Origin: Antechinus flavipes
Taxonomy: Eukaryota
DNA: 64,000 nt
Assembly: GCF_016432865.1 (NCBI RefSeq)
Contig: NC_067400.1
Location: 612,932,001 to 612,996,000 of the forward strand
Reading direction: 5' to 3'
Shown: positions 1 to 64,000 of the stretch, piece after piece
How the letters are laid out: each line of letters opens with the position of its first letter
How positions within the stretch are numbered: position 1 is the stretch's first letter
Made by a program: the position numbers and the translations under genes
The notes under the pieces: generated by a model
The model's input: only the letters and a program-made list of their open reading frames with translations
The model's database searches: none
Told to the model about the DNA's origin: nothing

Positions 1-255
1 TTTGCATAAGACATAATTGCTTTTTTAAATGATTGTACTAATTCACAACTCCACCAACAATGCATTTATGTACTATCCAGTACTTGTCCAAAAACTGACT
101 TTTTCCAGTTTTTGTCATCTTTGACAATTCTCTGGGGAGGAAGTAAAACCTCAGAGTTGTTTTGATTTGCCTTCCACTTATCAGTGATTTGAGGTATTTT
201 CTTATGTGATTGTATTCGTTTGTAATTTTTCTTCTGAGAACTGCTCACTATTCTA
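1..255 (-). mobile_element. LINE-1 ORF2 3' fragment (repeated in each array unit at ~7850-8190 and ~15735-16070)
   Basis: The minus strand translates QIKTTLRFYFLPRELSKMT, matching the L1 ORF2 C-terminal QIKTTLRYHLTP.R.AKM motif. The copy at ~7850-7990 also resembles the L1 'ccctttgacccagca' segment. Confidence 0.75.
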
Positions 256-2793
256 ACAACTTTTGACCATGTTTCTGTTGGGAACTGTCTATTAAAGTTA
301 CGTTCACTGGAGGGACCTTTGTTGAAGCATAATCCATAGGCAGGTCTGTGAATCTGATGTAGTAGTCACTTCCTTCTGCACCCCGCCCCCCCACCCCACC
401 CCCTACCTTTATCCCCAGCCAGAGATTCATCCTGATACCTGCAATACCAAATTAGGAAGACTCAACTAAAGAAGTGTAGGTCTCAGAGAAAGGAGATTAC
501 TGTGGAATTTTTGTTTTCTGGGAAGGGTATCTACGCAACAGGGTAGTAGCACAAGTCTTGAGGAGATTGGGGGGCCCTGAAAACAACATCAAATACAGTT
601 CTTTTTCATTGAGAAGTAATGGATTTTTCTCTTTCTGTTTTGGTTTATTCACTTTTACATCTTTAGCATCTTAGGTGTGTTTTCTACATGATTAAATACA
701 AGTTTCCTCATCCCTAAAGTTCATACTATACATTAAATATCTGTATGAGTTGGGGGCTCTCTTACCTACATTTAGAGAAACTGAGTCATGCGCTATGGTT
801 TATTTTGGAGTTTTTCCTGCATTAATTGCAGGTGTGTTTGGGGGGAAGATGAAAGAAAAGAAACTGACTTCTTTGGATTCCTTCAGATTAGGAATATTTC
901 CTGTGAGTTTATAATTTTCATGGGGCAGTGAGGAAGAGGTTCCCAAGTTGTGAATACACATGAAGAGTAAATTATTTAAGATGAGGGAAAAAATATGCTG
1001 AACAATCAAAGCAGTGTTGCCCATTTGAAAGAGTTATTGACATCCCCAAATAGAAAATGGATGGGCGAACAGATATTGACCCAGATAATAAAAGTTTCTA
1101 GAGAAGTTTAGCCTGTGTAAATCAAAGGACTCTATAAGCCACTTGAGTCAGCAAATGTCTGATCTATTTGCCAAGTGGAGAGATGTGGTAGCTAAGGGCA
1201 GTACCAATTTTACAATATAAAACGGTAAGTTGGTAAGGAAGAATTTGAGCAGTATCAACTCAGGAAACAGCGAGAAGCAGAGAAATTTGGAGAAAGCTTG
1301 GCAGGATCTTGGCAACTAAAAACATTCATCATGAGGACATTTAAAGATGAAAGTGGAAATAACAAAAGATTAAAGTCCAGAAAGAGAAGTAAATATTTTC
1401 ATGTAACACCTGTGGACAGTGTGTGACACTTGGTGAGTACTCCATGTGTCAACTGGTCCACAGCAGCTGTGTAAGAAGTCTATGTCATCGATTTTCGTGT
1501 CATCATCTTGAAACCCACAGGAAATCAGTATTCCTTGATTCAGTGGGGGGCTGGGGGGGGGAGGGAGAGGACAGCATATTTGAACTGTCCCCCAGATGGT
1601 GCTATAGATTCAAGTCACCAACCAAGTGGTCTCATCAGGGTCTCTGGCACCAAACCTCCCTCACCCCACCAAGCAGTCTGGCTCTAAACAAATGCGCAAG
1701 TAAGCCAAAACAAAACTTGATCAAAAGAAAATCTATTCTGACCAGGTTCTGAATGCAGATTAGAGGGTTATGAAATATTAAAAACATTAAAATGTGAAAT
1801 CATTGGTCTCCACAGAACTCAAAGTCCCCCAACGCTTCATCTGGTCTTTATCCGTTGAAACAACCTCTTTTCTCTCAATTCATAAGGCTATAGCCACATA
1901 AGAAAAAATGTAGGAAAAAGGGTTCAGTGTGCTTGCTTGGAGTATTTTTAATCCCAAACTTATCACCAAACTTCCTTTTCCTTGCCTTATTGCCATTTTT
2001 TTTTGAGTTGTCAGAAGGACAATTTCAAAACACTTGTACTCTGACTCTGCAGGTCATGAAAAAAGAACAAGTGTATATTTATGGGAAATTGTGGGGAGGA
2101 GAATTGTATGTCTGAAACCCCACCTCAGGTACTGAATTAAGATCAGTGGAAGATTTGGAAAGAGAAGGTGGTAGATGGGTGTCCCTAGCTCCTTCCCCAC
2201 CAAAAGGATTTTCAAAAGCTGAACCTTCTAGCCACTAGTCTACCATTACCATGGGTCTTGACTGTTCCAACTGCTACCGTTGTCCAATCTGGTGGTCCCA
2301 GCTCTCCCAGGACAGTCCTGATTGCAGCAAGTCCCTACAACCTGCCCCACTCCTCACATCTTCAAAGGGTGTCAGGAAATCTCTCTTGAGATCAAAGAGG
2401 GACACAAGGGAGAAAATTAATTTTAGGCAAAAGCAACAGTCTCCCTTCCCTTTTCCAATGTTAGGCTTTCCTTCTTGTCGTGGAGCTCTAATTCAACAAG
2501 ATATTATCCCACAGCCTTGTAATGATGTTTCCCCACACTCGTGGGCATGTTTTTGGTGAGCAATGCTCCTCCATTTTTTCCATCCTCAAACAGTCAAACC
2601 CAAAGGCACTGTGTGGGGCACAGGTTAAATCTTTTCACTATCAAGGATAGTTGATCTATCTGGCCTCTAATAGCATAGTCCCAGATGTGCTAAGAGAGCA
2701 AAGGAAATAGCAAAGAAGAAAACAGAGATGTGGGCTAGAGGCAACCCAGTTATGAAGATGTTGAAAGGATATTCCCAGAATATGTAAACCCAA

Positions 2794-3362
2794 GGGCGCC
2801 ATTTGTTACGGGAGCCTCCTGTTATTGGCTGCTGAGGATCTACTTCCCCATTTTTTGTTTTATGGGGATACAATTATTTTCCCTCAACTGCATGGTCTCT
2901 TCGTTTGTCCAGTAAGGTCAAGGGCTGTTATCCGAGTCTGAATGTTGAGGAATGCAAAGAGCATTATCAAAGTCTTTCTGTCCTATTCTGGATGGTTGCA
3001 GAGGGAGACGCTATAGTAGGTATTGCGTCTTGTGAGATGTCACGGAGGCAAACTTTCTGACAGATTGAGAAGTAGTCAGAAGAGGCATTTTTCATAAGTC
3101 TCTCCTCAGTCTCCTGGCTTGACACTTTGGTGCGTTGGCCCATTTTAATTACCCCAACTGAAAAAGTCTTACCAGCTCTCTTCTCCTTTTCCTTCCCCAC
3201 AGGTTACAGCAGGAATTCTCCCAGGAGGATCCCATTCACGAACAGCTCTCAAGCACTGCTGCTGCTGCTGCTGCTTCTTTGTTTCTTATGATTCGGGTGC
3301 CCCACGCTGGGCGCCATTTGTTCCTGAAGCCTCCTGTTAGTGGCTGCTGGGGATCTACTTCT
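2794..3362 (-). mobile_element. Degenerate class II (betaretrovirus-like) ERV 5' remnant: U5 end, PBS-Lys1,2, splice donor, MGQ start
   Basis: Minus strand reads ...aggaaCA-aa-TGGCGCCCAGCGTGGGGC (PBS 3316-3299, 17/18 to the tRNA-Lys(CUU) PBS TGGCGCCCAACGTGGGGC). It is followed by a ctg/GTAAGA donor (~3172) and aaaATGGGCCAA (MGQ, 3143). Counterparts of the PBS lie at 11213-11230 and 19099-19116. Protein homology beyond MGQ is not convincing. Confidence 0.55.
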
Positions 3363-4121
3363 GACCATCAGAATAGATCCTTTCATGTGAGTGGATGATA
3401 TCAATACAAAGAGACTGAGAGGCAGTTGCAATCTCCGATCTCCCTCCTTTTCCTCTTTTGCCTCCAATTGATATCATTCCCAATCCACAAACAACATCTG
3501 TGTCAATAAAAGCTGATTTGCAATTGCTTCAGTTATGTTAGGATTCACCGTTGTGGGGGCTTTCTGGAGAACTGACCTGCCCCTTCCCACTCAGGCACAA
3601 TCCTTAACAGTTCCCTGTTTTTTGTTTTGTTTCCATTGCTTCAAGCAACAGGTTATTTTAGCTTTCTAGAGAAATTCCATGGTCTCTTCAAAGATGAAGA
3701 ATGATAACTGGTGGGGCTGTGATGTGTAATTGGACATACAATGTATGAAACTGGTTTTGCAGTATACCCATTTTGTACATCCATTGCTAATAGACGAAGA
3801 GCTGGGTCCATAATTGTAAAGGAAAAAGAAAGCAGAAACAATCGCTTTTGGGTAATTACACTATTATTTTCATAACTTTAAGCTTCTCCCAGAAAAAAGG
3901 GCGCCCAAGAACAGTAACATTTATATGTTTATGAGGAGTGCAAAACAATTTACATACATTGATTTGATTCTCCCCAAAACTTTTGTGAATAAAGTGTTAC
4001 AAGTATTATTGGCTCCATTTTATACGTGAGAGAACTAAAGCAGAGAGAAATTAAATAATTTGCTCTAGTTCACACAGATTCCCAGAGGAGGAGATATTTG
4101 GCTAACGAGTCACTGGGTAGA

Positions 4122-4260
4122 GGGGCAGCTCGATGGCAGTGGATAGAGCACCGGCCCTAAAGACAGGCTGACCTGAGTTCAGATTCAGCCTCAGACACTT
4201 AACATTTCCTACCTGTGTGGGCTATTGACTTAACTCCAATCGTCTCTGTACAAAGAGAAA
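4122..4260 (+). mobile_element. Marsupial CORE-SINE (WSINE1/MAR1-like); copies at 12032-12170 and 19918-20056
   Basis: ggggcagctcgatggcagtggatagagcaccggccct...gacctgagttcagattcagcctcagacacttaac matches the tRNA-derived head and core of marsupial CORE-SINEs. Confidence 0.8.
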
Positions 4261-4602
4261 AGTTCAGTAAGAGTCTTGGATAGAGGAAAGATTTGGAGGA
4301 AATTGATAGGGTAAAAAAGGGGAGAAGGAGGAAGCTGAGAGTAAAAGATTGGAGGGGAGCCAGAGGAAAAAGGGAGAGATGCGCTGAAGGAGGAGTGCCG
4401 GCATAGGAAGCTCCAAGGGAGAAAGAAGGGAAGAAAAAGGGGGCGCGGGGGAGTATGGGCAGGGGCAGGGTGGAAGTCTGAAAGGGGGATGAGCCAGGAA
4501 GAGGCCGCGAGGAGGGAAGATGCGCCCCAACCGGGGTGAGCCCAAGAGCTGCTTCTTTGTGGAATGATTTCTTTCCAGGCTCCCTTAGGCTGGACCTTGC
4601 TC

Positions 4603-4752
4603 TTTCCGTTTCCCTCTCCCGGTACCCGCCCTTTCAAGGTAAGAACCTTGCAGACACACCTGGCCCCGTCCAAGCCTTTCGCAGCGAGATTTTACGAATC
4701 TCTTTCCATTTTTCATACATCAGGGGAATCTCCGGCTTGGCCGCTTAAAAGT
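4603..4752 (+). promoter_or_regulatory. IFN-lambda copy 1 proximal promoter: IRF site, NF-kB site, TATA-like box
   Basis: TTTCCGTTTC (4603-4612; reverse GAAACGGAAA, IRF-E), GGGAATCTCC (4724-4733; NF-kB consensus GGGRNNYYCC) and TTAAAA (4745-4750), all upstream of ATG 4805. The NF-kB and TATA-like motifs are also present in copies 2 and 3. Confidence 0.7.
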
Positions 4753-4804
4753 GCGGGGATGAAGCGGTCTCCTGAGACACTTGCAGCCTCATCTCTCCAA
4801 GGCC

Positions 4805-6139
4805 ATGATGCTTCGGCAGGCTCTCCCCTTGCTGCTTTCTGCCCTGATGTCAGGAGCGATGTCGAAGTCCCTGGCCCCGACTCCCAACAGCCTTCCCCCC
4901 GAGAGGAGCTGCCAGATGAGCCAGTTCAAGTCTCTTTCGCCTCGGGAGCTGGAAGCCTTCAAGGTGGCCCAGAATGCCTACGTAAGTTCCTGGAAGGCTT
5001 TTTGTACTCCACTCCTGCCACCTCCCACTTCCCGGGAAAGGGGTGGGGGACGGGGGTGGGGTCTAACCTCGATCTCTTTTACTGTCCTCCAATACTCATC
5101 TCTCGCACTTAGGTCTAACGTTGATCCTTCCTTCTTGAGCTCTGTCCCTTTCTGTGTTTCTAATCTCCGTCCTACATCGCAAGGACCTAGAAGGGTCACA
5201 AGCCTTTAACGTCTTCCTCTTCATCCCCTCAAGGAGAAGACCATGCTTCAGACGGAGAGGAAATGTAGCTCCAGATTCTTCCACAGAAACTGGGACCTTC
5301 GGCAGCTGCCGGTAAGAAGGGGCGCTCCCCACCTGTCAGTCCCATATCATCTTTCTCCAAAATCTGTCGCATCTCCATTTCTCTCCCCCTTCTGTCGGTC
5401 CTCCCCCCGTCTCTTCCGCTGTCCCCTTCATCAGCCTCTCCCTCACAACGCCTCTCATCTCTCCCCTCACAGCTATCAGTTCGGCCCGTGCTCTTAGAGG
5501 CTGAGCTGAAATTGACTCTGGAGGTCTTGAAAGCCGTAACCAAGCCGGAGTTGGACAGCGTTCTGGCTCAGCCCCTACAAACGCTCAGCCACATCCACCA
5601 AGAGATCCAAAGCTGTGTGAGTACCGGAGGGTGGGCGGGGCTTCCCTGGACCAATGGGTATGGAGCTGTTCCCTGTCTCTCAGGTGCCTGGTTCCTTTGC
5701 AGTGAGGCTGAGAGACTGCAATACCTGGATCTCTCCTCTCCCCACCCATCAAACGCCTGGGTTCCCTGCGCTTTTATCAAGTCCACTCTCTCCCTACACA
5801 GGTGACTTCCCAGCCCTCTAAAGAACACAGGCTTCCAGGACGCCTGAAGAATTGGCTGAACAAATTCAGTGAGGCCAGAAAGGTAAGTTAGAAAAGCTTC
5901 AGATCTACAACTAGCACCTGGGGATCCAAGGGAGGAGTCAGAGGGGACCCCAGAGTCTGGGCAGCAAGAGACTCTGTCTCCCTCTGAGGGACTCAGGATT
6001 CCCCGGAGGACACTTACCCCTGTGTCTATTCTCTTCTCTTCAGGAGCCTCACAATTGCCTCGAAGCATCCATCATGCTCAATCTCTTCCGACTCTTGCTC
6101 CAAGACCTCCGATGTGTAGCCTATGGGGACCTATGTTGA
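4805..6139 (+). CDS. IFNL3: Interferon lambda (IFNL2/3-like), copy 1, intact, 191 aa
   Basis: Exons 4805-4981, 5234-5311, 5473-5616, 5802-5882, 6044-6139, all GT-AG and phase 0. Protein MMLRQALPLLLS...SCQMSQFKSLSPRELEAF...WDLRQL...LEAELKLTLEVL...CLEASIMLNLFRLL..DLRCVAYGDLC has a signal peptide and six Cys matching the three IFNL2/3 disulfides, with no N-glycosylation sequon. AATAAA at 6304-6309. One-to-one orthology to a specific human paralog is not resolvable. Confidence 0.97.
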
Positions 6140-7665
6140 AGTTCCAGACCCAGCTTGAGGTCTGAGACTGAACTTTTGCACTCCAAATATTATTTATGGA
6201 ACAACACCCTTCTAATTTATTCATTCCCTCCACCCCTAACACTCACATACTTTATATGCCAGAGGATAGTTTTGTACTTTTGTATTTTTTCTATATTTTG
6301 TTAAATAAATAAGAAAACACACAAAAAATATTGAAAGCTCGTCTGTCGTTTTGTAGTTGTTTTCTGTGTGACTGTTTGTGGCTTTAAGCAAGTGTGGTTG
6401 TGGGTTTTTGTGTGTGGCTCTGAGCAGGTGAGTTTGTGGATTTGTAGGTTTGTGTGTGCAATTGTAGATCTGTATGTGGCTGTGAACAGGTAGGGTTATG
6501 AATGTGTGAATGCAATTGTGGGTTTGTGTATATAGTCAGAGGGCTGTGTATGGCTGTGAGCTTGTGGGATTGTGGGTTTGTATGTGTGGGTATAAGTGGG
6601 ACTGTAGGATGTGTGCGTTGACCTGGATCTCCGTGTGGCTGCAGTCCGGGTCTCCTTTGACCTCGCTTGTGGGCTCCACTTTGCTGGGAAGGTAGTACCT
6701 GGGCTGGAAAATTAGATTGCATTTAATAGGGACTCTAGTCGACCAATCCTGCCTGACTCTGAGTGAGCCCCTTGGACATAGGTGATAGGGACCAGGAATC
6801 CGTGTACCCTCTTAGCGGAGCCAGCTGGATGCTGGGCTTGGGAGACCATCAGACATAAAGAGATTTCTTGATTCAGTGTCCTCCCTTGAGAAAGAAGACA
6901 GTCCATGGAATTTGTGCATCTTGCCTCACTTGAAGAACAAAGACCCTATGGCATTTACACACAAATTTGCTTCTCCCTCTTCCTCAATCAGAGCAACTAA
7001 AGATGGAACATAAAATAAAGGGGGATGGGGCAGAAAACAGAGTAATGATCGAAATGATGATTAAATAACAAATTATTGCAGAGATTTCTGACCTTACCCA
7101 AAATTTGGGCTACCTATCCTGTCTAGGGGGAGCTGTTTGCCCATTCAAGTAGGAAAACCTTTCCAAGAGATTCTAGTCCCAAGAAATGAAGTCTTCTGTG
7201 TTTTAGCCTGCCAAGACTGAGGAGAGGCAGAACCCTTTTGTCAAGACGGCCCTAGGTAGGGGTAGTTTGGATAAGAGTAAAGTCTCTTTGTCTAAGACTG
7301 AGTGATCCAATCAAATTCCCCCATTCCCTCATTAAGAGAAGCCCACCTCTCATTATAATATTCATTCTTCTCATGAATTTTGAAGCTATCGGTTAGTGCC
7401 ATCCTTAGGAACAACTCTGATTCCCAAGTGTATATAAGCATTGACTGGCTTCCATGAGGAGTCTTTGGCACCCAGAAATGCCACAGATCCAAATGTCAAA
7501 GACCACTTTTAAATAATTAGGCTGCTATATGTATGTATGTGTGAAAAAAGAATCCAAAATAGGGGTCACAGAGAGTCAGGCAGGAATGAAACAATTCAAC
7601 AAGAGTCAATGGACATTTCTTTTGTTTCCAGTTTTTTCTACTAGAAAAAAATATATGTTAAAATT

Positions 7666-7805
7666 AGCTAGATGGTACAGTGGTTAAAGTATGGGCCTTG
7701 AAGTCAGGAGGATCTGAGTTCAAATGTGATCAGACACTTAAGACTTCCTAGCTATGTGAACCTGGGCAAGTCACTTAACCCTTACTTCCTCATGCAAAAA
7801 AAAAG
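7666..7805 (+). mobile_element. CORE-SINE (WSINE1/MAR1-like) with A tail; copy at 15556-15693
   Basis: agctagatggtacagtgg...gaggatctgagttcaaat...cctgggcaagtcacttaaccc followed by an A-run. Confidence 0.8.
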
Positions 7806-10800
7806 GTGTAATATTATATATAGATATATAGATATATAGATTCTTATTTCATATCAATGAGCTGTCTGGAGTATATGTCTAGCAATAGAATCTGGGTCAA
7901 AGAGCATGGACTAAAAGCTAAAAATCTTCTTCATTTGCATAAGACATAATTGCTTTTTTAAATGATTGTACTAATTCACAACTCCACCAACAATGCATTT
8001 ATGTACTATCCAGTACTTGTCCAAAAACTGACTTTTTCCAGTTTTTGTCATCTTTGACAATTCTCTGGGGAGGAAGTAAAACCTCAGAGTTGTTTTGATT
8101 TGCCTTCCACTTATCAGTGATTTGAGGTATTTTCTTATGTGATTGTATTCGTTTGTAATTTTTCTTCTGAGAACTGCTCACTATTCTAACAACTTTTGAC
8201 CATGTTTCTGTTGGGAACTGTCTATTAAAGTTACGTTCACTGGAGGGACCTTTGTTGAAGCATAATCCATAGGCAGGTCTGTGAATCTGATGTAGTAGTC
8301 ACTTCCTTCTGCACCCCGCCCCCCCACCCCACCCCCTACCTTTATCCCCAACCAGAGATTCATCCTGATACCTGCAATACCAAATTAGGAAGACTCAACT
8401 AAAGAAGTGTAGGTCTCAGAGAAAGGAGATTACTGTGGCATTTTTACTTTCTGGGAAGGGTATCTACGCAACAGGGTAGTAGCACAAGTCTTGAGGAGAT
8501 TGGGAGGCCCTGAAAACAACATCAAATTCAGTTCTTTTCCATTGAGAGGTGATGGATTTTTCTCTTTCTGTTTTGGTTCATTCACTTTTATATCTTTAGC
8601 ATCTTAGGTGTGTTTTCTACATGATCAAATACAAGTTGCCTCATCCCTAAAGTTCATATTATACATTAAATACCTGTATGAGTTGGGGGCTCTCTTACCT
8701 ACATTTAGATTAACTGAGTCATGCGCTATGGTTTATTTTGGAGTTTTTCCTGCATTAATTCCAGGTGTGTGTGTGGGGAAGATGAAAGAAAAGAAACTGA
8801 CTTCTTTGGATTCCTTCAGATTAGGAATATTTCCTGTGAGTTTATAATTTTCATGGGGCAGTGAGGAAGAGGTTCCCAAGTTGCCAATACACATGAAGAT
8901 TAAATTATTTAAGATGAGGGAAAAATATGCTGAACAATCAAAGCAGTGATGCCCATTTGAAAGAGTTATTGACATCCCCAAATAGAAAATGGATGGGCGA
9001 ACAGATATTGACCCAGATAATAAAAGTTTCTAGAGAAGTTTAGCCTGTGTAAATCAAAGGACTCTATAAACCACTTGAGTCAGCAAATGTCTGATCTATT
9101 TGCCAAGTGGAGAGATGTGGTAGCTAAGGGCAGTACCAATTTTACAATATAAAACGGTAAGTTGGTAAGGAAGAGTTTGAGCAGTATCAACTCAGGAAAC
9201 AGCGAGAAGCAGAGAAATTTGGAGAAAGCTTGGCAGGATCTTGGCAACTAAAAACATTCATCATGAGGACATTTAAAGATGAAAGTGGAAATAACAAAAG
9301 ATTAAAGTCCAGAAAGAGAAGTAAATATTTTCATGTAACACCTGTGGACAGTGTGTGACACTTGGTGAGTACTCCATGTGTCAACTGGTCCACAGCAGCT
9401 GTGTAAGAAGTCTATGTCATCGATTTTCGTGTCATCATCTTGAAACCCACAGGAAATCAGTATTCCTTGATTCAGTGGGGGGGTGGGGAGGGGAGGGAGA
9501 GGCCAGCATATTTGAACTGTCCCCCAGATGGTGCTATAGATTCAAGTCACCAACCAAGTGGTCTCATCAGGGTCTCTGGTACCAAACCTCTCCCACCCCA
9601 CCAAGCAGTCTGGCTCTAAACAAATGGGCAAGTAAGCCAAAACAAAACTTGATCAAAAGAAAATCTATTCTGACCAGGTTCTGAATGGAGATTAGAGGGT
9701 TATGAAATATTAAAAACATTAAAATATGAAATCATTGGTCTCCACAGAACTCAAAGTCCCCCAACGCTTCATCTGGTCTTTATCCGTTGAAACAACCTCT
9801 TTTCTCTCAATTCATAAGGCTATAGCCACATAACAAAAAATGTAGGAAAAAGGTTCAGTGTGCTTGCTTGGAGTATTTTTAACCCCAAACTTATCACCAA
9901 ACTTCCTTTTCCTTGCCTTATTGCCATTTTTTTTTGAGTTGTCAGAGGGACAATTTCAAAACACCTGTACTCTGACTCTGCAGGTCATGAAAAAAGAACA
10001 AGTGTATATTTGTGGGAAATTGTGGGGAGGAGAATTGTATGTCTGAAACCCCACCTCAGGTACTGAATTAAGATCAGTGGAAGATTTGGAAAGAGAAGGT
10101 GGTAGATGGGTGTCCCTAGCTCCTTCCCCACCAAAAGGATTTTCAAAAGCTGAACCTTCTAGCCACTAGTCTACCATTACCATGGGTCTTGACTGTTCCA
10201 ACTGGTGGATCCCAGCTCTCCCAGGACAGTCCTGATTGCAGCAAGTCCCTACAACCTGCCCCACTCCCCACATCTTCAAAGGGTGTCAGGAAATCTCTCT
10301 TGAGATCAAAGAGGGACACAAGGGAGAAAATTAATTTTAGGCAAAAGCAACAGTCTCCCTTCCCTTTTCCAATGTTAGGCTTTCCTTCTTGTCATGGAGC
10401 TCTAATTCAACAAGATATTATCCCACAGCCTTGTAATGATGTTTCCCCACACTCGTGGGCATGTTTTTGGTGAGCAATGCTCCTCCCTTTTTTCCATCCT
10501 CAAACAGTCAAACCCAAAGGCACTGTGTGGGGCACAGTTAAATCTTTTCACTATCAAGGATAGTTGATCTATCTGGCCTCTAATAGCATAGTCCCAGATG
10601 TGCTAAGAGAGCCAATGGAAATAGCAAAGAAGAAAACAGAGATGTGGGCTAGAGGCAACCCAGTTATGAAGATGTTGAAAGGATATTCCCAGAGTATGTG
10701 AACCCAAGGGCGCCATTTGTTACAGGAGCCTCCTGTTATTGGCTGCTGAGGATCTACCTCCCCATTTTTTGTTTTATGGGGACACAATTATTTTCCCCCA

Positions 10801-12695
10801 ACTGCATGGTCTCTTCGTTTGTCCAGGAAGGTCAAGGGCTGTTATCCGAGTCTGAATGTTGAGGAATGCAAAGAGCACTATCAAAGTCTTTTTGTCCTAT
10901 TCTGGATGGTTGCAGAGGGAGACACTATAGTAGGTATTGGGTCTTGTGAGATGTCACGGAGGCAAACTTTCTGACAGATTGAGAAGTAGTCAGAAGAGGC
11001 ATTTTTCATAAGTCTCTCCTCAGTCTCCTGGCTTGACACTTTGGTGCGTTGGCCCATTTTAATTACCCCAACTGAAAAAGTCTTACCAGCTCTCTTCTCC
11101 TTTTCCTTCCCCACAGGTTACAGCAGGAATTCTCCCAGGAGGATCCCATTCACGAACAGCTCTCAAGCACTGCTGCTGCTGCTGCTGCTTCTTTGTTTCT
11201 TATGATTCGGGTGCCTCACGCTGGGCGCCATTTGTTCCTGAAGCCTCCTGTTAGTGGCTGCTGGGGATCTACTTCTGACCATCAGAATAGATCCTTTCAT
11301 GTGAGTGGATGATATCAATACAAAGAGACTGAGAGGCAGTTGCAATCTCCGATTTCACTCCTTTTCCTCTTTTGCCTCCAATTGATTTCATTCCCAATCC
11401 ACAAACAACATCTGTGTCAATAAAAGCTGATTTGCAATTGCTTCAGTTATGTTAGGATTCACCGTTGTGGGGGCTTTCTGGAGAACTGACCTGCCCCTTC
11501 CCACTCAGGCACAATCCTTAACAGTTCCCCGTTTTTTGTTTTGTTTCCATTGCTTCAAGCAACAGGTTATTTTAGCTTTCTAGAGAAATTCCATGGTCTC
11601 TTCAAAGATGAAGAATGATAACTGGTCGGGCTGTGATGTGTAATTGGACATACAGTGTATGAAACTGGTTTTGCAGTATACCTATTTTGTACATCCATTG
11701 CTAATAGACGAAGAGCTGGGTCGATAATTGTAAAGGAAAAAGAAAGCAGAAACAATCGCTTTTGGGAAATTACACTATTATTTTCATAACTTTAACCTTC
11801 TCCCAGAAAAAAAAGGCGCCCAAGAACAGTAACATTTATATGTTTATAAGAAGTGCAAAACAATTTACATACATTGCTTTGATTCTCCCCAAAACTTTGT
11901 GAATAAAGTGTTACAAATATTATTGCCTCCATTTTATACACGAGAACTAAAGCAGAGAGAAATTAAAGTTTGCTCTAGTTCACACAGATTTCCAGAGGAG
12001 GAGATATTTGGCTAACGAGTCACTGGGTAGAGGGGCAGCTCGATGGCAGTGGATAGAGCACCGGCCCTAGAGACAGGCTGACCTGAGTTCAGATTCAGCC
12101 TCAGACACTTAACATTTCCTACCTGTGTGGGCTATTGACTTAACTCCAATCGTCTCTGTACAAAGAGAAAAGTTCAGTAAGAGTCTTGGATAGAGGAAAG
12201 ATTTGGAGGAAATTGATAGGGTAAAAAAGGGGAGAAGGAGGAAGCTGAGAGTAAAAGATTGGAGGGGAGCCAGAGGAAAAAGGGAGAGATGCGCTGAAGG
12301 AGGAGTGCCGGCATAGGAAGCTCCAAGGGAGAAAGAAGGGAAGAAAAAGAAGGGTTATGGGCAGAAGTCTGAAAGGGGGATGAGCCAGGAAGAGGCCGCG
12401 AGGAGGGAAGATGCGCCCCAACCGGGGTGAGCCCAAGAGCTGCTTCTTTGTGGAATGATTTCTTTCCAGGCTCCCTTAGGCTGGACCTTGCTCTTTCCGT
12501 TTCCCTCTCCCGGTACCCGCCCTTTCAAGGTAAGAACCTTGCAGACACACCTGGCCCCGTCCGAGCCTTTCGCAGCGAGATTTTACGAATCTCTTTCCAT
12601 TTTTCATACATCAGGGGAATCTCCGGCTTGGCCGCTTAAAAGTGCGGGGATGAAGCGGTCTCCTGAGACACTTGCAGCCTCATCTCTCCAAGGCC

Positions 12696-14030
12696 ATGAT
12701 GCTTCGGCAGGCTCTCCCCTTGCTGCTTTCTGCCCTGATGTCAGGGGCGATGTCGAAGTCCCTGGCCCCGACTCCCAACAGCTTTCCCCCCGAGAGGAGC
12801 TGCCAGATGAGCCAGTTCAAGTCTCTTTCGCCTCGGGAGCTGGAAGCCTTCAAGGTGGCCCAGAATGCCTATGTAAGTTCCTGGAGGGCTTTTTGTACTC
12901 CACTCCTGCCACCTCCCACTTCCCGGGAAGGGGGTGGGGGGCGGGGGTGGGGTCTAACCTCGATCTCTTTTACTGTGCTCCAATACTCATCTCTCGCACT
13001 TAGGTCTAACGTTGATCCTTCCTTCTTGAGCTCTGTCCCTTTCTGTGTTTCTAATCTCCGTCCTACATCGCAAGGACCTAGAAGGGTCACAAGCCTTTAA
13101 CGTCTTCCTCTTCATCCCCTCAAGGAGAAGACCATGCTTCAGACGGAGAGGAAATGTAGCTCCAGATTCTTCCACAGAAACTGGGACCTTCGGCAGCTGC
13201 CGGTAAGAAGGGGCGCTCCCCACCTGTCAGTCCCATATCACCTTTCTCCAAAATCTGTCGCATCTCCATTTCTCTCCGCCTTCTGTCGGTCCTCCCCCAG
13301 TCTCTTCCCCTGTCCCCTTCATCAGCCTCTCCCTCACAACGCCTCTCATCTCTCCCCTCACAGCTGTCAGTTCGGCCAGTGCTCTTAGAGGCTGAGCTGA
13401 AATTGACTCTGGAGGTCTTGAAAGCCGTAACCAAGCCGGAGTTGGACAGCGTTCTGGCTCAGCCCCTACAAACGCTCAGCCACATCCACCAAGAGATCCA
13501 AAGCTGTGTGAGTACCGGAGGGTGGGCGGGGCTTCCCTGGACCAATGGGCATGGAGCTGTTCCCTGTCTCTCAGGTGCCTGGTTCCTTTGCAGTGAGGCT
13601 GAGAGACTGCAATACCTGGATCTCTCCTCCCCCCACCCATCAAACGCCTGGGTTCCCTGCGCTTTTATCAAGTCCACTCTCTCCCTACACAGGTGACTTC
13701 CCAGCCCTCTAAAGAACAAAGGCTTCCAGGACGCCTGAAGAATTGGCTGAACAAATTCAGTGAGGCCAGAAAGGTAAGTTAGAAAAGCTTCAGATCTACA
13801 ACTAGCACCTGGGGATCCAAGGGAGGAGTCAGAGGGGACCCCAGAGTCTGGGCAGCAAGAGACTCTGTCTCCCTCTGAGGGACTCAGGATTCCCCGGAGG
13901 ACACTTACCCCTGTGTCTATTCTCTTCTCTTCAGGAGCCTCACAATTGCCTCGAAGCATCCATCATGCTCAATCTCTTCCGACTCTTGCTCCAAGACCTC
14001 CGATGTGTAGCCTATGGGGACCTATGTTGA
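12696..14030 (+). CDS. IFNL3: Interferon lambda (IFNL2/3-like), copy 2, intact, 191 aa
   Basis: Exons 12696-12872, 13125-13202, 13364-13507, 13693-13773, 13935-14030. There are six CDS nucleotide differences from copy 1: four silent, plus L30F and H142Q. Confidence 0.97.
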
Positions 14031-17000
14031 AGTTCCAGACCCAGCTTGAGGTCTGAGACTGAACTTTTGCACTCCAAATATTATTTATGGAACAACACCC
14101 TTCTAATTTATTCATTCCCTCCACCCCTAACACTCACATACTTTATATGCCAGAGGATAGTTTTGTACTTTTGTATTTTTTCTATATTTTGTTAAATAAA
14201 TAAGAAAACACACAAAAAATATTGAAAGCTCGTCTGTCATTTTGTAGTTGTTTTCTGTGTGACTGTTTGTGGCTTTAAGCAAGTGTGGTTGTGGGTTTTT
14301 GTGTGTGGCTCTGAGCAGGTGAGTTTGTGGATTTGTAGGTTTGTGTGCGCAATTGTAGATCTGTATGTGGCTGTGAACAGGTAGGGTTATGAATGTGTGA
14401 ATGCAATTGTGGGTTTGTGTATATAGTCAGAGGGCTGGGTATGGCTGTGAGCTGGTGGAATTGTGGGTTTGTATGTGTGGGTATAAGTGGGACTGTAGGA
14501 TGTGTGCGTTGACCTGGATCTCTGTGTGGCTGCAGTCCGGGTCTCCTTTGACCTCGCTTGTGGGCTCCACTTTGCTGGGAAGGTAGTATCTGGGCTGGAA
14601 AATTAGATTGCATTTAATAGGGACTCTAGTCGATCAATCCTGCCTGACTCTGAGTGAGCCCCTTGGACATAGGTGATAGGGACCAGGAATCGTGTACCCT
14701 CTTAGCGGAGCCAGCTGGATGCTGGGCTTGGGAGACCATTAGACATAAAGAGATTTCTTGATTCAGCGTCCTCCCTTGAGAAAGAAGACAGTCCATGGAA
14801 TTTGTGCATCTTGCCTCACTTGAAGAACAAAGACCCTATGGCATTTACACACAAATTTGCTTCTCCCTCTTCCTCAATCAGAGCAACTAAAGATGGAACA
14901 TAAAATAAAGGGGGATGGGGCAGAAAACAGAGTAATGATCGAAATGATGATTAAATAACAAATTATTGCAGAGATTTCTGACCTTACCCAAAATTTGGGC
15001 TACCTATCCTGTCTAGGGGGAGCTGTTTGCCCATTCAAGTAGGAAAACCTTTCCAAGAGATTCTAGTCCCAAGAAATGAAGTCTTCTGTGTTTTAGCCTG
15101 CCAAGACTGAGGAGAGGCAGAACCCTTTTGTCAAGACTGCCCTAGATAGGGTTAGTTTGGATAAGAGTAAAGTCTCTTTGTCTAAGACTGAGTGATCCAA
15201 TCAAATTCCCCCATTCCCTCATTAAGAGAAGCCCACCTCTCATTATAATATTCATTCTTCTCATGAATTTTTAAGCTATCGGTTAGTGCCATCCTTAGGA
15301 ACAACTCTGATTCCCAAGTGTATATAAGCATTGACTGGCTTCCATGAGGAGTCTTTGGCACCCAGAAATGCCACTGATCCAAATGTCAAAGACCACTTTT
15401 AAATAATTAGGCTGCTATATGTATGTATGTGTGAAAAAAGAATCCAAAATAGGGGTCACAGAGAGTCAGGCAGGAATGAAACAATTCAACAAGAGTCAAT
15501 GGACATTTCTTTTGTTTCCAGTTTTTTCTACTAGAAAAAAATATATGTTAAAATTAGCTAGATGGTACAGTGGTTAAAGTATGGGCCTTGAAGTCAGGAG
15601 GATCTGAGTTCAAATGTGATCAGACACTTAAGACTTCCTAGCTATGTGAACCTGGGCAAGTCACTTAACCCTTACTTCCTCATGCAAAAAAAAAGGTGTA
15701 ATATTATATATAGATATATAGATTCTTATTTCATATCAATGAGCTCTCTGGGGTATATGTCTAGCAATAGAATCTGGGTCAAAGAGCATGGACTAAAAGC
15801 TAAAAATCTTCTTCATTTGCATAAGACATAATTGCTTTTTTAAATGATTGTACTAATTCACAACTCCACCAACAATGCATTTATGTACTATCCAGTACTT
15901 GTCCAAAAACTGACTTTTTCCAGTTTTTGTCATCTTTGACAATTCTCTGGGGAGGAAGTAAAACCTCAGAGTTGTTTTGATTTGCCTTCCACTTATCAGT
16001 GATTTGAGGTATTTTCTTATGTGATTGTATTCGTTTGTAATTTTTCTTCTGAGAACTGCTCACTATTCTAACAACTTTTGACCATGTTTCTGTTGGGAAC
16101 TGTCTATTAAAGTTACGTTCACTGGAGGGACCTTTGTTGAAGCATAATCCATAGGCAGGTCTGTGAATCTGATGTAGTAGTCACTTCCTTCTGCACCCCG
16201 CCCCCCCACCCCACCCCCTACCTTTATCCCCAGCCAGAGATCCATCCTGATACCTGCAAGTACCAAATTAGGAAGACTCAACTAAAGAAGTGTAGGTCTC
16301 AGAGAAAGGAGATTACTGTGGCATTTTTACTTTCTGGGAAGGGTATGTACGCAACAGGGTAGTAGCACAAGTCTTGAGGAGATTGGGAGGCCCTGAAAAC
16401 AACATCAAATTCAGTTCTTTTCCATTGAGAGGTGATGGATTTTTCTCTTTCTGTTTTGGTTCATTCACTTTTATATCTTTAGCATCTTAGGTGTGTTTTC
16501 TACATGATCAAATACAAGTTGCCTCATCCCTAAAGTTCATATTATACATTAAATACCTGTATGAGTTGGGGGCTCTCTTACCTACATTTAGATTAACTGA
16601 GTCATGCGCTATGGTTTATTTTGGAGTTTTTCCTGCATTAATTCCAGGTGTGTGTGTGGGGAAGATGAAAGAAAAGAAACTGACTTCTTTGGATTCCTTC
16701 AGATTAGGAATATTTCCTGTGAGTTTATAATTTTCATGGGGCAGTGAGGAAGAGGTTCCCAAGTTGCCAATACACATGAAGATTAAATTATTTAAGATAA
16801 GGGAAAAAATATGCTGAACAATCAAAGCAGTGTTGCCCATTTGAAAGCGTTATTGACATCCCCAAATAGAAAATGGATGGGCGAACAGATATTGACCCAG
16901 ATAATAAAAGTTTCTAGAGAAGTTTAGCCTGTGTAAATCAAAGGACTCTATAAACCACTTGAGTCAGCAAATGTCTGATCTATTTGCCAAGTGGAGAGAT

Positions 17001-20000
17001 GTGGTAGCTAAGGGCAGTACCAATTTTACAATATAAAACGGTAAGTTGGTAAGGAAGAGTTTGAGCAGTATCAACTCAGGAAACAGCGAGAAGCAGAGAA
17101 ATTTGGAGAAAGCTTGGCAGGATCTTGGCAACTAAAAACATTCATCATGAGGACATTTAAAGATGAAAGTGGAAATAACAAAAGATTAAAGTCCAGAAAG
17201 AGAAGTAAATATTTTCATGTAACACCTGTGGACAGTGTGTGACACTTGATGAGTACTCCTTGTGTCAACTGGTCCACAGCAGCTGTGTAAGAAGTCTATG
17301 TCATCGATTTTCGTGTCATCATCTTGAAACCCACAGGAAATCAGTATTCCTTGATTCAGTGGGGGGGTGGGGAGGGGAGGGAGAGGCCAGCATATTTGAA
17401 CTGTCCCCCAGATGGTGCTATAGATTCAAGTCACCAACCAAGTGGTCTCATCAGGGTCTCTGGCACCAAACCTCCCCCAACCCACCAAGCAGTCTGGCTC
17501 TAAACAAATGTGCAAGTAAGCCAAAACAAAACTTGATCAAAAGAAAATCTATTCTGACCAGGTTCTGAATGGAGATTAGAGGGTTATGAAATATTAAAAA
17601 CATTAAAATATGAAATCATTGGTCTCCACAGAACTCAAAGTCCCCCAACGCTTCATCTGGTCTTTATCCGTTGAAACAACCTCTTTTCTCTCAATTCATA
17701 AGGCTATAGCCACATAACAAAAAATGTAGGAAAAAGGGTTCAGTGTGCTTCCTTGGAGTATTTTCAACCCCAAACTTATCACCAAACTTCCTTTTCCTTG
17801 CCTTATTGCCATTTTTTTTTTGAGTTGTCAGAGGGACAATTTCAAAACACCTGTACTCTGACTCTGCAGGTCATGAAAAAAGAACAAGTGTATATTTGTG
17901 GGAAATTGTGGGGAGGAGAATTGTATGTCTGAAACCCCACCTCAGGTACTGAATTAAGATCAGTGGAAGATTTGGAAAGAGAAGGTGGTAGATGGGTGTC
18001 CCTAGCTCCTTCCCCACCAAAAGGATTTTCAAAAGCTGAACCTTCTAGCCACTAGTCTACCATTACCATGGGTCTTGACTGTTCCAACTGGTGGATCCCA
18101 GCTCTCCCAGGACAGTCCTGATTGCAGCAAGTCCCTACAACCTGCCCCACTCCCCACATCTTCAAAGGGTGTCAGGAAATCTCTCTTGAGATCAAAGAGG
18201 GACACAAGGGAGAAAATTAATTTTAGGCAAAAGCAACAGTCTCCCTTCCCTTTTCCAATGTTAGGCTTTCCTTCTTGTCATGGAGCTCTAATTCAACAAG
18301 ATATTATCCCACAGCCTTGTAATGATGTTTCCCCACACTCGTGGGCATGTTTTTGGTGAGCAATGCTCCTCCCTTTTTTCCATCCTCAAACAGTCAAACC
18401 CAAAGGCACTGTGTGGGGCACAGTTAAATCTTTTCACTATCAAGGATAGTTGATCTATCTGGCCTCTAATAGCATAGTCCCAGATGTGCTAAGAGAGCCA
18501 ATGGAAATAGCAAAGAAGAAAACAGAGATGTGGGCTAGAGGCAACCCAGTTATGAAGATGTTGAAAGGATATTCCCAGAGTATGTGAACCCAAGGGTGCC
18601 ATTTGTTACGGGAGCCTCCTGTTATTGGCTGCTGAGGATCTACTTCTCCATTTTTTGTTTTATGGGGACACAATTATTTTCCCCCAACTGCATGGTCTCT
18701 TCGTTTGTCCAGGAAGGTCAAGGGCTGTTATCCGAGTCTGAATGTTGAGGAATGCAAAGAGCACTATCAAAGTCTTTTTGTCCTATTCTGGATGGTTGCA
18801 GAGGGAGACGCTATAGTAGGTATTGAGTCTTGTGAGATGTCACGGAGGCAAACTTTCTGACAGATTGAGAAGTAGTCAGAACAGGCATTTTTCATAACTC
18901 TCTCCTCAGTCTCCTGGCTTGACCCTTTGGTGCGTTGGCCCATTTTAATTACCCCAACTGAAAAAGTCTTACCAGCTCTCTTCTCCTTTTCCTTCCCCAC
19001 AGGTTACAGCAGGAATTCTCCCAGGAGGATCCCATTCACGAACAGCTCTCAAGCACTGCTGCTGCTGCTGCTGCTTCTTTGTTTCTTATGATTCGGGTGC
19101 CCCACGCTGGGCGCCATTTGTTCCTGAAGCCTCCTGTTAGTGGCTGTTGGGGATCTACTTCTGACCATCAGAATAGATCCTTTCATGTGAGTGGATGATA
19201 TCAATACAAAGAGACTGAGAGGCAGTTGCAATCTCTGATCTCCCTCCTTTTCCTCTTTTGCCTCCAATTGATTTCATTCCCAATCCACAAACAACATCTG
19301 TGTCAATAAAAGCTGATTTGCAATTGCTTCAGTTATGTTAGGATTCACCGTTGTGGGGGCTTTCTGGAGAACTGACCTGCCCCTTCCCACTCAGGCACAA
19401 TCCTTAACAGTTCCCCGTTTTTTGTTTTGTTTCCATTGCTTCAAGCAACAGGTTATTTTAGCTTTCTAGAGAAATTCCATAGTCTCTTCAAAGATGAAGA
19501 ATGATAACTGGTCGGGCTGTGATGTGTAATTGGACATACAGTGTATGAAACTGGTTTTGCAGTATACCTATTTTGTACATCCATTGCTAATAGACGAAGA
19601 GCTGGGTCGATAATTGTAAAGGAAAAAGAAAGTAGAAACAGTCGCTTTTGGGAAATTACACTATTATTTTCATAACTTTAACCTTCTCCCAGAAAAAAAA
19701 GGCGCCCAAGAACAGTAACATTTATATGTTTATAAGAAGTGCAAAACAATTTACATACATTGCTTTGATTCTCCCCAAAACTTTGTGAATAAAGTGTTAC
19801 AAATATTATTGCCTCCATTTTATACACGAGAACTAAAGCAGAGAGAAATTACAGTTTGCTCTAGTTCACACAGATTTCCAGAGGAGGAGATATTTGGCTA
19901 ACGAGTCACTGGGTAGAGGGGCAGCTCGATGGCAGTGGATAGAACACCGGCTCTAAAGTCAGGCTGACCTGAGTTCAGATTCAACCTCAATCACTTAACA

Positions 20001-20377
20001 TTTCCTACCTGTGTGGGCTATTCACTTAACCCCAATCGTCTCTGTACAAAGAGAAAAGTTAATTAAGAGATTTGGATACAGGAAAAATTTGGAGGAAATT
20101 GATAGGGCAAAAAAGGGGAGAAGGAGGAAGCTGAGAGTAAAAGATTGGAAGGGAACCAGAGGAAAAAGGGAGAGATGCACTGGAGCAGGAGTGCCGGCAG
20201 AGAAAGATCTAAGGGACAAAGAAGGGAAGAAAAAGAAGGGTTATGGGCAGAAGTCTGAAAGGGGGAGAGGGCCCTCGAGGAGGGAAGATACACCCCACCC
20301 GGGGCATGAACTGCTGCTTTTGTATAACCACTGGCTACAAGACCACTTAACAGCCAGTCCTTGGGCTGAATCTTGCT

Positions 20378-20395
20378 CTTTCAGTTTCCCTTTCC
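20378..20395 (+). promoter_or_regulatory. Perfect ISRE in IFN-lambda copy 3 promoter
   Basis: tttcAGTTTCCCTTTCC (core 20383-20395) fits AGTTTCNNTTTCY. Copies 1 and 2 read tttcCGTTTCCCTCTCC at the homologous site. Confidence 0.7.
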
Positions 20396-20889
20396 TAGTA
20401 CCCACCCTTTTTACACCTGGCCCCGCCCCTTTCCCAGCTAGATTTTTATAATCCCTTTCCATTTTTCAGACATCAGGGGAATCTCCGGCTTGGTCGCTTA
20501 AAAGTGCGGGGATGAAGCGGTCTCCTGAGACACTTGCAGCCTCATCTCTCCAAGGCCATGATGCCTCCGCAGGCTCTCCCCTTGCTGCTTTCTGCCCTGA
20601 TGTCAGGGGCGATGTCGAAGTCCCTGGCCCCGAATCCCAACAGCCCTCCCCCCGACAGGAGCTGCCAGATGAGCCAGTTCAAGTCTCTTTCGCCTCGGGA
20701 GCTGGAAGCCTTCAAGGTGGCCAAGGATGCCTATGTAAGTTCCTGGAGGGCTTTTTGTTCTCCACTCCTGCCACCTCCCACTTCCCGGGAAAGGGGTGGG
20801 GGGCGGGGGTGGGGTCTAACCTCGATCTCTTTTAATGTGCTCCCAATACTCATCTCTCGCACTTAGGTCTAACGTTGATCCTTCCTTCT

Positions 20890-21427
20890 TGTGGGGAATA
20901 GATAAGGTGAAGAACTTACAGGAATGTATGAATTCTTTTTCTGTATTTTATTATTTCTGTGTCTCCCCTATGACCTGTATATGTGCAGGCTCATATCTAC
21001 TTGAGCCTTGGCCAGCTAGAAACATATTTACTTAACCTGAACTGATGACATTTATTGGTATTTGACATTTATCAATATTTAGTCTATTAGCTGGACCACT
21101 GTCTGCTTGATTAAGCCTGAAGGCCTGACTTTGTTTCCCAGAAATCAGGAGATTTCAGGGAAATAGAAACCTTCCATTCCAATCTCCCCAACTAGCAACA
21201 ACCAATTAGATGCCTCCCCCTCCCCTTCTCAATGCTCTCTTACTTGTGATGTAATTTCTTGTATAAAAGCTATGTATTTTTACTACTTCTTTAGCCCTCC
21301 TACCGCGAGCTTATCTTGCGATGGGACGGCTCATCCTCCGGAGGTTTTTCAATAAACAACTTTTCTGCCTTCTACTGAGGGATCTCTGAGTAGTCATTTT
21401 GGGTAAGGGTCTTCTACATCCCTCACA
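20890..21427 (+). mobile_element. 5' LTR (U3 with GAS/ISRE, CCAAT, TATA; poly(A) signal)
   Basis: GAS 21135-21143 and 21154-21162; ISRE-like 21160-21171; CCAAT 21202-21206; TATAAAA 21262-21268; AATAAA 21351-21356. Confidence 0.95.
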
Positions 21428-21429
21428 GA

Positions 21430-21447
21430 TGGGGGCTCGTCCGGGAT
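21430..21447 (+). promoter_or_regulatory. Primer-binding site, tRNA-Pro
   Basis: TGGGGGCTCGTCCGGGAT is the same 18-mer as the MLV-type tRNA-Pro PBS and lies 2 nt after the LTR-terminal CA. Confidence 0.95.
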
Positions 21448-24400
21448 GGGGTCTTTGGGGGAGATGGCTATGTGCACCCCGAACAGGGACAGGCGCCCAC
21501 GGAGTAGTTTTCTCCATGGTCTCTGGCTCTGGGTGAGCAGCCTCCCTCCCCTCTTAGACAACAACCCGAAGCAGGAATACTCAGTGGAATGCAGAATTGA
21601 AGATTGAAAGAAGTAGAGTCCTGATGGCCGGCATTTGCAGCCTGAAAAGAAACATATGTTCTCGAGGTAAAGCTCTTGGGAAGTCTGGGGGTTTATTGGC
21701 TGGGTCGAGGGAGACCCTGAGGGATTAGCCCTCTTAAATTTATTTTTGGTGTGGACTGCTGTTAACCCCAACGATAAAGGACTTTTCCTAAGGAAGCTCT
21801 CGGGTGGCTGTGGGGGCGTGAGGGTAACATAGGGCCTCCGCCTGGGCGTGAGGATAACATAGGGCCTCCGCCAACACCTGGATCAGGTCCAGGGTGGTAT
21901 AGAAGCAGTCCGAAAATTTGTATCAGGACGTTGGCTAGGAAATTCAAGACTGGAATGAACTTCCCAGATATACAAGGGAAGAAAACTGGGAGGATGTATA
22001 TCCCAGGATTATTTGGGTATATCAGACTTAAATCTGTATGTAAAAGGTGAAAATAGAGTTTTGTGAATGTCTGTGTGTATGTCTGCTTTGCATTGCCTTT
22101 GTTCTGTGTTAAAAGTTAGAAAGCTCATAAGAGATAAGAATTCAGCTCTGTGTTACAGGCTTAGAAAAATATCAGGCTGAATTGTGGGAACTGGAATTCA
22201 TTCAGAGTAGTAATTCTTTCAGAGTGGCTCAGAATGTATTGGTCTTAGAATTTGGGAACTAGTTTTGGGCTTCTCAAGAAAAGAAAATCATTTTTCTCTC
22301 TCTCCCTCTGTCTCTGGCAGTGGCTTTGCAGGAAGGGGGAGAGAAGGGGGAAAAATAAAAACATAGATTGAAAGTTTGTAAAGTTTTGAGAAAAATAGAA
22401 GAACAGTGGCTATCGCTCCTGTAAACAAGGAGCCTGTTATCAGGACTCAGCCAGAGAAAAAAATTCTCAAGGTAAAGCAAGGATTGGTGCTTAACTCTTT
22501 CCTGGTTACTAAAGAAAAGACATGGGAATAAAGTATCTAGGTAAATTTTAGGAAATTTCACAAACTGAAGTACTGGTTAATTTTAAAATAACTTTAAATT
22601 AGTGTGTGTGTTAAGATTGGAAAATTTAAGATCAGAAATAAGAAACTGCAGATATTGGAAGGGAGTAATAAATATAGAGTAAGAGAGGTAAATAGTTGAA
22701 CACAGGGGCGTAATGACCTGTTGGACCTGTGGGAAAACTAGGCATACTTCTAAAGAAAAAATTTGCAGGAAAAGAAAGAAAAATCATCATTAGTAAATTT
22801 GCCTTCATGGAATTAGAGAACAGAAAGTTTAAGAAGATTAAACTGGGTAATTGTTTGCAATATTTGATTAAGAGTTTTGGGAATTTACTATATTTTAAAG
22901 AGGTACTATAATTTTGAAATTGAAATAAAATTAAAATTGGGGGAAATAATTTACTGTTGCCTTACACATGTTAGATTTATTCTGAATATAAAATCTTAAG
23001 AATTTTTCGAATATTGTGGCCTTTACAACTGAAGAGAAAAACTTTTCTTTTTTTTATTATTTGGTTGGACTTCAAATTGAAATATAGGTTATTAAACAAA
23101 ATGCCAGTAGCTTACCTTAGGGGGAGCTTGTGTTTGTATCTCCCTACTTAAATGGTATGTTGCTTTTTAAAAGTATTGAGTAATTTGTAAACTATATTAT
23201 AAGTTTTATGAAATTTGATTCAAAATTAATTGTGAATCTTGAAGTTTAAAGTTTAAAAAAAGATGATTTAAAGACAAGGGAAAAGAGATTGATTTACAAA
23301 AGCAATTAATAGTTTAAATAGAGCATCTAGTCGGAAGGATTTTTGGTTTAGGAGTGTTTAAAGTATGTAATAAATTTTGAGCAAGTAAGCATTGGGAAGA
23401 GAGAGAGACAGAGAGATGGGATAGGAGAATGAAGGTAATTTAAGAAGGATTGATTAGTAGAAACAAATGATTTCAAGAAGTCGTCAGTGGGAAAAAGAAG
23501 GAACTGGTTGGAAAGGGTAGTCACAGAGAGATGGATGTGAGAAGGGATGTGTTTTTGCGGGAGGAGAGAAAGCAAGCAGCAGGGGAAAGCGGCAGCCGCT
23601 TGGTTCCTTTGGCTGAAGAAAACAAATGGTTATTTAAAGAGACAAATTGCTCTTACAAGATGTTAACTGATTGAATATTTGTTTCTTTAGATACATAATG
23701 GTTATGAATATTAAAGAATATGATCAGAAATGTGGTATATAGTTTGAAAGGGTTATTTCAAAAAGTTTAATTGATGTTTTCAAGAACTTTTCAGATTCTT
23801 TTTATGTGAAAATAGGAAGTTTTAATTAACTGTATTGATGCCAATTATCTGAAATGGGACTTTAAGGATAATAGCTTTTGCCTTCTTCCTTTTGAAAATG
23901 TTTTTGTTGTGAACCATATGTAGTTTGGGATTTTTCTGTATATTGGGTATTTTAAAAGCAAAATGATTGGTATATTAAATGTATTCAAGATGCAACATCT
24001 ACTTGGGTATATAAGAATTGTGTGAATTTTCTGGGATAAATTTCTTACTGTTATTGATATAAGGTCATGGTAAATAACTGAGATTTATTTGAAACTTTGA
24101 AGACAAAATTCTTTGGGCTTGTAATTAATGCTATTTGGAAGTTTTAAAGCTCCACTCTTCAGTGTGCTGAAGATTGAGTTTTAACTGCTTATATTATGTT
24201 ATAGTTATGTTCTTGCATTTTTTCCTCCTGTGACTGATTTCTATGATCAGAACAATAGTTAATAAGAACTGTTAATGTAATTCAAATATGTCATACCTTG
24301 CTGTTTCCAATCTGGTTATATGTAATCATTATATCCTAAATACTTAGGCAAATAAGTATTTAGCCTGGTCATTTGTCTGTTACTGGATATTTGTGTTTTA

Positions 24401-26413
24401 TTTTTAAAATTTTTTTTTTTAATGATAAGAGGACAATTTACAATTGTCTGTGAAACCTAACTGCTATTTATTGGAACTATAGCTGTCTGCCTGTCCTGTG
24501 AAGCAAGCTTATTCCTTCACACAGGAACTGCTGGCCAATCTATACTGGCCTCCCCACATATTGTTGCAGGTCCAGACTATTCTAACTTTGTTAGATTTAG
24601 TTTTTTTTTTGTTTTTCTAGATTTTGGTCAAATTACAGATTATTGAATCTCTTCTGAGACATGGATCGGCCCATCTGAAGCTTATATTGACACCACACCC
24701 ACACCCCTGCATGGATTGAGCACTTTCGCCCATTTCTCAGCCTGAAGCAGCTAAGATCGAGACCATCGCCAGTGCTCCTGATGTAATTTGGACTGATATG
24801 GGGGAAGTGGGAAAGTGGTTGATGAATTATTGTTAAAATTACAACTCTATTACTAGAGTTAGAAAAAAAATGCAAATATTACTGTGTGTTTAAGATTTGG
24901 GATGGAAATTATTCAAAATGGTAACTATTGCTGTTAAGGAAGTTATAATATGTTTATAATATCTATGTTCACTTCAGAATATGTAATTGTTTAAGGTATT
25001 TGATTTGATTTGATTTGATTTGATTGATTTTAGGAAACTCCTCCTGTACTAGACTGTTATGTATGTAGGAACTTTAATTCACTCTTGGGATTTATATGTG
25101 GATGGTTATTTGACTATTTATTATTATTATTTTTTGGATGATTCCTTTCCATGAGGAAAAAAAAAGGGAGAGGAAGAGATAGGGAACTAGAGAAACTGGT
25201 GGATTTTTCTCAAAATACCTAAAAGAGTGGGAACCCTTAGTTTTCTTTCACTTTTGCCTTACGTACTTCTGCCCCACCCCCTATACCACCAGTTCAGATT
25301 GAATTGGAAGTCCTTAAACAATCCTTTTTGTTTTTACTATGTTTTAGCTTTGAAATCCCTTATTCTGTGGAATTGCCCTGGCAGACTCAGTTTTGGGAAC
25401 TATTCTGTTTTAAAGAAATCTCTAAGATAAAGACACTTGTCTTGGGACTGGCAATCTCCAGCCCTGTAACCCCAGTTTCTTAACTGGTACCTCAGCATTT
25501 TTAATAACATTGCCCTTTTGAGATCAAGCCTCTAAAGTTTGGGGTTTGCCTGCCTTCATGTTCTAACTGTGCATGCTCTGATAGCTCTGCTCAGAAATCT
25601 GTATTCTAGTAGCAGCCCTGTCTGTCCCCCTGAGTGGGGACAGGTGGAGCTACACTAAGCCTCACCCTTCTCCCCTGGAGTGGGTTGCCCCTCTGAATGG
25701 GCAGCATGACTGTCTCGAGCCCTGCTACTCCCTCTATAAGCAGAAGCTGAGTTAAGTGCACAAATGACTGCAGACCCCCTAACACAGTGAACTGTCCATC
25801 TCAAACTGGATTCTCTGACTGAGATGAGGGCCTTTGTACTGCTGATAACTCTGGGGTTGTCAGGAAGAGACTTGTCCTTGCCATAAGTCCTTGCATTTTC
25901 TAGTTTCATTTTGATTTATTTGCCTCACATTGGATTGGTAAAAATTATGGTGCTGAGACCTCCCAGGTATCTTAGGGAGGTAATTCAATAATTCAAATAT
26001 TCAGAAGAAGAGTGTGTAATGTTGTGCCTCAGTTTCCCTAGGTTGTCATCTTTATTTATCTTTGTATTTTTATGTTTGCCAAATGCCAATCTGTTCTGTG
26101 ATAACTGTTTCTAAGATAGTTGGTGGAAGCAATTTTTATGGTATGAACTTATTGCAGTCAATGGTATTATCCTGTTGCTGCTATGTCTATCCTGTATAAT
26201 TACATTAGTAACCAGAATAGTTCAGTGGTCCCTATCAAAATATTGCATACAGAAAATGCTATTAAAATGATGATTCTTCAGAGAAAAGACTGGAATGTAT
26301 TAAAGAGGGATGATCTTGATTGTGAACTTGATAAACAATGTATAGATATATTAACTGATTTTGAAAAGTGTGTAAGTTCTTCATAGAAATGTGATAAAAA
26401 TCATTTACATATT

Positions 26414-26425
26414 AGAAGGGGGGAG
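26414..26425 (+). promoter_or_regulatory. Polypurine tract
   Basis: AGAAGGGGGGAG immediately 5' of the 3' LTR. Confidence 0.85.
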
Positions 26426-26426
26426 C

Positions 26427-26964
26427 TGTGGGGAATAGATAAGGTGAAGAACTTACAGGAATGTATGAATTCTTTTTCTGTATTTTATTATTTCTGTGTC
26501 TCCCCTATGACCTGTATATGTGCAGGCTCATATCTACTTGAGCCTTGGCCAGCTAGAAACATATTTACTTAACCTGAACTGATGACATTTATTGGTATTT
26601 GACATTTATCAATATTTAGTCTATTAGCTGGACCACTGTCTGCTTGATTAAGCCTGAAGGCCTGACTTTGTTTCCCAGAAATCAGGAGATTTCAGGGAAA
26701 TAGAAACCTTCCATTCCAATCTCCCCAACTAGCAACAACCAATTAGATGCCTCCCCCTCCCCTTCTCAATGCTCTCTTACTTGTGATGTAATTTCTTGTA
26801 TAAAAGCTATGTATTTTTACTACTTCTTTAGCCCTCCTACCGCGAGCTTATCTTGCGATGGGACGGCTCATCCTCCGGAGGTTTTTCAATAAACAACTTT
26901 TCTGCCTTCTACTGAGGGATCTCTGAGTAGTCATTTTGGGTAAGGGTCTTCTACATCCCTCACA
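26427..26964 (+). mobile_element. 3' LTR
   Basis: No mismatch to the 5' LTR on line-by-line visual comparison. GAS at 26672-26680 and 26691-26699. Confidence 0.95.
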
Positions 26965-28429
26965 TTCTTGAGCTCTGTCCCTTTCTGTGTTTCTAACCTC
27001 TGTCCTACATCGCAAGGACCTAGAAGGGTCACAAGCCTTTAGCGTCTTCCTCTTCATCCCCTCAAGGAGAAGACCATGCTTCAGACGGAGAGGAAATGTA
27101 GCTCCAGATTCTTCCACAGAAACTGGGACCTTCGGCAGCTGCCGGTAAGAAGGGGCGCTCCCCACCTGTCAGTCCCATATCACCTTTCTCCAAAATCTGT
27201 CGCATCTCCATTTCTCTCCCCCTTCTGTCGGTCCTCCCCCGTCTCTTCCCCTGTCCCCTTCATCAGCCTCTCCCTCACAACGCCTCTCATCTCTCCCCTC
27301 ACAGCTGTCAGTTCGGCCCGTGCTCTTAGAGGCTGAGCTGAAATTGACTCTGGAGGTCTTGAAAGCCGTAACCAAGCCGGAGTTGGACAGCGTTCTGGCT
27401 CAGCCCCTACAAACGCTCAGCCACATCCACCAAGAGATCCAAAGCTGTGTGAGTACCGGAGGGTGGGCGGGGCTTCCCTGGACCAATGGGCATGGAGCTA
27501 TTCCCTGTCTCTCAGGTGCTTGTGTCCCTTGCAGTGAGGCTGAGAGACTGCAATACCTGCATCCCCCCTCCCCCCACCCATCAAATGCCTTGGTCCTCTT
27601 CGCTTTTATCAAGTCCACTCTCTCCCTACACAGGTGACTTCCAGCCCTCTAAAGAACACAGGCTTCCAGGACGCCTGAAGAATTGGCTGAACAAATTCAG
27701 TGAGGCCAGAAAGGTAAGTTAGAAAAGTTTCAGATCTACAACTAGCACCTGGGGGTCCAAGGGAGGAGTCAGAGGGGACCCCAGAGTCTGGGCAGCAAGA
27801 GACTCTGTCTCCCTCTGAGGTACTCAGGATTCCCCGGAGGAACTTATCCCTGTGTCTCTTCTCTTCAGGAGCCTCACAATTGCCTCGAAGCATCCATCAT
27901 GCTCAATCTCTTCCGACTCTTGATCCAAGACCTCCGATGTGTAGCCTATGGGGACCTATGTTGAAGATCCAGACTGAGCCTGAAGTCTGAACCTGGACTT
28001 TAGCACTCCAAACTTTATTTATTGACCAACATAATTTATTCTAACTTATTTATTCCCTCCACCCCCAACATAATGTATTCTAACTTATTTATTCTCTCCA
28101 CCAATTTATTCTAGTTTATTTATTCCCTCCACCCCCAACACTCACATACTTTATATGCCAGAGGATAGTTTTGTGCTTTTGTTATATTTTATTAAATAAA
28201 TAAGGAAACACAAAAAAATTGAAAGTCTGTCGTTTTGTAGCCATTTTCTGTGTAACTATTTGTGGCGATAAGGAATTGTGATTGTGGGTTTCTGTATGTA
28301 GTTGTGAGCAGGTGAGATTGTGCATTTGTGGGTATGTGTATGTAACTGTAGATCTGTGTATAGCTGTGAACAGGGTTATGGATTTGTGAGTGCATTTGTG
28401 GGTTTGTGTATATAGTCACAGGTCTGTGT

Positions 28430-30400
28430 ATGGCTGTGAGCAGGTGAGATTGTGGGTCTGTTTGTGGGTGTGTGTACTTGCAGGTCTGTGTATGGCTGTG
28501 AGCAGGTGAGATTGTGGGTCTGTCGGTGTGTGTGTGTACTTGCAGGTCTGTGTATGGCTGTGAGCAGGTGAGATTGTGGGTCAGTCGGTGTGTGTGTGTA
28601 CTTGCAGGTCTGTGTATGGCTGTGAGCAGGTGAGATTGTGGGTCAGTCGGTGTGTGTGTGTACTTGCAGGTCTGTGTATGGCTGTGAGCAGGTGAGATTG
28701 TGGGTCTGTCTGTGGGTGTGTGTACTTGCAGGTCTGTGTATGGCTGTGAGCAGGTGAGATTGTGGGTCAGTCGGTGTGTGTGTGTACTTGCAGGTCTGTG
28801 TATGGTTGTGAGCAGGTGAGATTGTGGGTCAGTCAGTGTGTGTGTGTATTTGCAGGTCTGTGTATGGTTGTGAGCAGGTGAGATTGTGGGTCAGTCGGTG
28901 TGTGTGTGTGTACTTGCAGGTCTGTGTATGGTTGTGAGCAGGTGAGATTGTGGGTCAGTCGGTGTGTGTGTGTACTTGCAGGTCTGTGTATGGCTGTGAG
29001 CAGGTGGGGTTGTGGGTCTGTCTGTGGGTGTGTGTGTGTACTTGCAGGTCTGTGTATGGCTGTGAGCAGGTGGGGTTGTGGGTCTGTGGGTGTGTGTGTG
29101 TACTTGCAGGTCTGTGTATGGCTGCGAGCAGGTGAGATTGTGGGTCTGTCTGTGGGTGTGTGTGTGTACTGGCAGGTCTGTGTATGGCTGTGAGCAGGTG
29201 AGATTGTGGGTCAGTCGGTGTGTGTGTGTACTTGCAGGTCTGTGTATGGCTGTGAGCAGGTGAGATTGTGGGTCAGTCGGTGTGTGTGTGTGTGTATTTG
29301 CAGGTCTGTGTATGGCTGTGAGCAGGTGAGATTGTGGGTCTGTCTGTGGGTGTGTGTGTGTTACTTGCAGGTCTGTGTATGGCTGTGAGCAGGTGAGATT
29401 GTGGGTCAGTCGGTGTGTGTGTGTACTTGCAGGTCTGTGTATGGTTGTGAGCAGGTGAGATTGTGGGTCTGTCTGTGGTGTGTGTGTGTACTTGCAGGTC
29501 TGTGTATGGCTGTGAGCAGGTGAGACTGTGGGTCAGTCGGTGTGTGTGCGTACTTGCAGGTCTGTGTATGGCTGTGAGCAGGTGAGATTGTGGGTCAGTC
29601 GGTGTGTGTGCGTACTTGCAGGTCTGTGTATGGTTGTGAGCAGGTGAGATTGTGGGTCAGTCGGTGTGTGTGTGTACTTGCAGGTCTGTGTATGGCTGTG
29701 AGCAGGTGAGATTGTGGGTCAGTCGGTGTGTGTGTGTACTTGCAGGTCTGTGTATGGTTGTGAGCAGGTGAGATTGTGGGTCAGTCGGTGTGTGTGTGTG
29801 TACTTGCAGGTCTGTGTATGGTTGTGAGCAGTGAGATTGTGGGTCAGTCGGTGTGTGTGTGTACTTGCAGGTCTGTGTATGGCTGTGAGCAGGTGAGATT
29901 GTGGGTCAGTCGGTGTGTGTGTGTACTTGCAGGTCTGTGTATGGCTGTGAGCAGGTGAGATTGTGGGTCAGTCGGTGTGTGTGTGTACTTGCAGGTCTGT
30001 GTATGGCTGTGAGCAGGTGAGATTGTGGGTCAGTCGGTGTGTGTGTGTACTTGCAGGTCTGTGTATGGCTGTGAGCAGGTGAGATTGTGGGTCAGTCGGT
30101 GTGTGTGTGTACTTGCAGGTCTGTGTATGGCTGTGAGCAGGTGAGATTGTGGGTCTGTCTGTGGGTGTGTGTACTTGCAGGTCTGTGTATGGTTGTGAGC
30201 AGGTGAGATTGTGGGTCAGTCGGTGTGTGTGTGTACTTGCAGGTCTGTGTATGGCTGTGAGCAGGTGAGATTGTGGGTCAGTCGGTGTGTGTGTGTACTT
30301 GCAGGTCTGTGTATGGCTGTGAGCAGGTGAGATTGTGGGTCTGTCTGTGGGTGTGTGTACTTGCAGGTCTGTGTATGGTTGTGAGCAGGTGGGGTTGTGG
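28430..30400 (+). repeat. 62-bp TG-rich minisatellite (VNTR), ~32 copies
   Basis: Unit gagcaggtgagattgtgggtcagtcggtgtgtgtgtgtacttgcaggtctgtgtatggctgt, with a variable internal (TG)n length. Confidence 0.95.
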
Positions 30401-30846
30401 GTTTGTATGTGTGGGTATAAGTTGGACTGTGGGAATGTTGGTGTCTGTGTGCAGTGACCTGGATCTCAGTGTGGGTGCAGCCTGGGTCTCCTTTGACCTT
30501 ACTTGTGGGCTCCACTTTTCTGGGAAGGTAGCACCTGGCCTGGAAGATTAGATTTCAGGGAATAGGGTCTCCAGTCAATCAATATTGGCTGACCCTGAGT
30601 TCCTTGGGCACAGGTGATGGGTGCCGGGGAAACGGTGTGCCCTCTTAGAGCAGCCACTTGGATGCTGGGTTTGGGAGAGCAGGAGGGGTCAAGTTAAAAC
30701 TCCCAGGTGCTGGAATCCCACTGCCTACCCTTGCCCCTTATCTCTTCCTGGCCAGGTTTTCCCCTTCCCACAATCTCTCCCAAGGCTCTTATAAGGAGGT
30801 TGGGGAGCAAGGAGGACAGGTGCCTGTGTGATCTCTGCCTTTAACT

Positions 30847-31257
30847 ATGGCACCATTTCTCTTGCCATCACTCCTCCTGTTGGCCCTTCTGAGGGCCCTG
30901 CCGGGCACCCAGGCCGCGTGTCCCGTCCCTGCCACCCTGAAGCCCGCCGAGGGACCCCGAGAATGTGCCCGCCTTTATGACAAGAGTGACGCCTACTATG
31001 AGAATTGCTGTGCTGGAGCTCAGCTGAGCCTGGAGCCCGGGGTCGACCTGCCGTACCTGCCCTCCGACTGGTACCACAAAGCCTCCTCCCTGGTGGTGGG
31101 TCCCCGCTGTGAGCTCACAGTCTGGTCTCGCTCCGGCAAAGGGGGCAAGACCCGAAAGTTCTCATCCGGAGCCTACCCTCGGCTGGCAGAGTTTCGCCTC
31201 GGAATATTTGGCGATTGGAATAACGCCATAGGGGCTCTCTACTGCAAGTGTTACTAA
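30847..31257 (+). CDS. SYCN: Syncollin, 136 aa (signal peptide, Cys-rich)
   Basis: [15 protein letters not shown]...[36 protein letters not shown]...[25 protein letters not shown]...[18 protein letters not shown] closely matches syncollin. TATAAG at 30790-30795; syntenic position between IFNL and NCCRP1. Confidence 0.97.
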
Positions 31258-31724
31258 GCTGGCCTGGGACCCCTCCTCACCCATCGCAGCCCAAGCCTTG
31301 TACCCTGATCCCATACCCTCCTCATTGCCACCTGTGACTGCTGACTGGCCAAATGCCCAGGTGAGCACCTGATCCCAACTCTGGTGCCCCGAGACTATGA
31401 ACCACCAACTGCAGGGATTCAGGAGACTAAGTTCCCAGAGCTTCGCTTCCAAGAGCCCCGGAGTTCAGCCCATTAGCCTTCTAGGGCTAGAGGAGTCCAC
31501 TCTCACCCAGAATCCTAAAGTTAGCTAGGGTCCTGTATCCCTTCCGGGAGTCCCAACTGGGCCCCTTGTTCTATCCTATATGCCATCATCTGGACCCCAG
31601 AGCTGACCTGGACTGTGGAGACTGAGCTAAGAGTGAGTCAGGAAACCAGGCACTTAACTTGGACCCAGCCAGGAAGCCCATAGGAAGCTCACCTGACCCT
31701 TCTTCCTTTTCCTCCTCACTCCAG

Positions 31725-31830
31725 GTCCTTCGCCCCCTTTTTCTGCCCCATCGCTCACTCCTGCTGATCAGCTGGGGACGGTCTCAGATGCTGGCTCACC
31801 CCCTCAATAAAGAGCTTTTGTGAAAATATT
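31725..31830 (+). other. SYCN: Probable SYCN terminal (3' UTR) exon with poly(A) signal
   Basis: Donor CAG/GTGAGC at 31360/31361, branch-like ctgac ~31693, polypyrimidine tract and CCAG acceptor ending 31724, AATAAA 31806-31811. Confidence 0.6.
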
Positions 31831-33010
31831 CAATACCTTCTCTTCCTCTTTAGGGGAGTCAGACTCAGTGTCAAAACTCACTTGAAGTTTGAGAGCTCTG
31901 TAGAGCATCGTCCCCATTGGAGAGTCAAATTCAGGGATCAAAGAAAAAATACAGAAATAGGGACAAAGTCACACACCACGACTTTAATCTAGACATTTCT
32001 ATAGGAAAAGATGATGAGGAAGAAACTTTGGGAGAACATCCCACAAAACATAACCCAGGGAGATCTCTAGGGAAGGCTTTGGTGTCCCCAAGGGAGGTAC
32101 TGAGGTAACTATGAAGGGTCTTCAGGGAATATTGAGGAAATATGGAGTTCTTAAGGAAGATATTATTTGGGATGTGAGCAGTGTTTAGGGAGATATTAGG
32201 GGTTTCTGGGAAATAAAATAAAAGGATATTTAGAGCAATGATTTTGAGGGGAGATGAAGGGTTCCAAGTGAGTTGTTTAGAGAAAATAAATCTCTGAAGG
32301 GATTTTCAGGAGATGAGAATGCATTAGAGAGATATTAGAATGAACAGGTCACTGTGAAGAGACTTTTTGGGAAGGATGAGATGACCCTATGTGGATTTTT
32401 TTTTTGAATTTGAGAATGGCGTGGGAATCCTTGAGGGGATACTCTCCCGGAGAAGAGACGTTCTTAAGGGGGACAATCAGGGGTTTAGGGGAGAAAAGGC
32501 GGGGTCCTCAGGGCATATTTGACAAGATATTTTGGAATTCCCAGAACAGGTTTGGGAGAAATAAATTGGGAGGATATTTGAGAGGATTTGAGGGATTCCT
32601 AGAAATTTTAGGAGCTGGGGGTTCCTTTGGTGGAGGTGTTTGGGATGAATTGATTTTGGTTTCTTGGGAAAATATCTGGCCTAAGAGGAGCAATATATTT
32701 GGGAGGAGAGGAGGTGTGCTTAAGTGGGGCAGGCAGGAATTAGGAAAGTGTGGCCCAGCCTGGAGGGTCAAGTTCTAACTCTGATAAATATTAGCTGTGT
32801 GACCCCAGATAAGTCAGCCTCTCCAGAGACAAAAATAATACACAACATAAGCAGAGGGAGTGTCCACAAGGGGAATTCCTTACCCTGATGATAAAACCAA
32901 AAAAGAGAAAAGAGCCTTCCCAGAAAGTGAGGGAGATCACCTGAAAGAGGGATCAAGGACAGGAGGGAGAGAAGGGGTCCCTGGGGCAGAGATGCACGAG
33001 GGGTGACAGG

Positions 33011-36000
33011 CTATGTTTGTAGCTGCACGGACACTGAGGAGTCAGTCACCCGAGTTCTCCGGAACCCCTCGGAGCCCAGGCGGTTCTTCGATTTGTGCAA
33101 GAAGTGAACGAATCGCACTCCTGGGCCATAGTGTTTGAATACGTGAGACACCTGGAGGGGCAGGGCAACAGAGGGAGGGATCATCCTCGGATGGGGGAAG
33201 ACAAGACAATTTCCAATCTTCCCTCCCTACCCATTCCTTCCCCAGTTAATTGGGGGAGGTGTGAAGGAGGACTTAAGGAGAGGAACGTTGGGACATCGGG
33301 AGGGAACACTGTGGGGTCACTGAGAGAAGGGCATTGGGAAGGAACATTTGGAGACACCGGGAGATGGCAATGGAGCACTGAGAGAGGGCATGGGGCACAT
33401 TGGGAGAGAACACTGGGGTCACTGGGAGAAGACACTAGGAGGCATTGGGAAGGAACCTTAGGAGACACTGGGAGAGGGCACTGGAGCACTGAGAGAGGGC
33501 ATGGGGCACATTGGGAGAGAACACTGGGGTCACTGGGAGAAGACACTAGGAGGCATTGGGAGAGAAGATTGTGGGGCACGGGAGAAAACATTGTCATCGG
33601 GAAAAGACAATAAGAGGTACTGGAGAAAGGTTGGAAAGCATTAGGAGGGAACACTGGGAGATGTTGTAGGATGCTGGGAGGGAATTGAGATACTGGAATA
33701 GAAATGGACATACTGGGAGATACTGGGAAGAAAGTTTTGGGGAAACTTTAGGGGGAAGATTGGGAGGAAAGGCTCATATATAACATTGGAAGAGAAAAAG
33801 GAAACACTGGAGAACATTTGGGGAACAAGGGGTGATCTTTGCATAAGATACTAGAGAATACTGGGGGATGTGTGTGAGAAGTATGGGAGAAAGAAGGGGG
33901 TATTTGGGGTCAGTCAATTATGTCTGTTTATGACCCTGCGGGCCATATCACCCCAATACTGTCCATGAGGTTTTCTTGTAAAGATACTGGAGTGGTTTTC
34001 CTTTTCCTTCTCCAGCTCATTTTACAGTTGAGGAAACTGAGGCAAACACAGCTTAGGTGACTTGTTCAGGGTCACACGGCTAGTGAATGTCTGAGACTAG
34101 ATTTGAAGTCGGGTCTTGAAGCAGGGCATTCTAGACCCTGAGCCACCTAATTGCCCAAATCAGAGATCCTGAGTTCAAATCGTGGCATTTACTCATTGCA
34201 TCACTTTGGGTAAATCATTTGCTCTCAGTTTCCCTCCTCTTTGAAATGAGAAGCTTTCGCCTCGATGACCTGTAAGGTCTCTCACAGCTCTAAGTCACCG
34301 GCCCAGACTGAAGAACGGTGAGAAAAGGTTGGTGAGGACATTGGGAGGCGCACCTGGGTCCCCGTGGGGAGTGGAGGGTCCCGAGGACACGAGAGAGGGA
34401 GAGCAGAAGGAGCCCGCTGGCAGATAGCGGAGGGCAAGCTCACCTGGCACCAGCGTCCTCCTGGGCCCCGCGGAGAGGGTCGGGGAGCGGCGTGGTACTG
34501 CCGGAGGACGGTCCGTCTGTCAGCCGCCAGGAGCCACACGTGCAGCTCATACACACACACGTCCAGGCGGCTGTCCTCAAACCTTGCAGGGGGAGTTGGG
34601 GGGAGAAAGGCTCTAGGCACCCGGCTCCCGGGCCCCAGCAGGGAGGCAGGACCCCGGGGGCCTCCCTTCCTCAGCAGAGCCTCATCCCCAGCCCCGCACT
34701 CTCAGCCCCCATACCAGTCCATGATGGTGATGTCCGGCTGCTCATCATCCAGCAGCTCCTCCCAGAGCCCCTCGGCCAGAAGGTCCACACACTGTTGCTT
34801 CACTGTCCAGCTGGTGGCAGAAGGAGGATGGGAGGGGACTGGGGTCAGAGGTCCGTCCTACCCTTCCCCTATTCCCTGGGAGATGAGAACCCCAGCATTC
34901 GGCCTCTGCCATCTGCCCTTCTCCCCGAGCCCTCCGGCCCAGAGAGAGGTGGACGCCAGAACACCCCCAAAGGAAGGACCCTGACGTTTGTGCTCTCCAG
35001 CTGAGGGGGTGGCTGTGGGCAGGCTGCCCGGCCCCAGAGTCCCCGGGCTTCGCCCTCACCTGAAGTGGGGGAGCAGCTTCTCAGTGCTGATTTGCCATCC
35101 ACTAAAGTTACCTGAGGGAGGAAGGCCGGGATTAGATCCGGGTACCAGGCCCGTCAGCACCTCAGCTTCCCCAGCCTCCTCCCGGGGACCCTGTTCCCCC
35201 TTCCAGGAGTCTGTTTCTGGGCTGGGGACAGAGCAGGGTGGGAACGTCAGCTCTCCTCCCTCTCCCAGTCCCACAGTGTCCGCCAAGGTCGGGGAGCCTT
35301 ACCCAGGGTTTCCAGGGACCGAGCAGGGCCACAGGGCGGGGGCGGCTCATAGATGTTGATGCCTGAAATAGGGGAGAGGGGTCAGCCTCTCAGACACCCC
35401 CCTCCTGACGTATACACTGGTGGATGCCCCCCGACATTCACTGACCCCCATCTCTCCCTCTGACCTTTACAGCTCTCCAGTCACCTCTCAGCTCTCCACT
35501 AGCGCCAGATCCCTCAGGGATCCCTTCATCCTCTGCTAATTGCTCACAGGCCGTGGATCCCTGGTCACTGACCCATATGCCTCTACTTTCCCCAAACCCC
35601 TGCCAGACAGCCCTTCTCACAGCTCCTCCAACCCCCTTCTTCTCGCTCCCTCCCAGGGTCAAACACACACACACACCCCACACCCCCTAAAAAAATCCAA
35701 ACTCCTCCGGCTCTTCCCTGGGGCGAGGCAAGACAGGCTGGCCCAGGGTGAGTCAGGGCCCAGGGGCTGAGTCAGAGAAACAACTCCCCTCCGAGGGGAG
35801 GGATTAGGAGTGGAGGTGTTCCAGAGAAAGAGGTGAGACACTATCAGAACACGGAACCTTGCAGTTCTGTTCCTGGGACGGAGCAGGAAACTGAGAACCA
35901 GAATCAGAGGGAGGCACAAGGGCGAGGAGTGAGACAGAGAGGGGGACAGAGGGGGACAGACAAGGAGGAACCGGGTCAGAGATGGATCCAGAGAATACAT

Positions 36001-38192
36001 GTGAAAAATGCAAGAGAGATATGTAATACAGGGCAGAGACTGAGAGGGAGAGAGACAGAGACAGAGACAGAGACAGAGACAGACAGACAGATAGAAAGAG
36101 TGAAAGAGGGAGGGACAGAGGGAGAGACAAGGGCAGAGTATCGGCAACAGAGATGGATCCAGAGGATACATGTGAAAAATGCCAAAGAGATATGTANNNN
36201 NNNNNNNNNNNNNNNNNNNNNNNNNNNNNNNNNNNNNNNNNNNNNNNNNNNNNNNNNNNNNNNNNNNNNNNNNNNNNNNNNNNNNNNNNNNNNNNNNNNN
36301 NNNNNNNNNNNNNNNNNNNNNNNNNNNNNNNNNNNNNNNNNNNNNNNNNNNNNNNNNNNNNNNNNNNNNNNNNNNNNNNNNNNNNNNNNNNNNNNNNNNN
36401 NNNNNNNNNNNNNNNNNNNNNNNNNNNNNNNNNNNNNNNNNNNNNNNNNNNNNNNNNNNNNNNNNNNNNNNNNNNNNNNNNNNNNNNNNNNNNNNNNNNN
36501 NNNNNNNNNNNNNNNNNNNNNNNNNNNNNNNNNNNNNNNNNNNNNNNNNNNNNNNNNNNNNNNNNNNNNNNNNNNNNNNNNNNNNNNNNNNNNNNNNNNN
36601 NNNNNNNNNNNNNNNNNNNNNNNNNNNNNNNNNNNNNNNNNNNNNNNNNNNNNNNNNNNNNNNNNNNNNNNNNNNNNNNNNNNNNNNNNNNNNNNNNNNN
36701 NNNNNNNNNNNNNNNNNNNNNNNNNNNNNNNNNNNNNNNNNNNNNNNNNNNNNNNNNNAGAGAATGGAGAGAAAGAGAGAGAGAGACAGAGAGAGAGACA
36801 GATAGACAGGGACNNNNNNNNNNNNNNNNNNNNNNNNNNNNNNNNNNNNNNNNNNNNNNNNNNNNNNNNNNNNNNNNNNNNNNNNNNNNNNNNNNNNNNN
36901 NNNNNNNNNNNNNNNNNNNNNNNNNNNNNNNNNNNNNNNNNNNNNNNNNNNNNNNNNNNNNNNNNNNNNNNNNNNNNNNNNNNNNNNNNNNNNNNNNNNN
37001 NNTGGGGACAGAGCGCTGGAGAATACATGTGAAAAGTGCCAGAGATAAGTAATACAGGGCAGAGACAGTTGGAGGTAGAGGGAGAGACAGAGACAGAGAA
37101 GAGAGAGGCACAGAGGAAGGGTGGGGGCAGAAGGAGGAATGGGGCAAGACAGCCAGACAAAGGCGGTGAGGGATGACTATTTAGGGATGGAAATTGCCGG
37201 GAAGGAACATTGGGAAAGATCAAACTTGGAGGCAGACGCAAGCACAGGGACAGGGACAGGAACTGGAAAAGATGGAAACGAAGGGAGAGGGAGAGACAGA
37301 GAGAGAAACAGGGGGAGGGGGGGGACACACGTGGGGGGGCGAAAGGGGGTAGGAGAAAGATACAGAGACAGACTGATAGAGACTGACAGAGACAGATGGA
37401 GAGACAAGGGGGGAGAAAGGGGGGGAGGGAGACAGAAGGGGGAGGGAGAGAGAGAAGGGGAGGAACAGAGCGGGGAGAGGGAGAGATAGAGAGAGACAGA
37501 GAGACAGAGACAGAGAGGAGAGAGGGAGGGAGAGGGAAAAAGGGAGAGAAGGGAGGGAGAGAGGGAAAGGGGGAAAGAGACAGAGACTCAGGTGCACACA
37601 CACACAGAAACTGAGATAGAGACAGAGAAACTCAGAGAGAGAAACTGAGACAGAGTCAGAGAGCGCCAGGCGGGGACGGGGACACGGGAATAAAGCCACA
37701 AGCCGCTGAGCCAGGTGCAAGGGTCCGAACGGCTCCCAGAAGCACCGCCAGGGACAGAGGCGCGAGCCTGGGACTGGCGGAGCCCGGCCGGGCGCCCACA
37801 AGCCCTTGCTGCCCGCCGGCCCCGGCCGGTCCCCGGCTCCCGCCACTGTCCCGGTGCAGATCCTCCCGCCCCGCCCCCACTCCCGCACCCTCGGGGTTCG
37901 GGGATCGCAGCAGGTTGCGGTAGAGCGGCCTCCGCACGTAGAGCAGCTTCCAGCTGAGACCCGGGGGCAGATTCAGCTCCGCCCCGGGAGTCCCCCACTC
38001 ATCCAGCAGCAGCTGGCGGGCCCCTTGCTCCGACGGCCCCGGTGAAGGAGGCGCTCCGAGGATGGAGCCCGGGGACAGCGGCGGCGGGGGCGAGGGCGCC
38101 CGTGGGGGGAACGGGGGCGACGGGGGTCTGGGCGGCCCCTGCCCTCCTCCGGCCGCAGGTGCGTCGGGGCCCGTGTCTGCGGCTCCGTCCAT
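33011..38192 (-). CDS. NCCRP1: Non-specific cytotoxic cell receptor protein 1 (FBA-domain protein, FBXO50), 263 aa
   Basis: Exons (minus) 38192-37889, 35362-35303, 35111-35060, 34810-34715, 34582-34444, 33151-33011, GT-AG with consistent phases. Motifs ARQLLLDEWG, RRPLYRNLLRSPNPEGINIYEP, WTVKQQCVDLLAEGLWEELLDDEQP, FEDSRLDVCVYELHVWLLAADRRTV and VSHVFKHYGPGVRFVHFLHK match NCCRP1. Confidence 0.96.
33305..33560 (+). repeat. 111-bp tandem repeat (~2.3 copies) in the last NCCRP1 intron
   Basis: gcattggga recurs at 33331, 33442 and 33553 with near-identical intervening sequence. Confidence 0.8.
34010..34270 (-). mobile_element. MIR/MAR1-like SINE fragments (antisense)
   Basis: cattttacagttgaggaaactgaggc...gacttgttcagggtcacacggctagt is the reverse of the CORE-SINE core. 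Confidence 0.65.
35900..37660. repeat. AG-rich low-complexity / ~170-bp repeat region with two N blocks (36197-36758, 36814-37002)
   Basis: The motif (g)agaatacatgtgaaaa..g...gagata.gtaatacagggcagagac occurs at ~35990, ~36160 and ~37020 around the Ns, among (AGAC)n/(AG)n runs, in NCCRP1 intron 1. Confidence 0.7.
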
Positions 38193-41053
38193 CTCGGGAT
38201 CTCGTCGAGTTCTGGCTTTCCTGAGGGAGGGGCCACACCATTGGGTATTTAAGGAGGAGCTGCCCTAGGAGGGGAAAGACCCGGGAGCTCCCGGCCCCAA
38301 CCCTTCCTCTCAACTCAGGGACTCGGGAGACCAGCCCTCCCCCCCCCTCCACTTGGGGACCCGCCCGGCCGAGATCTGGACAGAGAACGGTCTAGTCCTC
38401 CCAGGCCCCCCTCAAAACCCTCCTCCCCCATCTCCAAGGTCCCATCAGAGCTCCCCCAACCCCTGACCCAGCAGGGCCCACCCCAAGTTCTGCCGCCTCC
38501 CTGGGGGTCCAGAGCCCGCTGCGGATGCGTGGTGACCTCCTCAGGCTCAGAAAGGGGACAGTGGCGGCCCTTCCTTCCTGCAGGACTAATTAAAGAGGCT
38601 CACGTTGGGATGGGGCCCTCCCTAATGGGGCCAATCGGCCTCGTTAACATTCCTAATGAGAGGATTAATAGGGAGCCCACTGACCTCAGAAGCTCCGCGA
38701 GGCACTTCGGGCCAGCCCGCCCGCCCTACCTGCTGGGGCCCAGGGTCATTGGCTCCGGGCCATTTCCGGCCAAAGCCCAGAAACCCAGGGGTGTCACATG
38801 AGGTTTTGGGGAGAGGGAGGGGGGAGGACTGGAAGACCCACCCACGGGCCCCCGCCCGCCGCAGACAAACAAACAGACCCCACCCAGGGCTAACCAAGCA
38901 TCCCGCCCCCCCTCAGCCAGGTGGAGGTGGAGGGAGGAAGGACCCGGATGGGTGGGAGCCAGATCTAAACTAATGAGCACCGAGTCCTCGCGGAGGAATC
39001 CAGGGCAGGGAGGGCCCTGGAGCCAGGGACCGGGGCTGAGAGACCTCGGTGGCACGGGTCCCAGGTTGCGAGTTCAAATGCCGGCCCTGCCACATACTGG
39101 CCGCGTGACTCGGCTGCCCTCTCAGTGCCTGTTTCTTCAGAACCAGACGGGCCGGATTGATCTCCTGCCGGTTCTGCCTGAACAGCCGTCACTCGGGCCT
39201 TGGTTGAGCGCTCCTCCCCGCGGGGTTGGGGCGCCCCCCGCCGCTGCTGCCGCGGCAGATGCCCTCCTGCCAGGGGCACGGGGCTGTGCTCTCTGCGGAG
39301 CGAGGGAGGGAGCAGGGAGGCAGCAGGGAGGCAGAGCCAGGCCCGAGGCCCCGGACAGCCGGAGGACCGTCTGGATGGAGGGGGCTGTTGTCATGAGGTA
39401 TCTTATCTGATAACTGAGGAAACCGAGACCCCGAGGAGGCGCCTGTGCAGTGACCTAGTAAAGCGGTTCCAACGTGGCTTTTGTCACTCCGAGCCACCGC
39501 TCTCTCATGCGGGTAGTGGGGTTCAGCAGCCCCTCTAAATCGTGTCCCCCACCAGCTCCCTGAAACCACCCGAGACCCCGGGGTGGAGGATTACAACCTG
39601 CAGGGGATGCCAGGGACGGTGGGTTGGGGGGCGAGGGGGCGGAGCTGGCCGCTCTTTCTGGTTTGTGCCAGGTACTCTTCCATGGCCACCACTGCCCAGG
39701 GGCTGGAGAGGCGAGTGGGGAGGGCCCCAGCTGTGCTGGGTGGCCATCCCTAAGGGCTCCCCAACACCCGCTTCCCTGCCTTCCAGGCCCTCGGAACAAC
39801 GGTTGTCATGGGCCCATCTCACCAGGGGAAATCTTTGTGCTTGGGATAGACACCCTCGTCACCGTTGGGGCTGAGACCCCCCTTTCCCCCAGCCCGGTCT
39901 AGCCCCTTTGCAGTGTCAGCTGTCCCGGGTGCAGAGGCTGGGCCCACCACAAAATCGGGGAGCACTGCCTCATTTAATTCAATTTGGCATGGATCAGGTT
40001 ACTCAGGTGAAATCACCTCCCTGCGGTCAATTGCTTCAGCGATGGATTAATCACTGATTGATGAATCAGCCACCAACAATGCCTCCTGTGTGCGGGGGCA
40101 GGGGAGGCTTCAAGGAGACGGACTCGAGGTCTGGGCCTCGGTGGGGGCTGGGCCAGGGCCGGGGTGTGGGAGGGCTCACTTCGGGGCATCGGGCCTCTGG
40201 ACTCGTGTGCCCATCGCCACGCTCAGGCCATGAGGGCTATTATGGATGACAGCCATGGGGCCGGTCTCTCCCCGCCCCGCAGAAGGGTCCTCTCTGAGGC
40301 GACCTTGTACTGCCGGTCCCGTTTCAGTCGCACTGGCTAACTACGGAAGCCCAGGAGGGGACACTTCTGAACAACGTGATTTAGAAAACGTTCTCGTTCA
40401 CGAATCCTCAAGGCCCAGAGGGAGCTCGAGAACCTCTAGGCTCCAGCCCTCATCTCAGGGAAGAACCTGAGGCTTGAAAGGCCCGGCCTAAGAGCACCCC
40501 AACCTCAAGGGGGCCGAGGGGAACGGCTTTGGGGGATGAGGAATCCAGGGATGACTGTTTCTACCCCACCAGCTACTGGATGCAGGCAAGGCCCTCGCCT
40601 TCCAGAACTTCGGGTTCCTCCTGAGCACCCTGAGCTGGGAAGTGAACCCCTGGACTGCCACACTGGCCAGCCTAAGCTCACGGGGGAGGACCCATAAAGG
40701 GGAAGGTCCCAACATGCTGCAGGGCCTGGGACTGAACCCCTAAAACAAGCCCTCCCTTCTTGGGGCCAGGACCTTTCAGGGGTTTGGTACAGGTGGCTCG
40801 GACCCCATTTGAGACCTCCTGAGAACCATGCGGGGGCCCTGGTCCAAGATGCTGCAGTTGGCCATACTCAGCCCTCCCCCACCAGAGCACCCACAACTTC
40901 CCGGGACTTTCTTCCTCGCCAGGTGACCTCAGCCGCATTTCTTAGGGGAGCCTGGACAATAGCCGGCTCCCATCATTCCTTCTCCATGGCCCACAGTCCC
41001 ATCCCACAGACTCGTGCTCAGCTTCAGTTTTTCTCAGAAATGAAGGAAAACAT

Positions 41054-41059
41054 TTTAAT
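41054..41059 (-). terminator. PAK4: Probable PAK4 poly(A) signal ATTAAA
   Basis: Minus strand tttacaATTAAAatgtttt at the end of a ~750-nt 3' UTR containing AU-rich stretches. Confidence 0.55.
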
Positions 41060-41811
41060 TGTAAAACTAACGGGGGGGTCCAGGCCTGCAGCACGGCTTC
41101 CCAAATCCAGGACCCCGGCTCCCGGCTGACCCCGGCATGGGGTTCAAGGCCGAGGATTTGTTATGAAATGACAATATAAATAGCTCTTTTGTTAAAAAGA
41201 GGGTCTCCCAGGGGCACAGTAGTATTCTCGGCAGAGGCCGGAGGAGAGAGGCTGCCAGTCCTCCCTGGCATCAGGCCTCAGCAGGGGAGAGGGCACGGAG
41301 GCGGCCCCCAGACGTCACTGCTCTGGCACTTGCACGCACCTCGCTTCATGCACTCGCACAAAAGCGTGGAGACGCAGGCAGGCAGGCGCCAGCCACACGC
41401 AGATACACAGCTCGGTGCGGAGGGGCGCCTCCGTGCCCACGCTGCCCGCCCCAGCAGCCCTCTCCCGAGGCCGGGAGAGCTCTCCCGCTCTGCAGATTTC
41501 CAGTGTCAAGCCAACCGGCCCCGAAGGAGGCAGATGGCGAGGGGCTCCGGTCTGAGAGACCCTCGGTGCCCTTGCTCCCAAGTCATTATTTAAAAACAGC
41601 AAAACATCAAAACCGCAACTCAGTAGTTGAGTTCCCCAGAAGGGTCTGAAGGAGCCACAGGGTGCCCGGGGCCAAGTCTGCCAGGAGGCATCTAGCGGAT
41701 GCACGAGGGGGGACCGCGGCGCCCACCGCGCTCCCTCCTGCTTCTCTCGGGCGGGGCACCTGCCTCTGAGGCGCTTCTTTGGTTAGGGGGAGGGCCAGGG
41801 CTGGTCCAGTC

Positions 41812-45902
<4,091 letters not shown>

Positions 45903-48290
45903 GGTGCCAGCTACCAGGCCTGGGGGAGAGGCGGCGGTCATGGGGCGCCCCGGGCTCTGCCCACCATCCTAACGCCCGGACGAGCACCCACCGGGGGCGC
46001 CGAGGGGGGGGCGGGCCGCCGAGCTGCTCCCCCCTCCACGTGGCTCTCTGGGGGGGCAGGGGGCCCCATCCTCGCCCCCGCAGGCCACGCGTGTTGGCGC
46101 GGGCACGTGTGTGTGTGTGTGTGTCTGCAGGCGTCCGCACGTCTGCGCTGTTGTTGGGGCAGCCTCTCCCGCGCCCCCGCTCGGGCCTCCCGCAGGCCCT
46201 CCCCCTGCTCCCAGCTCCTGCCCAAGCGGAGCCTTCCCAGTAGCAGCTCCAGCCGGGGGAACCGGTTTGGCTGGGGGTGGGGCGTGCCAGGCCCGGGCTG
46301 GGAGGGGAAGGATCGGCGTCGGCCTGTCCCGACTGGTCAGTGCCCAGAGACGGAGCGAGCGCATCCCCTGCCCTTCTGTTCTGGGCACGGCCATCACTCC
46401 CCTGTGGGTCCTGGGGCTGACCCCCCGGCAGAGAGCTCGCTAAGCATTTTTCCACGACTGTCACCGTAGCCGGACCCAGGCCCCCGGGGGAGAGGGGGCC
46501 GAGCAAGCAGAGGGCCCGGGAAAAGAGAAGCAGTTTTCCTGAGAGAGGCAGACCTCGGGGAGAGCTTCCTGGAGGGCAGCCGGGCTTACCGGGGCCCCTG
46601 CTGGGCGGGGACATCACGTGGCTTGGCCCCCGGACTCCTGGGGTCTGGCCGGGCACTCCCTGCTCAGGCCGCCCAGAGAAAGTTCCAAATAAACACGAAG
46701 CCACGTGGGGGCCCAGCCTGCCAACTTATCTACCTCCTGCCAGGCGGTTCCTCTCCCCTTATTCCCTTCCCCTTCTCGGCCCCATCAGAGAGCGTGCCCA
46801 CCCCCACCCCCACCCCCTGGGGGGGGGAGGTCTGTGAGGAAGCTGGGGGAGCCACACCTCCGGATATTTGTCTTAGTCGGCAGCTGGACAGATGGACGCA
46901 CAAACGGAGGAACTGAGTGGGTGGAGTATATTTACAGAAGCCTGTCCCAAGAGCCCCAGTGGCTGAGCCCAGAGACCCCCATGCAAGGCCCTGCACCTGA
47001 GCCTCCAGGCCACCATAGCGGTGCTTCCCGGCTCCCCGTGGTTACCAAACCCTCTGCTGAACCCGGAGAGCCCCCGGGCCCGGACTCCCACCTGCTGCAC
47101 CAGAGTCTTGAGCTCCAAGACCCCCATCTGGGCCCATCTCACCTAGACTCCCGGGCCCCTCCAGGAGCCGAGGCTTCTTCACAGGATCGGCAGAAGGGAA
47201 GGCGAGACGTCCCCCGTGACAAAAGCCATCCACGGCCACCTGTGCCGAGGTCCTGGGATAGCTGTGGCTGGGGAACGTCAGCCCCTACCCAGACCACGCC
47301 AGGCGGGTCTCCAGGGCCCCTCCCCCACTAGTCCCCAACCTCCCGGCCTTATCAGCAGCCCAGGCCAGGCCCCTAACACAAACAAGAGGGAGGAAGAGCC
47401 GGGTAAAAGCAGGAGCCTGAAAGAACAGGGCGGAAGGGTAGGGGGAGCCAGGGGGTGCCTGGTTTTCCATTCCACCTAGAAGGGTGGGAGGGTTGAGAAT
47501 CAGCAGGAAAGGGGGCAGGCTCCCCTAGGGAAGGGAAGCACTCCCAGGACACGGGAGGCACTGGACAACAAGTACAAGGAAACTTCCCAAGAGGAAAACC
47601 GTCCTTCCCCCCAGTGGCCAAGGCTCCCTCTGGGCCGTGGGGAGAGAAGCAGAGCACGCTGAGATACACGGGACGTTCCCTTCCCCAGGCCTTTGGGGAC
47701 TCCACTCTGCTCTCTCCCTCCCCAAGGTCCACTCTGACCCTTCCCCCGACAGCCTGGGTTCCCAGAGCTGTTGGAGGAGCGCGCTGGGGGAGCCCTCCCT
47801 CCTCTATCAGGGTCTGGGGCACGAGGCCTTTCCTATCTGCACAGAAGACTGGATCTGAGAGTGCCCAAGCAGAAGTCCTGGGGCTGCTGCAAGCCTGCTC
47901 TGGCAGCGGGCTCTGCACCCTGACCCTCGGCCACCACCTGAGGACTTCCAGTCCGGAGGAAGCCCCGCCGATCAGCAAGCTTGTCCGCCGGTCAGTCCTG
48001 AATCTGCCTCGCGGCCCCCGTTCATTCTTCTTTTGTTCAGGCCAATCAGCCTTCGTTCTTTCCAATGATCTTTCAATGGCATGAATGAGGGACCTGACCA
48101 GCGGGTGCACACCACCCCTCCATGTTCTTCAAATTTTCCTTGTCTTCTTCTGGGGGTGGCAGTTCCTCGCCAGGCCTGGGCCTCTCTCACAGCTGCCTCC
48201 GGTGACGATGTTGCTTCCTCAAGTTGTAACTTTATATTTGTCCAAAAGTAACTAAAGCCCCCTGACTGTTTTCAAATCAACGGGCATTTT

Positions 48291-49178
48291 AAATTAAGAC
48301 AACTCTGAGGTACCACTACCCACCTGTCAGTTGGCTAAGATGACAGGAAAAGATCATGAAAATGTTGGAGAGGATGTGGGAAAACTGGGGCGCTGATGCA
48401 TTGTTGGTGGAATTGTGAACGGATCCAGCCATTCTGGAGAGCAGTTTGGACATATCCTCAAAAAATTATCAAACTATACATACCCTTTGACTCAGCAGTG
48501 CTACTACTGGGCTTTTATCCCAAAGAGATCTTGAAGGAAAGACACACACATGTGCAAAAATGTTTGTGGCAGCCCTCTTTGTAGTGGCCAGAAACTGGAA
48601 ACTGAGTGGATGCCCATCAATTAGAGAATGGCTGAATACATTGTGGTATGTTAATGTTATAGAATATTATTGTTCTGTAAAAACAAAAAACAGGATGATT
48701 TGAAAAAGGCCTAGAGAGACTTATGTGAACTGATGCTAAGTGAGCAGAACCAGGAGATCATGATACACGGCAACTAGATTATACGATGACCAATTCTGAC
48801 AGACGTGGCTCTTTCCAACAATGGGATGATTCAGGCCTGTTCCAATGATTTTATGATAAAGAGAGCCACCTACACCCAGAGAGGACTGTGGGAACTGAGT
48901 GTGGATCACAACACAGCATTCTCACTCTTTTTGTTGTTTACTTGAATTTTTTTTTGGTCACTTTTTCCCCTTTTGGATCTGATTTTTTGGTACATGACAT
49001 TCGTGGAAATACATATAGTGGAACTGCACATGTTTAACATGTATTGGATCACTTGCCCACTAGGGGAGGAAGTGTGGGAAGGGAGAGAAAAAAATTAGAA
49101 CAGGGTTTTGTAGGGGTGAATGTCAAAAATTATCAATGTATATATTTTGAAAATAAGAAGCTTTAAATAAAAAAAAAA
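48291..49178 (+). mobile_element. 5'-truncated LINE-1 with poly(A) tail and 17-bp TSD, in PAK4 5' intron (antisense to PAK4)
   Basis: ORF2 tail (acaactctgaggtaccactac...gctaagatgacagg) through 3' UTR and A-tail. TSD aaatcaa(c/t)gggcatttt at 48274-48290 and 49179-49195. Confidence 0.9.
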
Positions 49179-52100
49179 AAATCAATGGGCATTTTGCCTT
49201 TAGGCGATCCATCTTTTTTAAGCCCAAGCACAAACATTTCCATTCATTCTTTTTGAATCGCTCTTGTTCATTAGGCCCAGAGACTATCAGAGGCCATCTT
49301 GATCACTGTAATTTTCAGTGCTCCCCACTGTGTCAGCTCTGTGCCAGTGCACGCCACCTGTCCCTTTTCTGGGTTACTAACAAAAGCACCCCAAAAGTCC
49401 AAGGCTCTGCCCAGATCCTTGGAGATCTCCAGGGAGAGCTCCTTCCAGGGCGACTGAAACCATGAGCGATCCTCACGCTCGCAATGCTCCTGCCTGCAGA
49501 AGCCCCTGGATCTCTCAACCTGCTAACCCGGGCAAAGGAGGAGACAGGGATCCCAGGGCGTGGTCTGACTGGAGGAAGCCGTGTCACGTTGGCCCTTTAA
49601 GGTCCCCGCCATAGTAAGTTCTAGAATTTGTTCAGTAACAGTTTGTGAAGTCTACTTTCTTATTGTGGAAAATCAGAGCCGTCTGGGCTCCGGTAGTGCT
49701 GCTCTCCGGGTGTCTGCGATCCCGCCGTGGTCACAGGTAGGGGCCTTGCACTGGGCACGTCTCCAGGTCCTTCAGGGCCCCAGGATGGAGTCCCATCGGC
49801 CATTTCGGTTTTAATCCAAAGGCCGGTACCCAACAGCAGCCTTCTTGCTCTCCTTGTGCAGGCCACAGGGAGCTTCCGTCCCACCCCTTCTTCCAGCTGG
49901 CCCTCCGCGCTGAGCTCCGCGTGTGGGCCGCCTCCGCTCTGCCCTGCTGCTCCCCTCAGCCTCTCCTGAAAAGCCGCGCGGGCCGGGAGTTTCCTGTGAC
50001 ATCGATCTCGGCCTTAACTCCTGGGACAGAGCAACCCACTGCCCACAAGGGCCGCTGACTCACAAACGAAGGAGGATGACGTCTGTCATCAGGACCACGC
50101 TTCAGACTCCCCAGCTTACGGGGACTGCTCCAGGACTGCCCAGAGGAGGGGGACGGGCGGCCTCCGCCATCCACCACTGGGGCTGATCCTGCGACCCTCA
50201 ACCTTTTCCATGAGTCACAATAAGGAATTATTTTACTCACTTGATTATTATTACAAAGGAGAAAGAGTGGGTTGTCCCAGAATCCCTTCTATTTGAACCT
50301 TGTATCAAAAAGCTGGGAACAAGCCGAGAACCCAGATTCACAGGAGCACTTCTGCAGAGTTCTATGAGGCTGGGCCGGCTCAGGAGGTGAGGCTTCGAAT
50401 GCAGCGTTCCTGGCCCCAGACTAGGACTCCTTACCGGGTGGGGCAATGGCAAGGACAGGGACTTGAAGGGCAGACTTCGGCCATCAGGAAGTTTCGCCCC
50501 ACCCCTCCTCCTCCAAATAAAGCTCCCCGAAGGCCCCACAGTGCCTCAGGAAGGTCAGAGGTTATCCCCGGGGGATATACAACTGATGTCCCTAGAGGTA
50601 CAGAGACGTCAGGGGCAGGAAAACTCTGGTCCGAGAGCCAGATCTGGCCCGCTGCTTGTTTATGTGCAGCCTGGAAGCTAAGAATGGTTTAACACTTTAC
50701 TTAAAAGTGCAGAAGCCGCACAAAAACAGGCGGCAGCCCCATTGTGGCCGGAGGGAGGCCGAGGCTTGTTCTCAACGTCCCTGCCCAAAGCCCCTCCCAA
50801 TTCTGGGAGGACGAGCAGAGAAACGCTCACAGAACAGAACACGATCGTTAGACACCCTGGCGGCCAGAGTGACCCCCATCCCCAAGCGGATCCCTCTGGG
50901 ACAAGGGGCCGCGCAGCCTCTGCTTGCAGCCCCTGGAGAAGTCTCCCACACAGCCTCCACACGTCTAAGTCTGCCTTCCCGGAGCTCCTACACCTCTTTC
51001 TGGGATGGAACAAGACTGGCCTTGGCCCTCTTCCACAAAGAGCCCGAGGCCTTCGCTGCCCCTGCCGTTCTCCCCTGGTCTGCTCCACGGCCATCCTAGG
51101 GAGGATTCACGACCCTCAAATGTGGCCGGACCTCCCCCAAACTGGGAGCCTCTAAATGTCGACCCAGAGAAGTGGACAAAGCACAGGAACAAACCCACGC
51201 TCCTGGGAGCCACAGAAGAGGCTGGGGGGGGGGGGCGCGGCTGGGAGACAGCCCACACTGGCCGAGTCTGGCCCAAGATCACCTGGTCAGCCATTCACTG
51301 GGATAAAAATGCCGGCGTCTGGAGCGGTCACGGCTCCTGGCTGACGAGCTTGGACCGGCCCCCTTTCTGTGAGCTCACAGATGAGCCTGAGGAACAGGAA
51401 GCCCCTCCCCACCTGGGGCGCTCCCACGAGGGCCGTTCTTCCCCCCAGGTCGAGCCGAAGCCTGTTTCTTTGTAACTTCCTCTGCTCCCTTCTGCCCTTC
51501 GGGGCCAAGCGGGTCAAGGACAACCTCTTGCCACATATAACGATAAGGCTTCCAACACTTGAACATGTGAAAATGGCCTCCGGGGTCTGCCCTTCTCCAA
51601 GTTCAACTTCCAACCCTCAAGTCACCTCCCGGGGGGAGGAGGGGGCCGGGACCAGATGCCCCTGGGAGCCTCGTTCAGGCCATTACTGAGCTGCCTCTCG
51701 GAGGGGAGGCCACGGGGGCAGAGAGGGCTGAGCGGCCATCCCGAGGAAGCACCTCCTTCGAGGGGAGACAGCGCTTGGGGCTGAGCTGAGCCCGACCGGA
51801 CCTGAGCTTTTTTGCTCTAATATGGGCCCCGGAGCCCGGCGTTCCAGGCTAGTGACCCTTCCCTTAACCCATTAGTGTCGTCAATAACAATGGGCAGGTG
51901 AGGGTGGCAGAGGGAAGCTGCTGGGCAGCCCTCTTCCCCTCCCACAAAGTGCCCGAAAGGTAAACAAGAAGATCCGAGAGCCCGCAGTCCCTGCAGACTG
52001 GACGCCGTCCCTGACTCCGGGGAACCTGGGGGGGGGGGCGCCCCACCCGGCACACCCACGCCTCTTTCCCAACTGGCAGAAGTGGAGCCCTGGGGCCACG

Positions 52101-53664
52101 GGAAGGGGCAGCCGGCCCAGGAACTAAAGCCTCCGGTCCCGATCCCAGGAACAGCGAGATCCGAGGCAAACACAGAGCAGGGCAGGAGGGAGGCGCCGGG
52201 GGGCAGGTGCAGAGGGCGCAGGGCAAGAATTCCCAGTGGGGGCCCAGCACAAAGGAGACTTTTCTCAGGGCCTCAGCGGGAGGCCAAGGCTCTGATTCCC
52301 ACAACAAGGATGTGAGGAGATCAGATAAACTTCATTCATTCTAGTGAAAGATGAGGAAAAGTAAAAATAAGGTCCCCCCTCCCCCTGCTCCCCACTCAAT
52401 GGGCCCTTCTCCTGCCTCCCTACTTCCCTCCTCCCACAAGGAACAAAGACAATCAACCAGGGCACCTTCCCCCAAAGAATGGCGCCGGCCCTGAGCCCGC
52501 CCCCCCGCAGAGCCCCAAGCCCCCACAAGGCACCTGTGTAGGCCCATGGCCCTGAGGGGCTTCCCTCTGCCCCCTCGCGCCCCCCTCCCTCCGGGCTCAC
52601 CTCCAGCCTTCTGCTCTCCGGCCGGACGAGGCTGAGCCCAGGCGGGAGCTCAGAGAGAGGCTAGCCCAGGTAGGGCGGGCTCCCGGCCCAGAGGAGCAGG
52701 CTCTCCTGTCCTGGCATGGCAGCAGCTGAGGCCCGCTCCGGCTGGCTGCCCCGGCTCCAAGCGGCCCAGCTTCCCTCCTCGGGGCCTGCCCCCTTGGCAG
52801 GGGTTCAACCTCAGCTGCCACAGGGAGGCGGGGGCCGGGGAGGGGCCTGACTCAGAGTCCCTGCTGTTTGGTGCTGCCCACAAGGGCAGCTGAGCCTGGG
52901 GGGGAGGGGGAGCGGAGGGAAGGAGACCCCAGCCCGCCTCCTCGCTGCTGGGAGGGGGAGGGAGTCAGAGATAGCGCAGTGAGCCTGGGCAGAGACAGAG
53001 AGACACAGAGACAGAGAGACTGGGGGGCGGGGCAGGCCTGGGACAGTTAGAAAGGTAGGAGCCGGAGGGCAGGGCAGGAAGGGAGGGCCGCAGGATGGCC
53101 AATGAGGCGGCTCTGATTCAAACAAATTGACCAGTGAGAGACCGGCTGGAGGACAACTGGCTGGGGGAAGGTGGCAAAGAGCGGCCGGCCTGGGAGGGAG
53201 GCCAAGTGGGCCTCCGGGGAGCCCCAGCCGCCCCCCTTCTCCTACCTCTCAGCCAGCCTGCAGGGCGGAGCCCCAGGGAAAAGGCTCCCAACCACCAGGT
53301 GCTTGGAGATCCCAAGATGAAAGGGGAGGCTCCACCCCCGCAGCCTCATTAGGACTCCAGTCTAGTCCGGCCGGCCCAGCCGCAGGTCTCCGGGAGGAGA
53401 GGTGGGGGGGGGTCAAACGAGTGGGGCCACCAGCAGGCCCCTGGAAGCCCTCAGCCTCCCCTCCCCCCACAACCTTGGCCCTCCGGGCTGGGCGGCTGGG
53501 GCTGGGCCAGGGCCCGAGGGAGAGGGGAGGACAGAGTCCTGCACCGGGGAAAGGAACCTCCCCAAATCTCTCCGGCTGCAGGGAAAGCTGGTTTGGGGGC
53601 AGCAGCCCATGGGGCGTCTGCCCGGATCACTGTGCCAGGGCCGGAGTCCGAAACTCCTGATGGG

Positions 53665-53875
53665 CGGCACGGTGGGTAGGGCCTGGCCTGGAAGCAGGAA
53701 GGCTCGAGTTCAAATCTGCTCCCAGACATTCCTGGCTGGGTGACCCTGGGCAGGTGCCTTCTCCTGTTTGCCTCAGTTTCCTTATCTGTCAAATGAGCAG
53801 GAGAGGAAATGGCCAACTGCTCGTACCTCTGCCAGGAAGCCCCAGATGGGGCCCGCAGAGCCAGGCTCAGGAGAA
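53665..53875 (+). mobile_element. MAR1-like CORE-SINE
   Basis: gagttcaaatctgctcccagac...gtgaccctgggcagg...gcctcagtttccttatctgtcaaatg...gaggaaatggccaac (MAR1-type tail). Confidence 0.75.
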
Positions 53876-56800
53876 CCAAAGTAGGAGAGCGGAAACCGGC
53901 AGGTGATCTCTGAGGGCGAGGCACCGGGGGCTGCCGGGGGCAGGAGGAGCCGCTTGTGGACAGCAGGTGGCAGCCAGCTCAGAGCTAAGAGTCAAAGGGC
54001 CTGGGGCCGATGGAGGTGAGGGGCACAAAACGGGAACATCTGGACCCCAGAGGTGCACAGGAGTCTGGGGTCAGAAGACCAGAGGGCCCCAGTTAAGACC
54101 ACAAGTTGTACAGACCAAACGTCCCCAGAGTCAACAGGCGCTTGGGCACCAAGCGGGGAGGGGAGGGGGTGCTCCGCACTTGACCCTGGCAAGAGTGGGA
54201 GAGGGAGCGGAAGACCTGGCCGGGGAAGGGAAGGGAGGACTGTGTGAAGGCAGACACAGTCCCAGGCAGCAGAGAAGGGCCAGGCGTGAGCATGGTCCTG
54301 GGGGCCCCGGAGGAGGCTGGGTCCTCAACAGTGAACGGCAAAGGAAGGGGGAGGGCTGGGGCGGGGGACGTGCCGAACTTGACATGCCGGCGACTTCCAG
54401 TTTCAGAAACCTCAGTAATGGAGGACAGCTGAGGCTTAAATCCAATTCCACCCAAAAGTTAAGTTCATGATGTCAGGGGTACTCCGAGAACTGAGGGCAA
54501 ACAACAGTGCTGCTGGGGAGGGGGCCGGGGCAGAGGCCTGTGGGCACCCACAGCCGGCGAGGGAGACCGAGGAGCGGTCGGGGGGGACAGGGACAGAGGG
54601 AGGGAAGAGGAGAACCAGGGAGAGACAGAGAGGGAGGAGAACCAGGGAGAGAGGCAGGCTGCAGCTGGGCGGCCGGAGCCGGGACTCGGGTAACCCCCGT
54701 GCCCAGCAGTCACTAGCGTACACACCACCCTCCTAGACGTCCCGTTTTGGAGACATGAGAGAACCTGGCCGGCGGCAAATTACTTTCCTGCCTCACTTCC
54801 AGCAGAAAGAAGGGGCGTCAGGTTCCTTAATGCCAGTGACCAAGAGGGGGCAGGAGATAAAGGCTGAGAAGCGGGGAGCACTGGGGGGTTAGGGGCTACC
54901 GGTTCCCTCTGTATCTTAGACTGCAGAGTTCTCCGTCCTTCCCCAAGAGGGGCAGCCAGGCAGCCAGGTGCCCCCTCCCCCCGGCTCCAGAACCGGCCGA
55001 GACCTTTTGGTTGGGCACATAAAGCCCGGCCCAGCCTGGCTCCAGAAGACCTCTGCATGTGGAGCTCTGCCACTTCTGACCTGGTGACTGGGCCAGGAGA
55101 AGAAAGAGGAAAGAAGGGGAGGAGAGAAGAGGGGGGCAGGGGCTGGGGATGCTGCAGAATTCTGGGGGGCGAAGGCCAAGGGTGATGACATAGGAATTCT
55201 TCAATGTCTTACAAAGGACTCCCAACAAGCCTAGGAGGGAGAGAAAACTATTATCCCTGTTTTATGGAGGAGAAGGCTGAGGCTCAGAGACAGAGACACT
55301 GGCCAGACCTCTAGATAGGGGAGAATCCCCAAGAGTCTCCGACACCCCCCCCACCTGGGGCCAAGGGAGAGCAGGGGGACCAAGCCAAGCCTGCTCCTGG
55401 GCAAGGTGGGAGCCTCTCTTCCTGTGAGGAGCGGAGGTGAGCTGGCGGACAAGGGGCCAGAGGGTCCTAAACTGGAGGGTGGGGAGGAGGCCATTCCCGG
55501 TAGGGCTGGCCAGGTCCTCCACTTGGGGCTCTGGGAGCAGCACTGGCACGAGCATCTCTGGCTCCACCCCTGGCTGGCCCCTCGAGGGGGGATGACCCCC
55601 CTCCCCATCCCTCCAGAAGCCCTTGCTCCAGCCTCCCAACAGCCCTGGACCCCACCCCAGAGCCTGAGGATGATGCAAACACCAGCCAAGCCTCCTGAAA
55701 GGCCCACCTCCTGGAGGTGGGAAGCCCCTAAATCAAGGACAAAGTTGCTTTATTCTTGGGTGGGTAATTCCCGTTTGTTGCTAATTAAACTCGAGTTGAT
55801 TAGCTGAGGAAAACCTTTAATTAGCTCTTGACATAATTCAGGGAAATTATAGCCTCTTCTCCTCTCCCCTCTCCCCCATCAGAGTGTGGGGGAGGGAAGG
55901 AAGCCCCCAGTTTTGCTCACTTCCTACTGGCAGGAGACGATCCATCCCCAAGAAGCTCAGGGACTGGGGCCCAAAGATGGAACATCAGGGAGCGGGGAGT
56001 GGAGGCCCCAAGAGAACACCTCAAGGAAGGCTTGGGCAGATTCATGCAGCTGGGTGCCGGGGCCCCTTCCTCCCTGCAGATGCCTCCCCTCCCCCCCCCC
56101 ACCCCCGAGGGCAGGGTCCCATCCTCAAGGGCTCCATAACAGCCTCTGCCAGCTCAGGAGAGAGACCACAATCCTTCCTCACACCCCCAGGCCCCCAACG
56201 TGCCCTTCCCCACAAGCCGGAGCTGCTGACCCATCCCTCGGTTCCCATGGCCTGGGACTGCCCGCCTTCCGGGCCGCAGGGGTCCTGGGCCAGCACGGGG
56301 AGACTCCCTCAGCAGTGAGTGGCCCGGGGCTCCCAGGAGCTGCAGGCCTGGGGCCTGGCTTGGCCCGAGTCCAGAGTCATCGCCTGGCAACCCCGGCAGC
56401 AATCACAGCTGCCTGACAAGAAAGTGCTCCCAGAAGGAGGTGATCTCAGAGGAAAGCCACTGAGATCATCGGCAGGGCAGGGGACCAGCTGGGAGACTTG
56501 CGGGGGGATGGGGGGCCCAAGGAGCACTCAGGCCGACAGGCTCTCAGCTCTCCTCACAACCACCAGCTCGACGTGAGGGGAACGATCTCGTTTTTACAGA
56601 CCAGGGAGCTGAGTTGGCTGCCGTTGCTGGCCTTCCCGGGCTGAGGGCCCCGAGGTGCTGCTTTGGGCCAGAGGAGCCCAGGGGAGAGCAGACCTAGCCC
56701 CTAACCCTCTTCTACAAAGGGGCAGCGTCCTCTCGGGGGCCAGGAGCTTACACCAGCCAGTGTAAGCTGAGAGGGGGGCTACGCAGCAGGCGCCACTCCC

Positions 56801-57295
56801 AGAGGCCTAAGGTGGCTCGGAGGGGCAGAAGGTGCCAGAGTAAGAGGATGGGAACATCTAGCTGGGTTCTGGGGAGTGGGAGGGAGAAAGAAACGTTCTG
56901 CGTAAAGGGGCCCACATCCCCACCCTCACCCTGGGCCGGCGGGCCCCCCCCCCGGAGATCAGGCCCGGCCCCGCCTTGGAGACCTTGGGAGCACGGCCCA
57001 GATTCCTGATTCAGAAACCAGCTGGGGCCGTCAAAGCACAGGGCAGTCAATGAGTCCAGCCGGAGACCGGCCCTGGATGGGAAGTGGGAAGAGGTCCCGT
57101 TTCCCCCGACGCGACATATATGGGACACGGCTTCCTGCCGGCCCGGTCGATAATGACCACACGAGACCGCAGCTGGAGTAATGGGAAGACCAGCTGGCCG
57201 GGGACACCCCTGAGGTCACGGGATGGGAAGCCGCGGTGGAAACGGGAGTGGGAAACACAGGCCGGCGCCAGCCAACGGGTGCAAAGATGGGTGCC

Positions 57296-57475
57296 TGGCC
57301 AGGTGGCTCAGCGGGCAGAGCCCGGGTCGGGCGGCCCTCAGACCCTCACTGGCTGGGTGGTCCGGGCCAAGTCACTTAAGGCCTGTCTGCATTAAACCAG
57401 CCGGGGAAATGGCAAACCACTCGGCAGGCAGCGAGGGGTCCTCGGGGTCCCAAAGACCTGGGGCAGAGGGGCCCC
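57296..57475 (+). mobile_element. MAR1-like SINE, GC-shifted
   Basis: gccaggtggctcagcgggcagagc...ggccaagtcacttaag...ggggaaatggcaaaccactc. Confidence 0.6.
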
Positions 57476-59193
57476 ACGGGGTATCCAGGTTCTGGGGGGG
57501 CCTGGCCTCTGAACTAAAGCTGTGAGCACTGAAGGCGTCTGGTCCAGGGGGCAGAGGGGAGTCCCTCCAAGTGGGTTACCAAGGATAAGTGTCTGGGGGC
57601 CGGGCCTTTCCTTCACCGCTTTCATGTTGCCGTCCAGTGGAAAGTCTCATCTCCAGGTCTAGGTTCAAATGCTACCTCATCGCTCACATTAAGCAAGGTC
57701 CTGGGGTCTCATTTGTGAATGAGGGGAGGGCCCCTAACCAGTGGCCGGGGGTCTTAGGAAGATGTCTGTTCCCCGGGCTTCAAAGGCTCGCGGGACGTCC
57801 GGGTTCTCCACCCGGCCCGTTTGCTCAGGAGAGAGACCCAAAGGCCCGGCCCAGTGTCCGCTGCAGCCCCCGGCCCCGGGTCCATCTAAATCCTCCTGGA
57901 GGCTAGATCCCAACGAGGCGTTAGGCGGGGCTGAGTCAGAGCCAGGAATGAGCTGGAGGGAGCCCAAAGCGCGGCCACCTGCTACAGCTCGGCTCACCTG
58001 CTGCTGCCTTTCCGTGCCATCCCGTGCCCTCCGTAAGAAACCATCAGGTCCCAGCAAGCCTTGCTCCCTGCCCCCTCGTCAAAACATGCAGGGATCCAGC
58101 AGTCCCGCGGCCTCCCAGGGAGCCCTCCCTCCACGCCCACAGGCAACCCCAGAGGAAGCGCGAGGCCTGCCCGGGCCCCAGAAAGGCGGGCGCGCTGCTC
58201 CGGGAGCCCCCTCCCCGCCGTGACTCACCCAAGTCCTCCCGGCCGGGGTCTCACGGAGGGCGGCTGCCCCCTCCCCCACGGCCCGCACCTTCCACAAAGG
58301 CCTTGGGCAGTCCCAGCCCCAGCCCACACCCTGCCCGGGCGCTCCTCCCGCCCTCCCCCGGCCACACCCACCCGCCCCAGCCTTCCCCCAAAGAGCCAAG
58401 TCCTTTCCCGGCAGGGCCGGAGAGCGAGCGCGGAGGGCCCAGCCCCGACGCCAGGCTGCCAGCCGCCCAACAGCCGGTAAGTGCCACCCAAGCCCTGCCC
58501 ACTGCCCTCGGGCCTCCAGCAGCCCAGCCCCAAGCTCCCTCCCTCCCCCCTCCGGATCAAAGGGATCAAATCAAAGCCTAGGGATCACAGGCAGGCGCTG
58601 GAGGCAAATCCCGGCCCTCAAGGGGTTTACACTCCTCCCCCAAAGGCCGCCAGAAATCTGAAGCTGCGGCCGGCTGGACCTGCGAGAACTCCGCTTAGAG
58701 CACAGGCCTCACCCCCAGGAGGGGCCCGGGTCAGAGACTGGGTCTCCCTGGCCTGGAGGCCGCGGACAAACGTGCAGGTCAGGTAAGGCAACTTTCTGGG
58801 GGTAAGGGGTGTGTCCCTGATACCCCTCCCCCTCGCAGGGAGGCGGGATGCCGAGGCCCCTCGCCCGCATCGACTCCAGCAGGTCGAGGGAGTCTGCTCT
58901 CGAACCTGTTTTCCGACCTCTCACCCCTGACCCCGAGAACCTTGGCTGCGCTGTTCCCGGATTCCTACGATCACCGCATCAGCTAGTGGGCCCCCAAATC
59001 CCCTTAAAGGTTCTGGCCCTTGACTGTTCTAAGGCCCGCCCTCTCAAGTTTTTACCTCTGACCTCCATACTGGGGTCCCCTTTCCTCAGTACCTCGGCCC
59101 CGCCCCCTCCACCCAGGTGCCGACCTTTGCCTTCCCCCCACCTCCGGCACGCCCCCGTCTCCGCCGCCCGTCTCTGCTCGCCGGTTCTCCCAC

Positions 59194-59330
59194 CTTGCTC
59201 CCTGGCTAGATCGCCGCCCTTCTCAGTCCTCTCCTCGCCGCCCCTCAGCTCGTCCAGGCCAGAGCGGCCACCACGGCCGCCGCCGCCGCCATGTTGAATC
59301 CCGCACCAACATCCGGGGCTTTTCCCCCTG
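59194..59330 (-). other. PAK4: Probable PAK4 non-coding first exon in CpG island, containing a 15-codon uORF (59292-59245)
   Basis: Minus strand gggattcaacATGGCGGCGGCGGCG (YY1-type motif, strong Kozak) ...AGCTGA, with candidate donor AAG/GTGGGA at 59194/59193. The exon boundaries are inferred. Confidence 0.6.
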
Positions 59331-59340
59331 CCGCCCACCC

Positions 59341-59496
59341 GTGGCCATAGCAACCGCGACTGTTCCGGGCGTGAGGCGTGCCGACCCTGAAGACACGCCC
59401 ACTCAAGGGAACTTCGATTGGCCTCGACCTACCCCTCCACATGAACTGCCCAATAGATAAGCACCAAAGGCAGATACCGACCGGGGATTGGCCAAT
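59341..59496 (-). promoter_or_regulatory. PAK4 CpG-island promoter: RFX X-box and CCAAT boxes
   Basis: GTGGCCATAGCAAC (59341-59354) fits GTNRCC-N2-RGYAAC. ATTGG/CCAAT at 59417-59421, 59450-59454, 59487-59491 and 59492-59496. Confidence 0.65.
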
Positions 59497-59789
59497 TCAG
59501 TGGGTCCTCCTCCGCCTACCTGCGGGCTTCCCAGACACGCTTGGAGCCGCTCCCGACGCCGGCGGCCTTAAAGAAGTAGAAGCCAGTTTTTCCGACCCAC
59601 TCCGGGGGCGAGGACGGGGGCGGGAACGCGAACACTTTAGTTGAGAGGAAGGACGTTCTTTTCCCACCAGCGTCCCCAGCACGCACACTCTGGCCTCGGA
59701 GCGCCCCCTGAAGCTGAGGCGGAGAACTACCCCGAGCGGAAGAAGGCGGGGAGGGGACCGAGCACGTGGCTTTTAAAGGGACCCAGCCC

Positions 59790-60120
59790 CGCCTCCTCTC
59801 CTTACTCCCCGACTCCTGTCTCTTCTTTCCTGCTTCCTCCTTGCTTTCCTCTTCTCCTTCCCTCCTTTTCACTTCTCTTTTCCCTTCTTTCTTTGCCCCT
59901 TTATCTCCCTTCTTTCCTCTCCCCTTTTCTCTCTCTTCCCCTTCTTTTCTTTTTCTTTTCATTCTTTCTTGGGGTTTTTCCTCCTGGGTTGTTCCTTTTC
60001 CTCTCCCTACTCCGTCCCCTTTCCCCCTCCTTCCCCTCTTCTAACCGCTTCCTTCCCTTTACTCCTCTTCCTCTCCTCCCTTTCTCTCGTTCTCTCCCTC
60101 TCTTCCCTTCCCCCTCCAGG
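59790..60120 (+). repeat. Homopyrimidine (CT-rich) tract upstream of the PAK4 promoter
   Basis: About 330 bp almost devoid of purines on the plus strand. Confidence 0.8.
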
Positions 60121-60487
60121 CCGGGGCCGGAGAGTACCTGGAGCCTGGCTAGGAAGGGAGAAGGACCTGGCGGGCCGGGCGGCTCCGGGCGGCTCCGGGC
60201 AGCCCCTTTGGACCGGGGCGGTGGCCTTAGGGAGGCTGCAGGGCGCTTTCGGGGAGCTTGCTGCCTGCCGAGGTCGGGGGTCCAAGTAGATAGAGCCTAA
60301 AGCCAGGTCGGGGTTATGGGGGGCGGGGCCTAAGTTCGAGGGATCTAGAGAAGAACGAACCCTGCGGGCTTATAGCTGGGGAAACTGAGGCAGGGCTGCG
60401 GGGTAGAGATGGGGGGGTCTGTGTGGGGTGGCGCCACCTCGTGGACGTCCTTTCGAACTTCCCAAAGGAACGACGCTTTGCCGGGTC

Positions 60488-60643
60488 ATTTTTTTATTAT
60501 TATTATAGCTTTTTATTTTCAAGATATATGCGTGGGTAATTTTTCAGCACTGACAATCGCAAATCCTTTTGTTCCGACTTTTCCCCTCCTTCCCCCTCAC
60601 CCCCCCATGGCAGGTTGACCAGTACGTGTTAAATATGTTAACG
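60488..60643 (-). mobile_element. Short L1 3'-end insertion (antisense) with candidate 15-bp TSD
   Basis: Reverse complement of the L1 tail at ~62270-62430. Flanks are tttgcc(g/t)ggt(c/a)attt at 60477-60491 and 60644-60658. Confidence 0.7.
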
Positions 60644-60924
60644 TTTGCCTGGTAATTTAAGGTCGGCCTCGGTCCCATTCCCGGCCGGGGTCGGCGCTGC
60701 CCCCTCCTGAGCAGGAGTTAGTCACCCCCTGGTCCGTGCCTTGGGCCCTCGGTCATGTCGCCCCCGGCCCCAGCCGCCCTGCAGCCCTCAGCTGGCCAGT
60801 GACCCTGCAGATAGGGAGCAGTGCAAAGCTCCTGCTGGCTCTGCCTCTGGAAGCCCTGAGTTTGAATCCAACCCCTTGTTCTCCTCCTCCTCCTCCTCCT
60901 CCTCCCTCCTTCCCCCCCCCCCCC

Positions 60925-61060
60925 CCCAAGCACCGACTGGCTTCGTGATCCAGAACAAATCACTTCACCGCTGTCTGCCTCAGTTTCATCAGCTAAAATG
61001 GGAATAATATCAGCCTCTGCCTTCCAGAGTGATTGTGAGGATCAAATGTGGCAATACACA
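60925..61060 (+). mobile_element. MIR-like SINE fragment
   Basis: aacaaatcacttcacc...gcctcagtttcatcagctaaaatgggaataata...gtgaggatcaaatg. Confidence 0.65.
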
Positions 61061-61647
61061 TTATTATTGTAATATATATAAAACAAATATATACATATCA
61101 AAGCACTCTATAACATTCAAACCTTCAAGCTCCTTGTAAGTGATTGCAGACAGAGCAAGTTTGAAACCTTACAAGGCTCTAGGACAAAAGACAAGGATCC
61201 CTGTGCTGTGAGTGATGAACAAATGCAAAAGTCAACAAACATGTTTTCTGTTGGGAGGGATGGTGAGAGAGCTTCCAGGCTGAAGACCCACCGCCCTTCC
61301 GTTTCCAGGAACCAGGCGCATTTTTTGGATCGGGTTTTTCCCAGATGAGAAGGAAAATTTCTGAGCATAAAGAATGTGATGAGCTGTATGTTAAATACCT
61401 TTTCTCCCACCTGATCACCCTCTTGGGTAACCCTGGACAATTCACTTAACTCTAGTTGCCGCAGGGAAAAAATGGCATTTTTGGGATCCTATTGATTATA
61501 ATCTAAAGCATTTCAGCTTATGGCATCTATTATTGACATCTTAAACCTAATATCAAAATATTGACTATTATTAAATCTTGAGCCCAATATTGAAATAAAA
61601 AGAACTTTGGTCCAAACCTTCAAACCGCTCAATAACAAAGCGCCAAA

Positions 61648-62430
61648 AACTATGCTCAAAAAGTTATCAAACTGTGCATACCCTTTGACCCAGCAGTGTT
61701 ACTACTGGGCTTCTATCCCAAAGAGATCATAAAGAAGGGAAAGGGACCTGCATGTGCAAGAATGTTTGTGGCAGCCCTGTTTATAGTGGCCAGAAACTGG
61801 AAACTGAGTCGATGCCCATCAGTGGGGGATGGCTGCGTAAATTGTGGTAAATGAATGTTATGGAATATTATTGTTCAGTAAGAAATGACCAGCAGGATGA
61901 TTACAGAGAGGCCTGGAGAGACTTACATGAACTGATGCTAAGTGAAATGAGCAGGACCAGGAGATCATTATACACTTCAACAATAATACTATAGGATGAC
62001 CAATTCTGATGGACGTGGCCCTCTTCAGCAATGAGATGAATCAAATCAGTTCTAATGGAGCAGTAATGAACTGAACCAGCTACACCCAGTGAAAGAACTC
62101 TGGGAGATGACTAAGAACCACTACATAGAATTCCCGATCCCTCTATTTTTGTCCGCCTGCATTTTTGATTTCCTTCACCGGCTAATAGTACACTATTTCA
62201 AAGTCTGACTCTTTTTATACAGCAAAATAACTGTTTGGACGTGTATACTTATATTGTATTTAACTTATACTTTAACATATTTAACATGTATTGGTCAACC
62301 TGCCATCTGGGGAAGGGGATGAGGGGAAGGAAGGAAAAATTGGAACAAAAGGTTTGGCCATTGTCAGTGTTGTAAAATTACCCATGTATATAACTTGTAA
62401 ATAAAAAGCTATAATAATAATTTTAAAAAA
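61648..62430 (+). mobile_element. 5'-truncated LINE-1 with 11-bp TSD
   Basis: ataccctttgacccagcagtg...gaaatgagcaggaccaggag...aataaaaagc tail. TSD aaag(c/t)gccaaa at 61637-61647 and 62431-62441. Confidence 0.85.
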
Positions 62431-64000
62431 AAAGTGCCAAAGCAAGATTTTCAAGTATAGTGGAGCATATTCCTTAATTGGGATGATCTGAAAGATCTGG
62501 GGCTATTTGTTGTATTTCTTTCATAAAAGCAATAAAAATGTTTTGCAAATATTGTTTATTTTTTTATCATTTTAAACCTTTTTTTTTTGGGGGGGGGCAG
62601 ATGTTTCATAATGTACATTATATATTCTCATAGATTCACAGAATTTCAGAGCTGAAAGGGACTTCAGTGTCCGTCCATTGCAACCCATACATGAAAGGAG
62701 GCCCTGCTTTGAGAAAAGATACATAGTTTGCATAAATAAATAAATATTACTTAGACTGGAGATGTGTGTTTGGGAGGCTCGAAAGGCCCTTACAACATAG
62801 CTCACATGCCTCTTCTAGGAAGATTTCCCAATGCTTGGCACGTGGAAATGATTAATTATCTGCTGATTGAGCGAATGTGGAGAAAGACAGCTCCCCATCA
62901 ATGCCCACGGGCCCCTCTTGGAGCCTCTCCTCTGGGCCGCTCATTTGTTGGTTCATTCATTCAGCAAGCATTTATCCAGCCCTTCCCGTGTGTCAGGCTC
63001 TGAATAAACACATGAGCTATTTGAATGACATTGGTCACGATAAAGCGCATTCCCCGGTGTGAATCATGATTTCCTCCCAGAAGCTCTGGGAGCAAGTTTG
63101 GGAGGTAAGGCAGGGATGGCTGATCCCTGTTTACAGATGTGGGGAAACTGAGGCTTGGGGAAAGGGACTTGGGGGAGAAGAGCAGCTCGGTATAACAGAA
63201 AAGTCACCGGGGGTTAGACTGGAGGACCTCTGAGGACCGTTTCCTAACCAGCGCCAGGCCTAGTCAGAACCAGCGGGAACCTCAGAATTGTCCCGTGGAC
63301 AGACGGAGATATTGAAGAGCTCGATCTTGGAGGCTGGGGGATGAGGAAGCAAGAAGGACTCTGGAACCGGGAGACCTTCCGCAGGAGAGGGGATTCCCAG
63401 AAATCTTATTTGATTCCTGCTTGTTGTGCAGGTGAGGAAATGGAGGCCCAGAGGGAAGGACCGAGGTGACACAGAAAGCGCACTCTTGCATCATTCTGCT
63501 GTTCTAAGCCTTCACCAACGGCTCCAGTTGGTACCACCGGAGTGCTTCAGATACCGGTAGGTCTGAAAACGAGGGACGCTGGGGCCGGAAGCCCTCCACC
63601 AGGGCATCGTGGGGAAGGGACCTGTTTGCTGATCCACTGAACCTCTTTCTGCTAGTGTCGGAGCTGAACTTGGTGGGAAGCAGGCCTGCCCGACACAGCC
63701 TCAGGCCGGGGTAAAAGTGGGGAGCTTCTTTCGGGCAAGAATAACCAGATGCTTAACCATTGGGCAGAACCTTCTGGCCACCTGCTCGTACAGCGCTGGC
63801 ACGGCGCCCCTTCCCTTAGGGGGCCCACGTTCTGTAGATGAATGACATAAAAACGTATTGTCACGATGGTCAGGAGCCACGTCATTGTCCTTGTCTTGGT
63901 TGAGAGTGGGGGTTGAAAGTCCCAGGTTCGAGTCTCCCCTTAGTAAGTCCAAGCTCTATAACTCTGGGCTCCTGGGAAATACTGGAGCAGTTGCTGATCT

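Follow-up and report, generated by a model that had tools for sequence, protein, structure and literature searches.

What is the retroviral element that sits inside an interferon gene of Antechinus flavipes, how did it get there, and what did its arrival do to the gene? The window (the whole stretch of DNA that was analysed, 64,000 nucleotides, with all genes and element features given here on its forward strand) carries three IFN-lambda genes, arranged as tandem repeats of a 7.9-kb unit; syncollin comes next and, further downstream, a gene that we take to be PAK4 from its peptides. The gene that bears the insertion was identified as IFN-lambda by Pfam IL28A (E = 2.6e-8 for exon 1 and 6.4e-15 for exon 3). 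The closest of the 11 proteins returned for copies A and B was an Antechinus flavipes IFN-lambda (91% and 90% identical, respectively); identities to other IFN-lambda proteins were up to 90% for the devil, 86-87% for the dunnart and 71% for the koala. The syncollin protein shares 98% identity with that of Sminthopsis and 74-88% with those of other marsupials. Taken together, these identities indicate a dasyurid host. Copies A (4805-6139) and B (12696-14030) both have an intact 191-aa frame. Copy C (20558-27964; exons 20558-20734, 27067-27144, 27305-27448, 27634-27713 and 27869-27964) is the copy that bears the insertion. It has canonical splice sites, retains its poly(A) signal, and keeps ISRE-like (20379) and NF-kB-like (20477) motifs in its promoter, the same motif types as in A and B.

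The element occupies 20890-26964 (6,075 bp) in sense orientation within intron 1 of copy C, with 155 nt between it and the donor of exon 1 and 98 nt between it and the acceptor of exon 2, so that an intron of 253 nt has become one of 6,332 nt. Its LTRs (20890-21427 and 26427-26964, TGTG...CACA) are identical at 538/538 positions by exact comparison (blastn, 100%, 0 gaps), with no exact extension of the identity past either end. They are flanked by TTCT at 20886-20889 and at 26965-26968. As the corresponding place in the intron has a single TTCT in paralog A (5132-5135) and in paralog B (13023-13026), the segment 20886-26968 consists of the element and both TSD copies. The letters are also compatible with a 6-bp TSD (TTCTTG), a less likely reading, as the inverted TGTG...CACA termini and the 2-nt offsets to the PBS and PPT favour 4 bp. 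The PBS (21430-21447) matches the proline PBS of MLV at 18/18 positions, taking the latter from a probe sequence in PMC4587795, and the PPT is a purine tract at 26414-26425. The 5' LTR has its TATAAA at 21262 and its AATAAA at 21351, with an acceptor-like AG between them at 21294; the AATAAA of the 3' LTR lies at 26888. These direct LTRs with TG...CA ends, the TSD with its empty sites, the PBS and the PPT are the hallmarks of a provirus. The original prediction, which had described a sense insertion in an interferon gene with mismatch-free LTRs, a 4-bp TSD absent from two paralogs, a perfect PBS-Pro, an intact PPT and an AATAAA at 21351, is thus borne out as to the structure of the element. 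A search of the 64-kb window for a second copy, a solo LTR or an internal repeat of the element found none.

The interior of the element, 4,999 bp long, had been predicted to lack long ORFs, and it does: its longest sense stop-to-stop frame is 90 aa, no longer than expected from 200 block shuffles (median 93 aa), its longest sense ATG frame is 67 aa, and stops occur in all frames. An autonomous provirus is rejected on this lack of coding capacity. The interior opens with a GC-richer leader (21448-21950, CpG o/e 0.48), a putative packaging region that contains a donor-like GTGAG at 21533 and a 30-bp tandem duplication at 21814-21872. It is followed by 2.7 kb of AT-rich, C-poor non-coding sequence (21951-24650, GC ~31-33%) without a Pfam retroviral match. 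One short frame in it (22713-22766) carries a CX2CX4H pattern that resembles a decayed nucleocapsid zinc knuckle; the frame has no Pfam match. Retroviral Pfam families were matched by 0/41 stop-to-stop frames of the interior, 0/6 whole frames with X at stops and 0/33 short windows, and the whole frames and short windows likewise gave no detectable RT sequence. Weak matches to DUF2300, YIF1, Vpu, Ly49, DUF3377 and CD52 fell under the Pfam cut-off and were set aside as compositional. Rfam at its gathering thresholds returned no match in the window.

Described as non-coding, the interior fits as far as coding capacity goes; it is not featureless, as it contains relics of env and integrase. They resemble the intact class I provirus MEGrv1 of Antechinus flavipes (PMC11334065). 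A decayed and internally deleted env relic, comprising the end of SU and TM (25355-25985), is collinear with MEGrv1 env. Four motifs from it (at 25464, 25754, 25849 and 25946) were compared with the 8-record supplement of PMC11334065, and 4/4 gave single matches, all in MEGrv1 env and with their order kept; as the motifs were picked after the likeness was seen, this is a confirmatory test and not a blind one. Window positions 25746-25768 are a 23-nt exact match to MEGrv1 env, and under a uniform model, comparing 5 kb with 72 kb would yield an exact 23-mer in common with a probability of ~1e-5. The motifs are spaced more closely than in MEGrv1 and stops abound in the frames, which shows the env relic to be internally deleted and long dead; its CpG o/e is 0.05. 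Apart from the four-motif test, the comparison with MEGrv1 was made by eye. In this way we recognise an integrase C-terminal coding relic (24662-24730), bracketed by acceptor-like sites at 24620 and 24740, and a relic PPT with the first bases of a MEGrv1-type LTR (25995-26040, against MEGrv1 8171-8215). The relic LTR start at ~26020 marks, by eye, an internal fossil 3' end of a MEGrv1-type virus. Searches that did not start from MEGrv1 gave less: neither the TM-like nor the integrase-like relic had a match among PDB sequences, the TM-like relic matched 0/222 candidates from a large protein collection at E 10, and the SU-like relic had one unnamed match in a representative library (E 3.3e-4), which we do not count as evidence.

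Beyond the fossil end lies a tail of different origin (26041-26413, ~400 nt), without CpG (o/e 0.00), followed by its own PPT and LTR. It had no match among the Pfam short windows or in the motif search of the PMC11334065 supplement. A hydrophobic 51-aa frame in the tail (26115-26267) may be a second env transmembrane relic, a lead only: its top cluster in the ESM Atlas scored 0.85, and 11% of its members have GP41, which falls short of the threshold set by the tool, and a 79-aa frame returned nothing there. Together, the relics suggest that the interior is an old mosaic, in which the decayed 3' part of a MEGrv1-like provirus, including its PPT and LTR start, would have recombined with a different tail and LTR.

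Is the element then a member of a described group? A 4-bp TSD and a tRNA-Pro PBS are typical of class I ERVs and do not define them. Devil ERV1 elements have a 4-nt TSD (PMC4408412), and the formal criterion for class I is RT phylogeny (PMC11334065). The proline PBS, the favoured 4-bp TSD and the gamma-type env and integrase relics are class I-like features and suggest that placement, with blind profile searches negative. Within class I, the MEGrv1 likeness consists of the collinear env SU/TM, integrase-end, and PPT and LTR-start relics. Membership of the MEGrv1 clade is rejected, as the LTR and PBS differ and likeness in gag and pol is limited to the integrase end, by eye; a gag or RT relic of MEGrv1 type was not seen in the element. 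The PBS of MEGrv1 is not a proline PBS, unlike the element's; judged by tRNA ends, it is glutamine-like. MEGrv1 is moreover intact and 8.65 kb long, with a 451-bp LTR that is unrelated to the element's 538-bp LTR, and MEGrv1-3 are rejected both as helper and as clade, since their LTRs differ and none has a proline PBS (PMC11334065). The LTRs listed for the eight published dasyurid clades measure 281-486 nt and none is 538 nt (MEBrv2 and 4 have no listed LTR); no matching LTR was found among those of MEBrv1 and MEGrv1-3 (compared whole) or of MEBrv3 and MEBrv5 (compared at their 3' ends). Gallus et al. 2015 defined a devil ERV1 LTR family with consensus types of 589-711 nt. Membership of it is rejected too, as its LTRs are unlike by eye and 0/5 motifs were found in four supplement files of that study (PMC4408412).

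The closest parallels are in organisation. recKoRV1, the koala KoRV-PhER recombinant, is likewise a defective marsupial element of ~6-7 kb with a short TSD (PMC5696478, PMC6112702), built from an LTR, a leader, the 3' part of a foreign ERV with its LTR sequence, a short tail and an LTR. It depends on the integrase of a helper, as the present element would. Unlike recKoRV1, the element has a MEGrv1-like internal donor of which only the first LTR bases are left, and a dasyurid host; as its tail is itself decayed, the recombination would also be old. PhER shares terminal repeats, a tRNA priming site, limited env similarity, a noncoding interior and a marsupial host (PMC5696478); compared by description only, it is 8 kb long with 478-bp repeats and resides in the koala, as against 6.1 kb and 538-bp LTRs here. 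Mouse ETn/MusD and bovine D-type ERVK[2-1-LTR] are noncoding elements with intact LTRs that are mobilised in trans (PMC1331978, PMC10924933), and when they insert in sense, the host transcript is cut short at their 5' LTR. They are class II (betaretrovirus-like), with a known LTR-sharing coding partner and demonstrated de novo insertions, whereas this element is class I-like and known from sequence alone.

How recently did the element move? With 0/538 differences between the LTRs, the 95% upper bound on their divergence is 0.56%, and the age bound is <0.6-2.8 My if the rate per site and year is assumed to lie between 4.5e-9 and 1e-9. Such identity points to a recent insertion, not necessarily a current one, so of the proposal that the element is very young or currently mobile, youth stands, and both extreme youth and current mobility go beyond what the bound can say. 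As decay in place would have made the LTRs diverge too, a decayed interior between identical LTRs indicates recent copying of an RNA that was already defective. An improbable alternative is that the element is older than it looks, its interior having decayed in place while its LTRs were equalised by gene conversion or by assembly collapse or polishing. Homogenisation between the paralogs is indeed patchy (B-C differences range from 0/483 to 51/455 per block) and the window does contain N gaps. Yet the assembly separates 7.9-kb paralogs that differ by 1-3%, as well as a 2.1-kb array of 62-bp units; the PBS, PPT, termini and TSD are all perfect, which LTR-LTR conversion would not maintain; and copy C differs from the empty introns at only 6-8/252 sites, far below the decay of the env relic.

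For recent copying, the element would have needed help. That it is non-autonomous had been predicted, and agrees with an interior that encodes nothing between intact cis signals; judged from these, the element is a non-autonomous ERV, class I-like (gamma-like). It has kept what it needs in cis (LTR promoter, poly(A), proline PBS, leader, PPT and integrase ends). Since the recently copied RNA encodes nothing, Gag, RT and integrase were presumably borrowed from a helper retrovirus, whose proteins would have packaged, reverse-transcribed and integrated it. This helper should use tRNA-Pro and recognise the LTR ends of the element, and both copying and insertion would fall within the age bound given by the LTRs. 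To speak of a family is to extrapolate from one copy.

What did the insertion do to copy C? Full-length ERVs in sense orientation in small introns near exons form the class in which disruption of transcription is most likely (PMC3735543). In ETn insertions, the main mode of action is premature polyadenylation, accompanied by cryptic splicing (PMC1331978), and a non-autonomous bovine ERV halts APOB transcription within its 5' LTR (PMC10924933). By analogy with these precedents, normal splicing of copy C would very probably be stopped, in line with the earlier expectation that the LTR poly(A) signal truncates the host transcript. Most likely, the transcript would end at the 5' LTR AATAAA (21351), directly or after splicing to 21294, and is predicted to consist of exon 1 and a short tail.

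Copy C has a second lesion. In exon 4, a 1-bp deletion (27641-27642) leaves CC in place of the CCC of copies A and B, a homopolymer difference that shifts the frame and brings the first stop at codon 148 of 192. This deletion and the mosaic interior with its env and integrase relics are the two features that the original prediction did not contain. Its claim that the insertion knocked out an antiviral gene is weakened by the independent frameshift and by the two intact 191-aa paralogs next door, and the gene effect of the insertion is probably minor.

A homopolymer difference may also be an error of sequence. As a control, another 3,105 nt of coding sequence, containing 202 homopolymer runs, were inspected and showed 0 frameshifts (the PAK4 exons being judged, without a reference, by open frames between anchor peptides), which bounds the chance of such an error in this gene at <=0.31. 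A further 36 homopolymer runs agree between the two LTRs, and the introns of copy C have other private 1-bp deletions. Amino-acid changes number 4 on the C branch and 4 on the A/B branch, with no clear excess decay in C.

The proximal promoter of copy C (20228-20557) is ~10% diverged, with several indels, from those of the paralogs (4475-4804 and 12366-12695), while the sequence upstream of it is 0-2% diverged from B. This pattern would fit gene conversion in patches, or else an old paralog that has a promoter of its own. So diverged a promoter means that copy C may not be fully redundant, which bears on the strongest rival reading, unlikely in our view and yet to be taken seriously: that the exon 4 deletion is an assembly error and that the ERV alone, through its 5' LTR poly(A), inactivated a working copy C, possibly creating a segregating null allele. 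The error bound leaves room for this, the splice sites and promoter motifs of copy C are intact, and the insertion belongs to the disruptive class (PMC3735543) with APOB as precedent (PMC10924933). It is countered by the 202 control runs without a frameshift, the agreement of the 36 LTR runs, the further private deletions in copy C introns and the presence of two intact paralogs.

Taking the deletion as real, we estimated when it arose from an assumed indel:substitution ratio of 0.05-0.15. A frameshifting indel in the 575 nt considered has a probability of 0.02-0.18 of arising after the insertion, and of 0.34-0.72 of arising since C split from A/B, given an intron divergence of 3.2-3.9%. The frameshift, if real, is thus probably older than the insertion. 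The reverse order, in which the ERV hit a working copy and the frameshift followed as decay, would suit a copy whose promoter and splice sites are otherwise intact, but the short time since the insertion makes it improbable at the indel rates assumed. When the element landed, the exon 4 frameshift had probably already put copy C out of function, and a damaging-looking insertion would have been tolerated because the copy was broken and two intact paralogs remained. To the combined reading, that a recombinant non-autonomous ERV was moved by a helper into an already broken copy C, we give slightly better than even chances.

The original prediction also allowed that the gene was rewired, for which we find no support. 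A 3' LTR promoter driving exons 2-5, or LTR enhancers serving the cluster, is highly improbable. The 3' LTR does place a TATA box ~270 nt ahead of exon 2, an in-frame ATG is present in that exon, and the LTR contains one GAAANNGAAA motif. Against this, the 3' LTR AATAAA (26888) precedes exon 2, an LTR-driven product would be without a signal peptide and would meet the exon 4 frameshift, and a single motif in 538 nt is no evidence of function.

Trans-moved non-autonomous ERVs, recombinant defective marsupial ERVs and LTR truncation of host genes are already known. Among the papers listed by literature searches (including PMC13641905), we found no report of this element or of an ERV in a marsupial IFN-lambda gene, although the element may be catalogued in Repbase or Dfam. 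Dasyurid ERV surveys sought gag, pol or env matches (PMC11334065), so an element without genes would escape them. The perfect cis signals of this one point to a helper virus that was active recently and is not among the described clades whose LTRs we compared, and the fossil PPT/LTR junction inside it bears witness to a recombination of the kind that gave rise to recKoRV in koalas. The empty sites in the paralogs make the insertion a clean, easily genotyped marker. As two intact copies remain, an interferon knockout matters little, unless the exon 4 frameshift is an error; the better lead is virological (a mosaic defective element that points to an undescribed recent helper) and not immunological. 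A further, rather improbable reading joins the two leads: an undescribed tRNA-Pro-primed retrovirus, outside the eight published dasyurid clades, would still be mobilising the recombinant with its fossil 3' end of a MEGrv1-like virus, the exon 4 deletion would be an assembly error, and the fresh insertion would be a segregating null of copy C, the copy whose promoter has diverged. If true, marsupials would offer a second case of germ-line invasion in progress, coupled with a natural interferon knockout.

Several minor features of the locus were also noted. The 3' UTR of copy C (28026-28140) has a 74-bp expansion of an AU-rich unit, with six ATTTA against two in A and B. Between copy C and syncollin, a 62-bp tandem array (28303-30402) comprises 33 copies with 92% matches; just one related unit goes with each of copies A and B (~6410-6590 and ~14300-14480). 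The start of the window (1-1800) falls inside the 7.9-kb unit, so another IFN-lambda copy is probably present beyond the upstream edge of the window. The N gaps (36197-36758, 562 nt, and 36814-37002, 189 nt) lie in a GA-rich simple-repeat region. Older interspersed repeats pair 48453-48951 with 61651-62166 (78%, direct) and 60489-60644 with 62269-62431 (84%, inverted). In the devil, where at least 7 IFN-lambda proteins are predicted, two models lack 9 residues where exons 3 and 4 join and in one model exon 4 is replaced, which hints that lesions may occur at the same exon 3/4 spot there. Among devil models P0085, P0088, P0089, P0091 and P0092, several are irregular near exon 4 or truncated, and this suggests frequent pseudogenes or assembly errors in dasyurid IFN-lambda clusters. 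With at least seven devil proteins, several of them with an irregular exon 4, copy turnover appears to be usual in the IFN-lambda family.

What the first reader, a model, noticed from the sequence alone, without database searches (positions are those of the whole stretch)
21135..21171. LTR U3 carries tandem GAS motifs plus an overlapping ISRE: candidate interferon-inducible enhancer, present twice within IFNL
Seen: TTCCCAGAA (21135-21143) and TTCAGGGAA (21154-21162), both TTCN3GAA, separated by 10 bp. The second overlaps GAAATAGAAACC (ISRE-like, 21160-21171). The cassette lies ~100 bp upstream of the LTR TATA and ~580 bp from the copy 3 ATG, and is repeated at 26672-26708. Known: tandem GAS sites favour cooperative STAT binding, and the primate MER41B LTR with tandem GAS acts as an IFN-inducible enhancer. 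Inference: a convergent marsupial STAT/IRF-responsive LTR family. It could create a feed-forward loop on neighbouring IFNL promoters, or act as an IFN-triggered premature terminator or decoy, and may spread IFN-responsive enhancers genome-wide.
Basis: partly seen in the sequence, partly recalled or inferred. Interest (0 to 1): 0.82.

Follow-up and report, generated by a model that had tools for sequence, protein, structure and literature searches.

The report
Interferon-type switch in young marsupial retroelement
A recently inserted, non-coding retrovirus-like element in a carnivorous marsupial carries a well-formed interferon-response switch in its own promoter and has landed inside a spare, broken interferon-lambda gene; the switch looks real, but nothing shows that the host uses it.

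Summary
The motifs are real: GAS at 21135-43 and 21154-62 (19 bp centre to centre) and an ISRE at 21158-71. GAS1 equals the core of the Fc-gamma-receptor STAT1 probe (11/11); the ISRE matches the human IFITM1 ISRE at 12 of 14 positions. Such a triple arose in 172 of 3,040,000 simulated LTRs. Corrections: the two GAS sites are the arms of one 13-bp inverted repeat, and 'present twice' only reflects the two identical 538-bp LTRs of one 6,075-bp non-coding class I-like element (4-bp TSD, tRNA-Pro-type PBS) in intron 1 of IFNL copy 3. Copy 3 is frameshifted in exon 4; copies 1 and 2 are intact, 8-16 kb away, and have their own IRF and NF-kB sites. Best reading: the element's own cytokine/IFN-inducible U3 enhancer, sitting by accident in a redundant paralogue. 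It works like MER41B, MER41_BT, RLTR30B and the CAEV GAS; my searches found no marsupial case in print. Binding, induction, family size and any effect on IFNL are untested. Decoy and IFN-triggered terminator models are unlikely.

The parts
21135..21143 (+). GAS1, TTCCCAGAA; with flanks (21134-21144) identical to the core of the Fc-gamma receptor GAS probe used for pSTAT1 EMSA
   Evidence: probe sequence in bioRxiv 10.1101/2021.08.09.455663 methods passage
21154..21162 (-). GAS2, TTCCCTGAA on the minus strand; 10 of 11 to the same probe core; weaker site; 19 bp centre to centre from GAS1
   Evidence: 'weaker' is inference from recalled consensus
21158..21171 (+). ISRE, GGGAAATAGAAACC; 12 of 14 to the human IFITM1 ISRE, 11 of 14 to the putative tammar IFITMA ISRE; shares GAA (21160-62) with GAS2
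   Evidence: PMC3424830 passage
21134..21163 (.). 13-bp inverted repeat (12 of 13, 4-nt loop) whose arms are the two GAS sites; the only such repeat in 49,722 non-redundant bases; as RNA a hairpin of modest significance (z -2.0)
26672..26708 (+). same cassette in the 3' LTR
20890..21427 (+). 5' LTR, 538 bp, TG...CA; CCAAT at 21179 and 21202, TATAAAA 21262, AATAAA 21351, splice-donor-like GGTAAG 21402; no CpG in 20890-21290
26427..26964 (+). 3' LTR, 538 of 538 identical to the 5' LTR
20916..20924 (+). third, looser GAS-like site TTACAGGAA in distal U3
20886..20889 (+). 4-bp target-site duplication TTCT (again at 26965-26968); copies 1 and 2 hold the empty site
21430..21447 (+). primer-binding site, tRNA-Pro type as in MLV-like viruses (assignment recalled, not from a call)
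   Evidence: for the sequence
26414..26425 (+). polypurine tract before the 3' LTR
21428..26426 (+). 4,999-bp internal region, AT-rich, no gag/pol/env frame: non-autonomous
   Evidence: 0 of 81 frames with a retroviral family; 0 of 12
20558..27964 (+). IFNL copy 3: exons 20558-20734, 27067-27144, 27305-27448, 27634-27713, 27869-27964; element in intron 1; exon 4 one base short, stop at codon 148
4805..6139 (+). IFNL copy 1, intact 191 codons, no insertion; ATG 16,330 bp before GAS1
12696..14030 (+). IFNL copy 2, intact 191 codons, no insertion; ATG 8,439 bp before GAS1
20373..20398 (-). native IRF/ISRE element of the copy 3 promoter (shorter versions at 4596-4621 and 12487-12512); NF-kB-like GGGGAATCTCC at 20476-20486, shared by all three promoters
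   Evidence: NF-kB label recalled

Best explanation
The cassette is the U3 enhancer of a young, non-autonomous, class I (gammaretrovirus-like) LTR element of a dasyurid-type marsupial. It sits where such enhancers sit, just upstream of two CCAAT boxes and the TATA box (shown). It most likely arose by an inverted duplication of one GAS unit next to an ISRE (inferred from the symmetry). IFN-gamma-activated STAT1 dimers would bind GAS1 and, cooperatively, GAS2; type I/III IFN or virus sensing would load ISGF3/IRFs on the ISRE, which overlaps GAS2, so the two states are probably alternatives (inferred). The purpose is the element's own: JAK-STAT/IRF signals switch on LTR transcription. Its place in IFNL copy 3 is an ordinary promoter-proximal insertion, tolerated because copy 3 is a redundant paralogue that was probably already decaying (inferred). 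Any effect on copies 1 and 2 is a side effect not shown here.
For: Motif quality against published functional elements; spacing 19 bp within the 18-21 bp preferred by induced tandems; rarity 172 of 3,040,000, and 395 of 3,040,000 if the second GAS is given away as free; position in U3; complete provirus anatomy with identical LTRs and empty sites in copies 1 and 2; age below about 0.9-2.8 Myr for assumed rates of 3 to 1 x 10^-9 per site per year; copy 3 has a frameshift plus 4 private amino-acid changes and 0 private synonymous changes, against 0 differences between the LTRs, so most of its divergence predates the insertion. Precedent for self-serving use: GAS in CAEV U3 gives IFN-gamma/STAT1 activation (PMC5644649); the MER41 site is read as an ancestral replication strategy (PMC7778262).
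Against: No binding or expression data. Patterns were chosen after the fact. The 12/13 inverted repeat by itself is expected about 0.008 times per 538 bp, so a mutational origin without selection is possible. Motif presence predicts activity poorly: under 18% of top-scoring GAS sites were occupied, and 107 of 5,491 MER41_BT copies (1,071 with a GAS) showed inducible activity (PMC9435751). Young LTRs are often silenced, and R/U5 and the leader have CpGs. Class I status rests on PBS, TSD length and layout, not on a polymerase (none found). The exon 4 deletion lies in a short C run and could be a sequencing error.
Confidence: 0.62

Rival explanations
1. Cis feed-forward enhancer: the two LTR cassettes act in chromatin on the promoters of IFNL copies 1 and 2 (8.4 and 16.3 kb away), adding a GAS input that makes them IFN-gamma/STAT-responsive and amplifying type III IFN output.
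For: Distance is well within enhancer range; LTRs with GAS were shown by CRISPR deletion to regulate bovine IFNAR2 and IL2RB (PMC9435751); human IFN-lambda1 is listed as regulated by AluSx and MLT2B2 LTR NF-kB sites (Thomson 2009 as tabulated in PMC3649676).
Against: The promoters have their own IRF and NF-kB sites; the insertion is very young, may not be fixed, and broke or followed the break of one IFNL copy; only 45 of 5,491 MER41_BT copies were both inducible and within 250 kb of an ISG; no conservation evidence obtainable.
Confidence: 0.14
2. The cassette is a general STAT3/STAT5 cytokine element (for instance prolactin or IL-6/LIF family signals in mammary gland or germline) rather than an interferon switch.
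For: TTCCCAGAA fits the STAT5 and STAT3 consensus as well (recalled); a STAT5 site in the MMTV LTR is a recalled precedent; an element must be expressed in germline to spread.
Against: The ISRE is near-identical to a functional ISG element and has no role in STAT3/5 signalling; GAS2 departs from the STAT5 consensus TTCYNRGAA (recalled) on both strands.
Confidence: 0.1
3. Chance or structural by-product: an inverted repeat made by template switching (or kept as an RNA hairpin in U3) that happens to spell GAS twice, beside a lucky A-rich ISRE match; no STAT/IRF function.
For: One GAS occurs in 658,007 of 3,040,000 simulated LTRs, and one GAS plus a loose IRF core in 10,342; the repeat folds as a hairpin, 6 of 200 shuffles as stable.
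Against: One GAS plus an ISRE of this quality is still only 395 of 3,040,000; both match published functional elements almost exactly; the place is the canonical enhancer slot.
Confidence: 0.11
4. IFN-triggered terminator or STAT decoy that dampens IFNL.
For: Sense orientation with AATAAA at 21351 and five more in the element; IFN-driven LTR transcription could interfere with copy 3 elongation.
Against: Copy 3 cannot make a full protein even if spliced; polyadenylation is not IFN-gated; 31 GAS 9-mers in this window alone make titration by 4-6 sites implausible.
Confidence: 0.03

Closest known systems
MER41B (primate ERV1 LTR, STAT1-bound IFN-gamma enhancer)
   Same: Class I-type LTR with two GAS in tandem at a spacing favoured by induced STAT1 tandems (21 bp there, 19 bp here; PMC2897888 passages).
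   Different: MER41 is old (60-70 Myr, PMC9435751), in thousands of copies, with binding and co-option shown; this is one very young full-length insertion with no data. Here an ISRE overlaps GAS2 and the GAS pair is an inverted repeat. Sequence homology to MER41 was not testable.
MER41_BT (cattle), RLTR30B/RLTR30E (mouse), B2_Mm2 and Bov-A2 SINEs
   Different: All eutherian and shown by ChIP/CUT&RUN and CRISPR; none seen here to lie inside an interferon gene.
CAEV/SRLV U3 GAS; HERV-K(HML-2) LTR ISREs
   Same: IFN-responsive motifs in a retroviral promoter serving the virus's own transcription (PMC5644649; PMC7778262).
   Different: Lentivirus and betaretrovirus-like, coding-competent lineages; no combined GAS-GAS/ISRE unit described in the passages read.
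MEGrv 1-3 (marsupial endogenous gammaretroviruses, PMC11334065)
   Same: Dasyurid class I ERVs, two clades with identical LTRs, i.e. recent activity.
   Different: LTRs 451, 486 and 281 nt and lengths 7.8-8.5 kb with gag/pol/env, against 538 nt, 6.1 kb and no coding frame here; that screen needed retroviral genes and would miss this element.
TE-derived NF-kB enhancer of human IFN-lambda1 (AluSx, MLT2B2; Thomson 2009)
   Same: Transposable-element input to an IFNL gene (table row in PMC3649676; original not read).
   Different: NF-kB sites upstream of a functional gene; here STAT/IRF sites inside a broken copy.

Membership tests
LTR retroelement / provirus | Two direct LTRs with TG...CA ends and a target-site duplication | tested here: met
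   538/538 identical LTRs, TSD TTCT, empty site in copies 1 and 2
LTR retroelement / provirus | PBS after the 5' LTR, PPT before the 3' LTR, TATA and poly(A) signal in the LTR | tested here: met
   tRNA-Pro assignment recalled
Class I ERV (gammaretrovirus-like) | Reverse transcriptase grouping with gamma/epsilonretroviruses | tested here: inconclusive
   No pol detected; only PBS type and 4-bp TSD point to class I (recalled)
MEGrv 1-3 | gag/pol/env and LTR length of the clade representatives | tested here: not met
   No coding frames; LTR 538 versus 451/486/281 nt; direct sequence comparison not possible
MER41 family | Nucleotide homology to the MER41 consensus | not testable with these tools
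IFN-inducible LTR enhancers (MER41B-like, functional class) | Strong GAS and/or ISRE motifs in the LTR | tested here: met
IFN-inducible LTR enhancers (MER41B-like, functional class) | Tandem GAS spacing of 18-21 bp | tested here: met
   19 bp versus PMC2897888
IFN-inducible LTR enhancers (MER41B-like, functional class) | Motif present in the family consensus and many copies, enriched near ISGs | not testable with these tools
   One insertion only in the window; no marsupial genome collection
IFN-inducible LTR enhancers (MER41B-like, functional class) | Inducible STAT1/IRF binding and reporter activity | not testable with these tools
   needs experiments
Co-opted (exapted) TE enhancer | Host gene depends on it; fixed or conserved under selection | tested here: inconclusive
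   Insertion young, host copy broken; dependence of copies 1 and 2 untested

The most novel reading that the evidence does not exclude
A still-spreading, non-coding marsupial LTR family with a symmetric GAS-GAS/ISRE switch that reads all three interferon types has just landed in the interferon-lambda cluster, where it trades one redundant copy for two enhancers that make the remaining IFNL genes STAT-responsive: co-option of an interferon enhancer caught at birth, possibly still polymorphic, and perhaps not by accident if IFN both switches the element on and opens the promoters it inserts near.
Probability: 0.12. Interest if true: 0.78.

Novelty: new member of a known kind. Interest (0 to 1): 0.4.

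Why it matters
IFN-responsive LTRs are known in primates, rodents and cattle, nearly all as old, fixed elements. A marsupial case would extend the convergence to a lineage separated by about 160 Myr (date from PMC3424830), and a very young one with empty-site paralogues beside it gives a built-in control for the open question of whether such motifs serve the element first and the host later. Dasyurid tools exist (recombinant devil IFN-gamma and tumour cell lines, PMC13641905), so the family-level test is cheap if the family is present in that genome. As it stands it is a good motif-level candidate, not a demonstrated regulatory circuit.

Tried and rejected
Looking for other copies or solo LTRs in the window by blastn (word 7) and nhmmer --max: only the two LTRs. 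The look-alike GATTTCAGGGAA at 30551-30562 gave no LTR alignment and is treated as unrelated. Retroviral coding remnants: 0 of 81 stop-to-stop frames of >=32 aa and 0 of 12 forward read-throughs with X at stops hit a retroviral Pfam family; three PDB sequence searches gave only chance hits. By eye, about 24650-24770 resembles the end of an integrase and about 26115-26300 an env membrane anchor; the env-like 51-aa frame found nothing among longer proteins and one hit among 1.84 billion representatives that proved a tandem-repeat artefact (P0012), so neither remnant is claimed. Rfam: 0 matches in the window. Protein-level tracing of the cassette in relatives was not possible: frames over it are 21-40 aa. 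An NF-kB reading of GGAGATTTC between the GAS sites did not pass my loose pattern. Chuong 2016 was not held; it is cited only through other papers. Decoy and IFN-gated terminator models rejected as above. The bacterial/archaeal, phage and plasmid collections were not used as they cannot hold a marsupial LTR; viral and metagenome contigs were closed, so relatives there stayed unchecked.

Full report
Observation. The centres of the GAS sites are 19 bp apart. TATAAAA follows at 21262, with CCAAT boxes at 21179 and 21202 in between and AATAAA at 21351. GAS1 lies 577 bp downstream of the copy 3 ATG, in intron 1.

What carries it. A self-comparison of the window shows two direct repeats identical over 538 of 538 bases, 20890-21427 and 26427-26964, with TG...CA ends, a 4-bp target-site duplication TTCT, a primer-binding site at 21430-21447 and a polypurine tract at 26414-26425. 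The PBS is the tRNA-Pro type of MLV-like viruses and a 4-bp duplication is typical of them (both recalled). The 4,999-bp interior has no retroviral coding frame: 0 of 81 stop-to-stop frames of at least 32 aa and 0 of 12 forward read-throughs matched a retroviral Pfam family, and PDB and protein-database searches added nothing. It is thus a 6,075-bp non-autonomous LTR element, class I-like by anatomy only. 'Present twice' is what every provirus shows. No further copy lies in the window. Identical LTRs bound the age at 0.9-2.8 Myr (95%) for assumed rates of 3 to 1 x 10^-9, unless gene conversion or assembly collapse made them identical.

Where it sits. The window holds three tandem ~7.9-kb units, each with a five-exon IFNL gene (Pfam IL28A in 2 of 2 exons tested), followed by SYCN, an FBA-domain gene (NCCRP1 by position) and PAK4, the order known from the human locus (recalled). 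Exon 1 of copy 3 is 83% identical to Sarcophilus, 76% to Sminthopsis and Antechinus and 68% to koala IFNL, so the host is dasyurid-like. Copies 1 and 2 encode 191 residues and hold the empty site; copy 3 has an exon 4 one base short and stops at codon 148, 35 nt before the last junction. It also has 4 private amino-acid changes and no private synonymous change in the codons compared. Copy 3 differs from copy 2 by 35 substitutions in 1,328 aligned bases while the LTRs differ by none, so most of its separate history predates the insertion; the frameshift more likely came first (inference). The missing base is in a short C run, so an assembly error is not excluded; the gene has 4 one-base indels against copies 1 and 2, in proportion to its substitutions. 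All three promoters carry an IRF element and an NF-kB-like site; that of copy 3 is the longest.

Is the cassette more than chance? Single GAS 9-mers are not: 31 in the window, and 3,750 of 20,000 LTR shuffles have one. The combination is rare: 0 of 20,000 shuffles had a close pair plus an IRF core; in 3,040,000 Markov sequences trained without the cassettes, 9,592 had a close pair, 1,288 a pair at 18-21 bp, 172 the triple and 9 the triple with an ISRE this strong. But the GAS sites are the arms of a 13-bp inverted repeat, 12 of 13 complementary, the only one in 49,722 non-redundant bases and expected about 0.008 times per 538 bp; one duplication gives the second GAS for free. Counting one GAS only, a strong ISRE within 40 bp still occurs in just 395 of 3,040,000, a loose IRF core in 10,342. 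These patterns were set after the fact. Quality is the better argument: 21134-21144 equals the core of the Fc-gamma receptor probe bound by phosphorylated STAT1 dimers (bioRxiv 10.1101/2021.08.09.455663, methods and results passages), and 21158-21171 matches the human IFITM1 ISRE at 12 of 14 and the putative tammar IFITMA ISRE at 11 of 14 positions (PMC3424830, passages). Induced tandem GAS in unique DNA prefer 18-21 bp (PMC2897888, passages).

How it most likely works. Shown: motif identity, spacing, symmetry, U3 position, absence of CpG in U3 and presence in R/U5 and leader. Inferred: STAT1 dimers bind GAS1 and cooperatively the weaker GAS2 after IFN-gamma; ISGF3 or IRF1/3/7 bind the ISRE after type I/III IFN or virus sensing; since GAS2 and the ISRE share three bases these are probably alternative states, giving a promoter that answers to all interferon types. 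This serves the element: CAEV uses a U3 GAS for IFN-gamma/STAT1 activation (PMC5644649, passages), HERV-K LTRs carry ISREs, and the MER41 site is read as ancestral viral strategy (PMC7778262, passages). The insertion 332 bp past the ATG fits the promoter-proximal preference of gammaretroviral integration (recalled) and was tolerated in a redundant copy. I put 0.62 on this whole picture and about 0.75 on the cassette being inducible in a reporter.

Against. No binding or expression data exist here. Fewer than 18% of top-scoring GAS sites were occupied in HeLa cells, and 107 of 5,491 MER41_BT copies showed inducible activity (PMC9435751, passages). A GAS is read by STAT3 and STAT5 too (recalled).

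Known or new. IFN-responsive transposable elements are an established, repeatedly convergent class in primates, cattle and mouse (PMC10229128, passages). Searches for a marsupial case or for this locus found none: 4 papers held all terms, 2 listed, one read in passages; 1 paper; its marsupial passages concern placenta; 3 listed; two read in the first part and in passages; 6 listed; one read in passages, reporting two devil IFNL genes. The library lacks most subscription papers and I opened no supplements; repeat-library entries and the supplements of PMC11334065 and PMC13641905 could already contain this LTR. The element does not fit MEGrv 1-3 by length or coding content. Homology to MER41 could not be tested, so 'convergent' is likely but unproven. 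(IFNL feedback) and one search were seen as listings only, apart from the papers named.

Verdict. Observation confirmed; interpretation partly supported. A new member of a known kind, with a neat symmetric GAS-GAS/ISRE design and a suggestive address. Interest 0.4. The bold reading, co-option of an interferon enhancer caught at birth in the IFNL cluster, is not excluded (0.12) and would deserve about 0.78.

Noticed in passing
window 20373-20398 (-) versus 4596-4621 and 12487-12512: The copy 3 promoter has a longer IRF element (three GAAA half-sites, resembling the ISG15 probe quoted) than copies 1 and 2, although copy 3 is the broken gene.
   Followed up: partly
window 26939-26944 to 27067: The 3' LTR has a splice-donor-like GGTAAG in U5, and exon 2 just downstream has an in-frame ATG: the 3' LTR could drive a leaderless, truncated IFNL copy 3 transcript.
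   Followed up: no
window 20782-20791 and the same place in copies 1 and 2; 4987-4995: Intron 1 of all three IFNL copies has TTCCCGGGAA (TTC-N4-GAA, STAT6-type spacing, recalled); copy 1 alone has a TTC-N3-GAA at 4987.
   Followed up: no
window 28303-30402: A 62-bp minisatellite of 33 copies follows copy 3; copies 1 and 2 have only a short related stretch.
   Followed up: no
window 21814-21872: 30-bp tandem duplication in the element's leader.
   Followed up: no
window 24650-24770 and 26115-26300: By eye like remains of an integrase end and an env membrane anchor; searches did not support either.
   Followed up: yes
window 30518-30562: A second close GAS pair (27-bp gap) about 300 bp upstream of SYCN, whose second site shares 12 bases with the LTR cassette; no LTR homology found.
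   Followed up: partly
window 30847-31257: Intact SYCN ORF 4.2 kb downstream of the 3' LTR cassette, same strand: the nearest intact gene to the 3' LTR and another possible target.
   Followed up: no
window 1-20889: IFNL units are about 7.9 kb and 95-97% alike; upstream DNA of copy 3 is closer to copy 2 (1.2%) than its gene body is (2.6%), suggesting patchy gene conversion; the window begins inside a unit, so more copies may lie upstream.
   Followed up: partly
window 36197-36758 and 36814-37002: Two runs of N (751 bases) inside a GA-rich repeat: the assembly is not gap-free here.
   Followed up: no
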